From a virus: a DNA stretch of 50,037 nucleotides. Made by a program: the position numbers and the translations under genes. The notes below the pieces were generated by a model. That model was not told where the DNA came from and ran no database searches. It saw only the letters and a program-made list of their open reading frames with translations. Location: IMG/VR virus record IMGVR_UViG_3300020559_000006. The stretch is one strand, 5' to 3'. Of the stretch, positions 1 to 50,037 are shown one piece after another. How positions within the stretch are numbered: the first letter of the stretch is position 1; each line of letters opens with the position of its first letter.

Positions 1-69
1 GTAAGCTGATCCGCAACATGGAGAATAGCATTTAAGCAAAACTAAAGCCGCAATTCAAATGTCGGATCA

Positions 70-98
70 TCTACAGATTTTCTGCTATAGTCTATAGT
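70..98 (+). promoter_or_regulatory. Candidate promoter of the TIR gene (TCTACA-17-TATAGT), contains tandem CTATAGT CTATAGT
   Basis: -35-like 70-75, 17-nt spacer, -10 TATAGT 93-98. GGAG SD at 110-113 and ATG at 124. Confidence 0.3.
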
Positions 99-123
99 TC
101 AGATATATTGGAGTTAATCCCAA

Positions 124-360
124 ATGTCCAGACCTAATGAAGACAAAGTTCGGATTCAATGCCGACTGCCAAAAGACAAAAAAGCAGCCTGGGATAAGGT
201 TTTGATAGAAGCCGGCTTTTTCTTCCGGCAAAAAGAAAATATTTATCCTATGTATGGGGAATTTCTAGAAGCACTGCTAGATCGTGATCCTAGAGCGTCC
301 TCAGTTATTTTGAAAATATCTTCTAAAATAATTGAAAAACCACTTGACAAACTAGAATAA
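124..360 (+). CDS. TIR-encoded small protein, possible ribbon-helix-helix (CopG/Arc-like) regulator
   Basis: 78-aa ORF with a GGAG SD. N-terminal VRIQCRLPKDKKAAWDKVL looks like an RHH beta-strand followed by a helix. Paralogue at 49686..49910. Confidence 0.4.
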   Translation: MSRPNEDKVRIQCRLPKDKKAAWDKVLIEAGFFFRQKENIYPMYGEFLEALLDRDPRASSVILKISSKIIEKPLDKLE

Positions 361-372
361 CTCTAGTAGACT
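344..372 (+). promoter_or_regulatory. Inward-facing left-arm promoter (TTGACA-17-TAGACT)
   Basis: TTGACA 344-349 overlaps the 3' end of the TIR ORF; -10 at 367-372 followed by ATAAATATAGGG. Same architecture as the early promoter family. The spacer holds the inverted repeat ACTAGA-N5-TCTAGT. Confidence 0.55.
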
Positions 373-405
373 ATAAATATAGGGTAAAGCAAAGGAAAGA
401 AACAA

Positions 406-558
406 GTGAAGCTAGTAAAAGTTGAGAACAACTGCCAAATGGAAGCAACTGCAGAATATATAACGCTTGAAGCGATCACTTCAGTTGAAGAAGCAGCCAA
501 AAATGGCTGCACTTGGGCTTTAGCCCAGCTAGAAGAGTGGGGCATAAAGTTTGAATAG
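406..558 (+). CDS. Small ORF (50 aa from GTG 406, or 39 aa from ATG 439)
   Basis: Not in the ORF track (<60 aa). AAGGAAAG lies upstream of the GTG. Its stop sits inside the 64-nt repeat. Confidence 0.3.
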   Translation: MKLVKVENNCQMEATAEYITLEAITSVEEAAKNGCTWALAQLEEWGIKFE

Positions 559-602
559 CCCGCCTGACGAGTCCGGCTGACTACCGGACGAAACTACCAC
601 CT
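539..602 (+). repeat. 64-nt direct repeat, copy 1
   Basis: GGGGCATAAAGTTTGAATAGCCCGCCTGACGAGTCCGGCTGACTACCGGACGAAACTACCACCT is identical to 1754-1817. Confidence 0.95.
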
Positions 603-620
603 CGTTGGGTAGACGAGGTG
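559..620 (+). ncRNA. Hammerhead-like motif, degenerate (predicted inactive)
   Basis: Same CUGACGA core, stem II and GAAA as the 1774 copy. Position 16.1 is A rather than U, and the 3' strand of stem I (GAGGUG) no longer pairs with CCCGC. An alternative 8-bp hairpin CACCUCGU/ACGAGGUG forms at 598-620. Confidence 0.5.
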
Positions 621-650
621 ATTCAAATTGATATAAATGAGGAAGAAAAA

Positions 651-1769
651 ATGTTTAAGATTAATGCTCAGGATTTACACTTTACTATTCAGAAGAAATT
701 AAATAAGATCCTTGGCGGATCTTTAGTTGATGGAATTATTGCAACAGGGATTAACCCTGATGAACTTGACTGGGAAGAAACAGAAATTGAAATTTACGGC
801 AGCATAGATTTTGATTGCGACAGACTATCCCAGTGTGTTTCCTGGGGTGAAGAAAAGCAAGAGCAATTAGAAGTAAAAGATGCTTTGTTGTCTGACATTA
901 AGAATGGGTTTAATAAGTTAGATGACTGGCACAAGTACCAAACAAGAGGTGCTTGGGGCTTCTTCGGTTCAGGTTTATCTTCCGGGATTAGCTACTATAT
1001 ACACGAATTAGACCGTAAATATTGCGGTCAAGTTTTTAAAGCTACCGGACGTGATAAAGAAGTAGCTACTTATGACCAAATGGACGGTTTTGGCTTTGCC
1101 GATTCTGTTGACAAACACGTATACACAAAATATGAATATAAACACTCAGATGGTACTATCATCTGGGTTACTGAAAATAAGAAAACATACACTATTCCTA
1201 CTGAACAGGAAGTAGTGGGGAGAATACAGGTTTTAATTTATGAACACTGCAAAAGAGAAAAAATGACATGGGAACTGTTTGTTAGTGACATTGAAAATCG
1301 AAAACAAAAGAACGCGGCTTTTGATGCTGCAGATTTAGCAGCAAGACAAGCAGCCATAAAAGCGGCTGAGTCCGCCATACCCATGCCTGAGTGGTTTCAG
1401 AAAGAGGTTTATTCCAAGGGCAGCGTCAATCGCTTTTGGATTGGTGATGATTACATTTATTCATTCTGGTGGGACACCCAAGATGGGACAGTGTGGCAAC
1501 AATGTGAAGACCGCACCCGTGGGTTGGCTGAACGCACCAGGAAATCTAAATCCTTGGGTTCAGATAGAGATGAGATTATGAACCATATAAACAGCCTATT
1601 GGCTGAACGCAGACGGGCAAGTGAGTTGCTCGCGCAACAAGAAGAAATTAAGCAGCAACAAGAAAAAAGGTACGACGAGTACAGGCACGATCAGAAGATA
1701 AAGAACGGTGTTGTTAAGCCCTTTGAGAAGTGGCTCAAACAAGAGTCAAGAGAGGGGCATAAAGTTTGA
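651..1769 (+). CDS. Hypothetical protein (372 aa)
   Basis: Long ORF with ATG 651 preceded by GAGGAAG (the track ORF starts at 618). No motif recognised. Flanked by the 64-nt direct repeats. Confidence 0.7.
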   Translation: MFKINAQDLHFTIQKKLNKILGGSLVDGIIATGINPDELDWEETEIEIYGSIDFDCDRLSQCVSWGEEKQEQLEVKDALLSDIKNGFNKLDDWHKYQTRGAWGFFGSGLSSGISYYIHELDRKYCGQVFKATGRDKEVATYDQMDGFGFADSVDKHVYTKYEYKHSDGTIIWVTENKKTYTIPTEQEVVGRIQVLIYEHCKREKMTWELFVSDIENRKQKNAAFDAADLAARQAAIKAAESAIPMPEWFQKEVYSKGSVNRFWIGDDYIYSFWWDTQDGTVWQQCEDRTRGLAERTRKSKSLGSDRDEIMNHINSLLAERRRASELLAQQEEIKQQQEKRYDEYRHDQKIKNGVVKPFEKWLKQESREGHKV

Positions 1770-1817
1770 ATAGCCCGCCTGACGAGTCCGGCTGACTACC
1801 GGACGAAACTACCACCT
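1754..1817 (+). repeat. 64-nt direct repeat, copy 2
   Basis: Identical to 539-602. Confidence 0.95.
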
Positions 1818-1829
1818 GGTAGTCGTGGG
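1774..1829 (+). ncRNA. Hammerhead self-cleaving ribozyme, stem I open (type I topology)
   Basis: CCCGC | CUGACGA | GUCCGG-CUGACUA-CCGGAC | GAA | ACUACC-ACCU-GGUAGU | C17 | GUGGG. All invariant core positions are present, with G10.1:C11.1 and A15.1:U16.1. Predicted cleavage falls between 1824 and 1825. Confidence 0.8.
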
Positions 1830-1863
1830 AAGTCACAATTTCACCCCACAAGAGGAAATAAAC

Positions 1864-2226
1864 ATGATCTACTCGTTTTTAAGTCAGGAATTTAACCAGA
1901 AGTTAGGGATTAATCCCGACTTTTCCTACGAGAGGGAAAGTCAAGGTAACACCTTTTATTTCTATATCAGGGAAGGTGTCCTCGTAGTTGAGGAATTTGA
2001 ACACTGCTACGACGATAAAGACCTCGTGAAAGAGGTTAAAATCATCCTAAATAAAGGCGACCACATAATCGCTGATTCGGTAGGTGGACTGACCTTGATC
2101 AAGTTGTTCAAAGTCGGTGTTAGGGTTAGTCTGCTTGATTCAGAGTTGGTAGGGTTGCCACTGGAGCAACAGACGGAGGACATAAAAACGGATATTATTT
2201 ATTCACTGGTTTCTTTAGGTGACTAA
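1864..2226 (+). CDS. Hypothetical protein (120 aa)
   Basis: ATG 1864 preceded by AGAGGAAA. The track start at 1825 coincides with the ribozyme cleavage site and is unlikely to be used. Confidence 0.6.
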   Translation: MIYSFLSQEFNQKLGINPDFSYERESQGNTFYFYIREGVLVVEEFEHCYDDKDLVKEVKIILNKGDHIIADSVGGLTLIKLFKVGVRVSLLDSELVGLPLEQQTEDIKTDIIYSLVSLGD

Positions 2227-2581
2227 AGGAATTTTGTGGGCTGTCATCCAGACACCCCTATTAATTCCCCAACGCTACCCCGTTGGGAGTCCCCGCCATA
2301 TAACCCTTCAGTTTGGGGTGCATCGGGAAAACTGGACACACTGGATAGGCGAAGAGTTCCAAGCCACAACTTTATATGAAGCTTGGAACGGCAAAATACA
2401 AGCTGTAGCTGTCAAACTTCCTGATCATATTCCCTGCGCTAACAAATATCCTCACATATCTGTTAGTTGGTGTAAAGGCATAAAGCCCTATGAATCGAAC
2501 CTGATGCTGTCATCAAAGTTTGACTACAGACTGTTCAAGCGGTCTGTAAAGATGAAAATAGAGTTTTTGGAGTGGGGTTAG
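2219..2581 (+). CDS. Small 2H-phosphoesterase-like protein (LigT/Acb1-like two HxT/S motifs)
   Basis: HITL at His27 and HISV at His79, each inside a hydrophobic strand context. GTG start overlaps the upstream stop. Confidence 0.4.
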   Translation: MTKGILWAVIQTPLLIPQRYPVGSPRHITLQFGVHRENWTHWIGEEFQATTLYEAWNGKIQAVAVKLPDHIPCANKYPHISVSWCKGIKPYESNLMLSSKFDYRLFKRSVKMKIEFLEWG

Positions 2582-2610
2582 ACTTTTGCGGAGCTTCTTA
2601 GTTCCGCGAT

Positions 2611-2647
2611 CGCCAAGATACAAGTAATATTTGCTTATATCTTGGCG
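2611..2647 (+). other. 10-bp stem hairpin (CGCCAAGATA/TATCTTGGCG) next to a HIP1 site
   Basis: Perfect inverted repeat with a 17-nt loop in the 2582-2684 spacer. The T tract is weak. Confidence 0.35.
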
Positions 2648-2684
2648 GTTTATTCGCAAACATAACATTAGGAGTTCAAAATGA

Positions 2685-3116
2685 ATGAGTGTTTATTTTT
2701 TCAGTCGGCACAAAATAGACCCTAAAATGGTCGAAGACCTGGGGGGTGGTGCTATAAACCAGGTTAGAGGGACGATCAAAGATATTCGCCGCACTGGCGA
2801 CACTATCACATTCAGCGAGATAATTCTTGCTCAAGACACAGATAGCGTTCAAGAGATAGTATGCCATACGATCTCGGCTGACTCAATAGTGGTAGCAGTT
2901 GCACCACTAAACCTCCAAATAGACTGGCTTAACGCGGGGATAAGGACCTTCCTTATCCCCCAGACCACACGGGAAGTGGTTGACGGAGAACCGATTTTCT
3001 CCTACACTGGACTGGTGCGGATAAAGAGAATAATAATAGACAAAGAGCAGTGGGTAGGTGTTTCACCTACCATTGAACAGAAACACGCCGAGAGATCGGC
3101 GTTGCACAATTCATAA
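2685..3116 (+). CDS. Hypothetical protein (143 aa)
   Basis: ORF downstream of TTAGGAG. Confidence 0.6.
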   Translation: MSVYFFSRHKIDPKMVEDLGGGAINQVRGTIKDIRRTGDTITFSEIILAQDTDSVQEIVCHTISADSIVVAVAPLNLQIDWLNAGIRTFLIPQTTREVVDGEPIFSYTGLVRIKRIIIDKEQWVGVSPTIEQKHAERSALHNS

Positions 3117-3124
3117 TTTTTAAA

Positions 3125-3153
3125 AGACAGGGTACTTAGATACCCTGTCTTTT
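3125..3153 (+). terminator. Rho-independent terminator of the left-arm operon
   Basis: AGACAGGGTA-CTTAGA-TACCCTGTCT followed by TTT. Confidence 0.8.
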
Positions 3154-3215
3154 GCACAGTTACTTAAACAAATGGCGTGAAGTCAACGGCCATTTAGTTT
3201 CTATTAAAATAATTT

Positions 3216-3258
3216 AAAATCCTCCAAAGTGCTTTTGTATAAGACTTTGGAGGATTTT
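3216..3258. terminator. 15-bp stem hairpin, bidirectional-terminator-like
   Basis: AAAATCCTCCAAAGT / ACTTTGGAGGATTTT with a 13-nt loop and A/T runs on both sides. Confidence 0.6.
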
Positions 3259-3539
3259 TAAATTTAATTATGAGGGATAAAAGGCATACAAAAAATGCGT
3301 GTATGCCTTATGTGTGCTGAAATCTAGCAACTACCGTGATAAATATCGAGTAACCTTACAGATAGTGAACAACGTTACTTTTTGGGTGTAATTGGGTTTA
3401 TTGATGTATCTTGGCTTACTTTTCATTGGGAATTACGTAGAATGTTCATTCCCTGTTCTTTGGGTATGGGGTGATAAATATCCGTAAAACTGGTAAATCA
3501 GATTGGTATTCTGGATAAACAACCAATCTGATCTAATTT

Positions 3540-3959
3540 ATGTTGCACAAAATAATTGTCGGAACTATGTTAATGGTCGCAATACCTAGCCCTTACGCGA
3601 TCGCACAAAATGCACAAAATGGCGATACATTGACTGGATACTTGGAATTAATCTCATCTGGCATGGGCGTAAATAGTAGGGGTGAGTGTTATGGGCGAAA
3701 TGGATTTATCGACATAATGGGTCAAATCCCGGTAATCATCAAAAACGAGTCGGGGACAGTTATTGCCGTCGGGAAAACAGAGACAGGTAAACAACCCGAA
3801 GAACATTCAGCGGTAAGATGTATTTTTAATTTTCGGGTTGAGAATATCCCAAAATCAGTTTTTTATAGCGTCGAGATAGGGCGACGTGGGAGCGAAACGT
3901 TTTCCCATCAACAATTAAAGGATCAGGGTTGGGATTTGAAGTTGAGACTGCACAGATAA
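3540..3959 (+). CDS. Secreted protein of unknown function (moron-like)
   Basis: N-terminal signal peptide MLHKIIVGTMLMVAIPSPYAIAQNA. Isolated gene after a 420-bp hairpin-rich spacer. Its stop abuts the tape measure stop. Confidence 0.6.
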   Translation: MLHKIIVGTMLMVAIPSPYAIAQNAQNGDTLTGYLELISSGMGVNSRGECYGRNGFIDIMGQIPVIIKNESGTVIAVGKTETGKQPEEHSAVRCIFNFRVENIPKSVFYSVEIGRRGSETFSHQQLKDQGWDLKLRLHR

Positions 3960-6900
3960 TTACCTATTCAACGCCCCGCCCGGACGCTGTTGTTTCTGAA
4001 TTTCCGCCAACACAACTGATCTTAGAGAATTTTGCAATTGTGGAACATTGACCGAGCTATCCCCGCCGCCCTCTACAGTGACGGGGATATTTATGTTCAT
4101 GTTTTTAGACCCGATTTCATTACTTAAATTTTGACCACCTCCGACAATACCACCATTCGCAAAATTCAATATTTTGTCTAATCGCAGTTCTTGAAAACGC
4201 TTAGATTGTTCTGCGGTCAATATCATCTCATCTTCATTAAACACGCCCAGTATTGCTTTCCTGCCCCCTGACTGAACCCTCTCGCGGTTTAGTGCTTCTG
4301 ATATGGGGTTACTATTTCCTGTGGCGTAATTGGGGACATATCCTTCACTAAATCCCAGTATCCCACCGCCTTTACCGCCTCCACCGCCGAACAAACCACC
4401 ACCTCCACCAAAGATACTAGAAATAAGGGAGTTAACCGCCAATTGGGTTAATTGTTGGGCGATGCTTCCGATCAGGTCTTTGAAGGCATCCCCCGCAGAT
4501 TTAGACCCAGAAATGATGTCACCAAAGAATGAACCGAGGGCGTTTTTACCAACATCTAATAAGTCTTTGCCGAGTGTTTTCACTTGTTGAGAAATACCCT
4601 CTAAATTAATCTTGTTAATTGCTTCGGCATTGGCTTGTAGTGCAGCTATTTCTTGCTCTGTGTACTCGTTGGCTTTTCCTTTCGCGGCGGCTATTTGTTG
4701 TTCAATTTGTAGTAATTCTTGTTTATATCTAAATTGTTCCTCCATTCTTGCGGCTTCAGCTTCTAATGCGGAGACTTCATATTCATTGCCACCACGTCTG
4801 CGAATTAAACCAGTTTGTGCTGGTAACATTGATGCTTCTTTAGAAAGCGCAGATTCTAGATCCGCAAACCTGCCTTGTTCAATGGTTTTTTGTCCTTCTC
4901 TGGTAAGGGTTTCAAAACTTGATTTTGACTGTTCGCCCAATATTTTAATTTTTTCGTTTAAGTCAGCAATCTTACCGTCTAAAACTTTAATTACATCACT
5001 AGCAGCGTCTAGTTTGCCTTCATTGATTAATTTCTCGCGTCCTTGGGTTAAATCATCATATTCCTGCTTGAGAGTGGTTAACACCTGCTTTTCTTGTTGA
5101 ATTGCGTTTATTTTATCTAATTGAAACTGTAACTCAGCTTTTTGTTGTTGAGTCCGTGCGGTAGAAATTTCTTTATTAAGCTCAAGAACTTGTTTGTTGT
5201 GTTCAATTTCCTGTTTTTCCGACTCCCTTAGCCGTTGATTTTGCAACTCAATTTGTTTACGCTGATTCTCAAATAGTTTTAAATCCACGCCACCCTTATT
5301 AGCAATTGAATGAATTTGAGCAACTAAATTATTAATATCTTTCTGAAGCCGCTTGACTTCCTCAGAATCTTTTTTCAATCCCCCCTCACCCAACAAATAA
5401 ACTTTCCGATCCTGTAAATCATAAAGTTGATTTTGCAGTGGCATTAATGCGGCCTTAGCACTGTATTCAATCTGCGCCTTATCAATTGTTAATTGGATAC
5501 CCTGTTTTGTCGCATCATCGCCAACTAATGATTGCTGCAATTTCAACTGATTAATGTACGCTTCATGGACGCGAGATAACTTTTCAATTTCTCGCTGACG
5601 ATCCTTGTTCTTCTCGATTTCTTTTTCTGCACTGGACTGGTTTAAATTATTGGTTTCTAACTCCAAGTCTCGCAACTGTTTCTGAGATTTGATGATTTCA
5701 TCTAACTGATTAATTGCTTTGGAGTAATCCACGCCAGCATCATCCGGCGTAACAGTTTCACCACGCTTTTTAGCCGCTGCCAAAATCTCTAATTTCTTAT
5801 TTCTGGCATCAAGAAGATCCTCGCGTTCCTGAGAAAATTTGATCAAATTCTCCTGATACCTGTTATCAATCTCGTATTGTTTGGCGCGTTTCTGAATAAT
5901 CTTTTTAGCTTCATCATCTGGGGCTAAAGCCTCGTAAGCTGCAAACTCAGCCCGTTTTTCTTTGTCTAGTTGATCACGTTTTTTAGCATCTAATTCTCGC
6001 TGCTGTTTTTGAGCGTTATCAGCCTGTTTAGTAGCCGCGTCAATCTCATCTTTAATTTCTCGATATTTGGTTTCTGCAAGTTTACGCCGTGCTGCTAATA
6101 AATTCCGTTGATCTTCGGCATTGCCACCTTGAGCGACACCTGGGGTTTGCGCTAATTCCCCGTTCCCCGTTCTCCGTTCTCCAATAGCTGCTTGTTGAGC
6201 AGGTGTAGTATTTGACTGGCTCAGAAATAATTGCATCTCAGAGTTACGCCGCTTGGTTAATCCTGGCAATGCTTGTTTAACTCCGCGATGTTCACCTTTA
6301 TTCCACCTCAGAAACTCTTTAGCCGCACCTGCATAATCTCCAGAGTTTAGTTTTTTGAGTAGGGTACTTTCTCCTAATGCCCCTTCACCCACGTTAAAAG
6401 CGAACGAGGTCAAAGCATCCAATTGATTATTGTTGATGGGGACTTTGACCATTTTCTGAACGCGAGAACGTTTGTAAAGTAACTCATTTAATAGCCGTTG
6501 GTTTGCTTCTTCAACTGTTAAGCGATCGCCTGTTGATTTAGCCTTAGTCCCAAAACCAACCGAGTATTGAGTTCGATCAAAGTATGGTGTTGCTGCAAAA
6601 CCTTCTGATTTTTTAACTAGCGCAACTAAGCTATCTGTCACGCCAGCTTTACCGAAAATCTCCTCATTCTTACCACGCACAATATTGGCAGTGCGAGACG
6701 ATAAACCCGCACCTGTGGGTAGTGCATTTTTCGCTGCTTCTTGGATAGGCTTAAAGCTATTAAGCTCTGTCCCGACGACGGCGTTCACAATACCTACTTG
6801 CCCCTTCCCTTCATCAAAAATCAATTGTTTTGCGCCACTTTGCTTGAGAGCATTTCGGAAACTGTCAAACTCTTGTTGGTTGGCAAAAACAATACACCCA

Positions 6901-9071
6901 GCACTCCCTGGGGCTGTCTGTCGGTTTGCATCTAAGTGAAAACCAATTGCAGATCGTTGAGTGCGAAAAGTGGGATTTACAGGAATAAATCTTGATCCAA
7001 CTCCTGCTCCCATCCCTGCAACTTCGCCACCAATATTGTAAGTGCCATATTCAACAGGTGCTAGTGATCCGCTTTGAGTAGTTCCACCTGCCCCGAACAT
7101 TCCTTGGGTGCGACGAGTACCGCTATTTACAGTGTGTTGAGCGATCGCCCGTCCTTGATCGTCATAAACTACCAAGGCTATTTTCTCTAGCCCGTTTTCG
7201 TCTTTTTGCCCAGTGCGGCGCATGATTACCTTGCTTTTGGGGTTCGCGGGTGATCCTAACCCAAAAAAACCTTGCACGCCCTGAACGATGTTCCCTATTA
7301 TGTTATTACCATTACCAGAGTTAGGTGACGATGCCTGTAGCTGTGCTTGCGGCTGTGTCGTTGGTTGTTGATTTTGTCCTGTTGCCCATTTCCAAAATTC
7401 CTCAGCCTTCTTGGTAGCTAATTGAAACGCGCTGCCAATTCCCGGTATTCCTTGACTTGCAAATTCCCCAGCTTTTTGAATAGCACTACCAATATTTGAT
7501 GTCCATTTACCAATATTTTCGCCAATAGCTTGAGTAATTGAAACTGCGGTTTTTAGCCCTGCATTCAACAAATTAATGCCGTTAGTTGTGAGATTTACAA
7601 CACCATTAAATAAGGACTGAATCAACTTAATCAATGATTTAACTAAATTTACACAGGTATTCCATGCCGCAACAATTCCATCAGCGATCGCTTTTGATAT
7701 ATCAATGGTTTTCTGCCAAATATTATTTAAAGTTGGTTCACTGGCAACCCAAATATCAGCCGCGCCTCTAGCACCTGCTTGGATACCACCAACAATTAAA
7801 TTTATCCCATCAAAAATAAATTTTAACCCGTCAAAAACGACTTTAACTACTCCCCAAAAATCATTAAAGGCAGTAGACATATCCCTGATAATATTCGGGT
7901 TAGTTTCTAAATATTTGGTGAAACTTGTTATCCCGTCTAATAATAATTTAAACGCACCCGCTACTAACTCTTGAATAGCTTTATTTAGGGATTGAACCAA
8001 CTGCGGATTAGCTTTAAAAGTTCCGACTAATTTCTCAGATTCTTTGCGGACATCCTTCATGATTCCGTTAGAAGATGTCAAGCCAGACACAATATCACCA
8101 AATGTCTGGACAATGAAATTCATGATCGGCTCAAATGCCACGCCGATTGATTTCTGGAACTGATAAAAAGTATCTTGGACGTTGGATAGACGACCTTCTA
8201 AAGTTTTTGCTTTATTCTCCATTGCCCCAAAATACGCCCCGCCCTCAGCACTCATGCGGCGTAAAGCTTCCTCAAGGTGACGAAATTCTAGTTTTCCGTC
8301 TGTGGCCAGTTGTCTAATTTCAGATTCCTTTGCCCCTAGCATTTTGGCAAGTTCAGCCCGAAGCTGCACCCCGCGCCCCGTAAATTGGTCAATGTCTTCA
8401 TTCTGTAATTTCCCCTCAGTCCGTGATTTGGCGTAAACTTCCATCAAGTCGCCAAGTCTGGCGTTAGCACCTGCGGCGACATCACCAATGGTTTTGAGGT
8501 CTTTGATAATCTGATCTGGTTTTGCACCGGTTGCTAAGTTTTGGATTGCTGCTTGCTGTAAATCCTTTAGCTCAAACGGTGTAGTAGCTGCAAACTTCTC
8601 TAACTTGCCGACAAAATCATCAATTTCTTTTTGATTGCCCTTGAGGAAGGTTTTTAGTGAAGATTCAAAGTTTTGGAAGTCTTTGGTAACATTGAAAATC
8701 TCACCCGCGAATTGTTGAACCGCACCCAGTGCCGAACCAACTACACCAGTAATTGAGTTAAACGCCCCAATCCCAGCCCCAACAAAAACACCATTAAAGA
8801 CATTGCTTAAAATGCCCTTAATCGGCTCAACTGCGTTCTTGAATCTATCCGTGAAAGTTCTCCCCGCGGCCTGTCCGGCACTCGCAGCTTGAGCAGTTGC
8901 TTGGTTTAAACCTCCTAGCCTGTTTCCTCCGACACTTCCAAAGGCTTGGTTTATCTGCTTCTCAATACCCTTGGCTACCTGCGTGGCGTAAGCCTTGGTT
9001 TGATTCAATTGTTGGTATAGTGCGGCTTGGTTGGCCGTTAGCTGTAGTTCAAGAGTACCAAGGGAAGTCAT
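3960..9071 (-). CDS. Tail tape measure protein with embedded GH24 lysozyme and YkuD-like (L,D-transpeptidase fold) domains
   Basis: 1703 aa. TP901-type TMP core (FELKDLQQAAIQNLATGAKPDQIIKDLKTIGDVAAGANARLGDLMEVYAK...). Lysozyme LVKKSEGFAATPYFD...NQLDALTSFAFNVG at ~6225-6640. IGFHLDAN...GSAGCIVF at ~6885-6950. Long coiled coil and Gly-rich C-terminus. Confidence 0.9.
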   Translation of the reverse strand: MTSLGTLELQLTANQAALYQQLNQTKAYATQVAKGIEKQINQAFGSVGGNRLGGLNQATAQAASAGQAAGRTFTDRFKNAVEPIKGILSNVFNGVFVGAGIGAFNSITGVVGSALGAVQQFAGEIFNVTKDFQNFESSLKTFLKGNQKEIDDFVGKLEKFAATTPFELKDLQQAAIQNLATGAKPDQIIKDLKTIGDVAAGANARLGDLMEVYAKSRTEGKLQNEDIDQFTGRGVQLRAELAKMLGAKESEIRQLATDGKLEFRHLEEALRRMSAEGGAYFGAMENKAKTLEGRLSNVQDTFYQFQKSIGVAFEPIMNFIVQTFGDIVSGLTSSNGIMKDVRKESEKLVGTFKANPQLVQSLNKAIQELVAGAFKLLLDGITSFTKYLETNPNIIRDMSTAFNDFWGVVKVVFDGLKFIFDGINLIVGGIQAGARGAADIWVASEPTLNNIWQKTIDISKAIADGIVAAWNTCVNLVKSLIKLIQSLFNGVVNLTTNGINLLNAGLKTAVSITQAIGENIGKWTSNIGSAIQKAGEFASQGIPGIGSAFQLATKKAEEFWKWATGQNQQPTTQPQAQLQASSPNSGNGNNIIGNIVQGVQGFFGLGSPANPKSKVIMRRTGQKDENGLEKIALVVYDDQGRAIAQHTVNSGTRRTQGMFGAGGTTQSGSLAPVEYGTYNIGGEVAGMGAGVGSRFIPVNPTFRTQRSAIGFHLDANRQTAPGSAGCIVFANQQEFDSFRNALKQSGAKQLIFDEGKGQVGIVNAVVGTELNSFKPIQEAAKNALPTGAGLSSRTANIVRGKNEEIFGKAGVTDSLVALVKKSEGFAATPYFDRTQYSVGFGTKAKSTGDRLTVEEANQRLLNELLYKRSRVQKMVKVPINNNQLDALTSFAFNVGEGALGESTLLKKLNSGDYAGAAKEFLRWNKGEHRGVKQALPGLTKRRNSEMQLFLSQSNTTPAQQAAIGERRTGNGELAQTPGVAQGGNAEDQRNLLAARRKLAETKYREIKDEIDAATKQADNAQKQQRELDAKKRDQLDKEKRAEFAAYEALAPDDEAKKIIQKRAKQYEIDNRYQENLIKFSQEREDLLDARNKKLEILAAAKKRGETVTPDDAGVDYSKAINQLDEIIKSQKQLRDLELETNNLNQSSAEKEIEKNKDRQREIEKLSRVHEAYINQLKLQQSLVGDDATKQGIQLTIDKAQIEYSAKAALMPLQNQLYDLQDRKVYLLGEGGLKKDSEEVKRLQKDINNLVAQIHSIANKGGVDLKLFENQRKQIELQNQRLRESEKQEIEHNKQVLELNKEISTARTQQQKAELQFQLDKINAIQQEKQVLTTLKQEYDDLTQGREKLINEGKLDAASDVIKVLDGKIADLNEKIKILGEQSKSSFETLTREGQKTIEQGRFADLESALSKEASMLPAQTGLIRRRGGNEYEVSALEAEAARMEEQFRYKQELLQIEQQIAAAKGKANEYTEQEIAALQANAEAINKINLEGISQQVKTLGKDLLDVGKNALGSFFGDIISGSKSAGDAFKDLIGSIAQQLTQLAVNSLISSIFGGGGGLFGGGGGKGGGILGFSEGYVPNYATGNSNPISEALNRERVQSGGRKAILGVFNEDEMILTAEQSKRFQELRLDKILNFANGGIVGGGQNLSNEIGSKNMNINIPVTVEGGGDSSVNVPQLQNSLRSVVLAEIQKQQRPGGALNR

Positions 9072-9150
9072 AGGAATAAACCCGCCTCAATGTTATAGGC
9101 ATTTGAATGATTTTTCCCTTAAAAAGCTAGGATTAGATCATCTAAAATTG

Positions 9151-9759
9151 CTATAATCGAATTATCTCATAGAAAAAATTGCCATTATTTTCTGATATCC
9201 ATCCAGAAGATTCGCTATTGTATCTGTGAGCATGGATTTTGTAGCCAGGATTTTTCGTTAATGGTTCAGTAATAAAACTGGGGTCAAACCAGATTATTCG
9301 GTTGTTGGGTTGAATGGCGAAACAACCGTTATCAAGTTTTAAAACATGGCCACATTTATGTTCGCTTGGATCTTCCGCCCAATCTCCACCAACCCAATCA
9401 ATTGTGAACATATACTCACCGTCATACCATTTTCCATCTTTGAGAATGGTTTTACAACGTAGTTCGGAAAGGTAGGAATAGGCGATCGCACATGGCTGAT
9501 AACTCAAGCAATCCCACAATTGCAACCAATCTAATGGTAGTTGCTCGCAATCTTCTCTCCAAGCGAGAGCATGAATTGGGACTCTAGCAAATTGCGCTCC
9601 CTGGTTAGTAACTAAATTAAACCCAACTGCCCGACCAGGAATAGAAGTCATGCCGAATACCCGGACGGGTACGCATCCTGTTTGCTGTAAATCCCAATCA
9701 TAAAGAAATGACTTGTTAATAAAACATTTGAAGTGGGGGATATCTACATTGAAGGTCAT
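9151..9759 (-). CDS. Hypothetical protein (202 aa)
   Basis: ORF in the tail operon; no motif recognised. Confidence 0.55.
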   Translation of the reverse strand: MTFNVDIPHFKCFINKSFLYDWDLQQTGCVPVRVFGMTSIPGRAVGFNLVTNQGAQFARVPIHALAWREDCEQLPLDWLQLWDCLSYQPCAIAYSYLSELRCKTILKDGKWYDGEYMFTIDWVGGDWAEDPSEHKCGHVLKLDNGCFAIQPNNRIIWFDPSFITEPLTKNPGYKIHAHRYNSESSGWISENNGNFFYEIIRL

Positions 9760-9843
9760 GTGCGATCGTAAAATAAAATCACCATTGTAACAACAAAACC
9801 GCCACTTGTGTAGCGGTTGTTGCGACAGTCATACGACTATCCC

Positions 9844-10524
9844 CTAACCCTGCTTTAAATTCATCAAAAATTGATACATGACTTGATTGTGTCTCGCGTC
9901 AGCTAAAGCATTATGCTCACCAGATTCTTGTTTTGGTAGTTCAGGATTACCTAAGTCATCACACAACTGCTTGATGTCTTTTGTGTACATAGGAAATCCA
10001 TTTGGCAATGCAATCATTGCCCCAAATAATTGGCAGAATACGACATGATCGTAATCTGCATAGTAACCCCATATTTCAGGCTTTGCTCTACCAATCCCTA
10101 AGCTGTATTTTGTTTTAGTCTTTGAATGATAAGCAAACACCTGGGTTGCTTGCATTAACCTGATTAGCCAAATTGGAGATTGAGATTGAATTTTTAGTAG
10201 AAATTTATTCCATCCGGTTGGTTTTACTGATTCTACTTCACCATAGCAATAGAAGAAATTAGCAACTTCTTCCGCTATCTCAGCCTTCGTTTTCCATACT
10301 TTTGATTCCTCCCAAAGACGTGGTGAAACCTCAATAGGCAACGGATCTTTGGGAGGTAACTTAGAAATTACATTATTCTTTACCCATTGGGATGCTTTAG
10401 TTAAATCACAATCCCTATTGACGGCATAAAATTCTCTGCCATCCTCGCAGACAATCCCTATAGATATCAATGATATAGTCGTTCCGTCCTCTATAAATTC
10501 TGTGTCTAGAAAATATTTGGTCAT
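9844..10524 (-). CDS. DEDDh 3'-5' exonuclease (DnaQ-like fold)
   Basis: Exo I FLDTEF, Exo II YYADYDHVV, Exo III HNALADARH. Start taken at MTKYFLD. Confidence 0.7.
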   Translation of the reverse strand: MTKYFLDTEFIEDGTTISLISIGIVCEDGREFYAVNRDCDLTKASQWVKNNVISKLPPKDPLPIEVSPRLWEESKVWKTKAEIAEEVANFFYCYGEVESVKPTGWNKFLLKIQSQSPIWLIRLMQATQVFAYHSKTKTKYSLGIGRAKPEIWGYYADYDHVVFCQLFGAMIALPNGFPMYTKDIKQLCDDLGNPELPKQESGEHNALADARHNQVMYQFLMNLKQG

Positions 10525-10568
10525 AAATGTGATCCGCAAAATAAAAGAAGTGTTGTAAATCTAACACG

Positions 10569-10838
10569 CTATTTAACTAATTTCTCAATCTCTCCCTCAA
10601 TATCTGCAAATGCCCCAAGCACACGGGGAGGAAGAATACCAATGTCGCGCAACTCAATATAAATTTGTGCTGTTTCCCGCGACATTGGTATTTTCTGCTT
10701 TTGCCCCTGTTCCGTATCTGGAAATGGCAAGAAGTCTTGTAATGTCGCTTTCTCAGAGAACGACGCGCCAATTTTAGCGATCGCACTTGATTCTAAATTG
10801 GTGTGCAATTTGTACTGACGGTACAAACTTTCCACCAT
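10569..10838 (-). CDS. Hypothetical protein (positional tail-chaperone candidate)
   Basis: 89-aa ORF between the major tail and tape measure genes. Confidence 0.4.
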   Translation of the reverse strand: MVESLYRQYKLHTNLESSAIAKIGASFSEKATLQDFLPFPDTEQGQKQKIPMSRETAQIYIELRDIGILPPRVLGAFADIEGEIEKLVK

Positions 10839-10846
10839 TTCCCGAA

Positions 10847-11635
10847 TTACCCAACAAGGGACGCGGTGGAAGTTTCTTCTGTGATAACTGGGGTCTGTGA
10901 CTCCAAAATACTGGATGGTGTAATAGGACTCTCGGTAGAACTCACGTTCTTTTTCCGTGAGCTCTTGGTACTCTTGAAGCCTTTTGATTGCTCCCCCAGC
11001 GTTACTTCCTCTGGTTCTTGTTCAACTGTAAATATTGGCAATTCCGCCCATTCCCTCTCTTCGCCTAACGTGAATGAGAATAATTGTGAGTATAAGTTTT
11101 GGGGAAGTTTGCGGACAATTTGACGGATAATATCATCTCTGTTTTGATCAGACATCCATCTTTCTTCGGGAACTGCCATCAATTGAGAGCATTTTTCCTT
11201 GTCAGGCGAACAGCGGAATGATGCTTTGAGATTATCAATATTAGCCAATATCCAATCAGGCGCAAGTCGTGATTTTAAAATCATGATTGCAACTTCCTGA
11301 GATTGTCGCTCAACCATCATTTCAGGCTTTTTAATTCTACCTAGTTCGTTGCGGTAGTCAATCGCAAATGTAAGCAATCGGTCTATTTCTTCCTCAGTTT
11401 TACCCGTGTTTCCTTCTAAAGTTCTGCGAATTAAACCAATTGCTTCTTGTTGGGAAATTTTTTCTTTCTCAACAACAATATCTGCAATTTCCGCCAATGG
11501 AGCAATTTCTTGGAATTGCACATTACGGATTTTATCTGCCATATAATCTTTTTCTTCTGGGTTTAATCCGCCCATTTTAGGCAGCGGAAAACCAGCAATA
11601 ACAACTATCTCAGGGATTCCCCAGGGGTTCTGCAT
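10847..11635 (-). CDS. Hypothetical protein (positional tail assembly chaperone candidate)
   Basis: 262-aa helical, acidic ORF downstream of the major tail gene. No slippery heptamer found. Confidence 0.45.
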   Translation of the reverse strand: MQNPWGIPEIVVIAGFPLPKMGGLNPEEKDYMADKIRNVQFQEIAPLAEIADIVVEKEKISQQEAIGLIRRTLEGNTGKTEEEIDRLLTFAIDYRNELGRIKKPEMMVERQSQEVAIMILKSRLAPDWILANIDNLKASFRCSPDKEKCSQLMAVPEERWMSDQNRDDIIRQIVRKLPQNLYSQLFSFTLGEEREWAELPIFTVEQEPEEVTLGEQSKGFKSTKSSRKKNVSSTESPITPSSILESQTPVITEETSTASLVG

Positions 11636-11873
11636 ATTCTATCCTTATATCGTCTTGTGGTGAGAGTAATCGGGTAAAAGTGGGATTTTTCCTAATGGCT
11701 TCTGGTACGACAATTAAACAGATTTTCTCACCAGATAAACTGTACACAGGCATATTTACAGGTAGTCCAGATGTGAAATAAGCCGCACCACAAATCAAGT
11801 GATCTGAGCGCAGCTTACAATTAATCAACGCTACTGTATGTCCGGTTGAGTGGAGGCATTTATGCAATGTCAT
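11610..11873 (-). CDS. Hypothetical protein (87 aa, Cys/His-rich)
   Basis: ORF immediately after the major tail gene; overlaps the next ORF by 26 nt. Confidence 0.4.
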   Translation of the reverse strand: MTLHKCLHSTGHTVALINCKLRSDHLICGAAYFTSGLPVNMPVYSLSGEKICLIVVPEAIRKNPTFTRLLSPQDDIRIEYAEPLGNP

Positions 11874-11876
11874 CTA

Positions 11877-12590
11877 TTAGGAAATAGTTACAGTTGTCGG
11901 GGGTGTATAGAAATAGCTATCACCTTGGATCTGTGCGCTACAACTGAAAGCCCGTTTTTCCTGAACTGGGTTTTGAGGTGATGCCGATTCAAGTAAGGCT
12001 ACACCCTCATGGGCTTCACCGCTTGGGAATGCCAGCCTAAAATAAAACTCACGCCCAGCAAAAGCGTCTTGATGAGCAATCTTCCGAAGAATGCCACCGC
12101 CTAGGTCTCCATAGACTAGGTTGAAGTCTAAAGCCATTGTCTTGGCATTACCTACCGTCACTTTTTCCGTGCCTAAGCCACTTAAATAATTAGTGGTGTC
12201 GGAGTTTTTTATCTGGGGTGTAATGGTAGCGTTTGTACACCCTGCGACGAACACAAGGGCTTTAGTTGTTGCAGTTGCCGCGCTGGCAACTGAGGCTGAT
12301 AGCGGCAAGGTGTGGATTGACGTTGCAGCAGCGGCAGCGCGATTACTGACTGTCACTGTGGTACTTCCGAAGGTTAGGATAGTCCCAGCATCCAACGCCA
12401 CTGGCAAGGCTGCCACATTAATAGATTCCGCGCCAGATAGTGCAGATGCAGAGGTGGTGATTGTGTAGGAGGGCGGTGTTCTAGAACTGATAACAATGTT
12501 GCCGACTGTTTGCGTGGGTAATTCACCAATCTGGAAGGTAATTCCCAGCGTAGTTTCAACAACTGAGGGGCGGGCAATAACTAAAGGCAT
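11877..12590 (-). CDS. Major tail (tube) protein candidate
   Basis: 237 aa, Ser/Thr/Ala-rich and beta-type. Sits upstream of the chaperone-position ORFs and the tape measure. Confidence 0.5.
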   Translation of the reverse strand: MPLVIARPSVVETTLGITFQIGELPTQTVGNIVISSRTPPSYTITTSASALSGAESINVAALPVALDAGTILTFGSTTVTVSNRAAAAATSIHTLPLSASVASAATATTKALVFVAGCTNATITPQIKNSDTTNYLSGLGTEKVTVGNAKTMALDFNLVYGDLGGGILRKIAHQDAFAGREFYFRLAFPSGEAHEGVALLESASPQNPVQEKRAFSCSAQIQGDSYFYTPPTTVTIS

Positions 12591-12627
12591 AGGATGTATT
12601 TATATGACTGCCTTTAGTTTTCCCTTT

Positions 12628-13404
12628 TTAAATATTTAGGTAAGTGTCTGTTTCAACATTAAAATTACCTGTGTACCTGACGTTTTTAGTAACCCTCAAA
12701 ACATTTACATGAGCTTTTATGGCAGTTGTGTAATCCATGCCTCCGCCAATAGTATGGGCATTGAATAAAGTTGTTTGACTTGCAAAGTTATTATTGTTGA
12801 AAGCTTGAACTACTCCATTAATGCAAAGATAGATAATAGTTGCTTGAGGAATTGTAGAATCTATGCAAGCGGCTAAATGATTGAAATCATTTACATAAGG
12901 TTGAGTAAAAACTACTTCAGTCTCAGTACCTTGGCTTGTAGTCCAAGTGAAGTGTAGGGATATCGTGGGATTTTCTATTAATAGAGATGAAGTAGTATAA
13001 CCCATTCGCCAGCGACCATTAACCGCTACAGCTTTATAATTCCCGATTATGCCTGATACCCAACCTATCGCTGGTTCTGTTATTTTGATCAAAGAATCTA
13101 TAGTTTTTTTGCTCCCTGCAAAGGGAGCAAAATTAGACACAAAATCAGAACCTAGGGTGAGGTGGTTAGCACCCGAAAAAAACAAACTACCAAGACCATA
13201 CTTTTTAGGGTTAATTGTATTAATTACTCCGTTTTGGTTCATGATTGAATGATTAAAACTAGAATTATCAACAATATTCGTATTATTAGTGCCATTGCCT
13301 TTAAGAAGCAATACAACACTATTTAAATATGGATCAACGTTAGGATTGGGATCTGGTTGGGGAGAAGAAACGCTTGTCAATAACCCGCTTCCTAATATGC
13401 TCAT
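12628..13404 (-). CDS. LamG/concanavalin-like jelly-roll protein (tail fibre accessory)
   Basis: LLLKGNGTNNTNIVDNS...HLTLG pattern. Resembles 42996..43844. Confidence 0.45.
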   Translation of the reverse strand: MSILGSGLLTSVSSPQPDPNPNVDPYLNSVVLLLKGNGTNNTNIVDNSSFNHSIMNQNGVINTINPKKYGLGSLFFSGANHLTLGSDFVSNFAPFAGSKKTIDSLIKITEPAIGWVSGIIGNYKAVAVNGRWRMGYTTSSLLIENPTISLHFTWTTSQGTETEVVFTQPYVNDFNHLAACIDSTIPQATIIYLCINGVVQAFNNNNFASQTTLFNAHTIGGGMDYTTAIKAHVNVLRVTKNVRYTGNFNVETDTYLNI

Positions 13405-13427
13405 AGTATTTTTCTGTAATTTGACAA

Positions 13428-14387
13428 TTAATCAGGTATGAACTGCAATCCGCGCAACTGGAAAAAATAGCCTGTTTGTCCTCCGTTATCAGACCGGAGA
13501 ACTTGGATATAATGAGTGCCGGGGTTTAAGCTTCCTAACTTAATCTGGTATTCCTGGGGGGATGCACCACCTTCGGCTGTTGCGCCATATTTAAATTCTC
13601 CATTCAACCAGATAAAAATGGCGTTGTCTATTCCAGCCTCAATTACTGCATTATTCAATTTTTGAGTAAGGTTAATAGGGTAAATAATCGCGTTTTCTGT
13701 GAACAAAACCCATTGCAGAGGAATAGATTGTAGATCCGACCAATAGCCGTTCCCGATAGCCGTCATTGGATTTGTGAGCCATGCGCCTAAGATAGACGCG
13801 ACTGGGGTTAAATCTGGCTCAGGCAGTGTCGCTTCCCCTGTAAATTGGAGGATATTCCCTAGGCTCGAATTGTAATATCCTAGGAGGTTGCTAAAATAGA
13901 CATCAGAGTAATGTCCCGGAGGTAGAACTAGAGTTCCACTGGATAATTTACTTGTCTTGAATATTCCTGTGATTTGATATTGATCCACCCCCAATCTTAT
14001 GTTTTGCCATTGTTCACAAGTAAATTCTTGGTAATCAATCACGCCATTGTTAGGGCTCCATAAAAATGAAGTTCCTGATAAAGTCCGCAGTTGATTTAAT
14101 AGATCATTCACCTGTGACCCAATCAGTACAGGCGACGTTATAGACCATTCTTCATTTATCTGATCAACGCCTTGAAAAACCGTTTGCTGATATCCGTCAC
14201 CTAGCTTATTTATTAATAGTGGGAGTGATGCTTTTTTGGATGCACTCCACAACGGGTTAAGAATTAAAACGGGTTTAACGCTGCCATCATTTACGGCATT
14301 TTCACAGGCTGTTAAATCTGCATAAAGCCCCGGCGTACCGTAAACAGAATCAAGTATGCAACTAAAATTAATGTAATCGTAAGGCAT
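13428..14387 (-). CDS. Tail fibre / receptor-binding candidate
   Basis: 319-aa beta-rich ORF in the fibre block. Confidence 0.35.
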   Translation of the reverse strand: MPYDYINFSCILDSVYGTPGLYADLTACENAVNDGSVKPVLILNPLWSASKKASLPLLINKLGDGYQQTVFQGVDQINEEWSITSPVLIGSQVNDLLNQLRTLSGTSFLWSPNNGVIDYQEFTCEQWQNIRLGVDQYQITGIFKTSKLSSGTLVLPPGHYSDVYFSNLLGYYNSSLGNILQFTGEATLPEPDLTPVASILGAWLTNPMTAIGNGYWSDLQSIPLQWVLFTENAIIYPINLTQKLNNAVIEAGIDNAIFIWLNGEFKYGATAEGGASPQEYQIKLGSLNPGTHYIQVLRSDNGGQTGYFFQLRGLQFIPD

Positions 14388-14846
14388 TTAATTAAGTGCC
14401 TCTTGAACTTGTGAAGCATTGACAGGGTAAACCCCTAAATCTTCAGCGCGTGATTGTCCGGGTATTTGTGATTGGTAGCTTGGGTCTAGTTCGGTTTCTC
14501 CTAGTTTTGCGATAATAGCGTCATAGGAAGATTGAGACAAAACACCACCTGCAAGCAGTGCTTGAGTATTGCCAATTATCCAAGTTAAATTTTTTTGTTG
14601 AAGTGCATCCAACACCCGGTCATAGGTTTTAGTTTCGTATATTGCAAACACTTCTTGCGGCTTAACCAAAGTAATTACTTCCTCAATTGTCGGTATTTTA
14701 GGTACTTCTGTTTGCGTATCTGGATTTGCTATTAATGGACGATTGTTTAACAGATTAGCAATAGCCGGATAATTTTGTGCTGTCACTAAATCGGCGTATT
14801 CCATATTAGCTAATTCAGTTTGTAAAATCTCAATTCTCGATGTCAT
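14388..14846 (-). CDS. Conserved small protein, paralogue of 43890..44321
   Basis: Shares LLNNRPLIANP/YLNDKVLVNNP, TIEEV/TLEEV, WIIGN/WIVGN, GGxLSQxSxDAII and DPxYQxQI with the other copy. Start taken at MTSRIE. Confidence 0.55.
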   Translation of the reverse strand: MTSRIEILQTELANMEYADLVTAQNYPAIANLLNNRPLIANPDTQTEVPKIPTIEEVITLVKPQEVFAIYETKTYDRVLDALQQKNLTWIIGNTQALLAGGVLSQSSYDAIIAKLGETELDPSYQSQIPGQSRAEDLGVYPVNASQVQEALN

Positions 14847-14850
14847 TTTA

Positions 14851-15444
14851 TCAAGCCCCCGTGTAATATCCAATTGAATAGCCAACAGAATTAGCACCAC
14901 TTAAATTTAAAATTAGTGCGGTATTTGTGGCTAATTTTATCTCCCTTCTTTCGGGAAAAGTCAGTGCTAAACCGCTTCCTTGGGTTTGCCCTAAGCATCG
15001 AAGTAAATTACTAGAACCCTTCAGAATTATCGTTGTTGCCGTTGTAGATTCATTTTGCAAAACTAAGTGAGTAATGTAAATTGAAAGTCCACTACCAGGT
15101 GCGGCAACAATAGTATTATCCCCACTGGTTGCAATAGTCCCGGACACAGGGGTGATAGTCGGTTTTTCAGGAATGTTCCTAACGATTAGACCTCGCTCAG
15201 TCCCCATAGGTGTTGCGTTAGTTGCCCTGAGAGCTTGTAGATTCGTACCATCAGAAGCACCGATCAAAGTCGCGTCTGCCGGCACTGTTCCCCCAGTCGC
15301 AACGACGGACGGGTTGGATGCCGTAATACTCCCATTAATCTCAAAAATGGCGACATCAGGATTGTTCGTCGTCCCTGCTGACGTAGCAGATAACGCCCGT
15401 TGCCTTATAGTCCCAGTTCCGTCAATATATGGTGCTGTAGCCAT
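14851..15444 (-). CDS. Fibre-like structural protein
   Basis: 197 aa, Thr/Ser/Gly/Ala-rich, directly downstream of the J homologue. Confidence 0.4.
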   Translation of the reverse strand: MATAPYIDGTGTIRQRALSATSAGTTNNPDVAIFEINGSITASNPSVVATGGTVPADATLIGASDGTNLQALRATNATPMGTERGLIVRNIPEKPTITPVSGTIATSGDNTIVAAPGSGLSIYITHLVLQNESTTATTIILKGSSNLLRCLGQTQGSGLALTFPERREIKLATNTALILNLSGANSVGYSIGYYTGA

Positions 15445-15447
15445 TTG

Positions 15448-17712
15448 TTAAAATTCCATTGCAAAAACAGAGGCATATCGAGAAGTGAAAGTCGCATTCC
15501 AGTTATATTTATTCAGGTTTATCGGACTAGAAGCAACCCAACGCGATGACCTGCCGTTAATGTCAACTGCCGCGACTCTGACGTAATATTTCCCAGCCGA
15601 TATGTTTGTAAATTGTGTTGAGGCACTTGTTTCAAATCTGGTATTCCCCCACAAACCATCGTCGCCAAGGCGTAATTCAATTGTGTAGCCTGTGATATAT
15701 GGATCACGCTTACTATTTAGCAATGGAAAATCCCATACTGCATTGAGATCAAACAGGTCAATTGTTCGGTAGCTAAAGGTGATATTTCTAGGAACTGACA
15801 CAACGACGGGAGGATTACGCCGCTCTGGCAACGGCTCAAGACTCCAGCCATTTTCAATTCGAGAATATTTGGCGGGATTGTACTCGATGGCCGTAATTTC
15901 GTGAAACATTTCCATGCTGCCAGCACTTGGAACACGATTCAAAACCCGGAATAACTGCGGCTGTACCGTAGATGACGCGAGAATCCAGTTTGACTCCGGG
16001 GGTGGTGCTGATGATAGGGCTAAATTTAAAGTGAGGATTATCGCGGCTGTTCCTGGCGAGTTGGTAACGACTCTTTCGTGAACCGTGCCATCAGCAAGCA
16101 TTACCGTGAGGGTGTAAGTTTCATCCTCTAGAATTTCCACAGGATTATCAAGAGTGATTGCTGTTGTAGTGGCCGCCGCGATCAGCCCGCCATACCGGAT
16201 ATCAGCCCTTTTTGAGTCCATGATCCTGATAATATCGCCGGGCTTTGTATAAGTCCCGTATGCCCTGCTTTTAAAAGTTACGGTTTCCTGCTCCAGTCTG
16301 TCAGTTAGCAGCGTGGCATACCCAGCCCGTCGCGCTTGTCCTCTTGACGTGCAAGCAAAAGCAGATAGCTCAATTTCCCTTACGCCATATTTAGCAATTC
16401 CATCAGGATCGTCAATTGCTTCTACGGATTGACGGTAGAAGTCGTCAGGATTTGCCCAAGTTACTAATGCTATAGTGTGTCTGGTTTTCAGCCCTGTGCG
16501 AGTGTACGAAAACATCCCCTCTTCAATATCAGATTGGGTAAATTGTGCCACTGGTGATCCGGGTTTGTCTGCCACAAATCCGATTGCTCCAGACATCCAG
16601 TAGGAGAAGCCACGAAATATTGATAGAAACTGCTGAATTACTTTGTACGCCTCGTCTTTGCCCTCTAGCAATAAATGGCATTGAAACCTATGCTCTGTGC
16701 CGCCATAGCCATTAGGGACGTACTCATTGCAGTATTGGCTAATTTCGTATAATGCCCATTTATCAATTTGGGACTGATTGATAAATCTACCAAGTCCGTA
16801 GCGAGTATTGGTGATTAAGTCATATAAAATCCACGCCGGATCTGCCACTGCTACCGATGGCGTAGTAAAAGTCCCATTCCAAGTTCCGCTAAATGTTAGC
16901 CCCCTTGTAGCGGTAGGGGTGGCATTGCTGGGAATTTGAATTTTCCGCCCTGCTAACTTCAGGGATATTTGGGGCAATGATTGGAACTGAGCCGCCTTAA
17001 AACTAAACCCAAATAATGCGCTGTTGGGATATGCAAGTTTAACTTCAGTTGCTTGTGTGTAGGATTGCCACCTTAAAACCCGTTGATACCGTGTTTCGTC
17101 TGCGTCCTGCGGCGTAGTTCGTTCTACGCGGACGCTGAAGCTTGAAACCGTGCCACCGGTGTTATTAACTGCAAAGGCGTATTCAAATTCTGTTATCGTG
17201 GCAAAGCGTCCGCCTATATTGCCTTCATAAACGAGAACAAACGCACCCGCACCCTGTTTAATAAAAATCTTAAACCCTACATTTAACCCCAGCACGCCCC
17301 CATCTGGCGGATATTCCTGTAGGACCACACCCAATCGAACACGAATAATATCTAGATTGGCGTTGGTAATTGTGCGGGTAACTGGGAGTAGGTTTTTCAC
17401 TTCAGAACTAACGCTAGTTTCTGAGGTTATTTCATCCCCAAAACCAGGCATCCTGCTTTGCCCTTGAGTTCCGAGCCTGTAATCCCATGTAAATCCGTCG
17501 AAGTTCAGAGAGCCGTCGGTATTTTGAATAGGAGTTTCATCAAGGTAGACAGATTTTAGCCCAGCTATTGGTCCTTCTATTTCTCCCTCTGACACAATCC
17601 CTAAAACTGATGCGATTGAAACGGAAGTTCCTGATACTGCGGTTTCTGGCGGTTTTGCGGGCTTGCCACCACCACTACCGCCAAATCCTTTAAATTCTTG
17701 TTTTTTTGGCAT
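15448..17712 (-). CDS. Lambda J-like tail tip / host specificity protein
   Basis: Extensive colinear similarity to lambda gpJ as I recall it (SEGEIEGPIAGLKSVYLDETP, YPNSALFGF, WALYEISQYCNEYVPNGYGGTEHRF, ACTSRGQARRAGY). Start taken at ATG 17712 (MPKKQEF). Confidence 0.9.
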   Translation of the reverse strand: MPKKQEFKGFGGSGGGKPAKPPETAVSGTSVSIASVLGIVSEGEIEGPIAGLKSVYLDETPIQNTDGSLNFDGFTWDYRLGTQGQSRMPGFGDEITSETSVSSEVKNLLPVTRTITNANLDIIRVRLGVVLQEYPPDGGVLGLNVGFKIFIKQGAGAFVLVYEGNIGGRFATITEFEYAFAVNNTGGTVSSFSVRVERTTPQDADETRYQRVLRWQSYTQATEVKLAYPNSALFGFSFKAAQFQSLPQISLKLAGRKIQIPSNATPTATRGLTFSGTWNGTFTTPSVAVADPAWILYDLITNTRYGLGRFINQSQIDKWALYEISQYCNEYVPNGYGGTEHRFQCHLLLEGKDEAYKVIQQFLSIFRGFSYWMSGAIGFVADKPGSPVAQFTQSDIEEGMFSYTRTGLKTRHTIALVTWANPDDFYRQSVEAIDDPDGIAKYGVREIELSAFACTSRGQARRAGYATLLTDRLEQETVTFKSRAYGTYTKPGDIIRIMDSKRADIRYGGLIAAATTTAITLDNPVEILEDETYTLTVMLADGTVHERVVTNSPGTAAIILTLNLALSSAPPPESNWILASSTVQPQLFRVLNRVPSAGSMEMFHEITAIEYNPAKYSRIENGWSLEPLPERRNPPVVVSVPRNITFSYRTIDLFDLNAVWDFPLLNSKRDPYITGYTIELRLGDDGLWGNTRFETSASTQFTNISAGKYYVRVAAVDINGRSSRWVASSPINLNKYNWNATFTSRYASVFAMEF

Positions 17713-17740
17713 AATCTCAGATAACAAAATCTGAGATTAT
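17711..17740 (-). promoter_or_regulatory. 12-bp stem hairpin that contains the J start codon
   Basis: ATAATCTCAGAT-AACAAA-ATCTGAGATTAT. On the minus-sense RNA the AUG lies in the 3' arm. Confidence 0.35.
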
Positions 17741-17786
17741 ATTTGCCTGTACAAGCCTTTATAATTCAGGAACCAGTAGCATTCAC

Positions 17787-17990
17787 TCATGATTTTTGTT
17801 TCTCAAATACGTAATGCCAATCAAGCCAAAACTTGAAGCAAGCAAACTGAATTATCAAGTTGCCGTAGCTCCAATTGATATAGACCAACCGCCAGTCTAG
17901 CAATGTTAACTGGAATTTTATCTCAATCCCGTCAATTGTCGCGCCGTTGTATTTGCCTTTCGGCAAGATGGCTTTAAGTTGATTTAACAT
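17787..17990 (-). CDS. Hypothetical small ORF
   Basis: 67-aa ORF in the 430-bp divergent spacer; no support beyond being open. Confidence 0.2.
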   Translation of the reverse strand: MLNQLKAILPKGKYNGATIDGIEIKFQLTLLDWRLVYINWSYGNLIIQFACFKFWLDWHYVFEKQKS

Positions 17991-18157
17991 TCTAACGCTG
18001 CGTAAAGTTATGCAAATGGTTTTTCCTTATGGTGAATCATCAGTGGTATTAATTTCTTCTGATTTTTTCGCATTCTCTAGTGATAAAGAAGGGGCGATTA
18101 AAGCATTAGAAACAGCGATCGCACAAAACCAATTACTACCAAATCAAGAGGGATAAC

Positions 18158-19006
18158 ATGAACGCAGAACAACTCAAGATCATTGCAGAAAATTCACCCC
18201 GTAAAGCCGCGGCAATTCTAGGTGTTCACATCAGAGAGGTCCGATATCACAAGCAAAGAATGGAGGGGAAGAGTGTAAAACAGCCAAAAGAACCCAAAAC
18301 AAACCACAAGAAATGGACCCAAGAAGAGGACAATTATTTATTAACTTTCGGGAATGGCTCAACTTATCCAGAGTTGCAGGAAGCGCTTAAAGCGTCTCGG
18401 ACCCAAATAGACCATAGGTGCAAAATTCTTGGCGTTTCTCCAAAGAAACTAAAACATCACAAAACCCTCGCAGAAGAGGAAAAAGAGGTTTGTTTGCAAG
18501 GGTATCCTCATCAAGCAGCGGAAAAGCTGGGAGTTTCCATCTCAACTGCTAGACGACGTAGAAGAGAGCTACTGAAAATGGATTATCGGCATTTTGACGC
18601 ACGGACTTCAGTGCCATTACCGCCATCTACACCAACTAAATCGCTGATAAATTTTGTTAGTTTGAATGATGCTAAACAACCCGTAGAACCAACATGGACT
18701 CCTGATAACGACAGGCTTTTAATTAAGCAAATTAGCAATAATTCCATTGATAAAGTCGCTGAATTATTTGGACAACCTAAAGAGCAAATCGAGGAAAGAT
18801 TACACCATGTTTTGAAGGAAGAAAAAAACAAGATTGGGATTAATGAAATTTTGTCACAATTTCAAATGACCACCGGACAAATTCACCAGATGAAACTTAT
18901 TTATTCCTACAGCCCTAAATCGGCTGTGAGATATTGCGAAGTAATCAGAGAATATGCAAAGAACAAAACCGCATATTCGCCAGCAAGAATTAGGAATGAC
19001 AGATGA
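18158..19006 (+). CDS. DNA-binding protein with Myb/SANT-like repeats
   Basis: WTQEEDNYLL...SRTQIDHRCKILG and WTPDNDRLLIKQ...; also two HTH-like AAxxLGVxI segments. Confidence 0.4.
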   Translation: MNAEQLKIIAENSPRKAAAILGVHIREVRYHKQRMEGKSVKQPKEPKTNHKKWTQEEDNYLLTFGNGSTYPELQEALKASRTQIDHRCKILGVSPKKLKHHKTLAEEEKEVCLQGYPHQAAEKLGVSISTARRRRRELLKMDYRHFDARTSVPLPPSTPTKSLINFVSLNDAKQPVEPTWTPDNDRLLIKQISNNSIDKVAELFGQPKEQIEERLHHVLKEEKNKIGINEILSQFQMTTGQIHQMKLIYSYSPKSAVRYCEVIREYAKNKTAYSPARIRNDR

Positions 19007-19683
19007 ACCAATTAACTTTAGATTTTCCCGTACCAGAATCCACAAAACCAACTATGGAGCGCCATGATTTTGATAGATACGACAGCCCTCACTGGTTCAT
19101 CACTCATTTACCCAATTACATCAAGCTAGAGGGCATAGTTGGCGAACCATGCAAAGGCAGTGGGAATATATCTAAATTGCTTGGATTTATTAAGCACGTA
19201 AATCATGTATGGACTAACGATATAGATCCTAGTGTTGTTTCTGATTATCATCTTGATGCGGCTGATCCAAAATCATGGGAACAACTACCATATACGGATT
19301 GGATTGTCACTAATCCGCCATTCAATGCAGCATTACCAATTCTCAAAAACAGCCTAAATCATGCGCGGTTGGGCGTGGTTTTCTTCCTGAGATTATCCTT
19401 TGTCGAACCAACAGAAGAACGCGGACAATGGCTATTTGAGAACCCCCGTAACTTGGATTTAATTTACCCAAGATTTAAGTTTAGAAAGGATAAGAACAAC
19501 GAACGGTGGCAGACGGATTCAGTGCCAATAATTGCTATGATTTGGCATAAAGATACGAGCGAAACAAGAGGATCTATCACTATCCCTCAATCGCATATCT
19601 TGGGGTTTCATAATAACCCTGAGAACGCGCCAAGTTTTGATAGGCAAGTGGAGATTTTGCAACAAGTTCAAGCAAATAATTAG
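19003..19683 (+). CDS. N6-adenine DNA methyltransferase (orphan)
   Basis: AdoMet motif EPCKGSGNIS and catalytic TNPPF. ATGA overlap with the upstream gene. No restriction partner seen. Confidence 0.75.
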   Translation: MNQLTLDFPVPESTKPTMERHDFDRYDSPHWFITHLPNYIKLEGIVGEPCKGSGNISKLLGFIKHVNHVWTNDIDPSVVSDYHLDAADPKSWEQLPYTDWIVTNPPFNAALPILKNSLNHARLGVVFFLRLSFVEPTEERGQWLFENPRNLDLIYPRFKFRKDKNNERWQTDSVPIIAMIWHKDTSETRGSITIPQSHILGFHNNPENAPSFDRQVEILQQVQANN

Positions 19684-19696
19684 GAGAAAAATAATC

Positions 19697-20143
19697 ATGG
19701 ATACATTACTAATTTCATTGCACCCGCGTCACAGTCAAAATATTGTATTAGGCAAGAAAACAATTGAGTTGAGGAAAACAAAACCAAGAATGAGAAAATC
19801 AGAAAGTCGTTTAGTCCAGAAGAAATCATTAGCATTTCGGAATATTCTCATTTACAAAACTACTCCTACTTCGGAAATTAAATTATATTGTCAGGCATGG
19901 GATTGTGGCGCATTATTAGCATCCGAATGGACTAAACACTCAACTGATTTATGCCTTTCTGCTGAAGAAATTGAGAATTATTTAGGATCTCGCATGGGTT
20001 ACGGAATTAGAATTAGAAACCCTCGACAAATTACGCCTATCCCACTATCAAAAATGCGTGAGTTGGGTATAGCTCCACCACAAGGTTTCTGTTATTTAAA
20101 TAATGAAATGATTGAAAGATTAGGGATTAAATTTAATGATTGA
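19697..20143 (+). CDS. ASCH-domain-like protein
   Basis: MDTLLISLHPRHSQNIVLGKKTIELRK pattern. AGGAG SD at 19682-19686. Confidence 0.55.
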   Translation: MDTLLISLHPRHSQNIVLGKKTIELRKTKPRMRKSESRLVQKKSLAFRNILIYKTTPTSEIKLYCQAWDCGALLASEWTKHSTDLCLSAEEIENYLGSRMGYGIRIRNPRQITPIPLSKMRELGIAPPQGFCYLNNEMIERLGIKFND

Positions 20144-20242
20144 TGACTTAATCCCCTGGAATCCCGCCCATTTCGGACATACAGACTTTCAAAAAGAAGC
20201 CGATGGTAACAGGGGCTTTTTATTGGCAAATATAAAAATAAA

Positions 20243-20920
20243 ATGCCAATTATCAGTAATCTTCTATCACTCAACCCCGACTCACCCATAGAACTGTTTG
20301 AAGTCAGCGGTTATAACCTAGCTACACCATCAGAAACTCTTTACATCTGCAACTATACCGGGGTGTCCTTTGAGGGTCAAGAATATGCCGCTATTGGTTT
20401 TGAGTCTGAAGGCTTTGATTTAGTTGGACAAGGTCCAATTCCCACGCCGCAACTCATAGTTTCAAATATTGGGCGTGTCGTCTCTACTTGGCTGGCTGAG
20501 TGCAAAACTAACCCGAACTACCGACTAGAAGGAACAACAGTAAAACGGCGAATTACCCAACGGCAATTCTTAGATGGTGGTGAGAATGAAAATGCGGCGA
20601 TCAAAGAACTTCCCCAGCAAATATTTGTAATTGAACAGATGGTCAGCGAAACCTATATTGCTGTTCAGTTCCGACTCGGATCGTCATTCGATGTCGAGGG
20701 TGTGACTTTGCCAGCCCGTCCGTTACTGCGGTCATGCTCATGGCGATATCGTTCCGCTGAGTGTGGATACTTGGGCGGTGGCTACACCCTCAACAATGCT
20801 CCTACCTCCAACGCTGCGTTAGACCAGTGTGCCAAAACATTGACAGCCTGTAAGGTGCGGTTTGGGGCTGCGGTGGATCTGCCGTTTGGTGGTGCACCGG
20901 GGTTAAATACTTATAGCTAA
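20243..20920 (+). CDS. Lambda L-like minor tail protein
   Basis: PIELFEV..., PTPQLIVSN, and the Cys cluster CSWRYRSAECGY...CAKTLTACKVRF match lambda gpL as I recall it. Confidence 0.85.
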   Translation: MPIISNLLSLNPDSPIELFEVSGYNLATPSETLYICNYTGVSFEGQEYAAIGFESEGFDLVGQGPIPTPQLIVSNIGRVVSTWLAECKTNPNYRLEGTTVKRRITQRQFLDGGENENAAIKELPQQIFVIEQMVSETYIAVQFRLGSSFDVEGVTLPARPLLRSCSWRYRSAECGYLGGGYTLNNAPTSNAALDQCAKTLTACKVRFGAAVDLPFGGAPGLNTYS

Positions 20921-20978
20921 TACTTATGTTGATATTGACGGTTTCCAGCCTGTGTGTTTTTGCGGACACAGAACAAGA

Positions 20979-21392
20979 TCAAACATAATTATTCAAAATT
21001 TCTAATTCACTTAACCGGAAGGTGGCCACAAGATTATCAGTTTCACTAAACGGCGATATTGACTCCCTACGACGGGGGAAATATTGCCGCATTTTGTCTA
21101 TGGCACTATTGAATTTAGAATATTCTGCGAGGGTTCTATCTCCTATTGTTTTAACAGAAACCACCCACTCATACCGCTGTTCTTGCTGACTATTCAGCAT
21201 TAGCGACGACGACGAAACATTTTTAAATCTACCAATACTTACTTCCAGTCCACCTGTAACCGCGCCTTTTGGGGCTGATGGTGGTTCTACCCAAACAGCA
21301 GGTTGTCCGTTACCAAAAGTACCAAGTTCCTGCGCTAGTAAATCAACAATTGCGGCTCTAAGCTCTGGTACAGTGTGGATGTTTTTAATCAT
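20979..21392 (-). CDS. Possible tail terminator/completion protein
   Basis: 137 aa. Call rests on size and N-terminal pattern only. Confidence 0.3.
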   Translation of the reverse strand: MIKNIHTVPELRAAIVDLLAQELGTFGNGQPAVWVEPPSAPKGAVTGGLEVSIGRFKNVSSSSLMLNSQQEQRYEWVVSVKTIGDRTLAEYSKFNSAIDKMRQYFPRRRESISPFSETDNLVATFRLSELEILNNYV

Positions 21393-21712
21393 GATAATTT
21401 CATGGATTGCGACGCTTTCAATGTTCCACTACTAACAGGAACTTCATCTAAAAACCGTTGATTCAAATAATGTGCGGTTTGGATAAATGCCATATCTAAA
21501 GTAGTTTGGTAGTTACTTTTAAAAACTGCGGGTAAATTACTACCAGCTAACGCCCGATCAGTCCATCGGTTTCCTTGTCTCTCATGCAAGTCATAGGCGT
21601 AGGGTGCTGACCATTGCCAATCGGCAATGGTTACGGTTAATCGTGGTGGTGTCCAGCTTCTCCAGATTGGCATTTTATTTTTATTTTTCCCATATCCCTC
21701 GACAATAAGCAT
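21389..21712 (-). CDS. Possible head-tail joining protein
   Basis: 107 aa. ATGA overlap with the next gene. Confidence 0.3.
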   Translation of the reverse strand: MLIVEGYGKNKNKMPIWRSWTPPRLTVTIADWQWSAPYAYDLHERQGNRWTDRALAGSNLPAVFKSNYQTTLDMAFIQTAHYLNQRFLDEVPVSSGTLKASQSMKLS

Positions 21713-21714
21713 AT

Positions 21715-21737
21715 AACCCTCTATTTTGAGGGTTTTT
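21715..21737 (+). terminator. Hairpin AACCCTC-TATTTT-GAGGGTT+TTT belonging to the repeated terminator-promoter unit
   Basis: Identical unit on the minus strand at 31331-31354. Here no plus-strand gene lies upstream. Confidence 0.5.
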
Positions 21738-21738
21738 A

Positions 21739-21819
21739 GTCATCAAAAAAATATTTTAAAAATTTTTCCAAAACCCCTTGACAAATATTTGTTATCCTGT
21801 TACTATATAAGAGTGAGAG
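21739..21819 (+). promoter_or_regulatory. Early promoter P1 (TTGACA-17-TACTAT) with palindrome ACAAATATTTGT
   Basis: -35 at 21778-21783, -10 at 21801-21806, palindrome at 21781-21792, A/T-rich upstream element. About 80 nt nearly identical to P2-P5. Confidence 0.8.
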
Positions 21820-21842
21820 AAAAAACAACAGGAGAAAGAACA

Positions 21843-22265
21843 ATGCTTGAATTAACAAATCAGAATCAGAGAATTATAGCTGGTTGCCTTGGAAATGGGG
21901 TCACTTTTGGGGATGTGCTTAATGATCAAACTGTGGCTCATGTTTCCTTTGAGGGGCAAATAACATGGCATTCTGATTACAAAAAAAAGATCGCAGAAGC
22001 TACTAAAAAACACATTCAAGAAACATCACTAGAATATCAAAAACAAGCCATGATCCCTCTTGATGCCATTATCAGCCCTAGAGATCACAAGTTTATGGCC
22101 ACTTACCTATATAAAAATTCTCAAGGTCAATACAAACATTTAGCAGATATCTACTACCCCAAAGGCAAGGACAAAGGGGGAGTTTATCTCAAAGTGTGGG
22201 AAGGCATTGTGCCACCTGAAATACTGGAAGAAATGAACCAGCTTTATAAATCCAATGGAGGATAA
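21843..22265 (+). CDS. Early protein, unknown function (140 aa)
   Basis: ATG 21843 after GGAGAAAG. The track start at 21726 lies upstream of the promoter. Confidence 0.7.
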   Translation: MLELTNQNQRIIAGCLGNGVTFGDVLNDQTVAHVSFEGQITWHSDYKKKIAEATKKHIQETSLEYQKQAMIPLDAIISPRDHKFMATYLYKNSQGQYKHLADIYYPKGKDKGGVYLKVWEGIVPPEILEEMNQLYKSNGG

Positions 22266-22302
22266 AACCCAGCCCCCAAAAGGGGCATTTTATATCACGA
22301 TA

Positions 22303-22327
22303 AAACCCTCAACTTTGAGGGTTTTTT
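22303..22327 (+). terminator. Rho-independent terminator
   Basis: AACCCTCAA..TTGAGGGTT followed by TTTTT. Confidence 0.75.
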
Positions 22328-22385
22328 ATTGTTTAAAATTCGTGGCAGTCTGAGAAATTTTACTAACTTAATTCACGGTAAACTG

Positions 22386-22463
22386 TCACTTTTTAACTTT
22401 AAAAAAACTTTCCAAAACCCCTTGACAAATATTTGTTATCCTGTTACTATATAAGAGTGAGAG
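22386..22463 (+). promoter_or_regulatory. Early promoter P2
   Basis: -35 at 22422-22427, -10 at 22445-22450; same palindrome. Confidence 0.8.
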
Positions 22464-22483
22464 TTCAATAAAAGGTAAAAACA

Positions 22484-22780
22484 ATGATTGATGTCTACTA
22501 CAGTTGTCTTCTGGATGAAGAAAACTGCCCAGAAATCACTACAGCATCAAGAAAAAGGGCTTTAGAATTAGCTCAACAAAAAACTAGTAACCCTGTATCA
22601 GTAGCAGAATTTGAAAAGGGGGAATATCTGTTATTTTATGAGAAAATTTCAGTTGATGAGACATTGCCTGAGAACAGGGGATATACTATAGAAGCCATTA
22701 TCAATGACTTAACTCCTCAATGTAGTGATGCAGAATATTCCTCTCATAGAAAAGTTAAAGTTACCTCCCAAGAGTGCTAA
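22484..22780 (+). CDS. Early acidic protein, unknown function (98 aa)
   Basis: ORF between P2 and a terminator; Glu/Asp-rich. Confidence 0.7.
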   Translation: MIDVYYSCLLDEENCPEITTASRKRALELAQQKTSNPVSVAEFEKGEYLLFYEKISVDETLPENRGYTIEAIINDLTPQCSDAEYSSHRKVKVTSQEC

Positions 22781-22807
22781 GACTGAAATATTTGTCCTAT
22801 TCTTAGT

Positions 22808-22836
22808 AACCCAGTGCATAAAACACTGGGTTTTTT
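22808..22836 (+). terminator. Rho-independent terminator
   Basis: AACCCAGTG-CATAAAA-CACTGGGTT followed by TTTT. Confidence 0.8.
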
Positions 22837-22847
22837 CATGTTGCCTA

Positions 22848-22928
22848 AGTCATCAAAAAATATTTTAAAAATTTTTCCAAAACCCCTTGACAAATATTTG
22901 TTATCCTGATACTATATAAGAGTGAGAG
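22848..22928 (+). promoter_or_regulatory. Early promoter P3
   Basis: -35 at 22887-22892, -10 at 22910-22915; same palindrome. Confidence 0.8.
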
Positions 22929-22952
22929 AAAAAAACAACAGGAGACAAAATA

Positions 22953-23216
22953 ATGTTTGTTACATTTGAAACCATAGAATCTAAACAAATCACAATTGAC
23001 ATCACTGGAGTAAGTGGCTGGGATAATGAGCAATTAACAAGATATGCCTGTGAACAATTGAATACAGACTACACAGATTATCAAGATAGAAGAAGTAGAA
23101 AACTGAAAAAAGGGGCAGTAGTAACTCCAATAAATTGGAGGCCTCTAAAAGTCTCTTGCAGACAAAAAATGCTTACCATAAAAAGACCACCTAGGAAATA
23201 TTCAGTAGTTTTCTAA
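22953..23216 (+). CDS. Early protein, unknown function (87 aa)
   Basis: ORF between P3 and a terminator. Confidence 0.7.
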   Translation: MFVTFETIESKQITIDITGVSGWDNEQLTRYACEQLNTDYTDYQDRRSRKLKKGAVVTPINWRPLKVSCRQKMLTIKRPPRKYSVVF

Positions 23217-23234
23217 ACATAAAACCTAAGCATA

Positions 23235-23270
23235 ATACCCTGGATTAGTGATAGTCCAGGGTATTTTTTT
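23235..23270 (+). terminator. Rho-independent terminator
   Basis: ATACCCTGGA-10 nt-TCCAGGGTAT followed by TTTTTT. Confidence 0.8.
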
Positions 23271-23350
23271 AGTCAAAAAAATATTTTAAAAAAACTTTCC
23301 AAAACCCCTTGACAAATATTTGTTATCCTGATACTATATAAGAGTGAGAG
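23271..23350 (+). promoter_or_regulatory. Early promoter P4
   Basis: -35 at 23309-23314, -10 at 23332-23337; same palindrome. Confidence 0.8.
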
Positions 23351-23369
23351 AAAAAACAGGAAACAAAAA

Positions 23370-24344
23370 ATGAGAGTAGCAGAAATTAACACCACAGAAC
23401 TAAATTTAGACCCCAAAAGATTTCAATACAAACTAGTCCACAATTCAACAGGTGCTACTGGTTCATTATCAGGAATTGACTCCTGGAATATCTATTTGTC
23501 AGGAATTGTATTGGTGTGGGAAGATTTTGGAGACATTTATGTGGTCAATGGTCACAACAGAGTAACCCTGGCCAAAAAGCTGGGGGTTCAAAAAGTTCTC
23601 TGTAGGTTCATTGATGCCTCTACTCATGTAGAAGCTAGGCTAGTAGGTGCACTGGCCAACATTGCAGAGGGTATGGGAACTGCCATTGATGCAGCCAAGT
23701 TTTTTAGAGACTCATCATATACCGTAAAAGACGTAAAAAACTTTGGCATTAATCCCAGGTTAAAAATAGTGCAAGATGGGTTAAGCCTGTCCAATCTGGT
23801 TAGTTTCCTGTTTGATAAGGTTATTACTGGCACTATTCCCATTGATAAGGGTGTGATTTTGGGTAGTGTAGGGACCAGAGAACAGTTGGAAGTCTGGGAA
23901 TTGATTAAGGATAAGCAGGTTAGCACCCCTGCATTGGATGAAATTATCGCAAATATCCTTAACCCTGCAACTGGGCAAATGTCCCTGCTTAACCTCTACA
24001 TAGACAGTGATGATGAGCTAATAAGACTAGAGTTAATTGCCCTGGTAAGGGTCAAGCTACAAAGATCCAAAAAACTATTACACTTAGTCTCAGATAACTC
24101 TCAATTCCTAGAGTCAATAGGAAACAACTTAAATCACACTGGCAACACATCAACTGGTGAGTTAACTCACTATGTGCTACAAATTTTTGACCAGTTAAAA
24201 AATCAGAGTGGACCAGTAAGTGACATTCTCAGTAAAGGTGTCAATGCTATAAAATCAGGTCAATCAATGCCTGATGTGATAACTGTTTGTGTTAATGAAC
24301 TAATCACAGTTATTCCTAGAATGATCAACCAAAAAGTTGCTTAA
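23370..24344 (+). CDS. ParB/Srx-like N-terminal domain protein
   Basis: IYVVNGHNRVTLAKKLGVQKV resembles the ParB box (DGHHR...A..LG). Confidence 0.55.
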   Translation: MRVAEINTTELNLDPKRFQYKLVHNSTGATGSLSGIDSWNIYLSGIVLVWEDFGDIYVVNGHNRVTLAKKLGVQKVLCRFIDASTHVEARLVGALANIAEGMGTAIDAAKFFRDSSYTVKDVKNFGINPRLKIVQDGLSLSNLVSFLFDKVITGTIPIDKGVILGSVGTREQLEVWELIKDKQVSTPALDEIIANILNPATGQMSLLNLYIDSDDELIRLELIALVRVKLQRSKKLLHLVSDNSQFLESIGNNLNHTGNTSTGELTHYVLQIFDQLKNQSGPVSDILSKGVNAIKSGQSMPDVITVCVNELITVIPRMINQKVA

Positions 24345-24358
24345 CCAAAGGTTTAACC

Positions 24359-24392
24359 AGTTGACTACTTGTTACAAGTGGTCAACTTTTTT
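24359..24392 (+). terminator. Rho-independent terminator
   Basis: 13-bp stem (one G:T) followed by TTTTTT. Confidence 0.75.
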
Positions 24393-24404
24393 GTATGAGA
24401 TAAA

Positions 24405-24923
24405 ATGAATAAACATAAACAGTTATCAATTTTTGACTTGTTTCCACAAGATGAGCAGGTGAGAGGCAAGGCAACTGAAACTCACCCCACACCACCACCT
24501 AGAAACTCAGTAATTGGCAAAATGAGGGCTATATCAATCCATGCTCCTCATGCTTATGCAATTTGCCTAGCAATAAAGCCCTATGAGTATAGAAACTCTC
24601 CTACAAAGTTTCGGGGTTGGGTTTTGATTCATTCCAGTGGCAGCAAAGCTAGTGATTCAAGCTTTAAAGACTATCAGTTAGAAGACATCAGACACCTTGT
24701 TTCCAGGCAAGCTTTAATTGGTGCTGGTTTTATATCAGACTGCCAGAGGATGGAAGAAGGGGGCTTTGCCTATTTATTCAGTGAGGTATTGTTATTTGAC
24801 AGCCCTGTTGAAGGGGTGAAGGGTTGCCAAAGCATATTTTGGGGGGACTGTAATGACCCTGCTAAAATAAAGGCTTTTGAGCAAGCTAGAGAAGAATTAA
24901 AGGCTTTTGATATTAGCCTTTAA
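24405..24923 (+). CDS. ASCH-like protein
   Basis: MRAISIHAPHAYAICLAIKPYEYRNSPTKFRGWVLIHSS matches the typical ASCH N-terminal pattern. Confidence 0.45.
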   Translation: MNKHKQLSIFDLFPQDEQVRGKATETHPTPPPRNSVIGKMRAISIHAPHAYAICLAIKPYEYRNSPTKFRGWVLIHSSGSKASDSSFKDYQLEDIRHLVSRQALIGAGFISDCQRMEEGGFAYLFSEVLLFDSPVEGVKGCQSIFWGDCNDPAKIKAFEQAREELKAFDISL

Positions 24924-24929
24924 TGTCCT

Positions 24930-24971
24930 GTAAAATAGAGGGTAATTAGTGCCAATTACCCTCTATTTTAC
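24930..24971 (+). other. Perfect 18-bp stem hairpin without a U tract
   Basis: GTAAAATAGAGGGTAATT-AGTGCC-AATTACCCTCTATTTTAC. Ends 1 nt before ATG 24973. Confidence 0.6.
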
Positions 24972-24972
24972 T

Positions 24973-25446
24973 ATGAATTGGATATACAGTATGCGTCCCG
25001 ATGTGGCGTTAATGGTGTTAGATAGCCAAATTAATATACTATTTTCTCCAATAAAAATAACCGGAAAAGTCGCAATTCATACGACATTTTATGAAGACAA
25101 GAAGGAACAAATAAAATGTGATCAAATGATTAGAGACATGGGGTACGAACCCGACCATATTCTCGAAGGTAGCTTAATGGGATGGGCAAAAGTTAAAGAG
25201 TGTATTGTTTACGATGACAATAGCTTTATGGCAGATTACAATAAGCACCGCTCTATAACGCCAAATTTACAGCAATTTAGGCAAGATAATCAATGGTATG
25301 GCGATGTTTTTGGAGTGTATTTAGAAAATATAAATATTCCAGCATTGCCGATAATCTGGATAGGGGAATACCAAAAACCCGGTACATGGTGGCAGCCCGG
25401 AGTACCGTTAGACTCCATCGGCTGCAAGATTTTATTTGCAAGTTAA
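24973..25446 (+). CDS. Hypothetical protein (weak ASCH/PUA-like resemblance)
   Basis: ORF; start uncertain (ATG 24973 or 24991). Confidence 0.4.
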   Translation: MNWIYSMRPDVALMVLDSQINILFSPIKITGKVAIHTTFYEDKKEQIKCDQMIRDMGYEPDHILEGSLMGWAKVKECIVYDDNSFMADYNKHRSITPNLQQFRQDNQWYGDVFGVYLENINIPALPIIWIGEYQKPGTWWQPGVPLDSIGCKILFAS

Positions 25447-26093
25447 GCGGCTCTTTGTGATCTTCGTCTATTGGCTATCTGTTTAATAAGTTGACCTCTA
25501 GCCGCCCTTGCTTCGCTAGGTCTAGGACGGACTGCTGGTGTTGGTGCTGTTGCTGATGCAGCCCTCCTAGAACCTCTGTTTTGATGGGGATCACCACTGG
25601 TGCTACCACCACCAGCATTGCCAGTCCTACCGCCACCACCGCCAGCATTAGCAGTAAGCCCACTTCTTCGTGCTTCTCTCATTGTCCTCCTAGAAGTTGG
25701 GTCAAGAAATTCTGCTGTCGAATAACGGTTTAGCCTGTTACGTCTTCTGGCTGGGGTATCATTGTAAGCATCAAAGCCAATCCTCATCCTCCGTGGCGTA
25801 CCTTGTCCACCTCCAATACCTCTAGCAACGTTAGCAATGCCGCCTCTAGTGCTACCGCCACCAGCATTGCCAGTGCTACCGCCACCAGCATTGCCAGTCC
25901 TACCGCCTCTTCGTGCTGTTTCTGCTATTACTTGCGGCCTACTACGTGTATCAGTAAAATCCCCCCTTTGTTGTGCTGGTGTGAAAAAACGGTTAATCCT
26001 GTTGCGAGTTCTAGGGTTCTCAAAATCAAGTCCAGTACTTATCCGTCGCCTACCTTGTCCGCCTCTAGTGCTTCTAGCAACGCCTCTAGCCAT
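25443..26093 (-). CDS. Arg/Gly-rich low-complexity protein with internal duplication
   Basis: Repeats GRTGNAGGGST(GNAGGGST) and two RxRNRxNRF/Y segments. ATG 26093 after AGGA. All other frames open here are shadows. Confidence 0.55.
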   Translation of the reverse strand: MARGVARSTRGGQGRRRISTGLDFENPRTRNRINRFFTPAQQRGDFTDTRSRPQVIAETARRGGRTGNAGGGSTGNAGGGSTRGGIANVARGIGGGQGTPRRMRIGFDAYNDTPARRRNRLNRYSTAEFLDPTSRRTMREARRSGLTANAGGGGGRTGNAGGGSTSGDPHQNRGSRRAASATAPTPAVRPRPSEARAARGQLIKQIANRRRSQRAA

Positions 26094-26140
26094 AACGGTC
26101 AATCCTAATTTTGTAAATATGTTTATCTTTAGTTTTCCCA

Positions 26141-26470
26141 ATGACGGTATTAGCAGAAAGTGATGCAGTTCACTACGAGTTACTGACAGATGAGAGCGAG
26201 ATTATCGGCAGCGTGTTTGCTGTTGACCAGTGCGAGTATATCGAGATAGTTGATTTATCCGTTGGACAAGAATTTCAAGGTCAAGGTTATGGGCGATCGC
26301 TCATGCAGATAATCTTTGACAATCACCCAGACACCATACTTTGTTTACGATGCAGCGCGTTCGACAATGGATTAAGTCAGGAAAACTTAGCGGAATGGTA
26401 TAAACGGCTGGGATTTGTGGATGGTACACCATTTCATCAAGGTGATGGGTGGATGCACAGACCTATTTAG
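26141..26470 (+). CDS. GNAT-family acetyltransferase
   Basis: Motif A VGQEFQGQGYGRSLMQ and C-terminal WYKRLGF. Confidence 0.6.
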   Translation: MTVLAESDAVHYELLTDESEIIGSVFAVDQCEYIEIVDLSVGQEFQGQGYGRSLMQIIFDNHPDTILCLRCSAFDNGLSQENLAEWYKRLGFVDGTPFHQGDGWMHRPI

Positions 26471-27353
26471 CCGTCAGCCTGGCGCTAACTTCTGGGAACA
26501 AGTCACACAATTCTTTGAGTTGAACGGGTGCGTAACGCGCTAACCACTTATAATAAGTTCCACACAGAATTTCTGGGCTACAATACCAAAGCGTCCGGGG
26601 AAATGGCTTGCCTTTTTTCTGCGGTATTTGGTGCATTGAGTAAATAGGTGAGATTGGTGCGTCCTCTTCCACTAGCAACGCCCAAACATCAATATCAAGC
26701 CAATCACCTATCGGGAGTCCACGCACATAGGGTAAATAGTCTTTTTTGTCCTGATCACGGAATTGAATTAGTCCTTCTCGACTAATTTCAAACTGGCGTT
26801 CCATGCCTTCCGCGCCGCGATTTCCCCACATACACATTACATTGGGGTTTCCATCACCATAATTATGCTGAAATTGATAGATGGCTTCGTAGGAAATGCT
26901 ATCCCTCATTTCTCCCCAATCCCAAAAATTCAATGGTTGTCCATCTTTAGTTTTTAATCCGTAAGAATTACCCCAATCTAAATATTTTTTAATAATTAAT
27001 GGAAACGGGTCATCAGTTAAATACTCCTCATAATAAAACCCGTTACCAAATGAATTGATATAATCCTCCCACTCTGGCAAAACATCATAGTGGTGCGGAA
27101 GTTCCGCACCGCAATCAATAATTAAATTACAATAATCAACCTCTGCTAATTCCAAAATTATTGCAGTTGCCATTGAGTCTTTACCGTACCCAAACCACAA
27201 TCCTGGTATGACATCCTGATTAATTTTAGGATCATCATACCAAGTCCGCACACGCTCAATGGTTTTGTTCTTGAGTGCCTGAAATTCATCAGTTTTCGCC
27301 CGTTTCGCTGCTTCTATATATTTCTTCTGCGGCAGTGCTTTCGATATTTCCAT
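26463..27353 (-). CDS. PAPS-reductase-like (PP-loop; IbrA-like) protein
   Basis: WFGYGKDSMATAIIL resembles the SGGKDS PP-loop. Last gene of the sigma-ParB operon. Confidence 0.5.
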   Translation of the reverse strand: MEISKALPQKKYIEAAKRAKTDEFQALKNKTIERVRTWYDDPKINQDVIPGLWFGYGKDSMATAIILELAEVDYCNLIIDCGAELPHHYDVLPEWEDYINSFGNGFYYEEYLTDDPFPLIIKKYLDWGNSYGLKTKDGQPLNFWDWGEMRDSISYEAIYQFQHNYGDGNPNVMCMWGNRGAEGMERQFEISREGLIQFRDQDKKDYLPYVRGLPIGDWLDIDVWALLVEEDAPISPIYSMHQIPQKKGKPFPRTLWYCSPEILCGTYYKWLARYAPVQLKELCDLFPEVSARLTAK

Positions 27354-27981
27354 CTCCCCAAATATCCCCTTCTAAAATGTTTTCAGGCCAAGTCAGTACA
27401 TCTTCTTCTGTGCGCTGCACTTCTTCTTGGGTTTCTTCGCTGTCATCTTCTTCTTGGTCGTCACTTTCTTCTTGGGCATCATGGATTAATTTCTCCAATT
27501 CTTCTAGTGGTAAATCAGCGTCTAGTTTCAATTGTTGAATACAAGCAAGTGCTAATTCTCGCGCCATTCTGTCTTGTGATTTTTGCAGAATAGCAACAAT
27601 AAATGCCTTGCAAATATCTAACTGACGGCGGACATCCCCCATTTTTGATAGGCGAACCGCGCCATCCGCTAAAGCTAAAGTTCCCTGAAATGCTGCCAAC
27701 ATTCCGTTTAAATCAAGTCCTAAAAGCCGCAGTTTTAATTCTTCGACAAACTCAAAAGTTAGCTCCCCTTGTTCAACTAAAATTTCACACGCTTGGAGCA
27801 AAGTTTTCCCTTCTTTGGAGAATTTCCCCGCGCCTTCAATTTGTGAAAGAATCCGACCATGGGCAGCATAAAAACTCTCACGGACAATGCTCTCAAAGTC
27901 ATAATCTTGGGCATCCGTGAAAGCGTCGCGCCATTTCCCAGATAATCGTTTACCGTAGAGTCCGTTATTCTTCTTTGGCAT
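27289..27981 (-). CDS. Hypothetical protein with acidic C-terminal tract
   Basis: 230-aa ORF; EESDDQEEDDSEETQEE tail. Overlaps the downstream gene by 65 nt. Confidence 0.5.
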   Translation of the reverse strand: MPKKNNGLYGKRLSGKWRDAFTDAQDYDFESIVRESFYAAHGRILSQIEGAGKFSKEGKTLLQACEILVEQGELTFEFVEELKLRLLGLDLNGMLAAFQGTLALADGAVRLSKMGDVRRQLDICKAFIVAILQKSQDRMARELALACIQQLKLDADLPLEELEKLIHDAQEESDDQEEDDSEETQEEVQRTEEDVLTWPENILEGDIWGDGNIESTAAEEIYRSSETGEN

Positions 27982-28270
27982 TACGAACCAACCGGACTAC
28001 TTGGGTAATTATCTTGTTGACTTCCTGCATCGCTTTTGAACGGCGACCATGCCTGATGTTGTTCTTTCCACATTTGGATTTATCGCGTGGTCCGGTTGAC
28101 TTCTCCCAAGGCCTATGTACTAAACATCGTTGACGTGCGGCTTCTATAAACTCAGGTGATAGGTTTTTCCGCTTGTACCTTTTAGGCGGATATTTTTTAG
28201 CCCTGAATGACTCCAAAAACTTGTCAGAATCCAACGTTTTCGGCTGTGATTGCTCCGTCTGTACTGTCAT
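27965..28270 (-). CDS. Small basic protein
   Basis: 101 aa, Lys/Arg-rich; overlaps both neighbours. Confidence 0.45.
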   Translation of the reverse strand: MTVQTEQSQPKTLDSDKFLESFRAKKYPPKRYKRKNLSPEFIEAARQRCLVHRPWEKSTGPRDKSKCGKNNIRHGRRSKAMQEVNKIITQVVRLVRNAKEE

Positions 28271-29195
28271 TTATTGCCACTCCTAACTCGGTGCTCATCA
28301 TGTCTACTATCTTTAGAATTACCTGACTCCGATATTGCTGAACCATGCCCTCAGTTGAGATGCCAATTTTGGGTGCAAGTTGGTCAAGTTTAGAGCGAAA
28401 ATTAGCTAAATCACCCTTATCTAAAAAGATAAAAAACTGTGTTTGCTCACCCTTCCCGGTGTAGTTAATTGACTGAACTGCACCAACATCTGTCACATTT
28501 TCAGTTTCAACAATGACCTTTTCCGCAGGTGGTGGAGGTGTGTAATCGCTTCTACTGGGTGTTACGTCAATGGTAGTGCCATCTTCACTCATTTGAGGAT
28601 TTGGGTATTTCTCGTCATCAAAATCGTAACCCGTTTCTTCCTGTTCCTCTTCCGGTTCTTCTTTGCGAACTAGAAAGGCTCGCATAAAACTGTTAGCAGT
28701 TGAAGTATCCCAACCCGCTGTTTTAATCTGTCTTTTGGGCATTTGCGCCAAAATTGCGGCAATTTTACCGGGGTCATCACGTCCATCATGGCTAGTATTG
28801 TTAAGTCGAAGCAGCGCCGACTTTTGGGATAGTTCATCGAGCGTGACGGGAACGACGGGGATAGCAGTCCAATAATTAGCACAAAACCGCTCTCGATGTT
28901 TTTCGGCTACTTTATCTCTCCCCGTCCCTTTGATCCACCGATCCCACTCTTTCAGGAAAAAATCTTCATCCTGTTGGCTTAACCAATCCGCACCCTGAAC
29001 CCTGCCATGTCCTGAGATGAGGTAGCCGAAACTACCGTCTAGGTTTCGCTGAATTGTGGGGTAAATCAACCATCCAAAATCTAGCAAGCTGTCACGAATC
29101 CAAGGCAAATCATTCTCTTCTGAATGTTCGCGGGGATTTTCAGGGTGGAATTTTGCCAATACGCTGGAGATTGGCAATCGTAAAACTTCACTCAT
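28224..29195 (-). CDS. ParB-like N-terminal domain protein (IbrB-like)
   Basis: GYLISGHGRVQGADWL box. Acidic linker and unknown C-terminal half. Confidence 0.55.
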   Translation of the reverse strand: MSEVLRLPISSVLAKFHPENPREHSEENDLPWIRDSLLDFGWLIYPTIQRNLDGSFGYLISGHGRVQGADWLSQQDEDFFLKEWDRWIKGTGRDKVAEKHRERFCANYWTAIPVVPVTLDELSQKSALLRLNNTSHDGRDDPGKIAAILAQMPKRQIKTAGWDTSTANSFMRAFLVRKEEPEEEQEETGYDFDDEKYPNPQMSEDGTTIDVTPSRSDYTPPPPAEKVIVETENVTDVGAVQSINYTGKGEQTQFFIFLDKGDLANFRSKLDQLAPKIGISTEGMVQQYRSQVILKIVDMMSTELGVAINDSTDGAITAENVGF

Positions 29196-30309
29196 TTTTA
29201 GCCTTCTCTACCGCTTGTTGTGAGTGAATCATTGCCTCATGCAGCGATTTTAACGCCGCTTCTACTTGAGGAGAATCGCCACAGGTTTTGATCACCCAAT
29301 CTGCAAGTCCGGTAAACTTGCTGGTAATTTGCCATTGTTGTTGTACTACCGTCATTTGTTTCTTCGATAGATTTATTAAATTATTGATAACATAATTTTT
29401 ACTCCATAGGTAAGCGGTGCTGTGGTCAACTCCCAAATAAGTTTCACACCAATAACTAGATTTACCGTTAGCGATCGCCTCCAATACTTTCACCTTCACA
29501 TCATTAGAATAGCCACGTCTCCCAGTCGGTAACGGGTTTTCTCTGAATTGAGTCTGGCAGGACTTACACAAATAACCCTGTTTTCCGTCACGCTTACCAT
29601 TTTTAATAGTTTGGTAATCTTTGCAATTTGGGCATTGAACCCGCCCTACTGCTATCAACTTTAATTTTCGTAAAGCGTCAGATTCAATTCGGCGCAACTC
29701 CTTCAATTTAATATTATGGATTTGGCACAACATTTTGGCGGGGATATGGGTAATATATAAATCTTTGATGATTGTGGCGTGAAGTTCTGGCAACTTATCA
29801 AGCAGCGGGAGAATTGACTCTGATTCCTCTGCTTGCTCCGTTGTCAACTGTTCGGGTAGTTCAGGATTATTTTGATTGCAAGCTATCGCCGCCTCTTTGG
29901 CAACTTGTAAAGAGATATTTAGTTCAATGGCCGCTTGTTCATAAGTTACGCCATGTTTTTGCGCGTGTCGCTTCAATTTTTGGTGGGTTTCTTGGAGGGG
30001 ACGCGGAACTTTTACCATCCGCGCTTTATCCCTGACAAATTGCGCCATTGCACCATAAATAAACGGCACGGCGTAACTGGAAAGTTTAATTTTCTTAGTA
30101 GGGTCAAACCTCTCCACCGCTTTGATTAATCCCTCCGCCCCAATTTGTATCAGGTCTTCTCTTGGGACTGTGCAGCAAGCGGTCATTTTACCTGCTATAT
30201 GACCGACTAGCCCCATGTTAGTCTCAACTATTTTGTTTCTCAGTCGGATGTCCCTGGTTTGGTGAAAATTAATTAAAAGTTGCTGATTGTCTAAGTATGC
30301 CGCGTCCAT
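29188..30309 (-). CDS. Sigma-70 family factor fused to a C-terminal InsA-like zinc ribbon plus HTH
   Basis: Region 2 DLIQIGAEGLIKAVERFDP...SYAVPFIYGAMAQFVRD, region 3 VKVPRPLQE, region 4 ELRRIESDALRKLK. Then CPNCKDYQTIKNGKRDGKQGYLCKSCQTQF. Confidence 0.85.
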   Translation of the reverse strand: MDAAYLDNQQLLINFHQTRDIRLRNKIVETNMGLVGHIAGKMTACCTVPREDLIQIGAEGLIKAVERFDPTKKIKLSSYAVPFIYGAMAQFVRDKARMVKVPRPLQETHQKLKRHAQKHGVTYEQAAIELNISLQVAKEAAIACNQNNPELPEQLTTEQAEESESILPLLDKLPELHATIIKDLYITHIPAKMLCQIHNIKLKELRRIESDALRKLKLIAVGRVQCPNCKDYQTIKNGKRDGKQGYLCKSCQTQFRENPLPTGRRGYSNDVKVKVLEAIANGKSSYWCETYLGVDHSTAYLWSKNYVINNLINLSKKQMTVVQQQWQITSKFTGLADWVIKTCGDSPQVEAALKSLHEAMIHSQQAVEKAKNE

Positions 30310-30695
30310 TTATCCCAAATTTAGTAATAACTTTTAAATTACCCAGTCCTGGCGTGTTTGTCACTGACCCCGAAACAGGAAACCCTGTGCAAACTACAAC
30401 TGATGTAGTAGTACAAGCATGGATGGAGGGTAACGCCGCAGTTAAACCCGAACCAGGGCAAAACCCAAATGTAGTTAACTTGCGCGGGTATGCTGTAAAA
30501 CCCCGATTACTGCCAACTGAGTTGATCCGTAAACAGTCGGAAGCATCAGCCGTTTATGTTGACCCATTGACGGGGAATGAGCAAACGGGGAAATTTACGC
30601 TACAACCGCAGTTTGACGGAAAACGCCCCAGAGTTACAAAGGCTTTAGCCCGTGCTTTGGGGTCTGAATTACAAGGTACTTTTGAGTTTAGTTGA
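30297..30695 (+). CDS. Hypothetical protein (start uncertain)
   Basis: 132-aa ORF whose ATG overlaps the sigma gene start head-to-head by 13 nt. Confidence 0.4.
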   Translation: MPRPFIPNLVITFKLPSPGVFVTDPETGNPVQTTTDVVVQAWMEGNAAVKPEPGQNPNVVNLRGYAVKPRLLPTELIRKQSEASAVYVDPLTGNEQTGKFTLQPQFDGKRPRVTKALARALGSELQGTFEFS

Positions 30696-30879
30696 ACATT
30701 AAAAGCACCCTTTGAGGCGCTTTATTCACAAGGTGGAGAAATTCTTGCCTTACCTAATGGACATAAATTTTTTGACTCTTAACTTTACAACAAGCAGGGC
30801 ATTTTACACCCTCCAAATCTTCCCGTTCCGTACAAATTTTGATTTGAGAATTTACTACATCTTCATTTAAATAAAGCAT

Positions 30880-30912
30880 AAAAAATGGGGTGATAGTTCA
30901 CCCCATTTTTTT
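30880..30912. terminator. Bidirectional rho-independent terminator
   Basis: AAAAAA-TGGGGTGA-TAGT-TCACCCCA-TTTTTTT between convergent genes. Confidence 0.8.
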
Positions 30913-30968
30913 AACCTACTTTCATGCTTTTCTTGAATTTACTAGCATTAGTACAGGTTGTTAGTTGG

Positions 30969-31226
30969 TTAGTAAGGGGCGTTTTGAATCAACCATTGAA
31001 TGTCCCCCTCATAGAGTTCCTGGTCTTCAGAGAACTCATTAACAAGATGACAAGCTTTGACAGCTTCACCTAGCAATTGTTTTGTTTGGCTCTGATCAGA
31101 CATCCAAAATGTCCAGTTTTTTTGATTACCTAATTCAACCATTTTTGCAAAAATTTCTTTTGCATATTCACACACTTTAGACCCCCATATCCAAGCACAT
31201 ATTAAATCAATTTCTACATTTTTCAT
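30969..31226 (-). CDS. Early protein, unknown function (85 aa)
   Basis: ATG 31226 after AAAGG, downstream of P5. Confidence 0.65.
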   Translation of the reverse strand: MKNVEIDLICAWIWGSKVCEYAKEIFAKMVELGNQKNWTFWMSDQSQTKQLLGEAVKACHLVNEFSEDQELYEGDIQWLIQNAPY

Positions 31227-31247
31227 GGTTTTACCTTTATTTCTCAA

Positions 31248-31330
31248 CTCTCACTCTTATATAGTAACAGGATAACAAATATTTGTCAAGGGGTTTTGGA
31301 AAGTTTTTTTAAAATATTTTTTTGATGACT
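31248..31330 (-). promoter_or_regulatory. Early promoter P5 (minus strand)
   Basis: -35 at 31289..31284, -10 at 31266..31261. Nearly identical to P1-P4, including the upstream element. Confidence 0.8.
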
Positions 31331-31354
31331 AAAAAACCCTCAAAATAGAGGGTT
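31331..31354 (-). terminator. Terminator of the repeated terminator-promoter unit
   Basis: The minus strand reads AACCCTC-TATTTT-GAGGGTT-TTTTT, 8 nt after the stop of 31362..31568. Confidence 0.7.
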
Positions 31355-31361
31355 ATATGCG

Positions 31362-31568
31362 TTATTCACCTTGTTTTTCTTTCTTCAATTTTGCCCGCTT
31401 TAGTCGCATATACTCTCTCATGTACTCTCGTTTGGCATCCTTGCGTTCGCGGTCTAATTCGCGTTCACGTTCCCTGACTTCAGGCTTCTGGCGATATTTC
31501 TTCCTCCGTGCCTTACCTTTTTCAGATCTTTCGTAATTCCATTGAGCTTTTCTTAAATTCTCGTCCAT
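31362..31568 (-). CDS. Highly basic coiled-coil-like small protein (68 aa)
   Basis: KARRKKYRQKPEVRERERELDRERKDAKREYMREYMRLKRAKLKKEK. Driven by P6. Confidence 0.6.
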   Translation of the reverse strand: MDENLRKAQWNYERSEKGKARRKKYRQKPEVRERERELDRERKDAKREYMREYMRLKRAKLKKEKQGE

Positions 31569-31648
31569 CGTGTTATACTCCTAATATTCCTGTTGAACTC
31601 TCACAATTTTCGCAGAGAAGACATAGCACCCCTCATGAGGGGTGCTAT
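31553..31648. repeat. ~95-bp direct repeat, copy A
   Basis: Covers the first 5 codons and 5' leader of 31362..31568 plus the 26-nt palindrome 31623-31648. About 85% identical to 33445-33542. Confidence 0.85.
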
Positions 31649-31675
31649 TGGTTTAGGGTTTCACTGTTTTTGACC

Positions 31676-31740
31676 TCTCTACATTTATATAGTAACAGCC
31701 TAACAAATATTCGTCAAGGGGGTTTTGGAAAGTTTTTCAA
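31676..31740 (-). promoter_or_regulatory. Early promoter P6 (diverged family member, TTGACG-17-TACTAT)
   Basis: -35 at 31717..31712, -10 at 31694..31689. The palindrome is degenerate (ACGAATATTTGT). Confidence 0.65.
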
Positions 31741-31778
31741 ATCAGGGGAAAGCTTGCTAAAACAGGATAAATATCAGT

Positions 31779-33047
31779 ATGGGCAAAGCGTTAGAGGTTT
31801 TTGAAAAAACCTGTAAAAAAGGTAAAGCTTGCGGAAATGCTTGTATTTCCGCGCTTAGAAATTGTGCAAAGAAAACCGGAGAATCCACTAAAAAGACCGG
31901 AGAATCCACTAAAAAGACCGGAGAATCCACTAAAAAGACCGGAGAATCCACTAAAAAGACCGGAGAATCCACCAAGGAAACCGGGGAATCCACTAAAAAG
32001 ACCGGAGAATCCACTAAAAAGACCGGAGAATCCACTAAAAAGACCGGGGAATCCACTAAGAAAACTGGGGAGTCTGCTAAAAAACTGGGGAGTCTACTAA
32101 AAAAAACTGGGGGGTCTACTCAACCCACTAAAACCACACTTGTATCATACAAAGCCGATTCTTCGGATCATAAGGCTTTGATGAACATAGGCAAGGATTT
32201 TTCTGATCAAACTATGGGGAAAGCACTAAAAGCATTACAAGATGCTCAAGCTGAGAAAAAGAATTTCTTTATGGACATAGAGAGGAATAACAAGAAAACC
32301 AAACAAGGAAAATGGTTCAAAAAAGATGAAAAACACGCAGCAAAATTGGATGAGAAAATGTTACTTGCCCAGAAAGAGCTTGAAGCGGCCGCAGAGGGAA
32401 CGTTACAGAAATTAAAAGCCCATCATAAAATTGATAGAGAAGATGCAGAAAAATGGGCTAATTCACTTGTTTCTGACAAATTCACGCTCACAGGTAAAGA
32501 CAGGGAAACAACTTTGACTGCTTTAGCGGATGTTTATATGATAACAGGCGGCATGGGTGCGACAGAACTAAAAAAAGTAGTAAGTACCGATACAAATAGA
32601 GCCTTTGCAGATCCATACACTGGAGAACTAACTTTAGAAAGTAAGGGTCTAAAGATTCTTGGCAAAGAATTATCTCCAGAGGCTGAAAGTAGCCTTACTT
32701 CTCGTCGTGAGACAGTGTTCCACGAATACGCGCATTTTTCGGAATTTGAGAATAAGCAATTGGCTGTCGCGTCAAGAAAATTCATTGAAGATCGGGCTAC
32801 GTCGTCTGAGCTTATGAAAATAAATGATATAACTGGATTCAGCGGATACAGAGATAATGAGATGGCAATCCCAGACAACTTTATAGACCCCTATGTAGGG
32901 AAGATATATGGTCCTTCGGGTACTTGGACTGAGGTTGTTTCGATGGGAGTTGAAAGCTTTAAAACTCCCTTTCAGATGGCTTCCTTTTACAGGCGAGATC
33001 CAGAGCATTTTAATTTTATCTTAGGAGCGATTTTACATGAAAATTAA
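31779..33047 (+). CDS. Repeat protein: 12 x KKTGEST heptads plus a C-terminal HExxH (zincin-like) domain
   Basis: 422-aa ORF. CGNACISALRNC, then the heptad array, then VFHEYAHFSEF (HEYAH at 32721-32735). Confidence 0.6.
   Translation: MGKALEVFEKTCKKGKACGNACISALRNCAKKTGESTKKTGESTKKTGESTKKTGESTKKTGESTKETGESTKKTGESTKKTGESTKKTGESTKKTGESAKKLGSLLKKTGGSTQPTKTTLVSYKADSSDHKALMNIGKDFSDQTMGKALKALQDAQAEKKNFFMDIERNNKKTKQGKWFKKDEKHAAKLDEKMLLAQKELEAAAEGTLQKLKAHHKIDREDAEKWANSLVSDKFTLTGKDRETTLTALADVYMITGGMGATELKKVVSTDTNRAFADPYTGELTLESKGLKILGKELSPEAESSLTSRRETVFHEYAHFSEFENKQLAVASRKFIEDRATSSELMKINDITGFSGYRDNEMAIPDNFIDPYVGKIYGPSGTWTEVVSMGVESFKTPFQMASFYRRDPEHFNFILGAILHEN
31869..32120 (+). repeat. 21-bp tandem repeat x12 (in-frame, coding)
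   Basis: AAAAAGACCGGAGAATCCACT units; the last three are degenerate. Confidence 0.95.
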
Positions 33048-33435
33048 ACTTGAATATTGCCCGTTTGGTGACATAGGCAAAAAAGAATTTACTTTAGCAA
33101 GTGTTGAAGTTGAGACGGAACATAATGATCCTTTCGAGTTCATTAATCCTGTTGTAAAAGTTCAAAGTTACCCAGCAGCAAGCGACCAAAAAAACAAGCT
33201 GAAAGCCGCCGCAGAAAAAGTAAGTGTCAGACAAAGCATAGAGAAAAGGGCTTTAGACGCTTGGGAAAGAGAGCTTGAGGTTTCGCGTGGATATCAGGGG
33301 CATTCTTATTCCCCGAATAATCTAGACCTGTCGCACGCTGTTTATAACTTGCCTTCTTTTAAGGTTTTGAGTATAGAAGGCAATGAAGACTTTAAAAGTA
33401 AACTCCCGCGTATTCCGAAAGGAGCGGTTTCATGA
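33037..33435 (+). CDS. Hypothetical protein (132 aa)
   Basis: Start overlaps the upstream stop region. Second gene of the repeat-bounded cassette. Confidence 0.5.
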   Translation: MKIKLEYCPFGDIGKKEFTLASVEVETEHNDPFEFINPVVKVQSYPAASDQKNKLKAAAEKVSVRQSIEKRALDAWERELEVSRGYQGHSYSPNNLDLSHAVYNLPSFKVLSIEGNEDFKSKLPRIPKGAVS

Positions 33436-33444
33436 GCAGGTGTT

Positions 33445-33542
33445 TTAAATTCTCGTCCATTGTGTGTTATCCTTGTTTTATTCCTGTTGAACTCTCACAA
33501 ATTTCGCAGAGAAGACATAGCACCCCTTGATGAGGTGCTATG
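33445..33542. repeat. ~95-bp direct repeat, copy B
   Basis: Contains a remnant MDENL start (22-codon ORF on the minus strand) and the 11-bp stem hairpin at 33514-33544. Confidence 0.85.
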
Positions 33543-33577
33543 TCTATATTTAGGGAAAACTCCCAAAAAATCTTATA

Positions 33578-35068
33578 ATGCCATCCTGGGGAACATTACT
33601 AAGCCTTGAATCCACGATACAGCAAGCCTTGGCGGTAGAATCACAAGGTGAGAGTAAGATCACGCTGTTTGAAGAATTTGAGCCTAATCCTGGCGGACAA
33701 ACACGGTTTTTAGAGATAGCTGGCTGGGATAGCACCAACGATTTACCGCAGAGATGGACAGGCTTGCTTGGGGGTATAGGCGGGGGCAAAAGTTTCGCTG
33801 GTGCAATTTGGGCGTGTTCCCGTGCCTTACTCGCACCTGACGCTAGAGGTATGATCAGCGCAAATAGCTACGGGCAATTGAGTAGAGCCACACTTCTGGC
33901 ATTGGTCGAAGTTTGCCGGATGTTCAATATCCCCCTTGAACCTTGGCGTGAGTCGGCAGAAGATCAGGCATTAGCGATCGCCAATTGTCAACGCTGCTAT
34001 ATCGGACCGGATCGGGCGTTCGTTTACGTTCTGTCAGCGTCAGCTTTTAGTGGTTCAACTCAAGCGGGGCGCGGTTTACAAATCCGGTGGTTTTGGGGAG
34101 ACGAGTTTGCATATACGCCGGAAAAGGCATTTTTAACAATTGATGGAAGATTGGGGCGTGGTCCAGGTACGCTCAAAGGTCAAGGAATATTAACCACGTC
34201 ACCAGCCGGATATAACTATCTGTGGGATAAATTTGGAGATCCGACACGCAGCGACGACTTAAGACGGATTTACCAAATTGTTTCAATGTCGTCACTGGAA
34301 AATAAAAAATATTTAGGGGAGGATTATGTAGCTTCACTAGAGGCAAACTATAGCGATGAACTGTACCAACAGGAAGTTATGGGGCAGTTCATCAACACGG
34401 TACAGGGTTTAATTTACAAATACTTTGACCGCACCAAACACTCGTTCCAGGATGAAGATGCCGAACTACTGGAATATGACCCGAATCTCCCTCTGCTGCT
34501 AACCTTTGACTTTAACCACACGCCTATAGTTTGTTTAGCAGCCCAAAAACGCGGGAACGAAATTCACTTTTGCAAAGAGTGGTTTATGATGGACTCCGAT
34601 ATTTGGGAACTGACGGAAAGTATTGTGGATTGGGTGGAGAAATACGGCATCCCCCCAGAAATACAAATATTTGGGGATGCCACCGGACGCGCTAGAACTG
34701 CGGCTAGTCGGTTAAGTAGTTGGGATATCGTGTTTCAGGGCTTAGAACCACTAGCCGCAATGCGTGGCAAAGGTTATTTGGTTCGGAAATTTGCAGATGC
34801 CAACCCATTTGTTGTGAATCGGGTCCATTCTGTCAATCAATTGTTCCGCCAAAATCGCTGTTATGTCCACTTTGCGAATTGCCAAAACTTTATCAAGGAT
34901 TTGGAACAGGTGACGTGGAGTGATGAGGGTATCAATAAAAACGATAACCCGCTACTCTCTCACCTGAGTGATGCAGCGGGTTATCTGATTCACAGTATTT
35001 ATCCGTTTAAGAAGGAAACCAGGGAACGGAAAACTGGTAAACGTAAAATTAGCGGACTCGCAGGTTGA
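33578..35068 (+). CDS. terL: Terminase large subunit
   Basis: Walker A LLGGIGGGKSFAG, Walker B WFWGDEFAY. Nuclease motifs LLTFDFNH, IFGDATGRA and LSHLSDAAGY. Confidence 0.9.
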   Translation: MPSWGTLLSLESTIQQALAVESQGESKITLFEEFEPNPGGQTRFLEIAGWDSTNDLPQRWTGLLGGIGGGKSFAGAIWACSRALLAPDARGMISANSYGQLSRATLLALVEVCRMFNIPLEPWRESAEDQALAIANCQRCYIGPDRAFVYVLSASAFSGSTQAGRGLQIRWFWGDEFAYTPEKAFLTIDGRLGRGPGTLKGQGILTTSPAGYNYLWDKFGDPTRSDDLRRIYQIVSMSSLENKKYLGEDYVASLEANYSDELYQQEVMGQFINTVQGLIYKYFDRTKHSFQDEDAELLEYDPNLPLLLTFDFNHTPIVCLAAQKRGNEIHFCKEWFMMDSDIWELTESIVDWVEKYGIPPEIQIFGDATGRARTAASRLSSWDIVFQGLEPLAAMRGKGYLVRKFADANPFVVNRVHSVNQLFRQNRCYVHFANCQNFIKDLEQVTWSDEGINKNDNPLLSHLSDAAGYLIHSIYPFKKETRERKTGKRKISGLAG

Positions 35069-35085
35069 GATACCTAATGGCGAAA

Positions 35086-35436
35086 TTACTCCCAATCAGT
35101 AACGTCAACATCAATGATCTCTGTCTTGTTCTTTGTCAAAAAGCTACCAATGCGGTAACTTATTTTGTGCTTAAGAACGATAAGAAAGTAGAAAGTCCCC
35201 CTAAAATTAAACAAAAAAGCATAAGATACTGCATCTATGACAGACACTATAAATGATTTAGGCATTAAGTTCTGGTAGCAGTAGTCCGTATAAACGTCTA
35301 CCATCTCCAAAGTAGAGTATGTGTCGTATTGTGGGAATTGACGCTTACATTCATCTTCCCACGCTCCAAATGCTTTCATAGGTTCATAAGTAAAAGCATA
35401 CCGGAGATACCACCAGCCGAACTTCATTCTTTCCAT
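35086..35436 (-). CDS. Hypothetical protein (117 aa from MERMKF)
   Basis: ATG 35436 after AAGGA. The track start at 35490 is a GTG inside the upstream small ORF. Confidence 0.5.
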   Translation of the reverse strand: MERMKFGWWYLRYAFTYEPMKAFGAWEDECKRQFPQYDTYSTLEMVDVYTDYCYQNLMPKSFIVSVIDAVSYAFLFNFRGTFYFLIVLKHKISYRIGSFLTKNKTEIIDVDVTDWE

Positions 35437-35440
35437 TGTT

Positions 35441-35569
35441 TTAATCCTTACATTTTCCTTTTTTAATGCAATCTCCTGTTTGATCGTCACGGGCTGCTAT
35501 TGTGGGATTAGCAATATTGAGAATTGTTAAGATTGCTATTAATGCGATCACGATCTGTTTTAATTTCAT
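35441..35569 (-). CDS. 42-aa pre-peptide with signal sequence (not in the ORF track)
   Basis: MKLKQIVIALIAILTILNIANPTIAARDDQTGDCIKKGKCKD. AGGAG lies 6 nt upstream of the ATG. Confidence 0.45.
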   Translation of the reverse strand: MKLKQIVIALIAILTILNIANPTIAARDDQTGDCIKKGKCKD

Positions 35570-35655
35570 GGTCACTCCTGGTGATAGGGGTAGGTTTTGC
35601 TTGGCGGCTGCCTTCCCTTTTGAATTGAATAGTTTTATGTCATCGCGGACGGGTT

Positions 35656-35922
35656 TTAGAAAGAATCGGGATCGAATTTTTTGTCTTCTGTTGATTTGAA
35701 ATTTTTGATTAGATCCAATGTAAATACGGCAATATTCGCTTTGTGCTTATGGCTTTTCCCTCTTTCACGTATTGCTACTAGCAGCGGCAAGATTTGTACC
35801 TCCAGGGGTGGTGGAATTAAAAGTTTTGTCATTTCAGTAAATAAAACTTCAATTTCCCAGTGAGTAAATTTACCGTCGCTATTTTTAGCAATTTTTTCAA
35901 GCCAAAATTCTAAAGATTCCAT
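35656..35922 (-). CDS. Hypothetical protein (88 aa)
   Basis: ORF directly after ssb. Confidence 0.5.
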   Translation of the reverse strand: MESLEFWLEKIAKNSDGKFTHWEIEVLFTEMTKLLIPPPLEVQILPLLVAIRERGKSHKHKANIAVFTLDLIKNFKSTEDKKFDPDSF

Positions 35923-35923
35923 T

Positions 35924-36550
35924 TTAAAAGTCCTCCTGTTCTTGTTCTTTCTTGCCCCCTAAAAGCTCTAATTCTCCAACTAAAATTACGGGTTTTGACC
36001 GTAATTCGCCTGTGCTTTTATCCGTCCATTCCTCAAATTTTATTTGTCCAAGAATGCCGATTAATCCGCCCTTGCGGACATAATTGCCCATCACCTCACC
36101 AGTCTTACCCCACGCTTCTAAATCAAACCAATCTGTCTGTGATGTGCGACGGACGGCTAAAGAGCATGATGTTTTGTTAGTACCAGACTCAAAATACCTG
36201 ACTTCTGGATCACGCCCTACCCGTCCTGCAATGCTGACAGAATTAACGTTTACCGGACTAGAAACCATGTCTAAAGCACTGATTTTAAACTCAGTTACTT
36301 TGGTTTTAGTGCCGTTACTTTCTTTGCTGATAATGTTGATTGCACCAACCAAGACAATAGCTTGATTCTCATCAAGTTGCGCTATTAATTCAGCTAATTT
36401 GCCAAATCCCACACACTTAATCTGTTTGACAGACTCCGATTTACTAGCATTTTGAAATGCTAGTAAGAACTCAGACATAGGTTTGTTGTCATGGCTATAT
36501 CTAAGTTGTGGAGGGGATGAAATGATGCCCGATAAAACTGCGTTATTCAT
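35924..36550 (-). CDS. ssb: Single-stranded DNA-binding protein with two OB folds
   Basis: Second half VSIAGRVGRDPEVRYFESGTNKTSCSLAV...WFDLEAWGK. First half LSGIISSPPQLRY... Acidic tip EQEQEDF. Confidence 0.8.
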   Translation of the reverse strand: MNNAVLSGIISSPPQLRYSHDNKPMSEFLLAFQNASKSESVKQIKCVGFGKLAELIAQLDENQAIVLVGAINIISKESNGTKTKVTEFKISALDMVSSPVNVNSVSIAGRVGRDPEVRYFESGTNKTSCSLAVRRTSQTDWFDLEAWGKTGEVMGNYVRKGGLIGILGQIKFEEWTDKSTGELRSKPVILVGELELLGGKKEQEQEDF

Positions 36551-36699
36551 TTATAGTCCTTTGCCGTCTAAATCCAAAAACAATATTTTCATGATGTTTA
36601 GCGGTGGCGATTCCACCGCAATTACTTTACTTATTTAACAGCCAAAAAGGAAACTAGGGAGCGGAAGTCAGGGAAGAGACGGGTTAAGGGATTGGCGGA

Positions 36700-36921
36700 T
36701 TAGCGTGAAACATGGTCAGTGTAGTTTTCTGTATTATAAAAAGCGTCTAGGATTTCTCCAACAGCTTCATTAATTTTTTCGATCTGCTTCTGCCTAAATT
36801 CTAAAATCTTTTGACAATAGGCGGGATCGTCAAACTCATGTTCTCTGGCAACATCCGCCAAATAAGATAATGCGGACTTAATAGACTCATGATCAATGCA
36901 ATCAATTTTTGGATATGACAT
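36700..36921 (-). CDS. Hypothetical protein (73 aa)
   Basis: ORF after erf. Confidence 0.5.
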   Translation of the reverse strand: MSYPKIDCIDHESIKSALSYLADVAREHEFDDPAYCQKILEFRQKQIEKINEAVGEILDAFYNTENYTDHVSR

Positions 36922-36923
36922 GA

Positions 36924-37628
36924 TTACGCAACCTCTGTTAAAACTTTAGGAAACTCACCTCTTAACACTTGTTGCCATTTTTGAACCGATGTTAAATCAG
37001 GGGATTTAACATTTTCTGTATAAGAATGAAGTGCCTGAAATTCATCCACGCCCTGAGAAATTGCCCAGTCAATGCACATATCTTTAATGAGTTGTTCAGC
37101 AGACTCTAGCTCTTTAATTGATGGAACTTGATAACTGGACAGCCAATTTATAACCCAGGCTTTCTCAACTTTCAGAAATTCCCTGATTTGCTTAATGGCA
37201 TTGCCAATGGACAATTGTCTGCTGTTGACTGATTGTCTGCTGTTGTAGGTTTTCTGTGCGGTTTTATCATCCTTTGCGCTATTTGCATCGTCATCTTCAT
37301 CAGCCGTGATTGATAACAAAGCACAAACAGTATAGCGGCGGGCATAAGTCAAAGCCGCCCCTTTCTTTTGGCTATCCTGAATATCAGGAAGCTCATATTC
37401 ACTGGTCAAAAATTCTCCTGACTCATGAAACAAATGAGTTTTTAATATGCTCCCTTTCTCCATGACTTGGACAATTGCCAATCCATGTTTACAAAGCACT
37501 GGAGTAACAGCGTCTAGAACTGAATCTAGAGATGCATAGGACACTTTAAAATGTGGATTGATTTTGTCTTTTTGTATGGACGGGAACTCAGCCCGTGCTT
37601 TTATCAATGCCTTAATTAGTTCAATCAT
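36924..37628 (-). CDS. erf: ERF-family single-strand annealing recombinase
   Basis: FKVSYASLDSVLDAV...HESGEF...KKGAALTYARRYTVCALLSITADEDDDANS. Confidence 0.8.
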   Translation of the reverse strand: MIELIKALIKARAEFPSIQKDKINPHFKVSYASLDSVLDAVTPVLCKHGLAIVQVMEKGSILKTHLFHESGEFLTSEYELPDIQDSQKKGAALTYARRYTVCALLSITADEDDDANSAKDDKTAQKTYNSRQSVNSRQLSIGNAIKQIREFLKVEKAWVINWLSSYQVPSIKELESAEQLIKDMCIDWAISQGVDEFQALHSYTENVKSPDLTSVQKWQQVLRGEFPKVLTEVA

Positions 37629-37677
37629 TTTTCACCTTTAAAATATTTTTGAATAGGGGCAATTACGCCCCGTTTAA

Positions 37678-38700
37678 CTAAGCTGCTACTAAATGGGTTA
37701 ATCCGATCAATTCCTTGGCTACAAGCTGCCAATCATCCTGATAATCCTCACCATTCATAGTCCAGCCATGATCATCATTCAGGAAGATTGAACCAGCGAT
37801 CGCCCCATTAATTCTGAGTGTGTAAGATTGTCCATGATCATGGACAAAGTTTGAAAACTCGATATTCATGCTTATGTCTTCGATAATTGGCTCTATGCGA
37901 CCAGTGGCACTGTGCATAATCACATTATTTACATATTCATCTTTGATGAATTGTTCTGCCTCTTCATACGAACTAAGAGTTTTTGATTTCTTTACCATTT
38001 CTACATTCCAGGATTGATCTAAATATATAATTTTGGCAATGACATGATGTATGTTATTGTCGACGATGGCTTCATAATAGCCAAAGTCTGTAGGAGAAAT
38101 AAAGCTGATTCTGGATGCTATTGCATTTTTAACAGCGAGTTGATGCTTGCATTCAGCGCCTCTAAAGTGATTATCCCCACACTCACAGCGCTCTTTTGGG
38201 ATGGGGTGAGCAGGTGTGACGGTGTAGTAATTGCCATTCTTATGGTTGAGAGTGACAAACTTCACGAAACCATTTTCTGTGTGTTGCTCGATAACTTCTA
38301 CAGATGCGGCTTTTTCAGCCTTTGTTGCGGCTTGCACTTCTAACTCAACCTCTAACTCTTGTTGAGCCAAGGTTTGACTATCTACGAGTGTGTAGCCCTG
38401 CCATTTGCAATGGCGTTCTGCTTGTTGGTAGGTTGTGGTGCGGTGGACAATCTCACCATTTACCAAAACCATGTAAGGCTGGGTAGAACCCTCAAAACTT
38501 TCACTTTCAAAATCAATAGTTGCTTCTACGACTTCAATTTTTTGAACCTGGGCGGATTGATGCTCAATAATGGCATCAATCCAATTTTGAATAAGTCTCT
38601 TGTCACCTGTGGGCAATACTCCCAAGTCAGAGGCGACTTTTTTAACTTTGATCATTCCTCTGTTGAGGAGTTGTTGACTGGAATAGGTTGGATGTGCCAT
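37678..38700 (-). CDS. SWIM zinc-finger protein with N-terminal SAP/Rho-N-like motif
   Basis: CECGDNHFRGAECKHQ (CxCxnCxH). N-terminal VKKVASDLGVLPTGDKRLIQNWIDAI. Confidence 0.55.
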   Translation of the reverse strand: MAHPTYSSQQLLNRGMIKVKKVASDLGVLPTGDKRLIQNWIDAIIEHQSAQVQKIEVVEATIDFESESFEGSTQPYMVLVNGEIVHRTTTYQQAERHCKWQGYTLVDSQTLAQQELEVELEVQAATKAEKAASVEVIEQHTENGFVKFVTLNHKNGNYYTVTPAHPIPKERCECGDNHFRGAECKHQLAVKNAIASRISFISPTDFGYYEAIVDNNIHHVIAKIIYLDQSWNVEMVKKSKTLSSYEEAEQFIKDEYVNNVIMHSATGRIEPIIEDISMNIEFSNFVHDHGQSYTLRINGAIAGSIFLNDDHGWTMNGEDYQDDWQLVAKELIGLTHLVAA

Positions 38701-38777
38701 GATCAATAAAACCTGATTGGTTAGAAAGCAGTCACCTTGTCCTGAGAAAACTTGTGGCTGCTTTTGTTTACTCTTCT

Positions 38778-38806
38778 ACTATAGCTGGTAACTATAGACT
38801 TGTCAA
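38778..38806 (-). promoter_or_regulatory. Consensus sigma-70-type promoter (TTGACA-17-TATAGT) for the SWIM-erf-ssb operon
   Basis: -35 at 38806..38801 overlaps the stop codon of the HTH gene; -10 at 38783..38778. Contains two CTATAGT copies. Confidence 0.7.
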
Positions 38807-39057
38807 GAGATTTTCCAAAAAAAATTTGAGACCTTGATCTGTAAGGCTTCGCAGATTTTAGCGAAGGTGTCAGCCCCTACTGTTACCTGTTTTCGCTTCA
38901 ATAACCTGGGGTTTTCGATTTGCTGGATATAACCCTCGGCCACTCCAGCCATTTGTGCCAGCTTGGCGCGAGATAACCCTGCGGATTCCCTGTGTTGCCG
39001 TAACTTGGCGGCGTAATCTTGCCCCCAATTAAAAGATGCAATAGGCGTAATGTCCAT
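38803..39057 (-). CDS. XRE/Cro-CI-type HTH regulator
   Basis: LRQHRESAGLSRAKLAQMAGVAEGYIQQIE. Start at ATG 39057 (alternative 39087). The track start lies inside the promoter. Confidence 0.8.
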   Translation of the reverse strand: MDITPIASFNWGQDYAAKLRQHRESAGLSRAKLAQMAGVAEGYIQQIENPRLLKRKQVTVGADTFAKICEALQIKVSNFFWKIS

Positions 39058-39094
39058 CTCAATGCTTACCTTTATTTCATAGTTCATAACTATA

Positions 39095-39129
39095 AAAATA
39101 ATTCCTTTTAGCGTCACTGTCAACTATAG
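39095..39129 (-). promoter_or_regulatory. Candidate promoter of the HTH gene (CTATAG-TTGACA-17-TATTTT)
   Basis: -35 at 39123..39118, -10 at 39100..39095. Confidence 0.45.
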
Positions 39130-39229
39130 CCTAATCTTGCTCATCCTCATCTTTTTCTTCAGGATGCAGTATTCGCGCTATCTTCAAAGCAATCGAGTCT
39201 TTTGCGCCTTTTTTTCATAGAATTTCCTC

Positions 39230-39285
39230 TTGACACTCTCAGGGTTAAATCCGCTGAGTTTTACGCTTACCGCGAGGTCTTATAA
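39230..39285. repeat. 56-bp inverted repeat, copy 1
   Basis: TTGACACTCTCAGGGTTAAATCCGCTGAGTTTTACGCTTACCGCGAGGTCTTATAA. Reverse complement matches 46000-46055 with 2 mismatches. Confidence 0.9.
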
Positions 39286-39289
39286 AAAC

Positions 39290-39658
39290 TCACCCAATTG
39301 ATAGCCTCTGTCCTGCAGAAGAATTAAATAATATTCCGGTATAAGGGTAAAGCCGCGTTCTAATAGTTTTAATATTATTTGATGGCCGTAGCTGGTAGCC
39401 GTCTTTATCTATTTTTGACGGGTCTAAACTAAGTTCTTCAAATTCTGCGAGGATTGCTTGCACTCGCTCAACTTGAGCCGGCTCAAGATTAATTTCCTCT
39501 ATTGATGATTGCAGCCTATTCTGGATTGAAGTCCCATAACTGAATAAATCGGGCATAAGACGCGACTGACCACTACCACCGGATACTGCTGTGCTATTCC
39601 GTAAGGTGATTTCGTACACTTCGTAAAGCAATCCAATTTCGTGATCAGTCAGAGTCAT
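39290..39658 (-). CDS. Hypothetical protein (122 aa), head-module position
   Basis: ORF; ATGA overlap with the upstream gene. Confidence 0.5.
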   Translation of the reverse strand: MTLTDHEIGLLYEVYEITLRNSTAVSGGSGQSRLMPDLFSYGTSIQNRLQSSIEEINLEPAQVERVQAILAEFEELSLDPSKIDKDGYQLRPSNNIKTIRTRLYPYTGILFNSSAGQRLSIG

Positions 39659-39984
39659 GATTGTTGCGCCTCGTAGCTAATGTTGTGATACCCAGTCCAG
39701 GAAACTACTGGGATTTTGGCAATTAGATCCCCTACATCGGCGTAGGGTCTGCCGTCTCGAACTTCCCTGGATTGGGCTGTTGTCAATCCCAACTTTTCTG
39801 ATAAATCTTTGATTGATGCGGAATTGATTTTAATTAGTTCCGCGCTGGGTTCTGTGGGTGCGGGTTGTGGTACAGGCTTTGGTTCATCGGGGGCGGTGAT
39901 TCTGTACCCCATCGCCAAGAAGTTGTTCACCTGCATTTCATGGACTTGAACCCCTTGCCCATCTGGAGAAAAGAGGATAGGCAT
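39655..39984 (-). CDS. Small protein with ComEA-like helix-hairpin-helix motif
   Basis: INSASIKDLSEKLGLTTAQSREVRDGRPYADVGDL. Directly downstream of the capsid gene. Confidence 0.45.
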   Translation of the reverse strand: MPILFSPDGQGVQVHEMQVNNFLAMGYRITAPDEPKPVPQPAPTEPSAELIKINSASIKDLSEKLGLTTAQSREVRDGRPYADVGDLIAKIPVVSWTGYHNISYEAQQS

Positions 39985-39987
39985 AAT

Positions 39988-41307
39988 TTAGAGGGATAGG
40001 ATTAAAGCGCATTTACGGAAGTCGGAAATTTTAGAACCAGTCAGCATATAGTAAGCATTTTTCTCGCTTACCGTGCCAGTATCATAATTCCCCCTAAAAA
40101 CCTGAATTGTTAAGTTCGTGTCAGAGTCGGTGACACTTGCTCCTACCGCACCTGATCCAGGAGTAGGTTCAGCAATTCGGCGGGTGGCCATTAAAATACC
40201 TTCACGATGGTTGACGGTATTAATGGACGGAATACTGGGGATGCTGAATAAATCAGTGCCAGCAACAATATCAGTCGCGGTTAATTTTGTGCCATTGGGG
40301 GCAAAAGGCACAAAACTAACAACGGGGGCAGTGGGAGTGGCTCTACTGATCCTTAGAATCACGCCAAAAGCTTTGACTGTATTACTTGTACCGATTCTGG
40401 CGATTTGTCCTACTGCGACGCTGTTTGATAAAGCGGTGGTACAAGTCAGGGTTAGGTTGATAGCGCCGACGCTGGTAGTAGTAGTGTTATCAGCGTAGGT
40501 AAAGTCAGTATTGGATGCGGCTGATGCAATGGCTAGAGTCGCTTGTGTTCCGGCGTTGGTATCCAAATCGGTAATCGCACTCTGGGAACTGATGACGTTG
40601 GATGCGCCGATGTTAAACCCAAAACGGGGTATGAAATTTCTCATACCGTCTTGAATCATTTGTCCACTACCAATGGTGGAGGCGGCAAAACCAGTTACCG
40701 CAATAGAGTCGGACAGGAACGCACCACCAGCCACAGGTGAAATTAGCGCGAAACGGTCAGCCTTGGGGACATTCTCTTTATCCAAAACCACACCCGCACC
40801 AGTTAGCCCGCTGCTATTGAAGTTGGTTAGTTGCCCGGTGGTGGAATCTACACACGCAGATAAACCAATGGGAGCGTTAGCACCTAAAGCCACAGATCCG
40901 GTTGTTGCCGTCCAAGTGGTAAACAATGAATTCATGTACTCATCGTTCGGCGTAGCGATCGCATCCGCTATTTGAGATCCAGTTTCTACCAAGTATCTCT
41001 CGATACTTTGACGGGGGTCTAGCCCGTAAGTCACCCAGCCATCAAACCACAGCCGCTCTAAAGCCACCGTACCGGAGAAGAAACCAGCCTCGGTGAAAGT
41101 ACCAGCCGCAACGCGAGGGTTTAAGTCTGTAGCTCGTCGTCGTCTTGGACGGCGGATCTTAACCTCATTGCCAACTTCAAAAGCACCGGGTTCGTAATTT
41201 GTAATACAAACACGGGGATACATCGCCATTAAGTTCAATTGCGTCAACGCGCTTAGGGCAATGCGAGTTTCTAAAAGTGCATCGTTACCGGTAAATTGTG
41301 GAGGCAT
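39988..41307 (-). CDS. Major capsid protein candidate
   Basis: 439 aa, immediately after a scaffold-like gene (portal-scaffold-coat order). No motif-level proof. Confidence 0.6.
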   Translation of the reverse strand: MPPQFTGNDALLETRIALSALTQLNLMAMYPRVCITNYEPGAFEVGNEVKIRRPRRRRATDLNPRVAAGTFTEAGFFSGTVALERLWFDGWVTYGLDPRQSIERYLVETGSQIADAIATPNDEYMNSLFTTWTATTGSVALGANAPIGLSACVDSTTGQLTNFNSSGLTGAGVVLDKENVPKADRFALISPVAGGAFLSDSIAVTGFAASTIGSGQMIQDGMRNFIPRFGFNIGASNVISSQSAITDLDTNAGTQATLAIASAASNTDFTYADNTTTTSVGAINLTLTCTTALSNSVAVGQIARIGTSNTVKAFGVILRISRATPTAPVVSFVPFAPNGTKLTATDIVAGTDLFSIPSIPSINTVNHREGILMATRRIAEPTPGSGAVGASVTDSDTNLTIQVFRGNYDTGTVSEKNAYYMLTGSKISDFRKCALILSL

Positions 41308-41334
41308 AAATTTTCTTTGTAGAAATTACTTGGA

Positions 41335-42201
41335 TTAAGCTTTCCCAAATTGCTGTTCAAGGAGTTGGTTATAGGCTTTCATGGCTTCGGGGTCTTTGTT
41401 GTAGTTGTCGTAAATTTCCTGAGCAGTCATTTTTGCAAAATCGTATGGACTCTTTTGAGGTGTAGGGCGACTACCGGGTGTGGCATCTGTTCCCGTTCCG
41501 GCTCTAGGAACAGCAAAATGGGCAAATTCTGTTTCCAGTATGTTTGGGAGAACATCTTTAAATTCAGCCTTAACGAGATCTCCAAATTTATCGGTAGATC
41601 TGATGTACAGTTTGTTAGCTTCTTTGTCCTCGATCAGCAATCCGCGCTTTTCCAGTAGGGTTAGTAAATCGCCTTCGGTGTTTGACCGTACCAAACCTAA
41701 TGCCCGCATTTGATCCAATACTTCATTCCTCATGCGAGATTGCCGGTCCGTTTCTCTAAGAGCTTGAGTTTCCCTGTCCCGATCGTCAAGCTGTTGTTGA
41801 ATCTGTTGGATCTGGGACTCATACTGTGATTTGACCTGCTCTGTTAAAGATGCTTTGATCTCTTCTATCTCATTGCCAGTTAATCGGGGTTCTCCGGCTG
41901 AGGTTGGGGTAGCTGATTCTTCTTCCTCTGTTTCCTGTCTCAACTTATTGAGAAAGTCAAGACTTGGGTTTATTGCTTCAAATCTCTCTTCCAATTGATG
42001 AGCCATTTGCTCGGATAACTTGGTTGAAGATTCCGATATGGCATCAAAAAGTTTTTTAACATCTCGCTGTTGTTTTTCGATTATTTCAATCTGTTCGGTT
42101 AATGGCTTAACAGCCCCTTCTATCACCGCAGGAAGAATTGCAGGGATTGTGGATTTAATAGCGTCTTGGATGGCTGCAAGAATTTCGGGGTCTAATGGCA
42201 T
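41335..42201 (-). CDS. Scaffolding protein candidate
   Basis: 288 aa, highly charged helical / coiled-coil composition, upstream of the capsid gene. Confidence 0.55.
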   Translation of the reverse strand: MPLDPEILAAIQDAIKSTIPAILPAVIEGAVKPLTEQIEIIEKQQRDVKKLFDAISESSTKLSEQMAHQLEERFEAINPSLDFLNKLRQETEEEESATPTSAGEPRLTGNEIEEIKASLTEQVKSQYESQIQQIQQQLDDRDRETQALRETDRQSRMRNEVLDQMRALGLVRSNTEGDLLTLLEKRGLLIEDKEANKLYIRSTDKFGDLVKAEFKDVLPNILETEFAHFAVPRAGTGTDATPGSRPTPQKSPYDFAKMTAQEIYDNYNKDPEAMKAYNQLLEQQFGKA

Positions 42202-42273
42202 AAATTAAATTTAATTTTGTTTGTACCGTTATTGTTCCCATTGGGAAAAATAAGTCAAAACGAAAAAACTTTT

Positions 42274-42999
42274 ATGGCTTTATCGGATATCAAAGATTTG
42301 TTATCAGCCATTTGGGGGGTAACAAGAGATCGCATCCCTGTATTGTCCAACGGCAAAATCCCTGTAGAAGTTGGTAGCTTAAATGTCACGGTCGGCAATG
42401 CTTCTTTGGAGATCGCTAATGATGTAGGTAATCCTGTTCCAATTAATGATGCGGGGGGCAGTATTACAGTAGACGGTACATTTTGGCAATCTACACAGCC
42501 CGTCAGTATTGCTACTTCTCCGGCAGGTTTAGCTTATGTATCTTCAGCTTCATTAACAAGACCCGCTAACGTCACAGCTTACACAGCTAATGATGTGTAT
42601 GGTGGTGTATTTGAACTTCAGAATATTGGTGCTAGTGGTGGGTTTATATTTATTGAAAGCTTAGATATTATTTTCAATATCACAGCAGTACCAGCAGGTA
42701 TGAGTACCTTTACCTTGTATTTATACGGTGTTACCCCACCATCAGCTATAGCTGATAATCTACCATTTTCTATATCTTCTGGAGATAGAGCAAGTATTCT
42801 CAATCCCAGAGGTATAGCTTTATCTGCATCATTAGCTCAAGGTGGTGGTGGTAGTGTAGTTGCTGAGGCGAGAAACCTAAGCCAACTTTATAAACTAACT
42901 GGCACTTCTTTGTTTGGATATGTGGTGACAAGTGGTGCATTTACTCCGGCTGCAAATAGTGAAAGTTTTACAATTAGAGTTAGGAGTTTTGCACCATGA
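42274..42999 (+). CDS. Fibre-like structural protein (module B)
   Basis: Beta-rich Ser/Thr/Gly/Ala composition. Start taken at ATG 42274. Confidence 0.4.
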   Translation: MALSDIKDLLSAIWGVTRDRIPVLSNGKIPVEVGSLNVTVGNASLEIANDVGNPVPINDAGGSITVDGTFWQSTQPVSIATSPAGLAYVSSASLTRPANVTAYTANDVYGGVFELQNIGASGGFIFIESLDIIFNITAVPAGMSTFTLYLYGVTPPSAIADNLPFSISSGDRASILNPRGIALSASLAQGGGGSVVAEARNLSQLYKLTGTSLFGYVVTSGAFTPAANSESFTIRVRSFAP

Positions 43000-43844
43000 G
43001 AACTTCTACTAGAATGGTGGTGTTGCGTGGTTTTAAATGTGTTCTTGATTTAATTTTTGCTATAGCCTTTGTCGCTTATGGATTAAGACGGCTTTCCAGG
43101 TTTTGGACTGGCGCAGCTATAAGAGTAATGAGAACTAGTGATGATGCGGAGCTAGATATAGGTTTTATTAGAGAGGATTTAGATGTAGTTACATTATTAG
43201 CATTTGTCGGTTTGGCCAACGGTGAGATTGTTATCTGGTATGATCAATCTGGCAATGGTCGTCATGCAGTTTCAACGGCGGGGAGGCGGCCGCGCATTGT
43301 GAACGCAGGGGTACTTGATATTGCCAACGGCAAACCCGCTGTCAGGTTTAACGGGTCAAATACGTTTTTCAGTGGTGTATCCCTTCCACTTTCTCAGCTT
43401 ACCTTAATATCTGTGTTGAATGACGTAACACAAGCACCAACTATTCGCTATTCTATTGGGACTGGCAGCGGTTCACCCGGAAGGGGAATATTCAGCAGCT
43501 TTACTGGATTCGTCCCGCCAACCCCAAATGCCTCATTGGGATACATTCCAGACGCAGGAGTTCCAGTAGTGCAGACAGGCTTTTTGCCAACAATAGGACA
43601 GTCTTATGTTGTGAGCTTAACCACGACTGCGACAGAATCAAGCATTTGGGCAAACGGTGGCAATAATGGAACGGGTGGAAAAATCACACTGAACCAACTC
43701 TTTATTGGTCAACGCGGTGACGGTCAGTGGTATTACGATGGGTATAACTCAGAAACTATCGTATTCCCATCGGCACTCTCCACCACCGACCGACAAACCC
43801 TTGAGCGTAACCAAGGCAATTACTACAACATTACAGTAGCATAA
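42996..43844 (+). CDS. LamG/concanavalin-like protein (module B)
   Basis: WYDQSGNGRHAV...GKPAVRFNGSNTFF pattern. ATGA overlap. Confidence 0.5.
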   Translation: MRTSTRMVVLRGFKCVLDLIFAIAFVAYGLRRLSRFWTGAAIRVMRTSDDAELDIGFIREDLDVVTLLAFVGLANGEIVIWYDQSGNGRHAVSTAGRRPRIVNAGVLDIANGKPAVRFNGSNTFFSGVSLPLSQLTLISVLNDVTQAPTIRYSIGTGSGSPGRGIFSSFTGFVPPTPNASLGYIPDAGVPVVQTGFLPTIGQSYVVSLTTTATESSIWANGGNNGTGGKITLNQLFIGQRGDGQWYYDGYNSETIVFPSALSTTDRQTLERNQGNYYNITVA

Positions 43845-43889
43845 GGAAAATCATGAAAATTTTGCAACTATTAGTGGATAATTAAAATT

Positions 43890-44321
43890 ATGACAAAACA
43901 ACAATGGCTGATTACTCAAATTGAACAATTCCCTCAATTATCTGCCAGGGAATTAGTATCTTACTTGAACGATAAAGTATTAGTTAATAATCCAGTTCTT
44001 ATCGGACAAATACCTGTATTAACTACACTAGAAGAAGTATCGGACGTAGTTACGGATGATGAAGTTTTAGCTATAGCTGAAAGTCCAGTCTATTTAAGGA
44101 TATTAGATGCTATTGCCCAAAATCGACCTGATTGGATTGTTGGAAATTTAACTACTTTAAAACGTGGAGGTAAGTTAAGTCAGGCAAGTTTTGATGCTAT
44201 CATAGCGTTACTTCAAAGGACTCAACCAGACCCTAATTATCAAGAGCAAATAAGTATAAGCCCTGCTGAGTTAGCGGGGCATGGGGCTATTTTAGTTAGT
44301 GATGTAGAAGAGTTGATTTAA
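43890..44321 (+). CDS. Conserved small protein, paralogue of 14388..14846
   Basis: Shared motifs listed for the other copy. Confidence 0.55.
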   Translation: MTKQQWLITQIEQFPQLSARELVSYLNDKVLVNNPVLIGQIPVLTTLEEVSDVVTDDEVLAIAESPVYLRILDAIAQNRPDWIVGNLTTLKRGGKLSQASFDAIIALLQRTQPDPNYQEQISISPAELAGHGAILVSDVEELI

Positions 44322-44370
44322 AACCACTTAGAAATCAGGGGGTTTTCATTTTCTAAATTCTAGCAGAAGA

Positions 44371-44405
44371 AAGAGCGAAACTTTTACTATTATTCGCTCT
44401 TTTTT
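44371..44405. terminator. Bidirectional terminator between module B and portal
   Basis: AAGAGCGAA-13 nt-TTCGCTCTT followed by TTTT. Confidence 0.7.
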
Positions 44406-44440
44406 CCGTTGATAATCTGGTGTTTTCTACCAAGGTTTCG

Positions 44441-45955
44441 TTAATCACTGCTTATAAAACCTGTATTCTCAGCAGTTTTGTTGTTAGAAATTTCCCCTAA
44501 AGCCTTTTCAATAGCGATCGCATCAAGGTCGTAGCTCCTAGCCGCCCGTTTTACAAAATGCTTCTGTATTTCCTTCTTAAAAGTTGGGGACGGGATAGCA
44601 GCAACATCCATCAACTGCATATCTTGTAAAAGTTCTGTCAGTGAAAAACCCAGAAACTCGTCATAGCCTGTAATTTCCCAATCAACAATTTCACCGTGAG
44701 CGATCGCCGCAGGTTCGAGAATTTGTAGCACAAATTCTTTGACACATTGCCCATATCGCTCTAATAAAATTTCTTCTGGTCTTCTATCTTCTGCCTTGGA
44801 AACTCCCGACCGAGCAATTATAGCCGCACCATCCGACGCGCTCATGGCTATTTGTTGAAGTACGTCATAAATATCTCGCTTAATCTCAGAGCGATAACTA
44901 ATAGCGGTTTGGATATTTCCGCCGCTACGCTCAAATGATGTGATGGATTGCCCTGTTTTTAATGTTAAATAATATCCGTCCCCCATCTTCCGATTTTGCA
45001 GTGGATCATCATCTTCATCATCCACGCCCGTGATTATAGGCATTGAATAATTGCTTGTATAAAGCGCGTATTCTGCCGCCGCAGTTTGGTTAAAATAAGA
45101 CTTTTGGCAATCAAATAATTGTGCCGCCATCCATAGTGATTTTGGTAAAGTCAAGGTAACAATCGGAAATTCAAATTTACCCCGGACATTAAAAATCGGT
45201 GCATCTTCAATAACAGTTTCAATCGTGATTTCTTTGCGGTCTACTGTATCAATAAACGACTGAGGTGGCACTGGCTTATTATCTTTAGGAATCTTTTTAA
45301 CAATATATTTGGAGGTAAAAACCGCGCTACCCGTACGATAAAAAACAGTAAAAGTATGCTGTGGAATTGGCGCACTATCCCATGTTTGTTGCGCCAATTG
45401 GAATTGGTGCAATTTACAAAAACTAAATCCCTCCCGTCCGCTTTTCCAGTCCCACATTGCAGTCCTGGGGTGAAGGATTACATACGGGTTTAGCTCTCCC
45501 GATTCCTTTTGATGCGCTAATGACACCGCGCCAACTGCTGATTTAGTATCTATTTGTGCGATCGCTTTACCAGTTGTCAATGCCATAAACATCGAGTTCA
45601 TCAAGAAAGTGTTGAACGATGCTCTACCGTCGTCGTCGCCTTCCAGTAATGCCCCATTTTTAAAAAACTCATTACTCCAAAACGGATCGGTACTTCCAGT
45701 GGGTACAGCCGGATTTTTAAAAAGTTCTGAGTTGAATCTGGATAAAATTGGTGAGATTTTATTACAATATGTGGCTAACCTTGTCCGTTCCTTCATAACT
45801 CCCTCTGGCCTGCCGTCGGGATTAGGTAAAAGTTTCCGCTTCATGTCATCTGTCATGGAATCACCACCCTCAACTACTGCGGTTAGGAGTTCCCAGTATT
45901 CGCAAAATTGGATGTGTTCAGGATGACGGCGTTTAAGTGCTTCTAATGTTGGCAT
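44441..45955 (-). CDS. Portal protein candidate
   Basis: 504 aa, head-module position. Assignment by size and position only. Confidence 0.55.
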   Translation of the reverse strand: MPTLEALKRRHPEHIQFCEYWELLTAVVEGGDSMTDDMKRKLLPNPDGRPEGVMKERTRLATYCNKISPILSRFNSELFKNPAVPTGSTDPFWSNEFFKNGALLEGDDDGRASFNTFLMNSMFMALTTGKAIAQIDTKSAVGAVSLAHQKESGELNPYVILHPRTAMWDWKSGREGFSFCKLHQFQLAQQTWDSAPIPQHTFTVFYRTGSAVFTSKYIVKKIPKDNKPVPPQSFIDTVDRKEITIETVIEDAPIFNVRGKFEFPIVTLTLPKSLWMAAQLFDCQKSYFNQTAAAEYALYTSNYSMPIITGVDDEDDDPLQNRKMGDGYYLTLKTGQSITSFERSGGNIQTAISYRSEIKRDIYDVLQQIAMSASDGAAIIARSGVSKAEDRRPEEILLERYGQCVKEFVLQILEPAAIAHGEIVDWEITGYDEFLGFSLTELLQDMQLMDVAAIPSPTFKKEIQKHFVKRAARSYDLDAIAIEKALGEISNNKTAENTGFISSD

Positions 45956-45999
45956 AGGGAAAACTCATAATGTTGTTGATAAGAATTTTCCCTGTGAGC

Positions 46000-46055
46000 T
46001 TATAAGACCTCGCGGTAAGCGTAAAACTCAGCGGCTTTAGCCCTGAGAGTGTCAA
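46000..46055. repeat. 56-bp inverted repeat, copy 2
   Basis: See 39230-39285. On the minus strand it contains the hairpin CTCAGGGC-TAAA-GCCGCTGAG followed by TTTT, 17 nt after the stop of 46064..46639. Confidence 0.9.
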
Positions 46056-46063
46056 TTGTCAGG

Positions 46064-46639
46064 TTATAATATTTTTTCTGCTTGCAAATCATGGGAACTA
46101 TCGGCTAGTTCCCAACGAATTTCTTTTTCTAATAGAGAAATCCAGTTGGTTCTCTCTATTTGCGATCGCCAAGGAAACTTTTTGCTATTGGATACCTTTA
46201 GAGCATGAAAGGCTACGGATGCGATCGCATTTTTGGAGGCATTTCTAACGAATCCACTACTCTCGATCCTGTCACCGCAAAGATCAACGTCCCACAAATA
46301 AGTAGGAGTGACAGTGCCATTAATGCCAGACCTGAATACACCGAAACGGTGTGTCTGGTTTTGATATTCTCGATTTCTTCCGGCGGAGAAATTAGATCGC
46401 CGTAGATTTCTGCCCAGGGTGGACAGGCTATCAAGGGCAATGATGAGGTCGTAATCTCCGACTCTGGGGAGAGGGATAATCCTGTATCCGTCCCCTTTTT
46501 TTCTGTCAATCTTGGCGACGGCGCAGTGGAATCCGTATTCCACAGAAACCAATGTGCGGTTTTGTGGTTTTGATTTGCCCGTGATTCTAAGCCATGCTTT
46601 GGTAATGAGCTTTTCAATTTTTTTTATCCAATTTTTCAT
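46064..46639 (-). CDS. Hypothetical protein (191 aa)
   Basis: ORF with two HIP1 sites; no motif recognised. Confidence 0.55.
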   Translation of the reverse strand: MKNWIKKIEKLITKAWLRITGKSKPQNRTLVSVEYGFHCAVAKIDRKKGDGYRIIPLPRVGDYDLIIALDSLSTLGRNLRRSNFSAGRNREYQNQTHRFGVFRSGINGTVTPTYLWDVDLCGDRIESSGFVRNASKNAIASVAFHALKVSNSKKFPWRSQIERTNWISLLEKEIRWELADSSHDLQAEKIL

Positions 46640-46689
46640 AAGATTACCATTTAAGTAACAATGCTTAAAAAACTAAAATAATAATTTAA

Positions 46690-47019
46690 CTATTCTCGAT
46701 CTTCATTATCTAAGAATTTAGCATCTAAGAATTTAGCGATTTTAGTAGCTATGCCATCAGTAGGTGCGCCTAGTAAATAGGCTATCAATGATATTTGGGC
46801 GATCGCCAATACTTGGGGAATTTCTTCAATAGAAAATGATTTTATTTCTGGTATATTTTGGGGGAATTCAATCTCGATCCGAACAGTTTGCACCCCCATC
46901 AATCCGATGATCATAAATGCGAAAAAATAACTATATCCTTTCCCAACACTAGAATCTTTTTTCATAATTAGTAAATAGCGACCACCCGTGATTGCGATCG
47001 CTAAAGCTAAAGAGTGCAT
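46690..47019 (-). CDS. Small membrane protein (holin candidate)
   Basis: Three hydrophobic segments and a charged C-terminus (DAKFLDNEDRE). Confidence 0.35.
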   Translation of the reverse strand: MHSLALAIAITGGRYLLIMKKDSSVGKGYSYFFAFMIIGLMGVQTVRIEIEFPQNIPEIKSFSIEEIPQVLAIAQISLIAYLLGAPTDGIATKIAKFLDAKFLDNEDRE

Positions 47020-47086
47020 CTATTGATAAATTGATTATAGCATTTTATTGACTGATATTACAACTTGTGCAGTCGTCTCCCAGGAA

Positions 47087-47428
47087 TCACAAAAACCTCC
47101 TGACCTGTTCAAATTTTCCACTAAAAGCAGCCGCCGTCACGCCCTGCTGCTGGATAGTCCACTCTTTGCAAATGTAAAGTTTTCCGTCGTCGGTAGTGTC
47201 ATCAAGCGACAATCTGAATGGTGAACCCCGTCGCGTCCTCAAAAATTCATCTACTTCGGCAAAATTAATAATATTTACGTTGATATCCCACGCGCTGCTA
47301 ATGGTATTAATGCCCTTGGTGGTACGTTGTTCTACCCCAACTTCACCATATTTAGTTTTGGCAATATCAGCGGTTTCGGTTTCTGGATTACTCCAAGTTG
47401 GGGTTAAGGGAATTATTGGGTAAGTCAT
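47087..47428 (-). CDS. Lambda M-like minor tail protein
   Basis: 113 aa. C-terminus FSGKFEQVRRF compares with lambda gpM FSAEFEQVVN as I recall it. Confidence 0.6.
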   Translation of the reverse strand: MTYPIIPLTPTWSNPETETADIAKTKYGEVGVEQRTTKGINTISSAWDINVNIINFAEVDEFLRTRRGSPFRLSLDDTTDDGKLYICKEWTIQQQGVTAAAFSGKFEQVRRFL

Positions 47429-47712
47429 AGAATATTTACCTTATAACCAAGCGCCATTAACTTGACGCTTACTGTACTTGTGTCGTCAGCGTGTCTCATC
47501 CCATTTACCTGAAACGTGAACGTCATAGGAGACAAGCAAACGCCCGTCAAGACACCATTAATAAGTAATGTTTTTGGTTCAGGAATAATCTTGATTAAGT
47601 CCAAAAACCACGATTCATCCAATAAACTGGAAATGGGTTTTCCCTTTATCACAACTTTAATTTCAGGATCTTCGCCCATATTGCCTATATTGTTTAAACC
47701 TAAATAACTCAT
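47425..47712 (-). CDS. Hypothetical protein (95 aa)
   Basis: ORF. Its ATG shares a CATG with the divergent gpI-like start. Confidence 0.35.
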   Translation of the reverse strand: MSYLGLNNIGNMGEDPEIKVVIKGKPISSLLDESWFLDLIKIIPEPKTLLINGVLTGVCLSPMTFTFQVNGMRHADDTSTVSVKLMALGYKVNIL

Positions 47713-48322
47713 GATTACAATCTATTTACAAGGGGAACTTGCAGATTATTTTACCCCACAAATTACCGTTGCTGTATCTAGTGTTGCCGAAGCTATCGCA
47801 GCATTAAAAGCCAACTTCAAAGACTTTGCTAATTACTTGTTTGAAGCGGCTTCGTTTGGGGTAAATTATCAAATCCGGGTAGGGTATCAAGAGATTGGGG
47901 AGGAGCATCTAAAATGCCCAATTTCCAAAAAAGTCCAATCAATCCGCATTACGCCTATAATTGCTGGGGCTGGTGCGGCTGGCAGGATTATCGCCGGGGT
48001 GGCACTGATTGGGTTGGCTGTAGCGGCTTCGTTTGGGGTTGTTGGGCTATTGGGAGTAGCGCCGCTGACAGTTGGGCTAACTGGGGGCGCGTTGTTGTTT
48101 CAGGGCATTTCCGCGCTATTCAGTAGACAAGATTCACCCAGCGGGGATGATAAAAAATCCCTAGTGTTTGGTGGCACGTCAACAACCGTTAAAGAAGGGG
48201 GTCGCGTGCCGATTATTTACGGGGTGGCGTTGGTGGGGCTCTACGTTATCAGTGCCAAGATTACAACTTCCTATGTTTCCGGTGGTAGTGGTGGAGGCGG
48301 TGGTGGAGGTGGGGGCAAATAA
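47711..48322 (+). CDS. Lambda I-like tail assembly protein with poly-Gly C-terminus
   Basis: IRITPIIAGAGAAGRIIAGVALIG, hydrophobic Gly/Ala segment, GGRVPIIYGVALVG. Ends SGGSGGGGGGGGGK. Confidence 0.8.
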   Translation: MITIYLQGELADYFTPQITVAVSSVAEAIAALKANFKDFANYLFEAASFGVNYQIRVGYQEIGEEHLKCPISKKVQSIRITPIIAGAGAAGRIIAGVALIGLAVAASFGVVGLLGVAPLTVGLTGGALLFQGISALFSRQDSPSGDDKKSLVFGGTSTTVKEGGRVPIIYGVALVGLYVISAKITTSYVSGGSGGGGGGGGGK

Positions 48323-48329
48323 GCCTACA

Positions 48330-48572
48330 CTAACTAGCTCTTCTAGACTGAACTATTTCTTCTAACAGCTCTACATACTTGACTTCTAGCCAAGTTCTAG
48401 CGTATAACCCATTACAGATTTCAAACTCGTCAAGAGCTTCGAGTAAGTTAGCGGTCGCAGGTGGGTTAACCACCCATTGATTTAATTTTTGTAGGATGTG
48501 ACACCTTTTCACTGGCTCCAGATCTTCGTATTTGCCAGCGAGTTTAATTTTTTCTTCCTGTGTAAGCCCCAT
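48330..48572 (-). CDS. Hypothetical protein (80 aa)
   Basis: ORF downstream of the FGE-like gene. Confidence 0.5.
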   Translation of the reverse strand: MGLTQEEKIKLAGKYEDLEPVKRCHILQKLNQWVVNPPATANLLEALDEFEICNGLYARTWLEVKYVELLEEIVQSRRAS

Positions 48573-48645
48573 CTTTAATCTCCTATATTAAGGATTGTTT
48601 TTCTCTCACAAAGAACCAATCGCGCCCCGTTGAGGGGCGTTAAAA

Positions 48646-49626
48646 CTAATCCGCCATATCTTCAGTAATACGTTCACACACAACCCGAAAACCAATATGG
48701 ATGTCGTAGTAGTGGTCGAGATTGCTGAGGTTGCGAAAAGCAGAACGACAATTCTCAGGATAGGTGTCCCACGAACCACCGCGCAGCAGTTTCCAGTTAT
48801 TATCCTCTTCATTATTTAGCCATGCGCTTCCATCTATTGGCGCACCTTCATAGTCATTATGCCAATCGTCTTGACACCATTCCCAGACGTTGCCGTGCAT
48901 ATCGTATAATCCAAAGTTATTAGCTACTCCAAAGCTGCCTACTTCTGTTGTTTCTTTTCGATAAACTCCTTTAGATCCTTGACCATAAGTGTAATTACAA
49001 TTGTAGTTAACCAAATCCGTTGTTATCGTCTCTCCAAAGTGAAATGGTGTGGTAGTTCCGGCTCGACAGGCATATTCCCATTCCGCTTCACTTGGCAGTC
49101 TGTAAGTTTTTCCAGTTATTTGGCTTAACTTTTCACAAAAAGCCACTGCATTATCCCAACTAACGCATTCAACAGGACGATTACTACCTTTAAAGAGAGA
49201 AGGGTTAGTTCCCATAATAGCTTGATATTGTGCCTGTGTTACCGGATATTTTCCCATCAAGAAACTAGGAACTGTAACATGATGTTGGGGACGTTCATCA
49301 TCATTGCTACCTTCCTCTGTTTCTGGTGAACCCATCATAAAACTGCCACTAGGAATCATCACCATTTCTAATTGAACTACATTATATCCTGTTTTTTTAG
49401 CTAGATTTTTCCACTCGGAATGCTTCCAACCTTTTAAAAGGTTGAAGGTTTTTTCATCCATTAAGAGATCATACTCGGAATGCTTCACGCCGATTAAATC
49501 GGCCAATTCCTTGACCCAGGGTAATTCGATTTCACATGAAATCATGTGAGTATTTGTTTGCATTGTTTGATTAGCTTCGACTTCGGTAAATGGTTGGATA
49601 ATTTGATTAGTTTCCATTGGAGTCAT
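48646..49626 (-). CDS. FGE-sulfatase (SUMF1/EgtB/PvdO family) domain protein
   Basis: [13 protein letters not shown]...[22 protein letters not shown]...[14 protein letters not shown]...[17 protein letters not shown]...[15 protein letters not shown]...LRGGSW. Confidence 0.85.
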
Positions 49627-49660
49627 CTCTGTCCTGTAATTTGTTTCACTCTATATTTAT

Positions 49661-49699
49661 ACTCTACTAGACTTATTCCAATTTGTCAAGGGGTGTCAA
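49661..49699 (-). promoter_or_regulatory. Inward-facing right-arm promoter (TTGACA-17-TAGAGT) with duplicated -35
   Basis: -35 at 49689..49684, with a second CCCCTTGACA copy at 49699..49694; -10 at 49666..49661. Drives the FGE-like gene. Confidence 0.55.
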
Positions 49700-49910
49700 G
49701 GGGTTTTTTAGAAAATATTTTCAGGATAACCGATAATGCTCTAGGATCACCATCTAGCAGTGCTTCTAGAAATTCCCCATACATAGGATAAATGTTTTCT
49801 TTTTGCCGAAAGAAAAAGCCGCCATCTATCAGCAGCTTGTCCCAGAGTGCTTTCTTGTCTTTTGGCAGTCGGCATTGAATCCGAACTTTGTCTTCATTAG
49901 GTCTGGACAT
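49686..49910 (-). CDS. TIR-encoded small protein, second copy (possible RHH regulator)
   Basis: 74 aa, about 88% identical to 124..360, with a different C-terminus. Confidence 0.4.
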   Translation of the reverse strand: MSRPNEDKVRIQCRLPKDKKALWDKLLIDGGFFFRQKENIYPMYGEFLEALLDGDPRALSVILKIFSKKPLDTP

Positions 49911-49939
49911 TTGGGATTAACTCCACTAGATATATCTAA

Positions 49940-49968
49940 ACTATAGACTATAGCAGAAAATCTGTAGA
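49940..49968 (-). promoter_or_regulatory. Mirror copy of the candidate TIR-gene promoter
   Basis: Lies inside the perfectly identical 99-nt terminal segment. Confidence 0.3.
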
Positions 49969-50037
49969 TGATCCGACATTTGAATTGCGGCTTTAGTTTT
50001 GCTTAAATGCTATTCTCCATGTTGCGGATCAGCTTAC

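Follow-up and report, generated by a model that had tools for sequence, protein, structure and literature searches.

A 64-base repeat flanking a cyanophage gene as the probable scar of DNA recombination within a hammerhead ribozyme

Introduction

How does a single phage gene come to lie between two identical sequences that each carry the core of a hammerhead ribozyme? The question is raised by IMG/VR record IMGVR_UViG_3300020559_000006, a siphovirus-like cyanophage of filamentous cyanobacteria, whose 50,037-nucleotide stretch (termed the window) contains such a repeat near its first letters. A first-pass annotation, made from the sequence alone, left two explanations side by side: recombination through the ribozyme that brought in a gene cassette, or a second ribozyme that had decayed. 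The reading favored here, with a probability of about 78%, is that the repeat is a DNA-level recombination scar in which a truncated gene was joined into a hammerhead, the downstream copy (copy 2) being whole and the upstream copy (copy 1) a front fragment.

The repeat and its surroundings

The 64 nt at 539-602 recur without a change at 1754-1817. With one mismatch allowed, the match widens to 70 nt (533-602 and 1748-1817), and with two, at 538 and 603, it widens to 73 nt (533-605 and 1748-1820). Both copies carry the 5ʹ strand of stem I (CCCGC), CUGACGA, stem II (GUCCGG-N7-CCGGAC), GAAA and the 5ʹ strand of stem III. Each also contains a stop codon, TAG at 556-558 for the small ORF and TGA at 1767-1769 for the 372-aa ORF, read in different frames. 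On the exact repeat, its ribozyme parts and the two stop codons, the first-pass annotation was accurate throughout. The repeat is found in at least 10 independent assemblies, and it is not an assembly artefact, since separate samples yielded contigs with this two-copy layout in IMG/VR, ENA and NCBI MAGs (L002/L066, L073-L075 and L077-L080). A third copy proposed by a repeat finder at 2856-2883 (71% identity) contained no hammerhead by covariance-model search.

The repeat's first 26 nt are in the native reading frame of the small ORF and encode its last residues. Its homologues P0002-P0004 are 71-80% identical, and their C-terminal LAQLEEWGIK is invariant. Upstream lies a putative promoter that matches 10 of 12 positions in a promoter scan, and an equivalent TTGACA element stands at the same place in the relatives L008, L014, L011 and L085. 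This promoter is likely the start of a transcript that runs from the small ORF through both repeat copies into the downstream genes; no convincing terminator was found on the + strand between it and position 2600.

Table 1. Features of the repeat locus, in window coordinates
Feature	Position	Strand	Remarks
Putative sigma-70-like promoter	344..372	+	TTGACA-17-TAGACT, within the 3ʹ end of a 78-aa gene (124-360)
Small ORF	406..558	+	50 aa, conserved small protein; last codons EEWGIKFE, then stop
Repeat copy 1	533..602	+	70 nt; small-ORF tail (533-558) and orphan 5ʹ two-thirds of a hammerhead
Junction-spanning hairpin	598..620	+	9 bp (598-606/612-620), one G-U; displaces stems I and III in the predicted fold
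Inserted fragment of an ancestral gene of ~400 aa	603..1747	+	Codon ~27 (R-W-V-D-E...) to last sense codon; 1145 nt
372-aa ORF, predicted to be expressed	651..1769	+	Alternative GTG start at 618; GAGGA Shine-Dalgarno 7 nt upstream of ATG 651
Repeat copy 2	1748..1817	+	70 nt; small-ORF tail and hammerhead 5ʹ part as in copy 1, running on into a genuine 3ʹ half
Complete type I hammerhead ribozyme (predicted)	1773..1830	+	Stem I 1774-1778/1825-1829, stem II 1786-1804, stem III 1808-1813/1818-1823
Hairpin GUGGG-N15-CCCAC	1825..1849	+	5ʹ end of the predicted 3ʹ cleavage product; just before Shine-Dalgarno 1852-1856 and ATG 1864
120-aa gene	1864..2226	+	Downstream of the hammerhead; member of a paralogous family

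Copy 2 as a complete hammerhead

The conserved catalytic core of the hammerhead consists of C3-U4-G5-A6-N7-G8-A9 together with G12-A13-A14. In copy 2, these elements are CUGACGA at 1779-1785 and GAA at 1805-1807, both invariant in family alignments. Past the repeat, the sequence reads on as GGUAGUC followed by GUGGG, placing the predicted cleavage site after C1824 (GUC, then G). The A15.1-U16.1 pair is A1808 with U1823, and the N-U-H triplet is G1822-U1823-C1824. The minimum-free-energy structure is the canonical three-way junction (-23.6 kcal/mol), in which stem I is open and loops close the other two stems.

Against model R1, a covariance model built from relatives only, with window-type sequences left out, copy 2 scores 66.2 bits (E = 1e-20) with 17 of 17 pairs formed. 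Among 83 distinct family sequences, 15 of the 17 pairs are changed on both sides and 95.8% of cells are paired, in an alignment fitted to the hammerhead model itself; none of 500 shuffles reaches the family value, and slid controls give 30-43%. By sequence, copy 2 is a complete type I hammerhead, and it is predicted to self-cleave. Over the 50 kb, model R1 detected no hammerhead besides copies 1 and 2.

At Rfam gathering thresholds, no match was returned in the window, and at the E-value threshold for the whole window, hammerheads were not listed; they surfaced only in a 1.6-kb search, where copy 2 matched RF00163 at 23.1 bits (E = 0.011 in 1.6 kb), under the gathering score of 34 because of its long loops.

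Immediately 3ʹ of the predicted cleavage site is a hairpin that shares the 3ʹ strand of stem I with the hammerhead. CCCAC lies 8-40 nt past GTGGG in 30 of 34 distinct family contexts (background 2.7%). Alone, the hairpin folds weakly (-7 kcal/mol, z = 0.1), so its role can only be inferred. Paralogues of the 120-aa gene that follows were found by tblastn in L004, L008 and L051, where this gene family forms hammerhead-gene-hammerhead-gene arrays; these relative loci contain three (L004) or four (L008 and L051) hammerheads, which separate the paralogous small genes.

Copy 1 as an orphan 5ʹ fragment

Copy 1 has the 5ʹ strand of stem I (559-563), a CUGACGA core (564-570) identical to that of copy 2, stem II (571-589), GAA (590-592), A15.1 (593), the 5ʹ strand of stem III (594-598) and the loop ACCU (599-602), and then reads on as CGUUGGGUAGACGAGGUG. 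Copy 2 alone is predicted to cleave, since the GUC cleavage site and the 3ʹ strands of stems III and I were kept in no other copy. In copy 1 (558-620), the A15.1-U16.1 pair is missing, with A593 opposite A613 as had been noticed at first pass, and the triplet is GAC. Copy 1 also lacks a proper 3ʹ partner strand for stem I: two mispairs leave three of five pairs. Copy 1 scores 44.2 bits against model R1, with three non-standard pairs and a 5-nt insertion.

The predicted fold of 556-625 (-24.8 kcal/mol, z = -2.1) contains stem II and the junction-spanning hairpin and lacks stems I and III. An alternative hairpin at 598-620 had been proposed earlier, and it does form in the minimum-free-energy structure, at 9 bp with one G-U pair instead of the 8 bp first counted. 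Its left arm derives from stem III and loop III of the hammerhead and its right arm from codons D-E-V of the downstream gene. Copy 1 is best described as an orphan fragment and is predicted to be inactive, as suggested by established hammerhead biochemistry and by natural deletions. With one cleavage site only, the proposal that two active copies would release a circular RNA precursor finds no support.

These deletions differ among strains. In L081-L084, 13 nt of copy 1 are gone (CCCGCCTGACGAG, core), with zero substitutions in the adjacent 1.1-kb gene. In L071/L072, a 21-nt deletion removes stem II. In L021, a 99%-identical contig, the whole 1215 bp is absent, copy 1 included. Unlike copy 1, copy 2 is intact in every contig. 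By these sequences, copy 1 is decaying independently, with losses that differ from strain to strain.

The inserted gene fragment and its junctions

Past position 602, copy 1 can still be aligned to copy 2, with a 5-nt insert and three substitutions. This likeness stems from the coding sequence of the downstream gene and not from decay of a ribozyme. Positions 603-620 are codons R-W-V-D-E-V of that gene. The window junction reads GAAACTACCACCT followed by CGT TGG GTA GAC GAG GTG ATT CAA ATT GAT; at the same place, the full-gene relatives L085/L087 read AAC ATC TAC followed by CGT TGG GTA GAT GAG TTA ATT CAA ATT GAT, and codon-level identity to them begins exactly at CGT TGG GTA GA. Translated, the window has RWVDEVIQID and P0012-P0016 have RWVDELIQID. 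Since this 3ʹ flank matches the N-terminal region of the homologues codon for codon, copy 1 never had its own 3ʹ half here, and the idea of a decayed second ribozyme is not upheld. An Rfam match to DUF2815-RNA at 606-653 (18 bits versus 41) was taken as chance; it rests on GGGUAGACGA, which is codons W-V-D-E.

The inserted fragment lacks its own stop codon as well as the conserved N-terminal ~26 residues, a block that hardly varies among 30 homologues. At the C-terminus, homologues end in FEKWLQTVA and a stop, whereas the window has FEKWLKQ and then ESREGHKV and a stop, the last nine positions of the ORF, which come out of frame from the repeat. By tblastn, matches to relatives reach residue 363 of 372 and no further. 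L071 still shows the old stop, with TAG changed to AAG immediately ahead of the small-ORF tail. On the left, the fragment is joined within loop III of the hammerhead; stem III there reads CTACC-ACCT-GGTAG, and gene codons 25-29 read CTACC-GTTG-GGTAG. The right junction can be placed only approximately, and ~3-5 nt of shared sequence (CTAG/AAGAG) may be proposed for it.

The 372-aa protein received no Pfam, PHROG-function or PADLOC assignment, and its AlphaFold2 model (pLDDT 85.8) gave no PDB fold match (best E = 0.0099, TM 0.11). A KMF motif is conserved across all of its homologues. In the 401-aa ORF P0007, the gene caller read through the half-ribozyme.

States of the locus in related phages

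Related contigs fall into three locus types. In one, the full gene is followed by a hammerhead (L008/L067, L014 and L011). In another, the small ORF is followed by a hammerhead (L021, L069 and L070); L069 and L070 are more distant and have the order small ORF, hammerhead, 120-aa gene. The third is the composite state of the window, also present in L002, L073-L080, L071 and L072. The empty-site relatives L021, L069 and L070 have a single site, and the window has the 70-nt target on either side of the insert. The flanks of L021 are 99.2-99.7% identical to those of the window.

Exchange between lineages is evident near the left junction. Across 603-839, the window and L071 are 95-100% identical, and the flanks of the two are 77-82% identical. 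Because identity within 603-839 is far above that of the flanks, the composite has been passed between lineages by recombination, which blurs arguments from parsimony. In L083/L084, identity with the window extends as far as loop III of copy 2, beyond which a different allele begins, so the hammerhead is a recombination boundary elsewhere too. A scan of genome_contigs gave two unrelated MAG matches only, and no host or prophage information.

Origin of the arrangement

In this phage group, type I hammerheads occupy intergenic gaps, each right behind a stop codon and ~30 nt ahead of the following ribosome-binding site, presumably cutting a polycistronic transcript into gene-length mRNAs. The ancestor of the locus may have had the order promoter, small ORF, hammerhead, 120-aa gene. 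To this, illegitimate DNA recombination would have added a fragment of the ~400-aa gene that occupies the same position in related phages. On the left, joining would have taken place in loop III via the matching CTACC/GGTAG motifs of stem III and gene codons 25-29; on the right, the last sense codon of the gene would have been joined to the small-ORF tail. The consequence would be that ~70 nt of target, comprising the small-ORF tail and the 5ʹ two-thirds of the hammerhead, now lie on both sides of the insert. Recombination between the copies would have made or maintained their identity, and the same repeats would permit precise loss of the gene, as in L021. The cassette idea of the first-pass annotation holds in essence: single-hammerhead loci exist in L021, L069 and L070, and the junction does lie in the ribozyme, in loop III. 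The insert, however, is a 5ʹ-truncated, stop-less piece of a gene native to the locus in other relatives, and its joining is better described as microhomology-mediated at the DNA level, with the cleavage site uninvolved.

Two other routes were considered and rejected. RNA-level joining by ribozyme cleavage and ligation is at odds with a junction in loop III, 7-8 nt 5ʹ of the would-be cleavage site. Tandem duplication of gene and hammerhead starting only from a full-gene ancestor, with a later internal deletion, does not fit copy 2, where the gene's own tail (EKWLKQ) and the small-ORF tail stand in tandem; this origin is also rejected because the small ORF is unrelated to the 372-aa gene family (hhalign probability 0.3%). 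Nor does the insert fit the profile of an integron-type or transposon-type mobile cassette, for which one would expect a dedicated recombinase with sites of its own (attC or inverted repeats) and a target duplication that is short and of fixed length. Here, there are no inverted terminal repeats around the insert, the duplication is 70 nt, and the insert is a truncated gene that lacks its start region and stop codon.

That copy 1 is a once-complete second hammerhead decayed in place, with the gene originally between two active ribozymes, is very improbable. In relatives (L008, L051 and L004), a gene normally lies between two complete hammerheads, copy 1 can be aligned over its full length to the hammerhead model (44 bits), and GGUAGACGAGGUG is similar to GGUAGUCGUGGGA; however, the resembling bases are in-frame codons W-V-D-E-V, and the same DNA occurs in full-length homologues with coding sequence upstream of it. 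Decay would have to accommodate a gene without the ~26 N-terminal residues nearly invariant in its family, and it leaves unexplained both the mid-domain gene start and the duplication of the small-ORF tail at the 3ʹ end of the gene. It is also improbable that copy 1 is kept for a function, either as an RNA decoy or competitor for the single 3ʹ strand at 1818-1829, whose long-range pairing would tune cleavage, or through its junction hairpin, which might affect the stability or translation of the 372-aa gene's message. Strains with an unchanged neighboring gene have lost the stem I strand and core of copy 1, another lineage has lost stem II, and the data hold no sign of long-range pairing. A function would be in keeping with an arrangement that persists in lineages of ~80% identity and with D-E-V substitutions (GAT GAG TTA to GAC GAG GTG) that extend the junction hairpin to 9 bp. 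In principle, selection on copy 1, and not gene conversion or recent recombination, could lie behind the finding that the copies are 100% identical across 64 nt in the window strain, but recombination between repeats is the simpler account.

The direction of change between L021 and the window is a further point of choice. It is possible, if rather unlikely, that the L021-type single hammerhead is the recent ancestor and that the window gained its cassette by homologous recombination with a composite-type phage, the single repeat providing homology on both sides. The near-identical flanks would agree with this, as would the identity across 603-839 shared with L071 and the fact that copy identity stops exactly at the inner edges (538/1753 and 603), which is expected if both copies are mostly the recipient's. 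Against this order, near-identical contigs show the composite far more often than the single-hammerhead type, and it is simpler to lose the gene by deletion between 64-nt direct repeats. Such an ancestry would alter the order of events only, not the nature of the structure.

Relation to known systems

Work on lambda Red and Rad52-like recombinases has reportedly tied microhomology-mediated illegitimate recombination to mosaicism in phage genomes. The window likewise has short shared motifs (CTACC/GGTAG), exchange of segments among collinear relatives and patchy identity. It differs in that the motif comes from a ribozyme stem and that the 70-nt target duplication would now mediate gain and loss.

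In prophages, multiple hammerheads flank genes (Perreault et al. 2011, PMC3088659), and relatives of the window likewise bracket single genes with several hammerheads. With prophage and phage type I hammerheads (PMC3088659; RF00163, clan CL00010), copy 2 shares the CUGANGA...GAAA core, three helices, an open stem I, GUC and an intergenic site. Unlike RF00163 hammerheads, the window subfamily falls below the gathering score (23 versus 34 bits), and past its cleavage site, on the 3ʹ side, a GUGGG...CCCAC hairpin is conserved; copy 1 is a 5ʹ fragment only that fails on A15.1-U16.1 and stem I. A mispair at A15.1-U16.1 was a ground for rejecting candidates in Perreault et al. 2011 (PMC3088659). The cryptic or mutant hammerheads in repeated elements rejected there resemble copy 1, which is also mispaired beside the core and within a repeat; the origin of copy 1, however, can be traced to truncation in loop III by fusion to coding sequence, not to mutational decay.

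The synthetic insulator RiboJ consists of the sTRSV hammerhead followed by a 23-nt hairpin (PMC8794103). Copy 2 has a similar order, from hammerhead to a hairpin at the new 5ʹ end to a ribosome-binding site. In contrast to RiboJ, copy 2 is natural, belongs to another ribozyme lineage and has a hairpin that shares the 3ʹ strand of stem I, and its role in mRNA processing is presumed. Literature searches returned no paper on hammerheads in cyanophages or as recombination boundaries.

Significance

An apparent pseudo-ribozyme here becomes a traceable recombination event, for which donor, empty site and product are all extant in nature. For annotators, it carries the warning that a gene-adjacent half-ribozyme may be coding sequence fused to a stem instead of the outcome of decay. 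The locus also brings to light an unannotated hammerhead subfamily, with ribozyme-hairpin-RBS units, in phages that infect bloom-forming cyanobacteria, among them cultured Aphanizomenon phage CL131. It raises the testable questions of whether conserved ribozyme DNA is a hotspot of phage mosaicism and whether the neighboring 120-aa 2H phosphoesterase (2219-2581) acts on RNA ends made by the ribozyme.

More tentatively, and with considerable doubt, the hammerhead of Nostocales phages may serve both as an RNA-processing site and as ~60 nt of conserved DNA, dispersed among the genes, that offers portable homology for the gain, loss, duplication and swap of single genes, in effect a cassette system that works without a recombinase of its own. 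If so, the window locus would be a captured example of such a dual-purpose element, to be seen in the insertion into the ribozyme, the precise loss via the repeat in L021, the switch at loop III in L083/L084 and the hammerhead-gene paralogue arrays of the relatives.

Two copies of a hammerhead sequence, one of them incomplete

The 64-nt repeat reported in the first-pass annotation is exact by direct comparison (see table). Because the small ORF and the 372-aa ORF both end within it, one repeat supplies two stop codons in two different frames, as had been claimed and as the ORF coordinates confirm. The two-copy arrangement recurs in many independent assemblies (IMG/VR, ENA and NCBI MAGs), which rules out an assembly artefact as its source. 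The two ORFs are unrelated, and no functional assignment was found for either product.

At Rfam curated thresholds, no match was reported for the window. In local searches with RF00163 (Hammerhead_1; gathering score 34), the downstream copy (copy 2) scored 23.1 bits at 1773-1830 and the upstream copy (copy 1) 14.2 bits at 559-609. The core pattern CTGAYGAGTCCGG-N7-CCGGACGAAAC matched 14 viral and 51 metagenomic stretches. A custom covariance model, R1, built from 19 complete relatives with the window's own sequence type left out, gave copy 2 66.2 bits (E ~1e-20) with 17/17 base pairs formed, and copy 1 44.2 bits. Copy 1 aligned with 5 nt inserted, A15.1 facing A16.1 and two of the stem I pairs broken. 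With filters off, R1 found no further copies in the 50 kb. Across 83 distinct family members, in an alignment fitted to the model, 95.8% of pair cells are standard and 15 of the 17 pairs show compensatory changes; shifted-partner pairings served as control and are 30-43% standard. The predicted fold of copy 2 is a canonical three-way junction, and that of copy 1 is stem II plus a hairpin (598-606 with 612-620). The R1 scores, covariation and folding bear out the anatomy first read in the repeat, including the alternative hairpin, which has 9 bp in folding rather than 8. Copy 2 is a new member of a known ribozyme class, the type I hammerhead, in a known kind of context.

Coordinates of features in the window and locus types among related contigs
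Feature	Position or contigs	Strand	Detail
Promoter	344-372
Small ORF	406-558		stop TAG 556-558
372-aa ORF	651-1769		stop TGA 1767-1769
Repeat, exact	539-602, 1754-1817		64/64 nt identical
Repeat, one mismatch per side	533-605, 1748-1820		spacing 1215 nt
Hairpin GUGGG-N(10-17)-CCCAC	1825-1856; also in relatives		then Shine-Dalgarno motif and ATG
2H phosphoesterase, 120 aa	2219-2581	+	~400 nt downstream of hammerhead
Dispersed repeat family	21704-21849, 22398-22487, 22848-22959, 23265-23373	+
Dispersed repeat family	31226-31366, 31664-31742	inverted
Locus type A	L008/L067, L014/L033/L036, L011		promoter - full gene - hammerhead - 120-aa gene
Locus type B	L021, L069, L070		promoter - small ORF - hammerhead - 120-aa gene
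Locus type C, composite	window, L002/L066, L073-L075, L077-L080, L081-L084, L071/L072		same junction in all

Junctions of the insert

Homologues of the 372-aa protein (64-81% identity, 396-413 aa) begin with a block, M..L..R..L.NLI.RVG.G.QNI.RWVDELI.ID...KMF, that is nearly invariant across 30 sequences. Translated in the frame that leads to ATG 651, the window gives ...K L P P R W V D E V I Q I D I N E E E K M F. Two related contigs, L085 and L087, have AAC ATC TAC / CGT TGG GTA GAT GAG TTA ATT CAA ATT GAT, and the window has GAA ACT ACC ACC T / CGT TGG GTA GAC GAG GTG ATT CAA ATT GAT, which places the left breakpoint after ACCU of loop III and before codon CGT. Given this codon-level match, the "degenerate 3ʹ half" of copy 1 is ancestral coding sequence, still in frame, and not the remains of a second ribozyme. 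The opening ~26 codons of the gene have been lost in the window.

Both partners share CTACC-N4-GGTAG, which forms hammerhead stem III in one and gene codons 25-29 in the other. With its spacing fixed, a given motif of 5+5 nt should turn up by chance about once in a thousand genes of this kind; that it lies at the junction suggests that the joining was microhomology-mediated. Ribozyme chemistry is ruled out here because the junction lies 7-8 nt upstream of the would-be cleavage site.

At the right junction, homologues end in FEKWLQTVA*, with a hammerhead or other intergenic sequence immediately after. The window gene instead has FEKWLKQ, continued by ESREGHKV*; relatives align no further than residue 363, and the extra residues are encoded by the repeat's initial 26 nt. 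In copy 1, these same 26 nt encode the small ORF's conserved C-terminal end, in which LAQLEEWGIK is invariant across homologues P0002-P0004. In contig L071, the gene's old stop is still recognisable, mutated from TAG to AAG, immediately 5ʹ of the small-ORF tail. Both junctions therefore identify the insert, 603-1747, as a gene fragment with neither start region nor stop codon, bounded by a 70-nt duplication of the small-ORF tail and the hammerhead 5ʹ part.

Fate of copy 1 in relatives

Hammerheads lose activity when 15.1/16.1 is A/A and stem I is missing. The predicted inactivity of copy 1 is well founded because it draws on this biochemistry and on the practice of Perreault et al., who rejected candidates by exactly these criteria (PMC3088659). 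Relatives show that copy 1 is also dispensable. Contigs L081-L084 match window 124-1769 with zero substitutions, the sole change being a 13-nt deletion that removes the copy 1 stem I 5ʹ strand and CUGACGAG core; in L071/L072 a 21-nt stretch that makes up stem II is absent, and the unit is missing altogether from L021. All contigs examined have an intact copy 2. In L081-L084 (3001-4206), gene callers give a 401-aa ORF, P0007, which starts inside the small ORF after the 13-nt deletion and runs through the ribozyme remnant as MNSPADYRTKLPPRWVDEV, showing how a recombination scar distorts annotation. In one contig, L081 (4216-4267), the copy 2 loop II is reverse-complemented (CTGACTA to TAGTCAG) between palindromic CCGG arms, through either hairpin-mediated inversion or an assembly quirk.

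History of the locus

The structure is a recombination scar, in which a hammerhead 5ʹ fragment lies beside one intact type I hammerhead. In the simplest history, part of a type A gene would have been joined into a locus of type B, either by two crossovers at microhomologies between collinear phages in co-infection or by one template-switching event. The insert is present in type C and absent from type B, including L021, whose flanks are 99.2% (1-605) and 99.7% (1748-2323) identical to the window, and L069 and L070, which are more diverged and whose small-ORF stop is the UGA of the CUGA core. The cassette first proposed, entering by recombination through the ribozyme, agrees with a junction in loop III and with type B loci lacking the insert, but the piece is a gene fragment without start or stop. 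The suggested circular-RNA device is not borne out, copy 1 being an orphan fragment rather than half of such a device. L021 itself may be a deletion product through the 64-nt repeats, a reading favoured by how common type C is among near-identical contigs, or it may be the recent recipient.

Type C reaches L071/L072, only ~80% identical to the window. At positions 603-839, the window and L071 share 95-100% identity, against 77-82% in the flanks; the composite has therefore been carried from one lineage to another by homologous recombination. Moreover, the repeat tails differ at 1/35 positions within the window and by 4 substitutions and 1 indel within L071, whereas orthologous tails differ at 6-7/35 positions between genomes; this greater similarity within genomes indicates that the copies have recombined or converted each other.

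The first and last ~400 nt of the window form an inverted repeat: 1-393 (a 78-aa gene and the promoter) is 90% identical to the reverse complement of 49640-50037. A dispersed repeat family (66-119 nt, 80-96% identical) has at least 6 copies in the window. In one contig, L076 (3246-3720), the match to the 372-aa gene ends at about window position 895 and gives way to sequence related to the 21-23 kb repeats, reflecting further rearrangement or chimeric assembly. Longer contigs of the same phage place XisA/XisC-type recombinase and NlpC/P60 genes (L073, 172-1245) ~1.3-2.8 kb before the start of the window, which hints at a temperate or excision-element lifestyle.

Probable role of copy 2 and possible role of hammerhead DNA

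In this hammerhead family, the upstream gene's stop codon abuts stem I. The predicted 3ʹ cleavage product begins GUGGG, and of 34 distinct contexts 30 have a CCCAC 8-40 nt further on (background, 2.7%), just 5ʹ of a Shine-Dalgarno motif and ATG. The resulting hairpin, thermodynamically weak alone in folding, competes with stem I for GUGGG. Copy 2 likely cuts the transcript from the upstream promoter into separate mRNAs with hydroxylated, hairpin-capped 5ʹ ends, a natural analogue of the RiboJ synthetic insulator in its layout of ribozyme, hairpin and RBS. Relatives carry arrays of 3-4 hammerheads between small paralogous genes; in 2011, multiple hammerheads were described around single prophage genes, and three of these arrangements were shown to cleave (PMC3088659). 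Among cultured phages, the one relative found is Aphanizomenon phage vB_AphaS-CL131, which carries a hammerhead (47 bits; L088 4671-4728; MG209611.1 ~98385-98442) immediately 3ʹ of the gp131 stop. This hammerhead is overlapped by an annotated 75-nt CDS, gp130 (24 aa), which is probably not a gene.

The 2H phosphoesterase (Pfam tRNA_lig_CPD, 31.4 bits, cut-off 23; HITL and HISV motifs) is kept at the end of hammerhead arrays in relatives, and CL131 encodes a polynucleotide kinase/phosphatase nearby. The enzyme might process the 2ʹ,3ʹ-cyclic phosphate ends made by ribozymes.

Contigs L083/L084 carry the window sequence up to copy 2 loop III and a different allele beyond, the hammerhead arrays contain tandem paralogues, and the repeat can delete the gene (L021). 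Together these motivate, without proving, the idea that conserved ribozyme DNA may be a preferred crossover site. The locus is valuable mainly because its evolution can be reconstructed cleanly, and for the lead that gene exchange in these phages may be organised by ribozyme DNA.

Follow-up and report, generated by a model that had tools for sequence, protein, structure and literature searches.

Clusters of pseudoknot-stabilised hammerhead ribozymes flanking phage and prophage genes have been described by Perreault et al. (2011, PLoS Comput Biol; PMC3088659). Fast hammerhead cleavage at physiological Mg needs a tertiary contact that joins the region of stem I to that of stem II. According to the 2011 report, pseudoknots are critical for fast cleavage, and three of the prophage clusters cleave polycistronic RNA in E. 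coli as well as in vitro (PMC3088659). A 2019 review still regards the biological function of hammerheads in bacteria and phages as open (PMC6765202). The locus presented here leaves this knowledge of hammerhead chemistry and of the occurrence of hammerheads in phages unchanged; such elements have been known since 2011. It adds a large, well-defined phage hammerhead family that goes unreported in default Rfam annotation, and a specific architecture composed of a pseudoknot, a covarying hairpin predicted to form after cleavage, and a Shine–Dalgarno sequence.

The stretch of DNA analysed (50,037 nucleotides, IMG/VR record IMGVR_UViG_3300020559_000006; hereafter the window) stems from a siphovirus of Nostocales cyanobacteria, which are filamentous hosts. 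All elements and genes described below, from the promoter at 344 to the end of the ORF at 2219–2581, are located on the plus strand. The hammerhead displays type I topology, in which stem I is open and loops cap stems II and III. The 5′ strand of stem I (CCCGC, 1774–1778) pairs with the 3′ strand GUGGG (1825–1829), including one G:U pair. It is followed by the catalytic core C3–A9 (CUGACGA, 1779–1785), by stem II (GUCCGG/CCGGAC, 1786–1791/1799–1804) with the loop CUGACUA and the closing pair G10.1:C11.1, by the core nucleotides G12 A13 A14 (1805–1807), and by stem III (ACUACC/GGUAGU, 1808–1813/1818–1823) with the loop ACCU and the A15.1:U16.1 pair (A1808:U1823). The predicted scissile bond, placed from the hammerhead architecture, is located 3′ of C17 in a GUC triplet (1824/1825), 55 nt past the stop at 1769 and 39 nt ahead of the ATG at 1864. 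All core features by which hammerheads are recognised in PMC3088659 are present in 1774–1829, including C17, which represents an H17 other than G. One nucleotide past stem I, the sequence AGUCA (1831–1835) is complementary to UGACU within loop II (1793–1797), and all five pairs of the resulting pseudoknot are present in the window (U1793–A1835, G1794–C1834, A1795–U1833, C1796–G1832, and U1797–A1831).

The preliminary description had reported a complete hammerhead at 1774–1829, and every coordinate, core base, and helix agrees with the sequence, as does the position of the cleavage site relative to both neighbouring genes. That description was incomplete: the pseudoknot, which extends the ribozyme to 1835, a CCCAC box at 1845–1849, and a defective copy at 559–619 had been missed. 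The isolated 56-nt RNA adopts precisely the three-way junction described (−22.3 kcal/mol, z = −2.4). In a context of 131 nt, the minimum-energy fold swaps stem I for an upstream GGGC/GCCC pairing, and stems II and III are retained in the centroid. Because stem I is replaced in this fold, the folding of the element at 1774–1835 may depend on the co-transcriptional order. A generic descriptor of type I hammerheads, with minimum stem lengths of 4, 3, and 3 bp, identified 1774–1829 as the single site in the window. The same descriptor, which is much looser than the motif, gave three matches in 400 composition-matched random 50-kb sequences, corresponding to a chance expectation of 0.0075 per window, and the pattern of core plus stem II was absent from all of 100 shuffles; the earlier judgement that a chance occurrence is very unlikely is supported by these counts.

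Searching the whole window at Rfam gathering thresholds yielded no match. In the covariance-model check proposed earlier, run in sensitive mode on 201 nt, RF00163 (Hammerhead_1) aligned to the hammerhead over the full model (positions 1–45 of 45) with 23.1 bits (E = 0.0014), but remained under the gathering score of 34 bits, which is the threshold of one model and not a structural criterion. Topology and core are alike in RF00163 and the window, whereas stems II and III of the latter are longer; the score falls below the gathering value because both stems exceed the model lengths and are treated as 11- and 10-nt insertions. Likewise, no family member in eight related loci scored at or above the Hammerhead_1 gathering score. 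The RAGATH-1 hammerhead (RF03152) is type I-like as well, with extra upstream sequence, and membership in this group was rejected (18.1 bits vs. a gathering score of 56.3, E = 0.76). A covariance model constructed from other phages only detected 1774–1839 with 80.0 bits (E ~3 ∙ 10−20 for the whole window).

The same architecture was found in more than 100 phage contigs (154 model matches), a family-member count that carries an ascertainment bias for GUGGG. In an alignment of 20 sequences, 96.1% of the pair cells were standard pairs, compared with 26–54% in slid controls. Double-sided changes occurred at 15 pairs distributed over stems I, II, and III and the pseudoknot (three pairs in stem I, four of six in stem II, and five of six in stem III). 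The three helices were paired in 98–100% of the cells, with the stem I pairs formed in 100%, and none of 500 shuffles reached the observed values. Because each of the three stems covaries within this large group of phage elements, the identity as a hammerhead, the type I topology, and the predicted cleavage site, all proposed before, are supported. G10.1:C11.1 is invariant, as are A15.1:U16.1 (20/20) and G12 A13 A14; the core C3–A9 is invariant except for N7, where U, C, and A all occur in the family. At H17, the 47 family members parsed have C, A, or U, never G. Variation thus falls precisely where a hammerhead tolerates change (N7, H17), which supports the assignment of 1774–1835.

The central three pairs of the pseudoknot form in all 20 sequences, with G–C/A–U and C–G/U–A exchanges, and a permutation test gave a mean helix length of 4.32 bp against 3.57 ± 0.11 bp. 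Judging from this conservation, the pseudoknot (1793–1797/1831–1835) probably stabilises the ribozyme by supplying the tertiary contact that joins the region of stem I to that of stem II. Family membership further suggests that the RNA would be cleaved by hammerhead chemistry and would be active in vivo at 1824/1825. A scan of a genome collection with a loose pattern gave mostly chance matches; among the 80 loci listed, one was confirmed by the model (L061, a metagenome-assembled genome (MAG) of the Oscillospiraceae).

The ribozyme is located between orf651 (651–1769, 372 amino acids), the stop of which lies 4 nt ahead of stem I, and orf1864 (1864–2226, 120 amino acids). The next ORF (2219–2581, 120 amino acids), encoding a miniature 2H phosphoesterase-like protein, starts within the end of orf1864, overlapping its stop. 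The orf651 protein is 100% identical to the hypothetical protein AN484_17740 of the Aphanizomenon flos-aquae WA102 MAG. A family search with orf651 revealed no informative family, PDB sequence searches with the three proteins gave nothing useful, and neither megablast of 600–2600 nor tblastn of orf651 matched deposited phages. In all 10 fetched loci that include the 3′ end of an orf651 homolog, a co-oriented hammerhead starts 10–17 nt past the last aligned codon of the homolog. The intergenic position in a co-directional gene block, noted in the preliminary description, is therefore shared by relatives, since it is kept after orf651 homologs of 37–66% protein identity. In L002 (66% protein identity), the hammerhead differs only at N7, in loop III, and at one stem I pair, where G:U is changed to A:U; the spacer flanking it is unalignable with that of the window. 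In the relatives, one to three orf1864 paralogs follow, each then succeeded by its own hammerhead. L002 harbours hammerheads at 2067, 2514, 2911, and 3308, i.e., four copies within 1.3 kb, and L189 contains at least 10 on its contig; the hammerheads of the relatives are co-oriented with the flanking genes. An unannotated family member is also present in the isolated Aphanizomenon phage vB_AphaS-CL131, between gp142 and gp141 (MG209611.1, 105160–105232, minus strand). This member links the family to a culturable system, so that cleavage and its effect on expression would be measurable in a real infection.

Downstream of the ribozyme, the box CCCAC (1845–1849) constitutes a copy of the stem I 5′ strand that can pair with GUGGG (1825–1829). 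It directly precedes a Shine–Dalgarno sequence (AAGAGGA, 1850–1856) and the ATG of orf1864 (start region 1850–1866). Exact CCCAC was found 3–20 nt downstream in 23 of the 39 family members with GUGGG (shuffled mean 1.8, maximum 8) and in the upstream flank of none of the 39. It is absent in all eight members with a different stem I, three of which contain, in its place, a sequence exactly complementary to their own strand. A Shine–Dalgarno-like motif begins 0–1 nt past the box in 16 of the 23. The box test was strictly Watson–Crick; a version permitting G:U was dropped because the partner pattern of GUGGG, YYYRY, carries little information. The covariation of the box with stem I comprises about six informative cases, and most members show sequence conservation only. 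The hairpin GUGGG/CCCAC is weak when considered alone (−7.2 kcal/mol, z = −0.9). No description of a covarying downstream box was found in the parts of the hammerhead literature examined (PMC3088659, PMC6765202).

A sigma-70-like promoter (TTGACA, 17 nt spacing, TAGACT; consensus match 10/12) is located at 344–372 and is the best site in 1–4200. A TTGACA element also precedes the orf651 homolog in L002. Between this promoter and the ribozyme, no convincing terminator was found. The promoter is likely the start of a transcript that carries both the intact hammerhead and the defective copy at 559–619. Given that these are consensus matches, the early timing and the operon structure proposed before for the transcript around the hammerhead are putative.

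The defective copy (copy 1) is a partial hammerhead. Its 5′ half is identical to the 1774 copy through the 5′ strand of stem III, and it is part of a 73-nt direct repeat (533–605/1748–1820, 97% identical). The 3′ half is ancestral coding sequence and is devoid of the stem III 3′ strand. Family models gave 51.1 and 48.7 bits for copy 1, which has A:A at 15.1/16.1, three of the five stem I pairs (two mismatches), and no pseudoknot partner. Its minimum-energy fold contains stem II and an unrelated hairpin (599–606/612–619) without the junction. Copy 1 originates from a 68-nt insertion (538–605) with TGGG at both junctions, which splits an ancestral longer gene into an ORF at 406–558 and the gene starting at 618 or 651 and ending at 1769. 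Relatives possess an in-frame N-terminal extension (...RW(V/M)DE(L/V)(I/L)xID...) that matches 606–632 of the window (WVDEVIQID); removal of the 68 nt restores the reading frame, and the orf651 homologs comprise 396–420 amino acids, compared with 372–383 here. None of the relatives examined has a hammerhead at this position. Copy 1 is therefore predicted to be an inactive, lineage-specific by-product of the 68-nt duplication. A third partial repeat (2856–2883, 71% to the 5′ part) was dismissed as a chance similarity, having a disrupted core (CAUACGA) and no match to either model.

Compared with the hammerheads of PMC3088659, the family shares the canonical core, a base-paired pseudoknot in place of the loop–loop tertiary contact, and the location in phage intergenic spacers, often with several elements per genome that each flank one small gene. 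The clustering described there is likewise seen here, with one intact and one defective copy in the window and several co-oriented copies in relatives. In contrast to the elements covered in that report, the present ones occur in siphoviruses of Nostocales cyanobacteria, are of type I with stem I fixed at 5 bp (CCCAC/GUGGG in most cases), and form the pseudoknot with the 3′ tail. A further difference is the covarying downstream box, with a possible 5′-terminal hairpin right ahead of the Shine–Dalgarno sequence. The role proposed in PMC3088659, the conversion of long phage transcripts into gene-length mRNAs, is also proposed here.

We consider it very probable that 1774–1835 is a type I hammerhead with a 5-bp pseudoknot that would cleave itself within a multi-gene RNA and thereby free the fate of the downstream cistrons from that of the upstream one. 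The ribozyme would be transcribed within this RNA, probably from the promoter at 344–372, would fold once stem I is complete, and would cut between C1824 and G1825. The upstream product would contain orf651, with the hairpins of stems II and III and a 2′,3′-cyclic phosphate at its end. The downstream product would start with a 5′-OH on G1825, followed by orf1864, the 2H-like ORF, and the following genes. After cleavage, GUGGG (1825–1829) may re-pair with CCCAC (1845–1849) to give a 5′-terminal hairpin right ahead of the ribosome-binding site. The likely outcome would be that the downstream cistrons no longer depend on the upstream cistron for their stability and translation. RiboJ-type synthetic insulators place a self-cleaving hammerhead and, after it, a hairpin upstream of the ribosome-binding site, which is expected to give a defined 5′ end that does not depend on the upstream sequence. 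By analogy, the locus resembles a natural ribozyme-plus-hairpin insulator and appears to share the order of parts, i.e., ribozyme, hairpin at the new 5′ end, and Shine–Dalgarno sequence. Unlike RiboJ, the element is natural, is located between cistrons and not after a promoter, and its hairpin would re-use the 3′ strand of stem I.

The selected role might instead concern the 3′ end of the orf651 mRNA, where the two hairpins and the cyclic phosphate would resist 3′ exonucleases, with cleavage taking place and the downstream effects being secondary. This explanation is possible, though we would not expect it to be the correct one. Within the clade, only the 3′ end of the orf651 homolog constantly accompanies the hammerhead (10/10 loci), whereas the downstream neighbour varies, being mostly an orf1864 paralog but a different gene in L006 (at 2218). 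Furthermore, hammerheads in L006 (at 2637) and L155, in each locus one of them after the orf651 homolog, are followed by a promoter-like, non-coding spacer without Shine–Dalgarno sequence and start codon, from which it follows that the conserved role may relate to the upstream mRNA at its 3′ end no less than to the downstream mRNA at its 5′ end. Against an exclusive function at the 3′ end stand the box in 23 of 39 members of the wider family and its proximity to the Shine–Dalgarno sequence (within 1 nt in 16 of these 23), and hammerheads are also found ahead of many unrelated genes, which indicates that the downstream product has a role, too; neither role precludes the other. The same box could also form part of a conformational switch, in which GUGGG paired with CCCGC represents the active and GUGGG paired with CCCAC the inactive ribozyme, and cleavage would respond to transcription speed, ribosome loading at the adjacent Shine–Dalgarno sequence, or a factor. 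Both mutually exclusive partners of 1825–1829 are conserved and covary with it, and the loop of the alternative hairpin includes the 3′ pseudoknot strand, for which the two folds therefore compete as well. However, the ribozyme is complete at least 10 nt before the box emerges, its fold (−22.3 kcal/mol) greatly exceeds the hairpin (−7.2 kcal/mol) in stability, and no ligand- or protein-binding feature is evident; regulation of this kind is quite improbable.

Hammerheads are evidently recombinogenic in these phages, as seen from the partial copy within a gene, the tandem gene-plus-hammerhead duplications of L002, and near-identical copies within contigs. The motif might accordingly be a decaying or selfish repeat without function for the phage, or a chance match. 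The latter is excluded by the shuffles and the descriptor counts in random sequences. As for a selfish repeat, the ribozyme is intact at the orthologous position in relatives of 37–66% protein identity, its substitutions are only neutral or compensatory, and the flanking spacers diverge freely, which points to purifying selection on a foldable ribozyme, while the one clear accident, copy 1, is a broken copy; this explanation as a whole is very improbable. The direct repeat brackets one gene at a spacing of 1215 nt, and circular or spliced products have been raised for clustered hammerheads (PMC3088659), so that both copies flanking orf651 could jointly excise a 1.2-kb RNA for circle formation or unit processing. 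Such products were undetected in the work covered by that report, a scan of 30 ORFs revealed no RNA ligase, and copy 1 is defective, folds differently, is absent from all relatives, and represents a 68-nt insertion into coding sequence. The idea of paired ribozymes yielding a circular RNA was therefore rejected as extremely improbable. Independence of the downstream cistrons through self-cleavage remains the preferred explanation.

On the predicted 3′ cleavage product, the 2H-like ORF (2219–2581) is syntenic with the hammerhead module within the clade. It matches Pfam PF08302 (tRNA_lig_CPD, E = 1.7 ∙ 10−7, above the cut-off) and contains H-x-T at residues 27–29 (HIT) and H-x-S at residues 79–81 (HIS), which are invariant in 23 homologs. 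Members of the 2H superfamily are defined by two H-x-T/S motifs on a duplicated alpha/beta lobe fold; with 120 amino acids, the protein is far shorter than is typical of them. The top Foldseek matches were all CNPase catalytic domains, although weak (TMq ~0.5, E ~0.01), obtained with an AF2 model of pLDDT 64. In the wider family, no homologs of this ORF were seen near hammerheads; its co-occurrence with the ribozymes is a matter of synteny within one clade, and a functional link between the two is speculative. A further-reaching proposal would combine this ORF with a four-part design composed of the pseudoknotted hammerhead, the stem I strand refolding into a 5′-terminal hairpin, the Shine–Dalgarno sequence, and the start codon: the family would be a natural cistron insulator and, in the clade, the CNPase-like 2H enzyme would act on the 2′,3′-cyclic phosphates made by the ribozymes. 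We regard this combination as improbable. If true, repeated use of the design would provide every small gene of cyanophages and of many other phages with a protected mRNA end, and the clade would possess a ribozyme-plus-end-healing module. Alternatively, the 2H-like ORF might encode an Acb1-like nuclease that targets the cyclic nucleotides of immune signalling.

The hammerhead at 1774-1829 (+) had been parsed base by base in the preliminary description, and this parse is correct throughout when checked against the sequence. Stem I consists of CCCGC and GUGGG with one G:U pair, the core is CUGACGA, stem II (GUCCGG/CCGGAC) closes a 7-nt loop, and GAA lies between stem II and stem III (ACUACC/GGUAGU, loop ACCU). 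C17 is located at 1824 (+). The distances to the neighboring genes were also given correctly: 55 nt from the stop of the upstream gene orf651 at 1769 and 39 nt to the ATG of the downstream gene orf1864 at 1864. Folded alone, the 56-mer adopts exactly this three-way junction (−22.3 kcal/mol, z = −2.4). A type I hammerhead descriptor kept loose on purpose found a single site in the window versus three sites in 400 composition-matched random 50-kb sequences, and the pattern of core and stem II had no match in 100 shuffles. The motif is therefore not a product of chance, which had already been called very unlikely. In the minimum-energy structure of a 131-nt stretch around it, GGGC further upstream (1755-1758) pairs with GCCC (1773-1776), which overlaps the 5′ strand of stem I and competes with this stem. 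The upstream segment is part of a lineage-specific 26-nt stretch that also lengthens the C-terminus of orf651 (QESREGHKV) relative to its homologs.

The comparison with related sequences settled the hammerhead reading. In L002, a 118-kb viral contig, an intact hammerhead stands at the corresponding position behind an orf651 homolog (66% protein identity) and differs from that of the window only in N7, one replacement of G:U by A:U in stem I, and loop III; the spacer 3′ of it cannot be aligned with that of the window. Scanning the viral collection with sequence patterns yielded 107 contigs. A covariance model built from 13 family members (R1) detected 154 copies across 100 viral loci; single contigs have up to ten or more. 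In an alignment of 20 sequences, 96.1% of the pair cells are standard pairs versus 26-54% with the partners slid, and 15 pairs display double-sided changes; none of 500 shuffles reached the observed values. In this alignment, G10.1:C11.1 and A15.1:U16.1 do not vary, and a smaller sequence set agrees on the covariation. Within the family, N7 varies among U, C, and A, and H17, which is never G, among C, A, and U. A second model (R2), from which the sequence of the window was left out, was run over the whole window with filters off and assigns 80.0 bits to 1774-1839 (E about 3e-20). The element displays every sequence and structure feature of the hammerhead class; it is a canonical type I hammerhead with a pseudoknot and is under purifying selection at a fixed position between genes.

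A search of the whole window against Rfam at gathering scores gave no match. When 1700-1900 (201 nt), the region that the preliminary description had proposed for such a search, was examined in sensitive mode, Hammerhead_1 aligned end to end, but with 23.1 bits (E = 0.0014) it fell short of the gathering score of 34, because stems II and III are longer than those of the Rfam model; RAGATH-1 was not significant in the same search. Of the roughly 30 hammerheads of the family in eight related loci (L002, L006, L010, L149, L172, L189, L212, and L232), none reached the Rfam gathering score, although the family models give them 32-82 bits. Default Rfam annotation thus misses the family.

Two elements that involve sequence 3′ of stem I had been absent from the preliminary description. 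The UGACU of loop II (1793-1797) is complementary to AGUCA (1831-1835), which begins one nucleotide 3′ of stem I, so that with this pseudoknot the ribozyme spans 1774-1835. Both strands co-vary in relatives (UGGCU/AGCCA, UGGU/ACCA, CAAGA/UCUUG, and CAACAGU/ACUGUU), and the three central pairs are formed in all 20 aligned sequences (G-C 14/A-U 6; C-G 16/U-A 4). In an alignment-free permutation test of 47 parsed members, the mean best helix was 4.32 bp versus 3.57 ± 0.11 with tails swapped (maximum 3.94 in 500); as controls, the 5′ flank gave 3.40 and a distal segment of the tail 2.70.

The second element is CCCAC at 1845-1849, a repeat of the stem I 5′ strand able to pair with GUGGG (1825-1829). 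By strict matching, CCCAC is located 3-20 nt downstream in 23 of the 39 members with GUGGG, compared to a mean of 1.8 (maximum 8) in shuffled tails and 0/39 in the upstream flank. The eight members whose stem I differs lack CCCAC altogether; in three of them a perfect complement to their own strand takes its place (GUAGG..CCUAC, GCGGA..UCCGC, and GCGAG..CUCGC), and in three more a complement within one G:U pair or mismatch. An SD-like motif lies 0-1 nt 3′ of the box in 16 of the 23 box-bearing members; in the window it is AAGAGGA at 1850-1856 (+), with the ATG at 1864. Box pairing and the adjacent SD would place the predicted post-cleavage 5′ end in a hairpin directly before the ribosome-binding site. 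Alone, the GUGGG/CCCAC hairpin is weak (−7.2 kcal/mol), and the 3′ pseudoknot strand falls in its loop. The order of a box that copies the stem I 5′ strand and covaries with stem I, immediately followed by an SD, is seen family-wide, for example in the viral loci L189, L219, and L228. The sequence pattern implies a conserved 5′-terminal hairpin on the predicted 3′ cleavage product.

The window represents a siphovirus-type phage encoding a tape-measure protein (3960-9071, −, 1703 aa) with an internal phage-lysozyme domain (residues 820-945), tail proteins J and L, the terminase large subunit, and a sigma-70-like factor with regions 2 and 4 (29188-30309, −). Further genes encode a PHROG 3704 protein (9151-9759, −), annotated as ferredoxin in the auxiliary metabolic gene category, and an FGE-sulfatase-domain protein (48646-49626, −). 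Judged from sequence relationships, the host group is the Nostocales cyanobacteria. The closest relatives of tail protein J are from Cylindrospermopsis phages (45% identity). For orf651, a hypothetical protein encoded in the Aphanizomenon flos-aquae WA102 MAG matches with 100% identity, and further homologs stem from Sphaerospermopsis MAGs. The isolated Aphanizomenon phage vB_AphaS-CL131, of which 12 kb were scanned, carries an unannotated family member with 70.3 bits between gp142 and gp141 (L232 6001-6065, corresponding to MG209611.1 105160-105232, −), with an extra U between A9 and G10.1. The genome paper of this phage does not mention ribozymes (PMC6293099).

The gene order conserved across the clade is orf651, a hammerhead, between one and three orf1864 paralogs with a hammerhead each, a 2H-like ORF, and orf2685. 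In each of the 10 fetched loci that include the 3′ end of an orf651 homolog, a hammerhead in the same orientation lies 10-17 nt beyond that end. One good sigma-70-like promoter was found at 344-372, and no convincing terminator was found before the ribozyme; the operon of the preliminary description is plausible on these grounds, while its designation as early is unsupported.

Through a 73-nt direct repeat (533-605/1748-1820, 97% identical), the 5′ half of the hammerhead also occurs upstream of orf651, which the preliminary description had not noted. This defective copy (copy 1, 559-619, +) has A:A at 15.1/16.1, three of five stem I pairs, and no pseudoknot partner, and its fold consists of stem II and an unrelated hairpin. 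It was seen in the window's phage lineage only, and no copy was found at this position in the relatives' loci. Its apparent 3′ half is ancestral coding sequence: the in-frame N-terminal extension of relatives, ...RW(V/M)DE(L/V)(I/L)xID..., matches window 606-632 (WVDEVIQID). Removal of 68 nt (538-605, TGGG at both junctions) joins ORF 406-558 in frame to the 618-1769 ORF, and the homologs of orf651 have 396-420 aa versus 372-383 aa in the window. Copy 1 is therefore an accidental partial duplication of 68 nt, inserted in the N-terminal coding extension, that split the gene into ORF 406-558 and 618/651-1769. Its role as a partner ribozyme was rejected, as was the excision of a circular RNA by both copies.

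By the established chemistry of the family, self-cleavage would occur between C1824 and G1825, leaving a 2′,3′-cyclic phosphate on the orf651 RNA and a 5′-OH on the RNA with orf1864 and the following genes. From the anatomy, the upstream product would end in the stem II and III hairpins and the downstream product would start with the GUGGG/CCCAC hairpin; cleavage would probably make adjoining cistrons independent of one another in stability and translation. The ribozyme might instead serve mainly in 3′ end formation of the upstream mRNA, a reading favored by loci in which a promoter-like spacer, not a gene, comes after the ribozyme. A conformational on/off switch between ribozyme and hairpin is disfavored by the energetics (−22.3 versus −7.2 kcal/mol) and by the order of transcription, and the substitution pattern argues against a functionless selfish repeat.

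The predicted 3′ product also includes, two genes further on, ORF 2219-2581 (+, 120 aa). It contains the two H-x-T/S motifs of 2H phosphoesterases, both invariant in 23 homologs, and has a Pfam match to the tRNA-ligase cyclic-phosphodiesterase domain (tRNA_lig_CPD). The top Foldseek matches of its moderate-confidence model are weak and all to the CNPase catalytic domain. Among 30 ORFs scanned in the window, neither an RNA ligase nor RtcB was seen. ORF 2219-2581 encodes a putative miniature 2H phosphoesterase, with RNA 2′,3′-cyclic phosphate ends or cyclic-nucleotide immune signals as candidate substrates. An enzyme family acting on 2′,3′-cyclic phosphates next to ribozymes that would make such ends is suggestive; synteny within a single clade accounts for the association, however, and an anti-defence nuclease role is equally possible.

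Thousands of bacterial hammerheads, many arranged to flank single prophage genes, were already described by Perreault et al. (2011, PMC3088659). According to the same paper, pseudoknots replace loop-loop contacts in about 40% of the representatives of all three types, with their importance proven by mutation, and polycistronic constructs were cleaved in vitro and in E. coli. A 2019 review (PMC6765202) still calls the purpose of this kind of processing undefined. Class features, pseudoknot, and gene-flanking phage setting are shared with the hammerheads of Perreault et al., and the window element is a cyanophage representative of a large family missed by Rfam thresholds. In a non-exhaustive survey of the literature, the covarying post-cleavage hairpin beside the SD was the one feature for which no description was found. 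The value of the element lies in a well-defined, testable architecture and access to a culturable phage-host pair rather than in a new principle.

A segment at 2856-2883 inside ORF 2685-3116 is 71% similar to the hammerhead 5′ part; as a third copy it was rejected, with a broken core (CAUACGA) and a match to neither family model, and the similarity is probably due to chance. In L002, four hammerheads about 400 nt apart (2067-3364) each follow one small gene, two of which are orf1864 paralogs, which indicates that gene-plus-ribozyme units were duplicated in tandem.

Follow-up and report, generated by a model that had tools for sequence, protein, structure and literature searches.

Why does a phage genome carry several almost identical copies of one promoter-like sequence, and what do these copies do for the genes that they precede? 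The question is raised by positions 21,715 to 23,350 of the IMG/VR record IMGVR_UViG_3300020559_000006, which was analyzed over its full length of 50,037 nucleotides (the window). The window looks like the complete genome (~50 kb) of a siphovirus-like cyanophage, with tail genes of lambda-like type (TMP_3, tail J, L, and M) and a Terminase_6N TerL, and has no close isolate; the phage probably infects Dolichospermum or a different member of the Nostocaceae. Taken as a whole, the observations appear to be best explained by cassettes with promoters for the host sigma factor that also recombine with each other, a reading that we consider quite probable.

Anatomy of the repeated unit and its cassettes

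The 29-nt core of the unit, TTGACAAATATTTGTTATCCTGnTACTAT, is present in the whole window in five exact copies, at 21778, 22422, 22887, and 23309 on the plus strand and at 31289 on the minus strand, and in one copy with 3 mismatches at 31717 (minus strand), against an expectation of 0; none of 100 shuffles gave a match (0/100). All positions named in the preliminary description, which had reported five near-identical units (four on the plus strand, one on the minus strand) and a diverged one at 31717, were recovered, and the six copies are confined to 21.7-23.4 kb and 31.2-31.7 kb. The same description put the unit at ~80 nt; the near-identity of the copies stands but the repeat is longer, extending from the tail of a terminator through a UP-like A/T tract to one of two shared types of leader with a ribosome-binding site (RBS). 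Repeat pairs in the window span 68-93 nt at 91-100% identity (units U4 and U5, for instance, form an inverted repeat of 93 nt with 94% identity), and in one gene pair the repeat continues through the first 11 codons. The layout is TTGACA-17-TGnTACTAT, where n is the only variable core base within the window copies, with an A/T-rich tract at -40 to -65 in all copies and an ATG with an RBS 32-38 nt downstream of each. Scored against the sigma-70 consensus with TG, the units reach 10/12, with agreement at 4/6 positions of the -10 TACTAT, and are the best promoter-like sites in the region.

Unit U1 (21740..21842, plus strand) consists of an A/T-rich UP-like tract, the -35 (21778-21783), a 17-nt spacer with TGn, the -10 TACTAT (21801-21806), a start-site box ATAAGAGTGAGAG (21807-21819), and a leader/RBS of type a; it also contains CCAAAACCCC. 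Three further units follow on the plus strand: U2 (22390..22483; -35 at 22422, -10 at 22445-22450, start box at 22451-22463, leader type b), U3 (22845..22952; -35 at 22887, -10 at 22910-22915, start box at 22916-22928, leader type a), and U4 (23258..23369; -35 at 23309, -10 at 23332-23337, start box at 23338-23350, leader type a). The minus strand carries U5 (31227..31334; -35 at 31289-31284, -10 at 31266-31261, start box at 31260-31248, leader type b) and the diverged unit P' (31676..31740; -35 TTGACG at 31717-31712, -10 at 31694-31689). The related diverged promoters that had been noticed in the terminal inverted repeats (TIRs) are indeed present, at 344..372 (plus strand, left TIR) and 49661..49689 (minus strand, right TIR), with 61% identity. 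In a scan of the genome, exact TTGAC[AG]-N17-TAnnnT sites were found in the units, the TIRs, and the XRE region, along with one intra-ORF site at 2980, and none ahead of a structural gene.

On the plus strand, the units precede cargo gene A (21843..22265, 140 aa), whose ORFan family counts just 6 protein clusters in 5.8 billion, cargo gene B (22484..22780, 98 aa), cargo gene C (22953..23216, 87 aa), and gene D (23370..24344, 324 aa), which encodes a ParB-like protein conserved in cyanobacterial siphoviruses; sequence and profile searches of the PDB gave no significant match for D. Past the terminator of D lies gene G' (24405..24923, plus strand, 172 aa), here without a unit of its own. On the minus strand, U5 precedes cargo gene I (30969..31226, 85 aa), and a very basic 68-aa protein is encoded at 31362..31568, with a leader hairpin upstream at 31623-31648; in the ancestral array, the latter gene occupies the conserved first cassette. 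In the relatives L019 and L003, P' would additionally drive a 77-aa gene, H, that is missing in the window. The minus-strand gene beside 21715 most likely starts at 21673 and encodes 94 aa, as in the relatives. No match to Pfam, PHROGs, or NCBIfam was detected for A, B, C, I, or the 68-aa protein, and J-domain proteins, found in relatives, are the only cargo with a recognizable domain. The Rfam search gave no match above the gathering threshold in the window, with chance-level matches only in the array.

Each of the cassette genes A, B, C, D, and I is followed by a hairpin with a T-run, at 22302-22325, 22808-22832, 23234-23265, 24359-24387, and 30911-30880 (minus strand), respectively, with folding energies of about -13 to -21 kcal/mol. 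The predicted terminators are located at 22302..22331 (A; plus strand, -15.7 kcal/mol, with a second small hairpin at 22272-22286), 22808..22838 (B; plus strand, -13.3 kcal/mol), 23234..23272 (C; plus strand, -20.9 kcal/mol), 24359..24393 (D; plus strand, -15.5 kcal/mol), and 30880..30911 (I; minus strand, -20.4 kcal/mol), and a symmetric, bidirectional-looking terminator at 24932..24968 (-24.3 kcal/mol) closes the plus-strand array. Viewed from the units, a predicted hairpin with a T-run lies directly upstream of U1, U3, U4, and U5, and the nearest upstream terminator of U2 is that of A, about 90 nt away. Of the original proposal that each copy drives one short gene followed by its own terminator, the terminators are retained but the gene of the fourth unit, at 324 aa, is not short.

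Exchange and inversion of cassettes among relatives

The unit was found in 60 copies in 17 related contigs, in association with 19 cargo gene families. The -35 and the -10 are each conserved in 59/60 units, TGn in 54/60, and the spacer length in all 60, and a same-strand ORF starts 26-63 nt past the -10 in 60/60 units, so that the proposed promoter-gene-terminator anatomy holds, at the level of sequence, across this set. In the distant relatives L089 and L031, the -35, the -10, and the UP-like tract are kept but the spacer is not; across the 60 units, spacer alleles group by genome. Scans of metagenome contigs with a spacer-free unit pattern produced 0 matches, and the unit pattern likewise gave 0 matches in genome contigs of 185,579 species genomes, and the unit therefore does not derive from any host genome or prophage that has been sequenced. 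Two sets of viral contigs were discarded, namely L008-L016 from the spacer-free viral scan, which carry unrelated single consensus promoters, and L086 and L087, where the matches to the unit pattern are due to chance. All relatives are metagenome assemblies, in which repeats can produce mis-joins; each gene arrangement is present in at least two independent samples.

The preliminary description predicted that the repeats would make the genes exchangeable, and the relatives bear this out, with insertion, deletion, swap, duplication, replacement, and block inversion all observed at units. L005 has exactly one additional module, consisting of a unit, gene E, and a terminator; the cassette order in L004 is A-B-C-E-F-G; B and C have swapped order in L003; C is duplicated in L006 and L019; and L017 keeps the units and D with entirely different cargo. 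Gene C represents the commonest cargo family among the relatives (15 cassettes), and its paralogue C' occupies the second locus of L002, L007, L090, and L091. Gene D is a cassette too, and is missing from this position in L004, in which G, the homologue of G', has its own unit. The junctions of the insertions, duplications, swaps, replacements, and inversions between relatives are all located in units, and homology at the junctions spans the whole 70-110 nt. The exception is a deletion in L001 that joins codon 28 of A to the 172-aa gene with at most 5 nt of microhomology, leaving G fused to the first 28 codons of A.

The inversion involves segment S (22853..30689), which extends from C and D through the sigma operon and the 132-aa ORF. 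Six contigs from different samples (L019, L018, L092, L096, L099, and L089) carry this segment in the opposite orientation with respect to both flanks; compared to the other lineages, the clade of the window has an inverted block of ~9-9.5 kb, located between terminator-unit modules of opposite orientation, and in L099 a terminator-unit module sits at the inversion junction. In a crude tree of segment S (541 columns), the window-type isomer forms one tight clade nested among other lineages, on the basis of which recurrent flip-flop inversion was rejected; from these sequences, the inversion looks like a single historical event rather than ongoing flipping.

The history of the locus is also reflected in hairpin T, AACCCTCTATTTTGAGGGTT followed by a T-run, the attachment of which to a unit at both 21715 and 31354, as originally reported, was confirmed. 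The left copy (21715..21739, plus strand) has no plus-strand gene upstream in the window, and the right copy (31335..31354, minus strand) ends the 68-aa gene; the two sites share a 29-nt stretch of 100% complementarity, and the predicted fold of the hairpin has an energy of -10.9 kcal/mol. Given that hairpin T ends real upstream genes in L004 and L019, copying of the whole terminator-promoter module, as initially suggested, is supported. In the scenario that we favor, insertion of an inverted cassette, with the 132-aa ORF on one side and the 94-aa gene on the other, would have created inverted terminator-unit modules (the state seen in L099), and a later inversion would have split a co-directional array of the form P'-68aa-T-U... 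into the plus-strand array at 21.7-23.4 kb and the minus-strand pair at 31.2-31.7 kb. The seemingly orphan terminator at 21715 would then be there because this inversion split the original array.

Being nearly identical, the 70-110-nt modules would also serve as substrates for homologous recombination. The phage encodes an Erf-family single-strand-annealing recombinase (36924..37628, minus strand; PF04404, 1.6e-21) and an SSB (35924..36550, minus strand; PF00436, 6.9e-33), the latter being the likely partner of Erf. Recombination between units would probably be catalyzed by this phage-encoded pair, with Erf as the candidate catalyst; single-strand-annealing proteins recombine short, diverged repeats, as reported in two publications (PMC3945230, PMC8093625). 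Under this mechanism, recombination between direct copies would result in insertion, deletion, duplication, or reordering of cassettes, recombination between inverted copies would flip the intervening block, and the copies within one genome would be kept alike by the same process (concerted evolution).

Promoter specificity, the palindrome, and the start box

The units are most readily interpreted as strong promoters for RNA polymerase with the primary sigma factor of the host, each joined on its upstream side to an intrinsic terminator and on its downstream side to a standard leader carrying an RBS. Such a fusion of terminator, promoter, and leader would make every small gene an insulated, self-sufficient transcription cassette, expected to be expressed immediately upon DNA entry into the cell. 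The anatomy of the sequence, its regular placement ahead of genes, and the rearrangements with junctions at units are observed directly, whereas we infer the promoter and terminator activity, early timing, use of the host sigma factor, role of Erf, and functions of the cargo.

The phage itself encodes a SigF-like (group 3) sigma factor (29188..30309, minus strand, inside segment S) that is likely to drive later transcription, and the consensus units are therefore read as early promoters for the host sigma factor. The opposite assignment, in which the SigF-like protein recognizes the units and the cassettes are middle or late genes, could be suggested by the position of the sigma gene within a unit-flanked segment and by the strictly conserved non-consensus TACTAT and start box, which could mean a specialized specificity, but we find it highly improbable. 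Promoters for primary (group 1) sigma factors have as their hallmarks the -35 TTGACA, a spacing of 17 nt, and an extended -10 with TGn, and the group 3 sigma factors of the SigB/F/G type recognize other -35 and -10 motifs; furthermore, the sigma gene would first require host-driven transcription, and the same type of promoter precedes the regulator region and the TIR genes. Still less credible is a site-specific process in which the units are integron- or invertase-like sites or mobile elements, with the likeness to promoters being secondary. Although the cassettes behave as discrete movable modules, a block has been inverted between inverted copies, and this route was left open also for the comparable elements of T4-type phages discussed below (PMC4122927), the units lack terminal inverted repeats and target duplications, the homology at junctions over the full 70-110 nt fits homologous exchange, and the phage has an Erf recombinase. 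Scans with Pfam, PHROGs, or both, which covered ~58 ORFs (all but about twenty smaller ones), detected no integrase, serine invertase, or transposase; the one exception is a weak InsA-like zinc ribbon within the sigma factor. A candidate hix-like invertase site in CCAAAACCCC was dismissed given that it has no dyad and that no invertase gene was found.

The preliminary description also singled out a 12-bp palindrome, ACAAATATTTGT, overlapping the -35 and spacer, as an operator candidate, with the XRE protein or the RHH-like proteins of the TIRs as possible binders. The palindrome is present in the five exact copies, but, because these are copies of one sequence, they amount to one observation and not to five. 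Binding of a phage dimeric repressor, such as XRE, that switches off all cassettes together would be consistent with the perfect palindrome in the five exact units of the window, with ACAA-N4-TTGT half-sites kept in 46/60 units (the ATATTTTG allele included), with the overlap with the -35, a classic repressor position, and with the XRE-type HTH protein encoded in the genome; the operators of phage 434 have the form ACAA-N6-TTGT, which offers a lead. Nevertheless, this interpretation appears unlikely, and the role of a conserved operator is not supported by the comparison with relatives: the palindrome is perfect in only 30/60 units and absent from several relatives, and 14 units, including all those of L095, L096, L099, and L089, have no right half-site and retain the -35, the -10, and the start box. 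Moreover, the -35 hexamer accounts for three of the four bases in the left half-site, 1.7-6.6% of unit shuffles contain a 12-bp palindrome by chance, and gene conversion alone predicts conservation within a genome. No ACAA-N4-TTGT was found in the genome beyond the five units, near the XRE gene and its own promoters included. The allele ATATTTTG does not break the palindrome outright, since the ACAA/TTGT half-sites are retained; an operator is therefore contradicted more strongly by the alleles AATATATAGTAA and TTATTTTTTTAA, which, along with TTTTTTnnGTAA, are found in close relatives, and by the more distant L089, where an unrelated spacer is combined with the same -35, -10, and start box. 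As for the proposed binders, there is no Pfam support for the TIR proteins being RHH-like. The XRE region contains TATAGT-type boxes, and CTATAGT clusters near the XRE gene and in the TIRs, considered as XRE operators, were rejected because their placement is that of -10 TATAGT boxes.

The -35, the -10, and the 13-nt start box ATAAGAGTGAGAG are nearly invariant across the units, which makes the start box a better candidate than the palindrome for a regulatory site. Given that a plain sigma-70 promoter needs no such box, its conservation makes an extra layer of regulation or an RNA function likely. A bolder combination, namely that the inverted modules are a working switch, with two isomers of the ~9.5-kb block kept in the population, and that ATAAGAGTGAGAG is the real control site of the regulon, seems to us distinctly unlikely. 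If it were true, flipping would couple or uncouple the operon of the 132-aa, 94-aa, and 137-aa genes and change which promoter serves which cargo, in a block that carries the sigma factor, and control through ATAAGAGTGAGAG would act at the DNA level or at the RNA 5' end.

Relation to known phage systems

The pattern described here for the cassettes is not new in principle, having already been described for T4-like phages. The units of the window match, in a new group of phages, the elements known as promoter-early stem-loops (PeSLs) from phages of the T4 type (Arbiol et al., 2010, PMC2839356; Comeau et al., 2014, PMC4122927). Both combine a sigma-70-like early promoter, an A/T-rich upstream tract, a stem-loop terminator, and a 3' RBS with a start codon; in both, many copies are concentrated in a hyperplastic region beside ORFans, and differences between close relatives map to the elements, with recombination between copies having been proposed. 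The PeSL-containing phages are T4-like myoviruses of 160-250 kb, compared to the siphovirus-like cyanophage of ~50 kb analyzed here, but residence in T4-type myoviruses reflects where the class was described, not how the elements work. There are also differences in the elements themselves: the present copies are nearly identical over 68-110 nt whereas PeSLs share motifs only, and, unlike in PeSLs, the stem-loop is always upstream of the A/T tract, the repeat includes the 13-nt start-site box and two standard leaders, and copies are also found in inverted orientation, having flipped a 9.5-kb block. For PeSLs, promoter and terminator activity and mini-circles were demonstrated by experiment, whereas the activity of the present units is predicted from their sequence.

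Promoter-terminator modular shuffling, described for T4-like myoviruses that infect Gram-negative bacteria, is thereby extended to an uncultivated siphovirus-like lineage, the hosts of which are probably bloom-forming filamentous cyanobacteria, and the 17 contigs, 60 units, and 19 cargo families form an unusually clean natural series in which each type of rearrangement is legible. As leads, the cassettes could provide a short list of probable immediate-early host-takeover genes for hosts of the Dolichospermum/Aphanizomenon type and a compact, probably strong set of promoters, leaders, and terminators for cyanobacterial genetics; the conserved start-site box is another lead.

The promoters of the morons of lambdoid phages, described by Hendrix and colleagues, are unrelated, and moron expression typically takes place from the prophage. 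As in the cassettes described here, a moron is a single extra gene with its own promoter and terminator that is located between other genes and varies among relatives. Unlike in morons, one promoter is common to all the present cassettes and exchange appears to proceed via that promoter; no integrase, CI-like module, or other lysogeny gene was seen in the ORFs scanned.

SPO1's host-takeover module (Stewart et al., 1998), located in the terminal redundancy of a large myovirus, likewise comprises clusters of small, early, highly expressed genes in short operons with strong host-type promoters and RBS, as outlined in a later account (PMC6873191). The description of that module does not include cassette exchange through identical promoter repeats; many of the SPO1 gene functions have been tested, whereas the cargo of the window consists of predicted genes. 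In halovirus HF2 (PMC8707807), conserved intergenic repeats are archaeal promoters that are kept among relatives, as are the present units; the positions of the HF2 repeats are reported to be strongly conserved, whereas in the phages analyzed here the content between the repeats turns over.

Predicted promoter units, their conservation and the start box

The predicted promoter cassettes are a real, well-defined feature of the window. The 29-nt core of the repeated promoter unit, TTGACAAATATTTGTTATCCTGnTACTAT, matches exactly at five places, four on the plus strand (21778, 22422, 22887, 23309) and one on the minus strand (31289); a further copy, at 31717 (-), has 3 mismatches, and 100 shuffles gave no match. 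A repeat finder gave copy-to-copy similarity of 91-100% over 68-93 nt in direct and inverted orientation, and the diverged promoters in both terminal inverted repeats were also recovered, so that the preliminary description of this repeat family holds, with four corrections given below. In a consensus scan, the five exact copies are the top sigma-70-like sites in the region (10/12 positions, 17-nt spacer, TG before the -10). The repeat begins in the terminator tail and runs through one of two standard leaders as far as the start codon, and a terminator (hairpin plus T-run; predicted folding at -13 to -21 kcal/mol) follows each cassette gene, at 22302-22325, 22808-22832, 23234-23265, 24359-24387 and 30911-30880. 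The proposal that each array copy drives one short gene with its own terminator stands for the terminators and fails for the fourth unit, which precedes a 324-aa gene (ParB-like gene D). As described, one hairpin, AACCCTCTATTTTGAGGGTT, is joined to the unit at both 21715 and 31354, the two sites sharing a perfectly complementary 29-nt stretch (inverted repeat); the minus-strand gene neighbouring 21715 most likely starts at 21673.

Relatives were collected through the exact core (7 IMG/VR contigs), D homologues (70 loci), the start-box pattern (which added L089) and exact-protein look-ups (L090-L099), and a census with a relaxed unit pattern yielded 60 units on 17 contigs. TTGACA and TACTAT are each kept in 59 of these, the 17-nt spacer length in all 60 and TGn before the -10 in 54; in every unit a same-strand ORF begins 26-63 nt past the -10. 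Several alleles, grouped by genome, exist for the 5' spacer half (AATATTTGTTAT, ATATTTTGTTAT, AATATATAGTAA, TTATTTTTTTAA, TTTTTTnnGTAA). The more distant contig L089 retains the -35, the -10 and the box that follows, with an unrelated spacer, and the still more distant L031 (D at 41% identity) retains only the A/T tract, CCCAAACCCC and TTGACA. Promoters are conserved in this way, and an operator in the spacer is not.

An operator role had been suggested for the palindrome ACAAATATTTGT, which is present in all five exact core copies. Across the census, the perfect 12-bp palindrome occurs in 30 of the 60 units and the half-sites ACAA-N4-TTGT in 46; the remaining 14 have lost the right half-site and retained everything else, and three of the four bases of the left half-site fall within the -35. 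By chance, a perfect palindrome of 12 bp or more forms in 6.6% of shuffled 80-nt units and in 1.7% of shuffled 52-nt cores, and the five window palindromes, being copies of one sequence, constitute one observation rather than five. No additional ACAA-N4-TTGT site was found in the whole genome or near the XRE gene. The operator reading is thus unsupported and quite improbable, though conceivable for the window's own allele. A better candidate for a control site or a functional RNA 5' end is the 13-nt start box directly after the -10, ATAAGAGTGAGAG (window 21807-21819 and equivalents; A-T-A-A-G-A-G-T-G-A-G-A-G, each position 83-100% conserved over the 60 units on 17 contigs). Conserved above the spacer and retained even in L089, it is the more strongly constrained non-canonical part of the unit, and could serve in discriminator or start-site tuning, as a DNA control site or as a 5' RNA element.

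Some other promoter-like repeats were noticed. L031 has two 127-nt units with the same upstream part, CCCAAACCCCTTGACA. A phage contig of high GC content (66%) that encodes a D homologue, L038, carries at 137-4085 five copies of a different unit, each ahead of a small gene; the -10 of this unit is TACAAT, and a conserved, structured leader comes after it. Promoter-unit arrays of this near-identical kind may be widespread in the wider phage group. In the window, CTATAGT occurs 12 times (4.2 expected), with tandem clusters in both terminal repeats and around the XRE gene (85-98, 49940-49953, 38778-38797, 39123-39129); positioned like -10 TATAGT boxes, these copies possibly mark a second promoter class.

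Cassette exchange and inversion among relatives

Cargo families, clustered by BLASTP and denoted by letters, are arranged differently in the left arrays of related contigs. The window has A140-B98-C87-D324; L005 has A-B-C-E92-D; L004 has A-B-C-E-F122-G140, without D and with G preceded by its own unit; L003 and L092 have H77-68aa-C-B-D, with B and C swapped; L006/L019 have H-68aa-C-C-D, with C duplicated; L017 has genes of 104, 68 and 162 aa before D, the cargo being all different and D 79% identical; L094 and L095 have other combinations. The second locus of L002, L007, L090 and L091 contains an additional cassette, C', with 58% identity to C. The insertion in L005 is exactly one unit-gene-terminator module with borders within the repeat, and the hairpin that looks orphaned at 21715 closes real genes in relatives, namely F in L004 and in L019 the 68-aa gene, which bears out the earlier suggestion that the terminator-promoter module is copied as a whole. 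The proposed exchangeability of the genes is likewise borne out by module insertion, swap, duplication and cargo replacement with junctions in units, and comparative support for a recombination role of the units is good. One event bypasses the units: in L001, a deletion of B, C and D fuses codon 28 of A in frame to a 172-aa gene at a junction with microhomology of at most 5 nt. The only functional hints for the cargo are DnaJ matches, above the Pfam cut-off for F of L004 and just under it for the 162-aa protein of L017.

Part of the minus strand is duplicated in the window (31570-31648 and 33464-33545): the hairpin ATAGCACCCCTCATGAGGGGTGCTAT, together with a leader and the opening codons of the 68-aa gene, recurs in the gap that separates ORF 33037-33435 from the terminase gene. 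The additional gene H of L019 and L003 is followed by this hairpin, so that in the leader of the window's 68-aa gene it is a leftover.

In L019/L018, L092, L096, L099 and L089, the counterpart of window 22853-30689 has the opposite orientation, judged against the flanks on either side (20985-21677, and from 31248 on). In these genomes the diverged unit, H where present, the 68-aa gene, the terminator hairpin and the units form a single co-directional array, and the 132-aa ORF (window 30297-30695) leads directly into the 94-aa and 137-aa genes with overlapping TAATATG; both features suggest that this arrangement is most likely ancestral. L099, the closest such relative (91.7% identity across 4.2 kb), has an inverted cassette (71-aa gene, unit, terminator hairpin) between the 132-aa ORF and the 94-aa gene, with a junction collinear with window 20981-21833. 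This is the substrate to be expected for the inversion, with inverted terminator-unit modules flanking the block at both ends. In a crude neighbour-joining tree (541 columns), the window-type isomer (window, L002, L090, L091) is one tight clade nested among the others, and we accordingly read the inversion as probably a single derived event, not as a block that flips often. Other arrangements, also joined at units, occur in L017 and L094; the block of L017 lies between the two arms of a 98-nt inverted repeat, which contains units.

Adjoining this rearrangement-prone region, and apart from the other tail genes (9151-17727, -), is a tail-protein-L homologue (20243-20920, +). It and the 94-aa gene are preceded by a shared leader with start codon, AAATAAAAATAAAATGCCAAT (20230-20250, +, and 21666-21686, -); in L017 this leader is joined to units on either side of the invertible block.

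Phage context, proposed mechanism and known systems

In content the window resembles a complete phage genome: it encodes a lysozyme-domain tape-measure protein (3960-9071), J-, L- and M-type tail proteins, the large terminase (33578-35068), portal (44441-45955), Erf (36924-37628), SSB (35924-36550), an XRE-type regulator and a minus-strand sigma factor (29188-30309) whose nearest match is cyanobacterial SigF (group 3). In this sigma factor region 4 is followed by an InsA-like zinc ribbon, and its start overlaps the divergent 132-aa ORF (30297-30695) by 13 nt. No integrase, invertase or transposase was detected among the ~58 ORFs scanned. Enrichment of HIP1 (GCGATCGC; 20 occurrences, 0.24 expected) points to a cyanobacterial host, and D homologues occur on a contig binned with a Dolichospermum genome (85% identity) and in a Nostocaceae bin (54%). 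Searches found no close isolated phage: the best terminase identity is ~25%, and the array DNA gave no match. Two ParB-like proteins are encoded, at 23370-24344 (+; D) and 28224-29195 (-). Two motifs of D, DPxRFQYK and VVNGHxR, are invariant, and its family comprises at least 130 clusters; D has homologues with ~40% identity in Prochlorococcus siphoviruses P-SCSP1, and gave no match in Pfam and PDB sequence searches.

The sequences themselves show the anatomy of the units, their constant placement ahead of genes, the way they are conserved and the rearrangements joined within them; the mechanism proposed here draws in addition on established knowledge. Primary-sigma promoters are typified by TTGACA at -35, a spacing of 17 nt and TGn, and a phage that brings its own alternative sigma relies on the host sigma first. 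Host polymerase would fire all cassettes simultaneously at entry, and the terminators would keep each cassette transcriptionally separate from its neighbours and from the convergent sigma operon. Exchange driven by Erf, with the 70-110-nt modules as partners, could then produce both cargo turnover and homogenisation of the copies; two papers describe recombination of short, imperfect repeats by Erf-type annealing proteins (PMC3945230, PMC8093625).

The closest described system is the promoter-early stem-loop (PeSL) element of T4-type phages, in which a strong early promoter of sigma-70-like type is joined to an A/T-rich tract and a stem-loop terminator; it ends 3' with an RBS and start codon, clusters in hyperplastic regions beside ORFans and mediates modular shuffling between relatives (PMC2839356, PMC4122927). 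The class also has experimental hallmarks, namely activity and mini-circles. Read from sequence alone, the window units share all sequence-level features of this class, but they differ in phage group, the window not being of the T4 type. In the cyanomyovirus S-PM2, PeSLs were looked for and judged unlikely to be responsible (PMC4503421). Looser analogues are morons, the SPO1 host-takeover module (PMC6873191) and the promoter-bearing intergenic repeats of halovirus HF2 (PMC8707807). Specialists would find the pattern familiar; the natural rearrangement series and the start box merit follow-up.

Additional repeats in the window

The terminal inverted repeats (~328 bp; 1-328 and 49706-50037), each with a 74/78-aa paralogue and an inward-facing promoter, are unusual for a terminase-packaged phage. 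Their outer 108 nt are 99% identical and the rest 91%, a divergence that argues against an assembly artefact, although the contig ends could also mark a break within a large palindrome in a circular map.

Directly after the stop codons of ORFs 406-558 and 618-1769 lie the two copies (533-605 and 1748-1830, +) of a direct repeat of 73 nt with 97% identity. Within it is a hammerhead core, made up of CUGACGAG, stem II and CGAAAC. All three stems and a GUC cleavage site are present in the second copy, which scores 23.1 bits for Rfam Hammerhead_1, below the cut-off of 34 (E 0.0099); the first is without the stem I 3' strand. Since hammerhead cleavage leaves 2',3'-cyclic phosphate ends, the 2H-phosphoesterase-like ORF just 3' of the repeats (tRNA_lig_CPD, 2219-2581) is suggestive.

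Two intergenic gaps in minus-strand operons hold the copies of a 56-nt inverted repeat (39230-39285 and 46000-46055; 96% identical), which contains a hairpin and lies in opposite orientation at the two sites, upstream of the XRE gene at one and of the portal gene at the other. Finally, a 21-nt tandem repeat of ~14 copies (31827-32116; 7-aa periodicity) lies within a 422-aa ORF (31779-33047), the length of which differs among relatives (387 aa in L090, 422 aa in L091).

Follow-up and report, generated by a model that had tools for sequence, protein, structure and literature searches.

The question raised by this locus is what a phage achieves with an operon that joins a sigma factor gene to genes for a ParB-like protein and a PP-loop enzyme. 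The window, meaning the whole stretch of 50,037 nucleotides that was analysed (IMG/VR record IMGVR_UViG_3300020559_000006), comes from a siphovirus-type phage that infects heterocystous cyanobacteria (Dolichospermum/Nostocales), a filamentous freshwater host. Its ORF list contains five overlapping minus-strand ORFs at 26463-30309, at coordinates identical to those of a preliminary description of this DNA, encoding in order a sigma factor, a ParB-like protein, a 101-aa basic protein, a 230-aa protein with an acidic tail, and the PP-loop enzyme. Successive genes overlap by 8, 47, 17, and 65 nt, and the unit is one translationally coupled operon. All five proteins and their order are conserved in 10 related phage or prophage lineages (class I), the order being kept in loci from IMG/VR, metagenomes, and Nostocales genomes in which the last gene is as little as 58% identical, and the exact proteins were found on 58-86 independent metagenome contigs. 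The conservation of proteins and order across loci indicates that these ORFs are genuine genes rather than chance, and part of the conserved order could reflect the shared ancestry of the phages instead of function. The preliminary description read the operon as an IbrA/IbrB-like pair under phage sigma control; the identities of the sigma factor, the ParB-like protein, and the PP-loop protein hold, as does the pairing, while IbrA/IbrB membership and sigma control do not.

The last gene (26463..27353, minus strand; 296 aa) encodes a cysteine-less, PAPS-reductase-like protein of the PP-loop ATP pyrophosphatase fold, in agreement with the first assignment, and the GYGKDS motif on which attention had been drawn is present as quoted. 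The protein matches Pfam PAPS_reduct at 4.5e-4, below the gathering cut-off, and 25 of 27 family members match the same model (best 6e-10). Its AF2 model (pLDDT 92.4) finds CysH/APS/PAPS reductases, TtuA, FAD synthase, and YcfA by Foldseek at about 1e-5. The family alignment has invariant residues G57, K58, D59, E94, E182, W218, D222, and W224, with S60 kept in at least 90% of members, so that the family motifs are a GKD(S) PP-loop, R..E, and W..D.W. The family is a small isolated clade, with 12 clusters among 1.84 billion representatives and occurrences in 3 of 185,579 species genomes, all Nostocales. Its nearest detectable relatives are short phage "PAPS reductases" (PHROG 424 and 2302, matched by 36/36 outgroup proteins, and including CysH-like proteins by type IV CRISPR-Cas), with which it shares full-length homology (hhalign 99.9%, E 1.8e-36, 249 columns), an N-terminal helix, and C-terminal "W..YP.L...L...FP" helices. 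Unlike these short proteins, it carries an inserted region of ~40 residues (about 100-165), and a sharp score gap separates the two groups (273-447 bits within the family versus at most 62 bits outside). At the one outgroup locus inspected (L012), no ParB-like gene was detected by Pfam among the called neighbours, and the gene adjoins Csf1/Csf3 and a radical-SAM gene.

The automatic label of the protein, "PAPS reductase/FAD synthetase", an annotation often given to phage "PAPS reductases", together with a fold resembling CysH and APS reductase, would suit an auxiliary metabolic gene, in which a phage CysH boosts assimilatory sulfate reduction in the host. This is hardly credible here, given that the family lacks a conserved cysteine (no alignment column exceeds 59% Cys) and thus a CysH-type catalytic thiol, that the protein scores below the Pfam gathering threshold with 12-16% identity to real reductases, that it is obligatorily paired with a ParB-like protein, and that the Pfam scan found no other sulfur-assimilation gene in the window. 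Without a conserved cysteine, the protein can be classed neither as a true PAPS reductase nor as a sulfur enzyme of the DndC type, and its chemistry can be neither CysH-type reduction nor DndC/TtuA-type sulfur transfer through cysteines or an Fe-S cluster of its own.

The ParB/Srx-fold protein (28224..29195, minus strand; 323 aa) begins with a nucleotide-binding-type N-domain (about 1-175), which a disordered acidic stretch (176-250) links to a helical hairpin at the C-terminus (260-310). The call of a ParB-like protein is confirmed at the level of the superfamily: the quoted ISGHGRVQGA box is in the sequence, the N-domain motifs HPENPREH, GHGR, and RLNN are invariant in the family alignment and resemble boxes I/II/III, and profile matches were obtained to PHROG 620 (1.6e-12), PHROG 723 (1.3e-8), and PHROG 498 (1.5e-8), with no Pfam match among the 19 members scanned. 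The AF2 model is moderately confident overall (pLDDT 60; N-domain 70-90), and the best 28 of 28 Foldseek matches in the PDB are ParB, Noc, KorB, PadC, or Srx (best E 4e-3; TM about 0.24/0.40). The alignment extends over ~175 columns of DNA-binding ParB/Noc/KorB, beyond the short Srx core; a DNA-binding domain was not demonstrated in the model or its fold matches. A second ParB-like gene had been proposed at 23370..24344. Its product matches the ParB-like N-terminal region of methyltransferase fusions only marginally (0.004-0.006); it scores best (6e-34) against the C-terminal part of a PHROG of portal fusions, and it has only an 18-residue GHxR stretch in common with the operon protein (hhalign probability 1.2%). 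The ParB fold, and the occurrence of homologues on large contigs of Nostocales genomes, could also point to partition of a plasmid-prophage or to an accessory role in packaging, with the remaining genes as hitch-hikers. Such a role is highly improbable, since the Pfam scan of the other ORFs contains no ParA-type ATPase family, the large terminase gene, 3 kb away on the opposite strand, has upstream genes of its own, and the tight coupling is with an enzyme gene.

That coupling extends well beyond the closest relatives. Among 17 dereplicated lineages with enough flanking sequence, 16 have a ParB-like gene upstream of the PP-loop gene on the same strand; the exception is a Planktothrix MAG (L011), whose PP-loop gene has no detectable ParB-like partner. 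Where the PP-loop proteins are less than 45% identical, the two genes still abut or overlap in 5/7 lineages (L010, L027, L029, L030, and L033/L034), and the two families are equally rare with the same restricted distribution. The pairing suggested in the preliminary description is therefore real and conserved, and the ParB-like protein with the PP-loop enzyme is the stable evolutionary core of the operon.

The sigma factor is a less constant companion. Its gene (29188..30309, minus strand; 373 aa) encodes a SigF-like (group 3) sigma-70 at residues about 1-217, an InsA-like zinc ribbon (223-252), and a helix-turn-helix/C-terminal extension, and its identification is secure from Pfam (Sigma70_r2 4.4e-12, r4 1.9e-5, Zn_ribbon_InsA 0.0025), PHROG 351 (5.8e-38 over residues 17-307), and the NCBIfam cyanobacterial SigF model PRK07408 (4.6e-36, under that model's curated cut-off). 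The closest sigma factor of a cultured phage, from Cylindrospermopsis phage Cr-LKS4, and that of C. raciborskii virus RM-2018a are likewise SigF-like factors from phages whose hosts are heterocystous cyanobacteria (41% identity over residues 2-223), but they are stand-alone proteins of about 225 aa without the zinc-ribbon/HTH tail and without ParB-like or PP-loop genes downstream. Linkage of the sigma gene to the pair, described earlier as transcriptional coupling, is confined to the lineages with a PP-loop protein at least 58% identical and is absent from six distant ones (L008, L010, L027, L029, L030, and L033). Control of the operon by this factor was not observed, the sigma gene being merely the first of a shared transcription unit, and a promoter survey yielded no evidence in its favour. 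A sigma-70-type early promoter cassette (TTGACA-17-TACTAT) is repeated in the phage, and its nearest upstream minus-strand copy lies at 31261..31299, with a degenerate second copy at 31689-31727; no copy stands immediately upstream of the sigma gene. A strong hairpin at 30880..30911 (minus strand; 14-bp stem flanked by an A-run and a T-run, terminator-like both ways) separates the operon from the minus-strand genes that lie upstream.

These observations bear on the possibility that the ParB-like protein, the PP-loop protein, and the co-encoded sigma factor reprogramme transcription, as E. coli IbrA/IbrB activate prophage genes, either through a KorB-type nucleotide-gated DNA clamp touching RNA polymerase or by modifying part of the transcription machinery. 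In all 10 class I lineages, the end of the sigma gene runs 4-8 nt into the start of the ParB-like gene, KorB is among the fold matches of the ParB-like protein, and the sigma factor bears its unusual extra zinc-ribbon/HTH module. The original work (Sandt et al. 2002, cited in PMC10434257) reportedly arrived at this activating role by genetics. Two papers give IbrAB as "coactivators of prophage gene expression" (PMC5874904, PMC4490671). We nevertheless consider this reading unlikely: the pair is kept without a nearby sigma gene in the six distant lineages, the Cr-LKS4 sigma factor has no such partners, the invariant catalytic PP-loop residues argue for enzymology over a purely structural regulator, and no relation to the IbrA/IbrB of Flavobacterium phage FCL-2 was found past the superfamily.

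In FCL-2, a 184-aa gene (5340-5894, ParB_N match) overlaps a 377-aa gene (5876-7009, PAPS_reduct plus DUF3440) by 19 nt; the record names all genes hypothetical, and we take the two as the IbrB and IbrA of the FCL-2 paper. As in the E. coli ECOR-9 island and such phages, the operon has a ParB/Srx-fold gene upstream of a PAPS-reductase-like PP-loop gene, in IbrB/IbrA directly so and overlapping, on a mobile element. Unlike IbrA, however, in which DUF3440 follows the PP-loop domain, none of the 27 family members carries DUF3440, and the alignment of FCL-2 IbrA with the family profile is confined to 69 core columns (75% probability). No alignment was obtained between FCL-2 IbrB and the ParB-like profile; IbrB has 184 aa, whereas the operon protein has 323 aa and includes an acidic linker and a hairpin at its C-terminus. 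The 101-aa and 230-aa partners and the sigma coupling belong to the operon described here. Likeness to IbrB/IbrA is limited to superfamily and gene pairing, with no profile-level match to the phage pair, and the operon does not belong to the IbrA/IbrB family.

In other systems, too, a ParB-superfamily protein accompanies a modifying enzyme. In DNA phosphorothioation by DndB-DndC (also SspD and BrxP), the DNA-acting enzyme beside such a protein is a PAPS-reductase-like ATP pyrophosphatase (PMC10853773, PMC12839542, PMC12914056). That system differs in residing in a host defence island rather than a phage, in the conserved cysteine dyad or Fe-S motif that the operon enzyme lacks, and in its cysteine desulfurase, DndD, and DndE, families of which the Pfam scan found none in the window; PADLOC gave no match for the ParB-like or PP-loop protein. 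DpdB is a ParB-like ATPase serving DpdA (PMC12839542), and the phage thymine dioxygenase 5mYOX176 depends on ParB176, which combines a nucleotide-binding domain with a C-terminal one and lacks an obvious DNA-binding domain (PMC13229309). Both share with the operon a nucleotide-binding ParB N-domain and a C-terminal helical domain, encoded beside the assisted enzyme (PMC13229309, PMC12839542); the likeness is one of architecture, the partner being a TGT or Fe/2OG dioxygenase instead of a PP-loop enzyme. Phage PAPS-reductase homologues have been proposed as DNA-modifying anti-defence genes (PMC13551039).

The 101-aa basic protein (27965..28270, minus strand) has the conserved motif "PWEKSTGP(K/R)..(E)GK....N.(R/K)HGRRS" and no family match in Pfam, PHROG, or NCBIfam searches; every class I locus encodes it, and L013 and L033 have weaker homologues. 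The 230-aa helical protein (27289..27981, minus strand), whose acidic tail ends in a conserved (L/P)W(D/E/N) tip, has no relative found in the PDB or Pfam; its family comprises just 29 proteins, which all come from cyanobacterial genomes or MAGs or from unnamed metagenome contigs. The gene is present in 14/17 lineages, and in distant ones it adjoins the ParB-like gene or lies 1-3 kb upstream. In the distant phage L008, the equivalents of both are fused into one 310-aa protein whose N-terminus contains "CKFHGGASTGAKTPEGK...KHG". The two extra genes reported to split the pair are thus present here but lineage-specific, the pair being directly adjacent in distant relatives. Beyond the operon end, a convergent plus-strand GNAT acetyltransferase gene (26141..26470; 109 aa, Acetyltransf_7 4.1e-9), conserved in L001-L005 and L007, is possibly an accessory or an unrelated insert. 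In L016, a larger ORF with a C-terminus that is GNAT-like by eye only is inserted between the 230-aa and PP-loop genes. In the window, the GNAT gene separates the PP-loop gene from one for an Arg/Gly-rich low-complexity protein (25443..26141, minus strand; 232 aa, no Pfam family match). In all related loci examined, a protein of this type is encoded after the PP-loop gene in the same orientation; its place in the module is uncertain.

Neighbours in distant lineages raise a further alternative, namely that the PP-loop protein and a ParB/Srx-type NTPase act on free nucleotides or small molecules and not on polymer DNA, providing a modified dNTP precursor before replication or destroying or altering a host immune-signalling nucleotide or cofactor. 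In L033 and L027, the gene immediately before the ParB-like one encodes a NUDIX protein (4.9e-14 and 4e-16), a HAD/PNK3P phosphatase gene lies between the pair in L008 (2.9e-6), and a Thy1 (ThyX) gene lies about 6 kb upstream in L010. Left-end ORFs in L029 and L030 look ThyX-like by eye only. The closest PDB sequence matches to the PP-loop enzyme are the small-molecule nucleotidyl transferases CysD (6e-4) and FMN adenylyltransferase, and its fold matches include YcfA, a 6-thioguanine enzyme whose released PDB structures contain ATP and GTP. Some members of the ParB/Srx group have NTPase activity, according to a passage of PMC10853773 citing Maindola et al. 2014. On the other side, the Pfam scan found no polymerase or other dedicated modified-dNTP machinery in the window, the ParB-like protein aligns with DNA-binding relatives and not just the Srx core, and neighbour genes differ between lineages. 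This chemistry, too, is a doubtful explanation, on a par with transcriptional reprogramming.

The reading we prefer, with a probability of roughly 0.35, is ParB-assisted, sulfur-independent DNA modification by the PP-loop enzyme. The two core proteins would form a complex acting on DNA, in which the ParB-like protein may serve as a nucleotide-gated DNA-loading or activating partner, a role suggested by the retention of the box I/II/III-type pocket motifs and of the C-terminal hairpin, which probably dimerises. Precedents would be DndB-DndC, DpdB-DpdA, and ParB176, the activator of the thymine dioxygenase 5mYOX176. The NUDIX, HAD/PNK3P, and Thy1 genes near the pair in relatives are in keeping with this reading, although the NUDIX and HAD genes suit a free nucleotide as substrate no less than DNA. 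The enzyme would spend ATP in adenylating a target oxygen, either a backbone phosphate or a base carbonyl, which another nucleophile would then displace; the Pfam scan of the 40 other ORFs of the window found no methyltransferase, TGT/DpdA, desulfurase, or glycosyltransferase, and no obvious second substrate or donor source. The 101-aa and 230-aa products may constitute an accessory subunit, as suggested by the fusion of the two in L008. The module would, in the Nostocales lineage, have come to lie behind the phage's own sigma gene and so be made together with the sigma factor, probably as a delayed-early unit, an arrangement that does not necessarily imply sigma control. The likely outcome for the phage would be a sulfur-independent covalent mark on its DNA that blunts host restriction.

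The five minus-strand genes running from 30309 to 26463 encode a sigma factor (29188-30309, 373 aa), a ParB-like protein (28224-29195, 323 aa), a basic protein (27965-28270, 101 aa), an acidic-tailed protein (27289-27981, 230 aa) and a PP-loop, PAPS-reductase-like protein (26463-27353, 296 aa); a mechanical ORF list reproduced exactly the coordinates of the preliminary description. Consecutive genes overlap by 8, 47, 17 and 65 nt from the sigma gene to the PP-loop gene, and a consensus scan found a single weak terminator-like site (5-bp stem) on the minus strand inside the operon. Tblastn and local HMM searches recovered the five products, their order unchanged, in three Nostocales assemblies and in contigs from IMG/VR and metagenomes, down to 58% identity of the PP-loop protein, and this conservation of products and order across independent loci indicates that the ORFs are real genes rather than chance. 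Copies identical to the operon proteins are found on 58-86 separate contigs from metagenomes (the longest 68 kb), and Dolichospermum MAGs contain near-identical ones. The predicted genes mark the window as a siphovirus-like phage, with a portal, a large terminase and a J-type tail fibre, a tape-measure protein that includes an endolysin domain, and ERF, SSB and an exonuclease. The endolysin-type domain lies internally (residues 796-1020; PHROG 7, 7.5e-42) in the 1703-aa tape-measure protein (3960-9071, minus strand). No RNA genes were found in the window by Rfam and tRNA scans. An unusual piece of phage cargo is a gene for an FGE-sulfatase/PvdO-like domain protein (48646-49626, minus strand; Pfam FGE-sulfatase 2.7e-56, PDB PvdO 6.9e-40). 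In the plus-strand ORF at 31779-33047, a 21-nt unit repeated 11 times with 90% matches (31875-32103) encodes KKTGEST heptads; the C-terminal part of this 422-aa protein matches only PHROGs without an assigned function. Among 50,697 deposited phage genomes, searched at the DNA and protein level, nothing matched the region or the ParB-like or PP-loop protein, and the module is carried by no cultured relative.

Dereplication of the related phage, prophage and metagenome loci yielded 17 lineages. Ten of these (class I, with PP-loop proteins 58-100% identical to that of the window) share the order sigma, ParB-like, 101-aa, 230-aa and PP-loop gene, with a 4-8 nt overlap between the sigma stop and the ParB-like start in every lineage and small variable inserts between the 230-aa and PP-loop genes. 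At 39-43% identity (loci L010, L027, L029, L030 and L033/L034), the ParB-like gene directly abuts or overlaps the PP-loop gene and no sigma gene lies inside the flank; a 230-type gene is found 1-3 kb upstream in three of these lineages, preceded in L033 by a profile-detected 101-like ORF and in L029/L030 by ORFs that look 101-like by eye only. The single lineage of L008 (44%) has a ParB-like gene, a fusion of the 101- and 230-type genes, a 46-aa ORF, a HAD/PNK3P phosphatase gene (2.9e-6) and the PP-loop gene, and in that of L011 (a Planktothrix MAG, 38%) a PP-loop gene was present and a ParB-like gene was not detected. Since the co-oriented ParB-like and PP-loop genes occur together in 16 of the 17 lineages and a linked sigma gene is seen in the closer ones alone (the 230-type protein is present in 14), gene order identifies this pair, not the sigma-coupled five-gene operon, as the stable, conserved unit. 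The proposed pairing of the two genes is thus borne out, and their separation by two further genes, as in the window, does not extend to the adjacent-pair lineages.

Several other genes accompany the module. A NUDIX hydrolase gene lies directly upstream of the ParB-like gene in L033 (4.9e-14) and L027 (4e-16), a Thy1 (ThyX) gene lies upstream of the pair in L010, upstream ORFs in L029/L030 appear ThyX-like by eye only, and GNAT genes recur beside the module in a subset of lineages. Chemistry on free nucleotides is a less likely rival to the main reading given below. An Arg/Gly-rich, low-complexity basic protein of 92-232 aa is encoded after the PP-loop gene, on the same strand, at every related locus examined (25443-26141, minus strand, in the window; L008 8928-9251, L010 8987-9265, L011 5295-5903, L013 8933-9376, L016 8936-9457, L027 8963-9310 and 9318-9701, L029 5343-5771, L030 5188-5604, L033 7161-7550), even at L011, the locus lacking a ParB-like gene. 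These proteins have no family match and align only loosely with one another; possibly they condense DNA, reside inside the virion, or serve the enzyme as partner or substrate. Beyond this gene, on the other strand, lie homologues of the window's 172-aa and 165-aa proteins (24405-24923 and 24949-25446, plus strand; for example L029 5848-6459, and L016 9447-10019 and 9992-10393, minus strand). In all distant relatives with flank examined, the 165-aa homologues adjoin the module and are encoded on the opposite strand, most begin with MPRSxxD, and a YTGR..H..Y stretch is conserved; they have no Pfam relative, and a PDB profile search gave chance-level matches only. The 172-aa homologues stand beside them in several loci (L002-L007, L010, L016), and the sole match of the 172-aa protein is to PHROG 3193 (9e-15), which has no assigned function. 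In some related cyanophages, the space between the 230-type and ParB-like genes holds a PAS-EAL protein (EAL 4.8e-48; L029 2035-3171, L030 1912-3000), the EAL domain being typical of c-di-GMP phosphodiesterases, and in others a large SLOG (YspA-related) plus DUF4326 protein (L033 2256-4181 and L027 4092-6155, minus strand).

The 101-aa and 230-aa proteins have no family match in Pfam, NCBIfam, PADLOC or PHROG. A PDB profile search with the 230-aa family returned chance-level matches only, and a homologue search with an alignment that took in the distant fusion reached no further than the small clade already found. At L008, a single 310-aa protein combines a 'CKFHGGASTGAKTPEGK..KHG' N-terminus, similar to the 'STGP(K/R)..GK..N.RHG' motif of the 101-aa protein, with a helical domain of the 230-aa type and an acidic tail; because of this fusion, the 101-aa and 230-aa products are probably two halves of one functional unit. 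The N-terminal motif may resemble that of the RefSeq 'HGGxSTG domain' proteins.

Assignment of the last gene product as PAPS-reductase-like holds: 25 of 27 relatives match Pfam PAPS_reduct (best 6e-10) and the AlphaFold2 (AF2) fold agrees, the window protein alone scoring 20.7 bits against the cut-off of 22.5. Within the family, G57-K58-D59 is invariant, S60 is present in at least 90% of members, and E94, E182, W218, D222 and W224 are likewise invariant. In the AF2 model (pLDDT 92.4), the G57-K58-D59 loop immediately follows strand 51-53. Foldseek matches to APS/PAPS reductases, TtuA, FAD synthase, GMP synthetase and YcfA (~1e-5) have TM scores of 0.4-0.5 and 12-16% identity, with probability 1.00 for many superfamily members; the model also matches phage 'PAPS reductases' in BFVD (3e-8), and the best PDB relatives of the sequence profile are CysD (6e-4) and FMN adenylyltransferase. 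By profile and predicted fold, the protein belongs to the PP-loop ATP pyrophosphatase/adenine nucleotide alpha-hydrolase superfamily. An HMM run exhaustively against 1.84 billion cluster representatives delimited the family to 12 clusters (E<1e-30, 273-447 bits), beyond which scores drop to 62 bits or less, and members occur in 3 of 185,579 species genomes (Tolypothrix, Aetokthonos and Nostoc); the clade is deeply divergent, very rare and restricted to phages of cyanobacteria. The first proteins past the gap are phage-type 'PAPS reductases', mostly of 230-320 aa, of which 35 of 36 match Pfam PAPS_reduct, all 36 match PHROG 424 and 2302, and none carries DUF3440; the homology of the family to this outgroup is full-length (hhalign 99.9%, E 1.8e-36). 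At the sole outgroup locus inspected (L012, 1856-5786), the gene for member P0103 lies just downstream of the type IV CRISPR-Cas genes Csf1, RAMP and Csf3 and upstream of a radical-SAM gene. Its position beside Csf1/Csf3 fits the reported association of type IV-B CRISPR systems with CysH-like proteins.

Phage 'PAPS reductases' are routinely labelled sulfur-metabolism auxiliary genes, and CysH itself has a C-terminal catalytic cysteine in an ECGLH-type motif. The PP-loop family, in contrast, has no conserved cysteine: none is invariant in the alignment, and no column exceeds 59% Cys. A role as a CysH auxiliary gene, to which the PAPS_reduct matches would lend themselves, was rejected for want of any conserved cysteine and keeps a negligible probability. 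The phosphorothioation enzymes DndC, SspD and BrxP carry an Fe-S region or conserved cysteines and have partners of the desulfurase/DndDE type (PMC10853773, PMC12839542), whereas the PP-loop family lacks conserved cysteines and a Pfam scan of the 40 other window ORFs detected no desulfurase or DndDE-type family; DndC-like phosphorothioation was rejected on these two grounds. PADLOC gave no match for the ParB-like or PP-loop protein. The cysteine-less character of the clade makes both thiol redox and Fe-S sulfur chemistry by the PP-loop protein unlikely.

The ParB-like assignment stands at the superfamily level. The protein matches PHROG 620, 723 and 498 (1.6e-12 to 1.5e-8, PHROG 620 being best) and has no Pfam, NCBIfam or PADLOC match; 19 relatives likewise have no Pfam match, ParB_N included. 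In the family alignment, the HPENPREH, GHGR and RLNN motifs are invariant (P18, N20, P21, R22 and H24; G62-H63-G64-R65), and the first two align to box I (NPyqPR) and box II (GerR) of Spo0J. The AF2 model is moderate (pLDDT 60.5 overall, 70-90 in the N-domain), with a disordered acidic linker at 176-250 followed by a C-terminal helical hairpin. The best 28 Foldseek PDB matches are all ParB, Spo0J, Noc, KorB, PadC or sulfiredoxin (top E-value 4e-3), and the central region of ParB is matched by residues 121-174 at low TM only. From these motifs and the model, a ParB/Srx fold with conserved pocket motifs is accepted. Canonical partition ParBs have a ParA partner, a parS-binding HTH and CTP-dependent clamping. 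ParB homology could suggest partition or packaging, a reading that is very unlikely; no ParA-type family was detected in the Pfam scan of the window's other ORFs. As for the supposed second ParB-like gene (23370-24344, plus strand), paralogy was rejected after direct profile comparison, and what persists is a set of marginal ParB-like N-terminus matches in methyltransferase fusions. This gene also has a match to a portal-fusion PHROG (phrog_21, 6e-34), in that PHROG's C-terminal part, and its own early promoter cassette copy at 23299.

The preliminary description had likened the pair to IbrA/IbrB, homologues of which were reported in Flavobacterium phage FCL-2 by its authors (PMC4541368). There, a 184-aa gene (5340-5894) with a weak ParB_N match is overlapped by a 377-aa gene (5876-7009) matching PAPS_reduct (1.5e-16) and DUF3440 (4.1e-10). 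The likeness lies in a ParB-fold gene co-oriented with a PP-loop gene, two genes apart in the window and adjacent in relatives. However, DUF3440, which is C-terminal to the PP-loop domain in FCL-2 IbrA, is absent from all 27 PP-loop family members (E<=0.01), and the proteins stop about 55 residues past the core; the family aligns to FCL-2 IbrA over a 69-column core only (probability 75%) and scores 24 bits against 112 for the outgroup profile, and between the ParB-like family and FCL-2 IbrB there is no alignment (probability 0.4%). Membership of IbrA/IbrB is therefore not upheld, and profile comparison leaves a resemblance of kind only, that of a ParB-fold and PAPS-reductase-like PP-loop pair on a mobile element. 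Such pairs occur widely on phages and islands, and to our knowledge a biochemical function has been defined for none of them. Systems of this kind are known already, and this clade is distinctive in being cysteine-less, without DUF3440, provided with extra partners and sigma-coupled.

The first product of the operon is a sigma-70 factor, as proposed (Pfam regions 2 and 4, 4.4e-12 and 1.9e-5; PHROG 351, 5.8e-38). Its top NCBIfam model is cyanobacterial SigF (4.6e-36), and it exceeds the cut-off of the general sigma-70 superfamily model (72.9 vs 42.9); because it falls far under all equivalog and subfamily cut-offs (124.8 vs 261), its profile scores place it as a divergent phage member of the group 3 (SigF/SigB-like) factors. 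An InsA-like zinc ribbon and HTH are added at residues 223-300. The whole C-terminal extension of the gene product (residues 223-373; gene 29188-30309, minus strand) comprises an IS1 InsA-like zinc ribbon plus an HTH extension, and a fragment of it is labelled 'transposase-like' by one source. In L013, the lineage at 58% identity, the sigma factor is 231 aa long and lacks this tail, and the nearest cultured-phage sigmas, from Cylindrospermopsis phages (41% identity), are short, stand-alone and without the extension.

Control of the operon by the phage sigma was not corroborated, the promoter search having found only host-type early cassettes elsewhere and none before the operon. A cassette of ~75 nt occurs in six to seven near-identical copies and consists of an A/T-rich tract, CCAAAACCCCTTGACAAA (TTGACA), a 17-nt spacer, TACTAT and then ATAAGAGTGAGAG; its 18-nt core has 7 matches versus 0.06 expected. 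Four copies (21740-21830, 22384-22474, 22849-22939 and 23271-23361, plus strand) are directed at the plus-strand early array of 21.7-23.3 kb, gene 23370 included, two (31237-31327 and 31665-31755, minus strand) face the minus-strand genes, and a degenerate copy lies at 306-396 (plus strand). By sequence, these look like host-sigma-70-type early promoters of two divergent early arrays. No copy directly precedes the sigma gene, whose start overlaps that of a divergent conserved 132-aa gene (30297-30695, plus strand) by 13 nt (30297-30309), so that the promoter of each gene must be either within the coding sequence of the other or more distant. Between the operon and the nearest early promoter upstream, at 31299, stands a 14-bp-stem hairpin (30880-30911); transcription from this promoter may read through into the operon, or the operon may be initiated inside the 132-aa gene. 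No phage-sigma-specific promoters were identified in the window, and since the sigma factor is the operon's first product, we infer that transcription proceeds without it, at least initially. IbrA and IbrB are reported to activate the expression of prophage genes. A transcriptional role of the ParB-like/PP-loop pair linked to the sigma factor, to which the class I overlaps would be congenial, is a less likely rival to the main reading, on a par with free-nucleotide chemistry; the distant pairs have no sigma gene in their flanks.

An invariant PP-loop and a ParB-like partner kept over deep divergence point to ATP-dependent chemistry with a DNA-associated partner. The adjacency of the genes and their translational coupling are conserved as well. 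Precedents for ParB-type helpers of DNA enzymes are DndB for DndC (PMC10853773) and DpdB for DpdA (PMC12839542), and a phage thymine dioxygenase is ParB-dependent (PMC13229309). Our main reading, to which we give a probability of roughly one in three, is a sulfur-independent DNA modification serving anti-restriction: the two proteins would form a complex, the PP-loop protein would be no reductase or sulfur transferase but a nucleotidyl transferase or ATP pyrophosphatase, and the ParB-like protein, by analogy with these helpers, may target or activate it on DNA. More specifically, and quite doubtfully, the ParB-like protein and the cysteine-free PP-loop protein could carry out an undescribed, adenylation-driven modification of phage DNA, at the backbone or a base, possibly helped by the Arg-rich protein that is always adjacent and by the HGGxSTG-like protein with the acidic tail, in its split or fused form. 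Nothing is overturned by these results, which make a testable, abundant case for a ParB-assisted enzyme against the default 'CysH auxiliary gene' label. Freshwater metagenomes contain the phage in abundance, and it is linked to bloom-forming Dolichospermum, so that virion DNA or long-read data already available could show directly whether a modification exists. If the adenylation-driven reading is true, the mark on the DNA would be of a chemically new type and specific to phages of filamentous, bloom-forming cyanobacteria.
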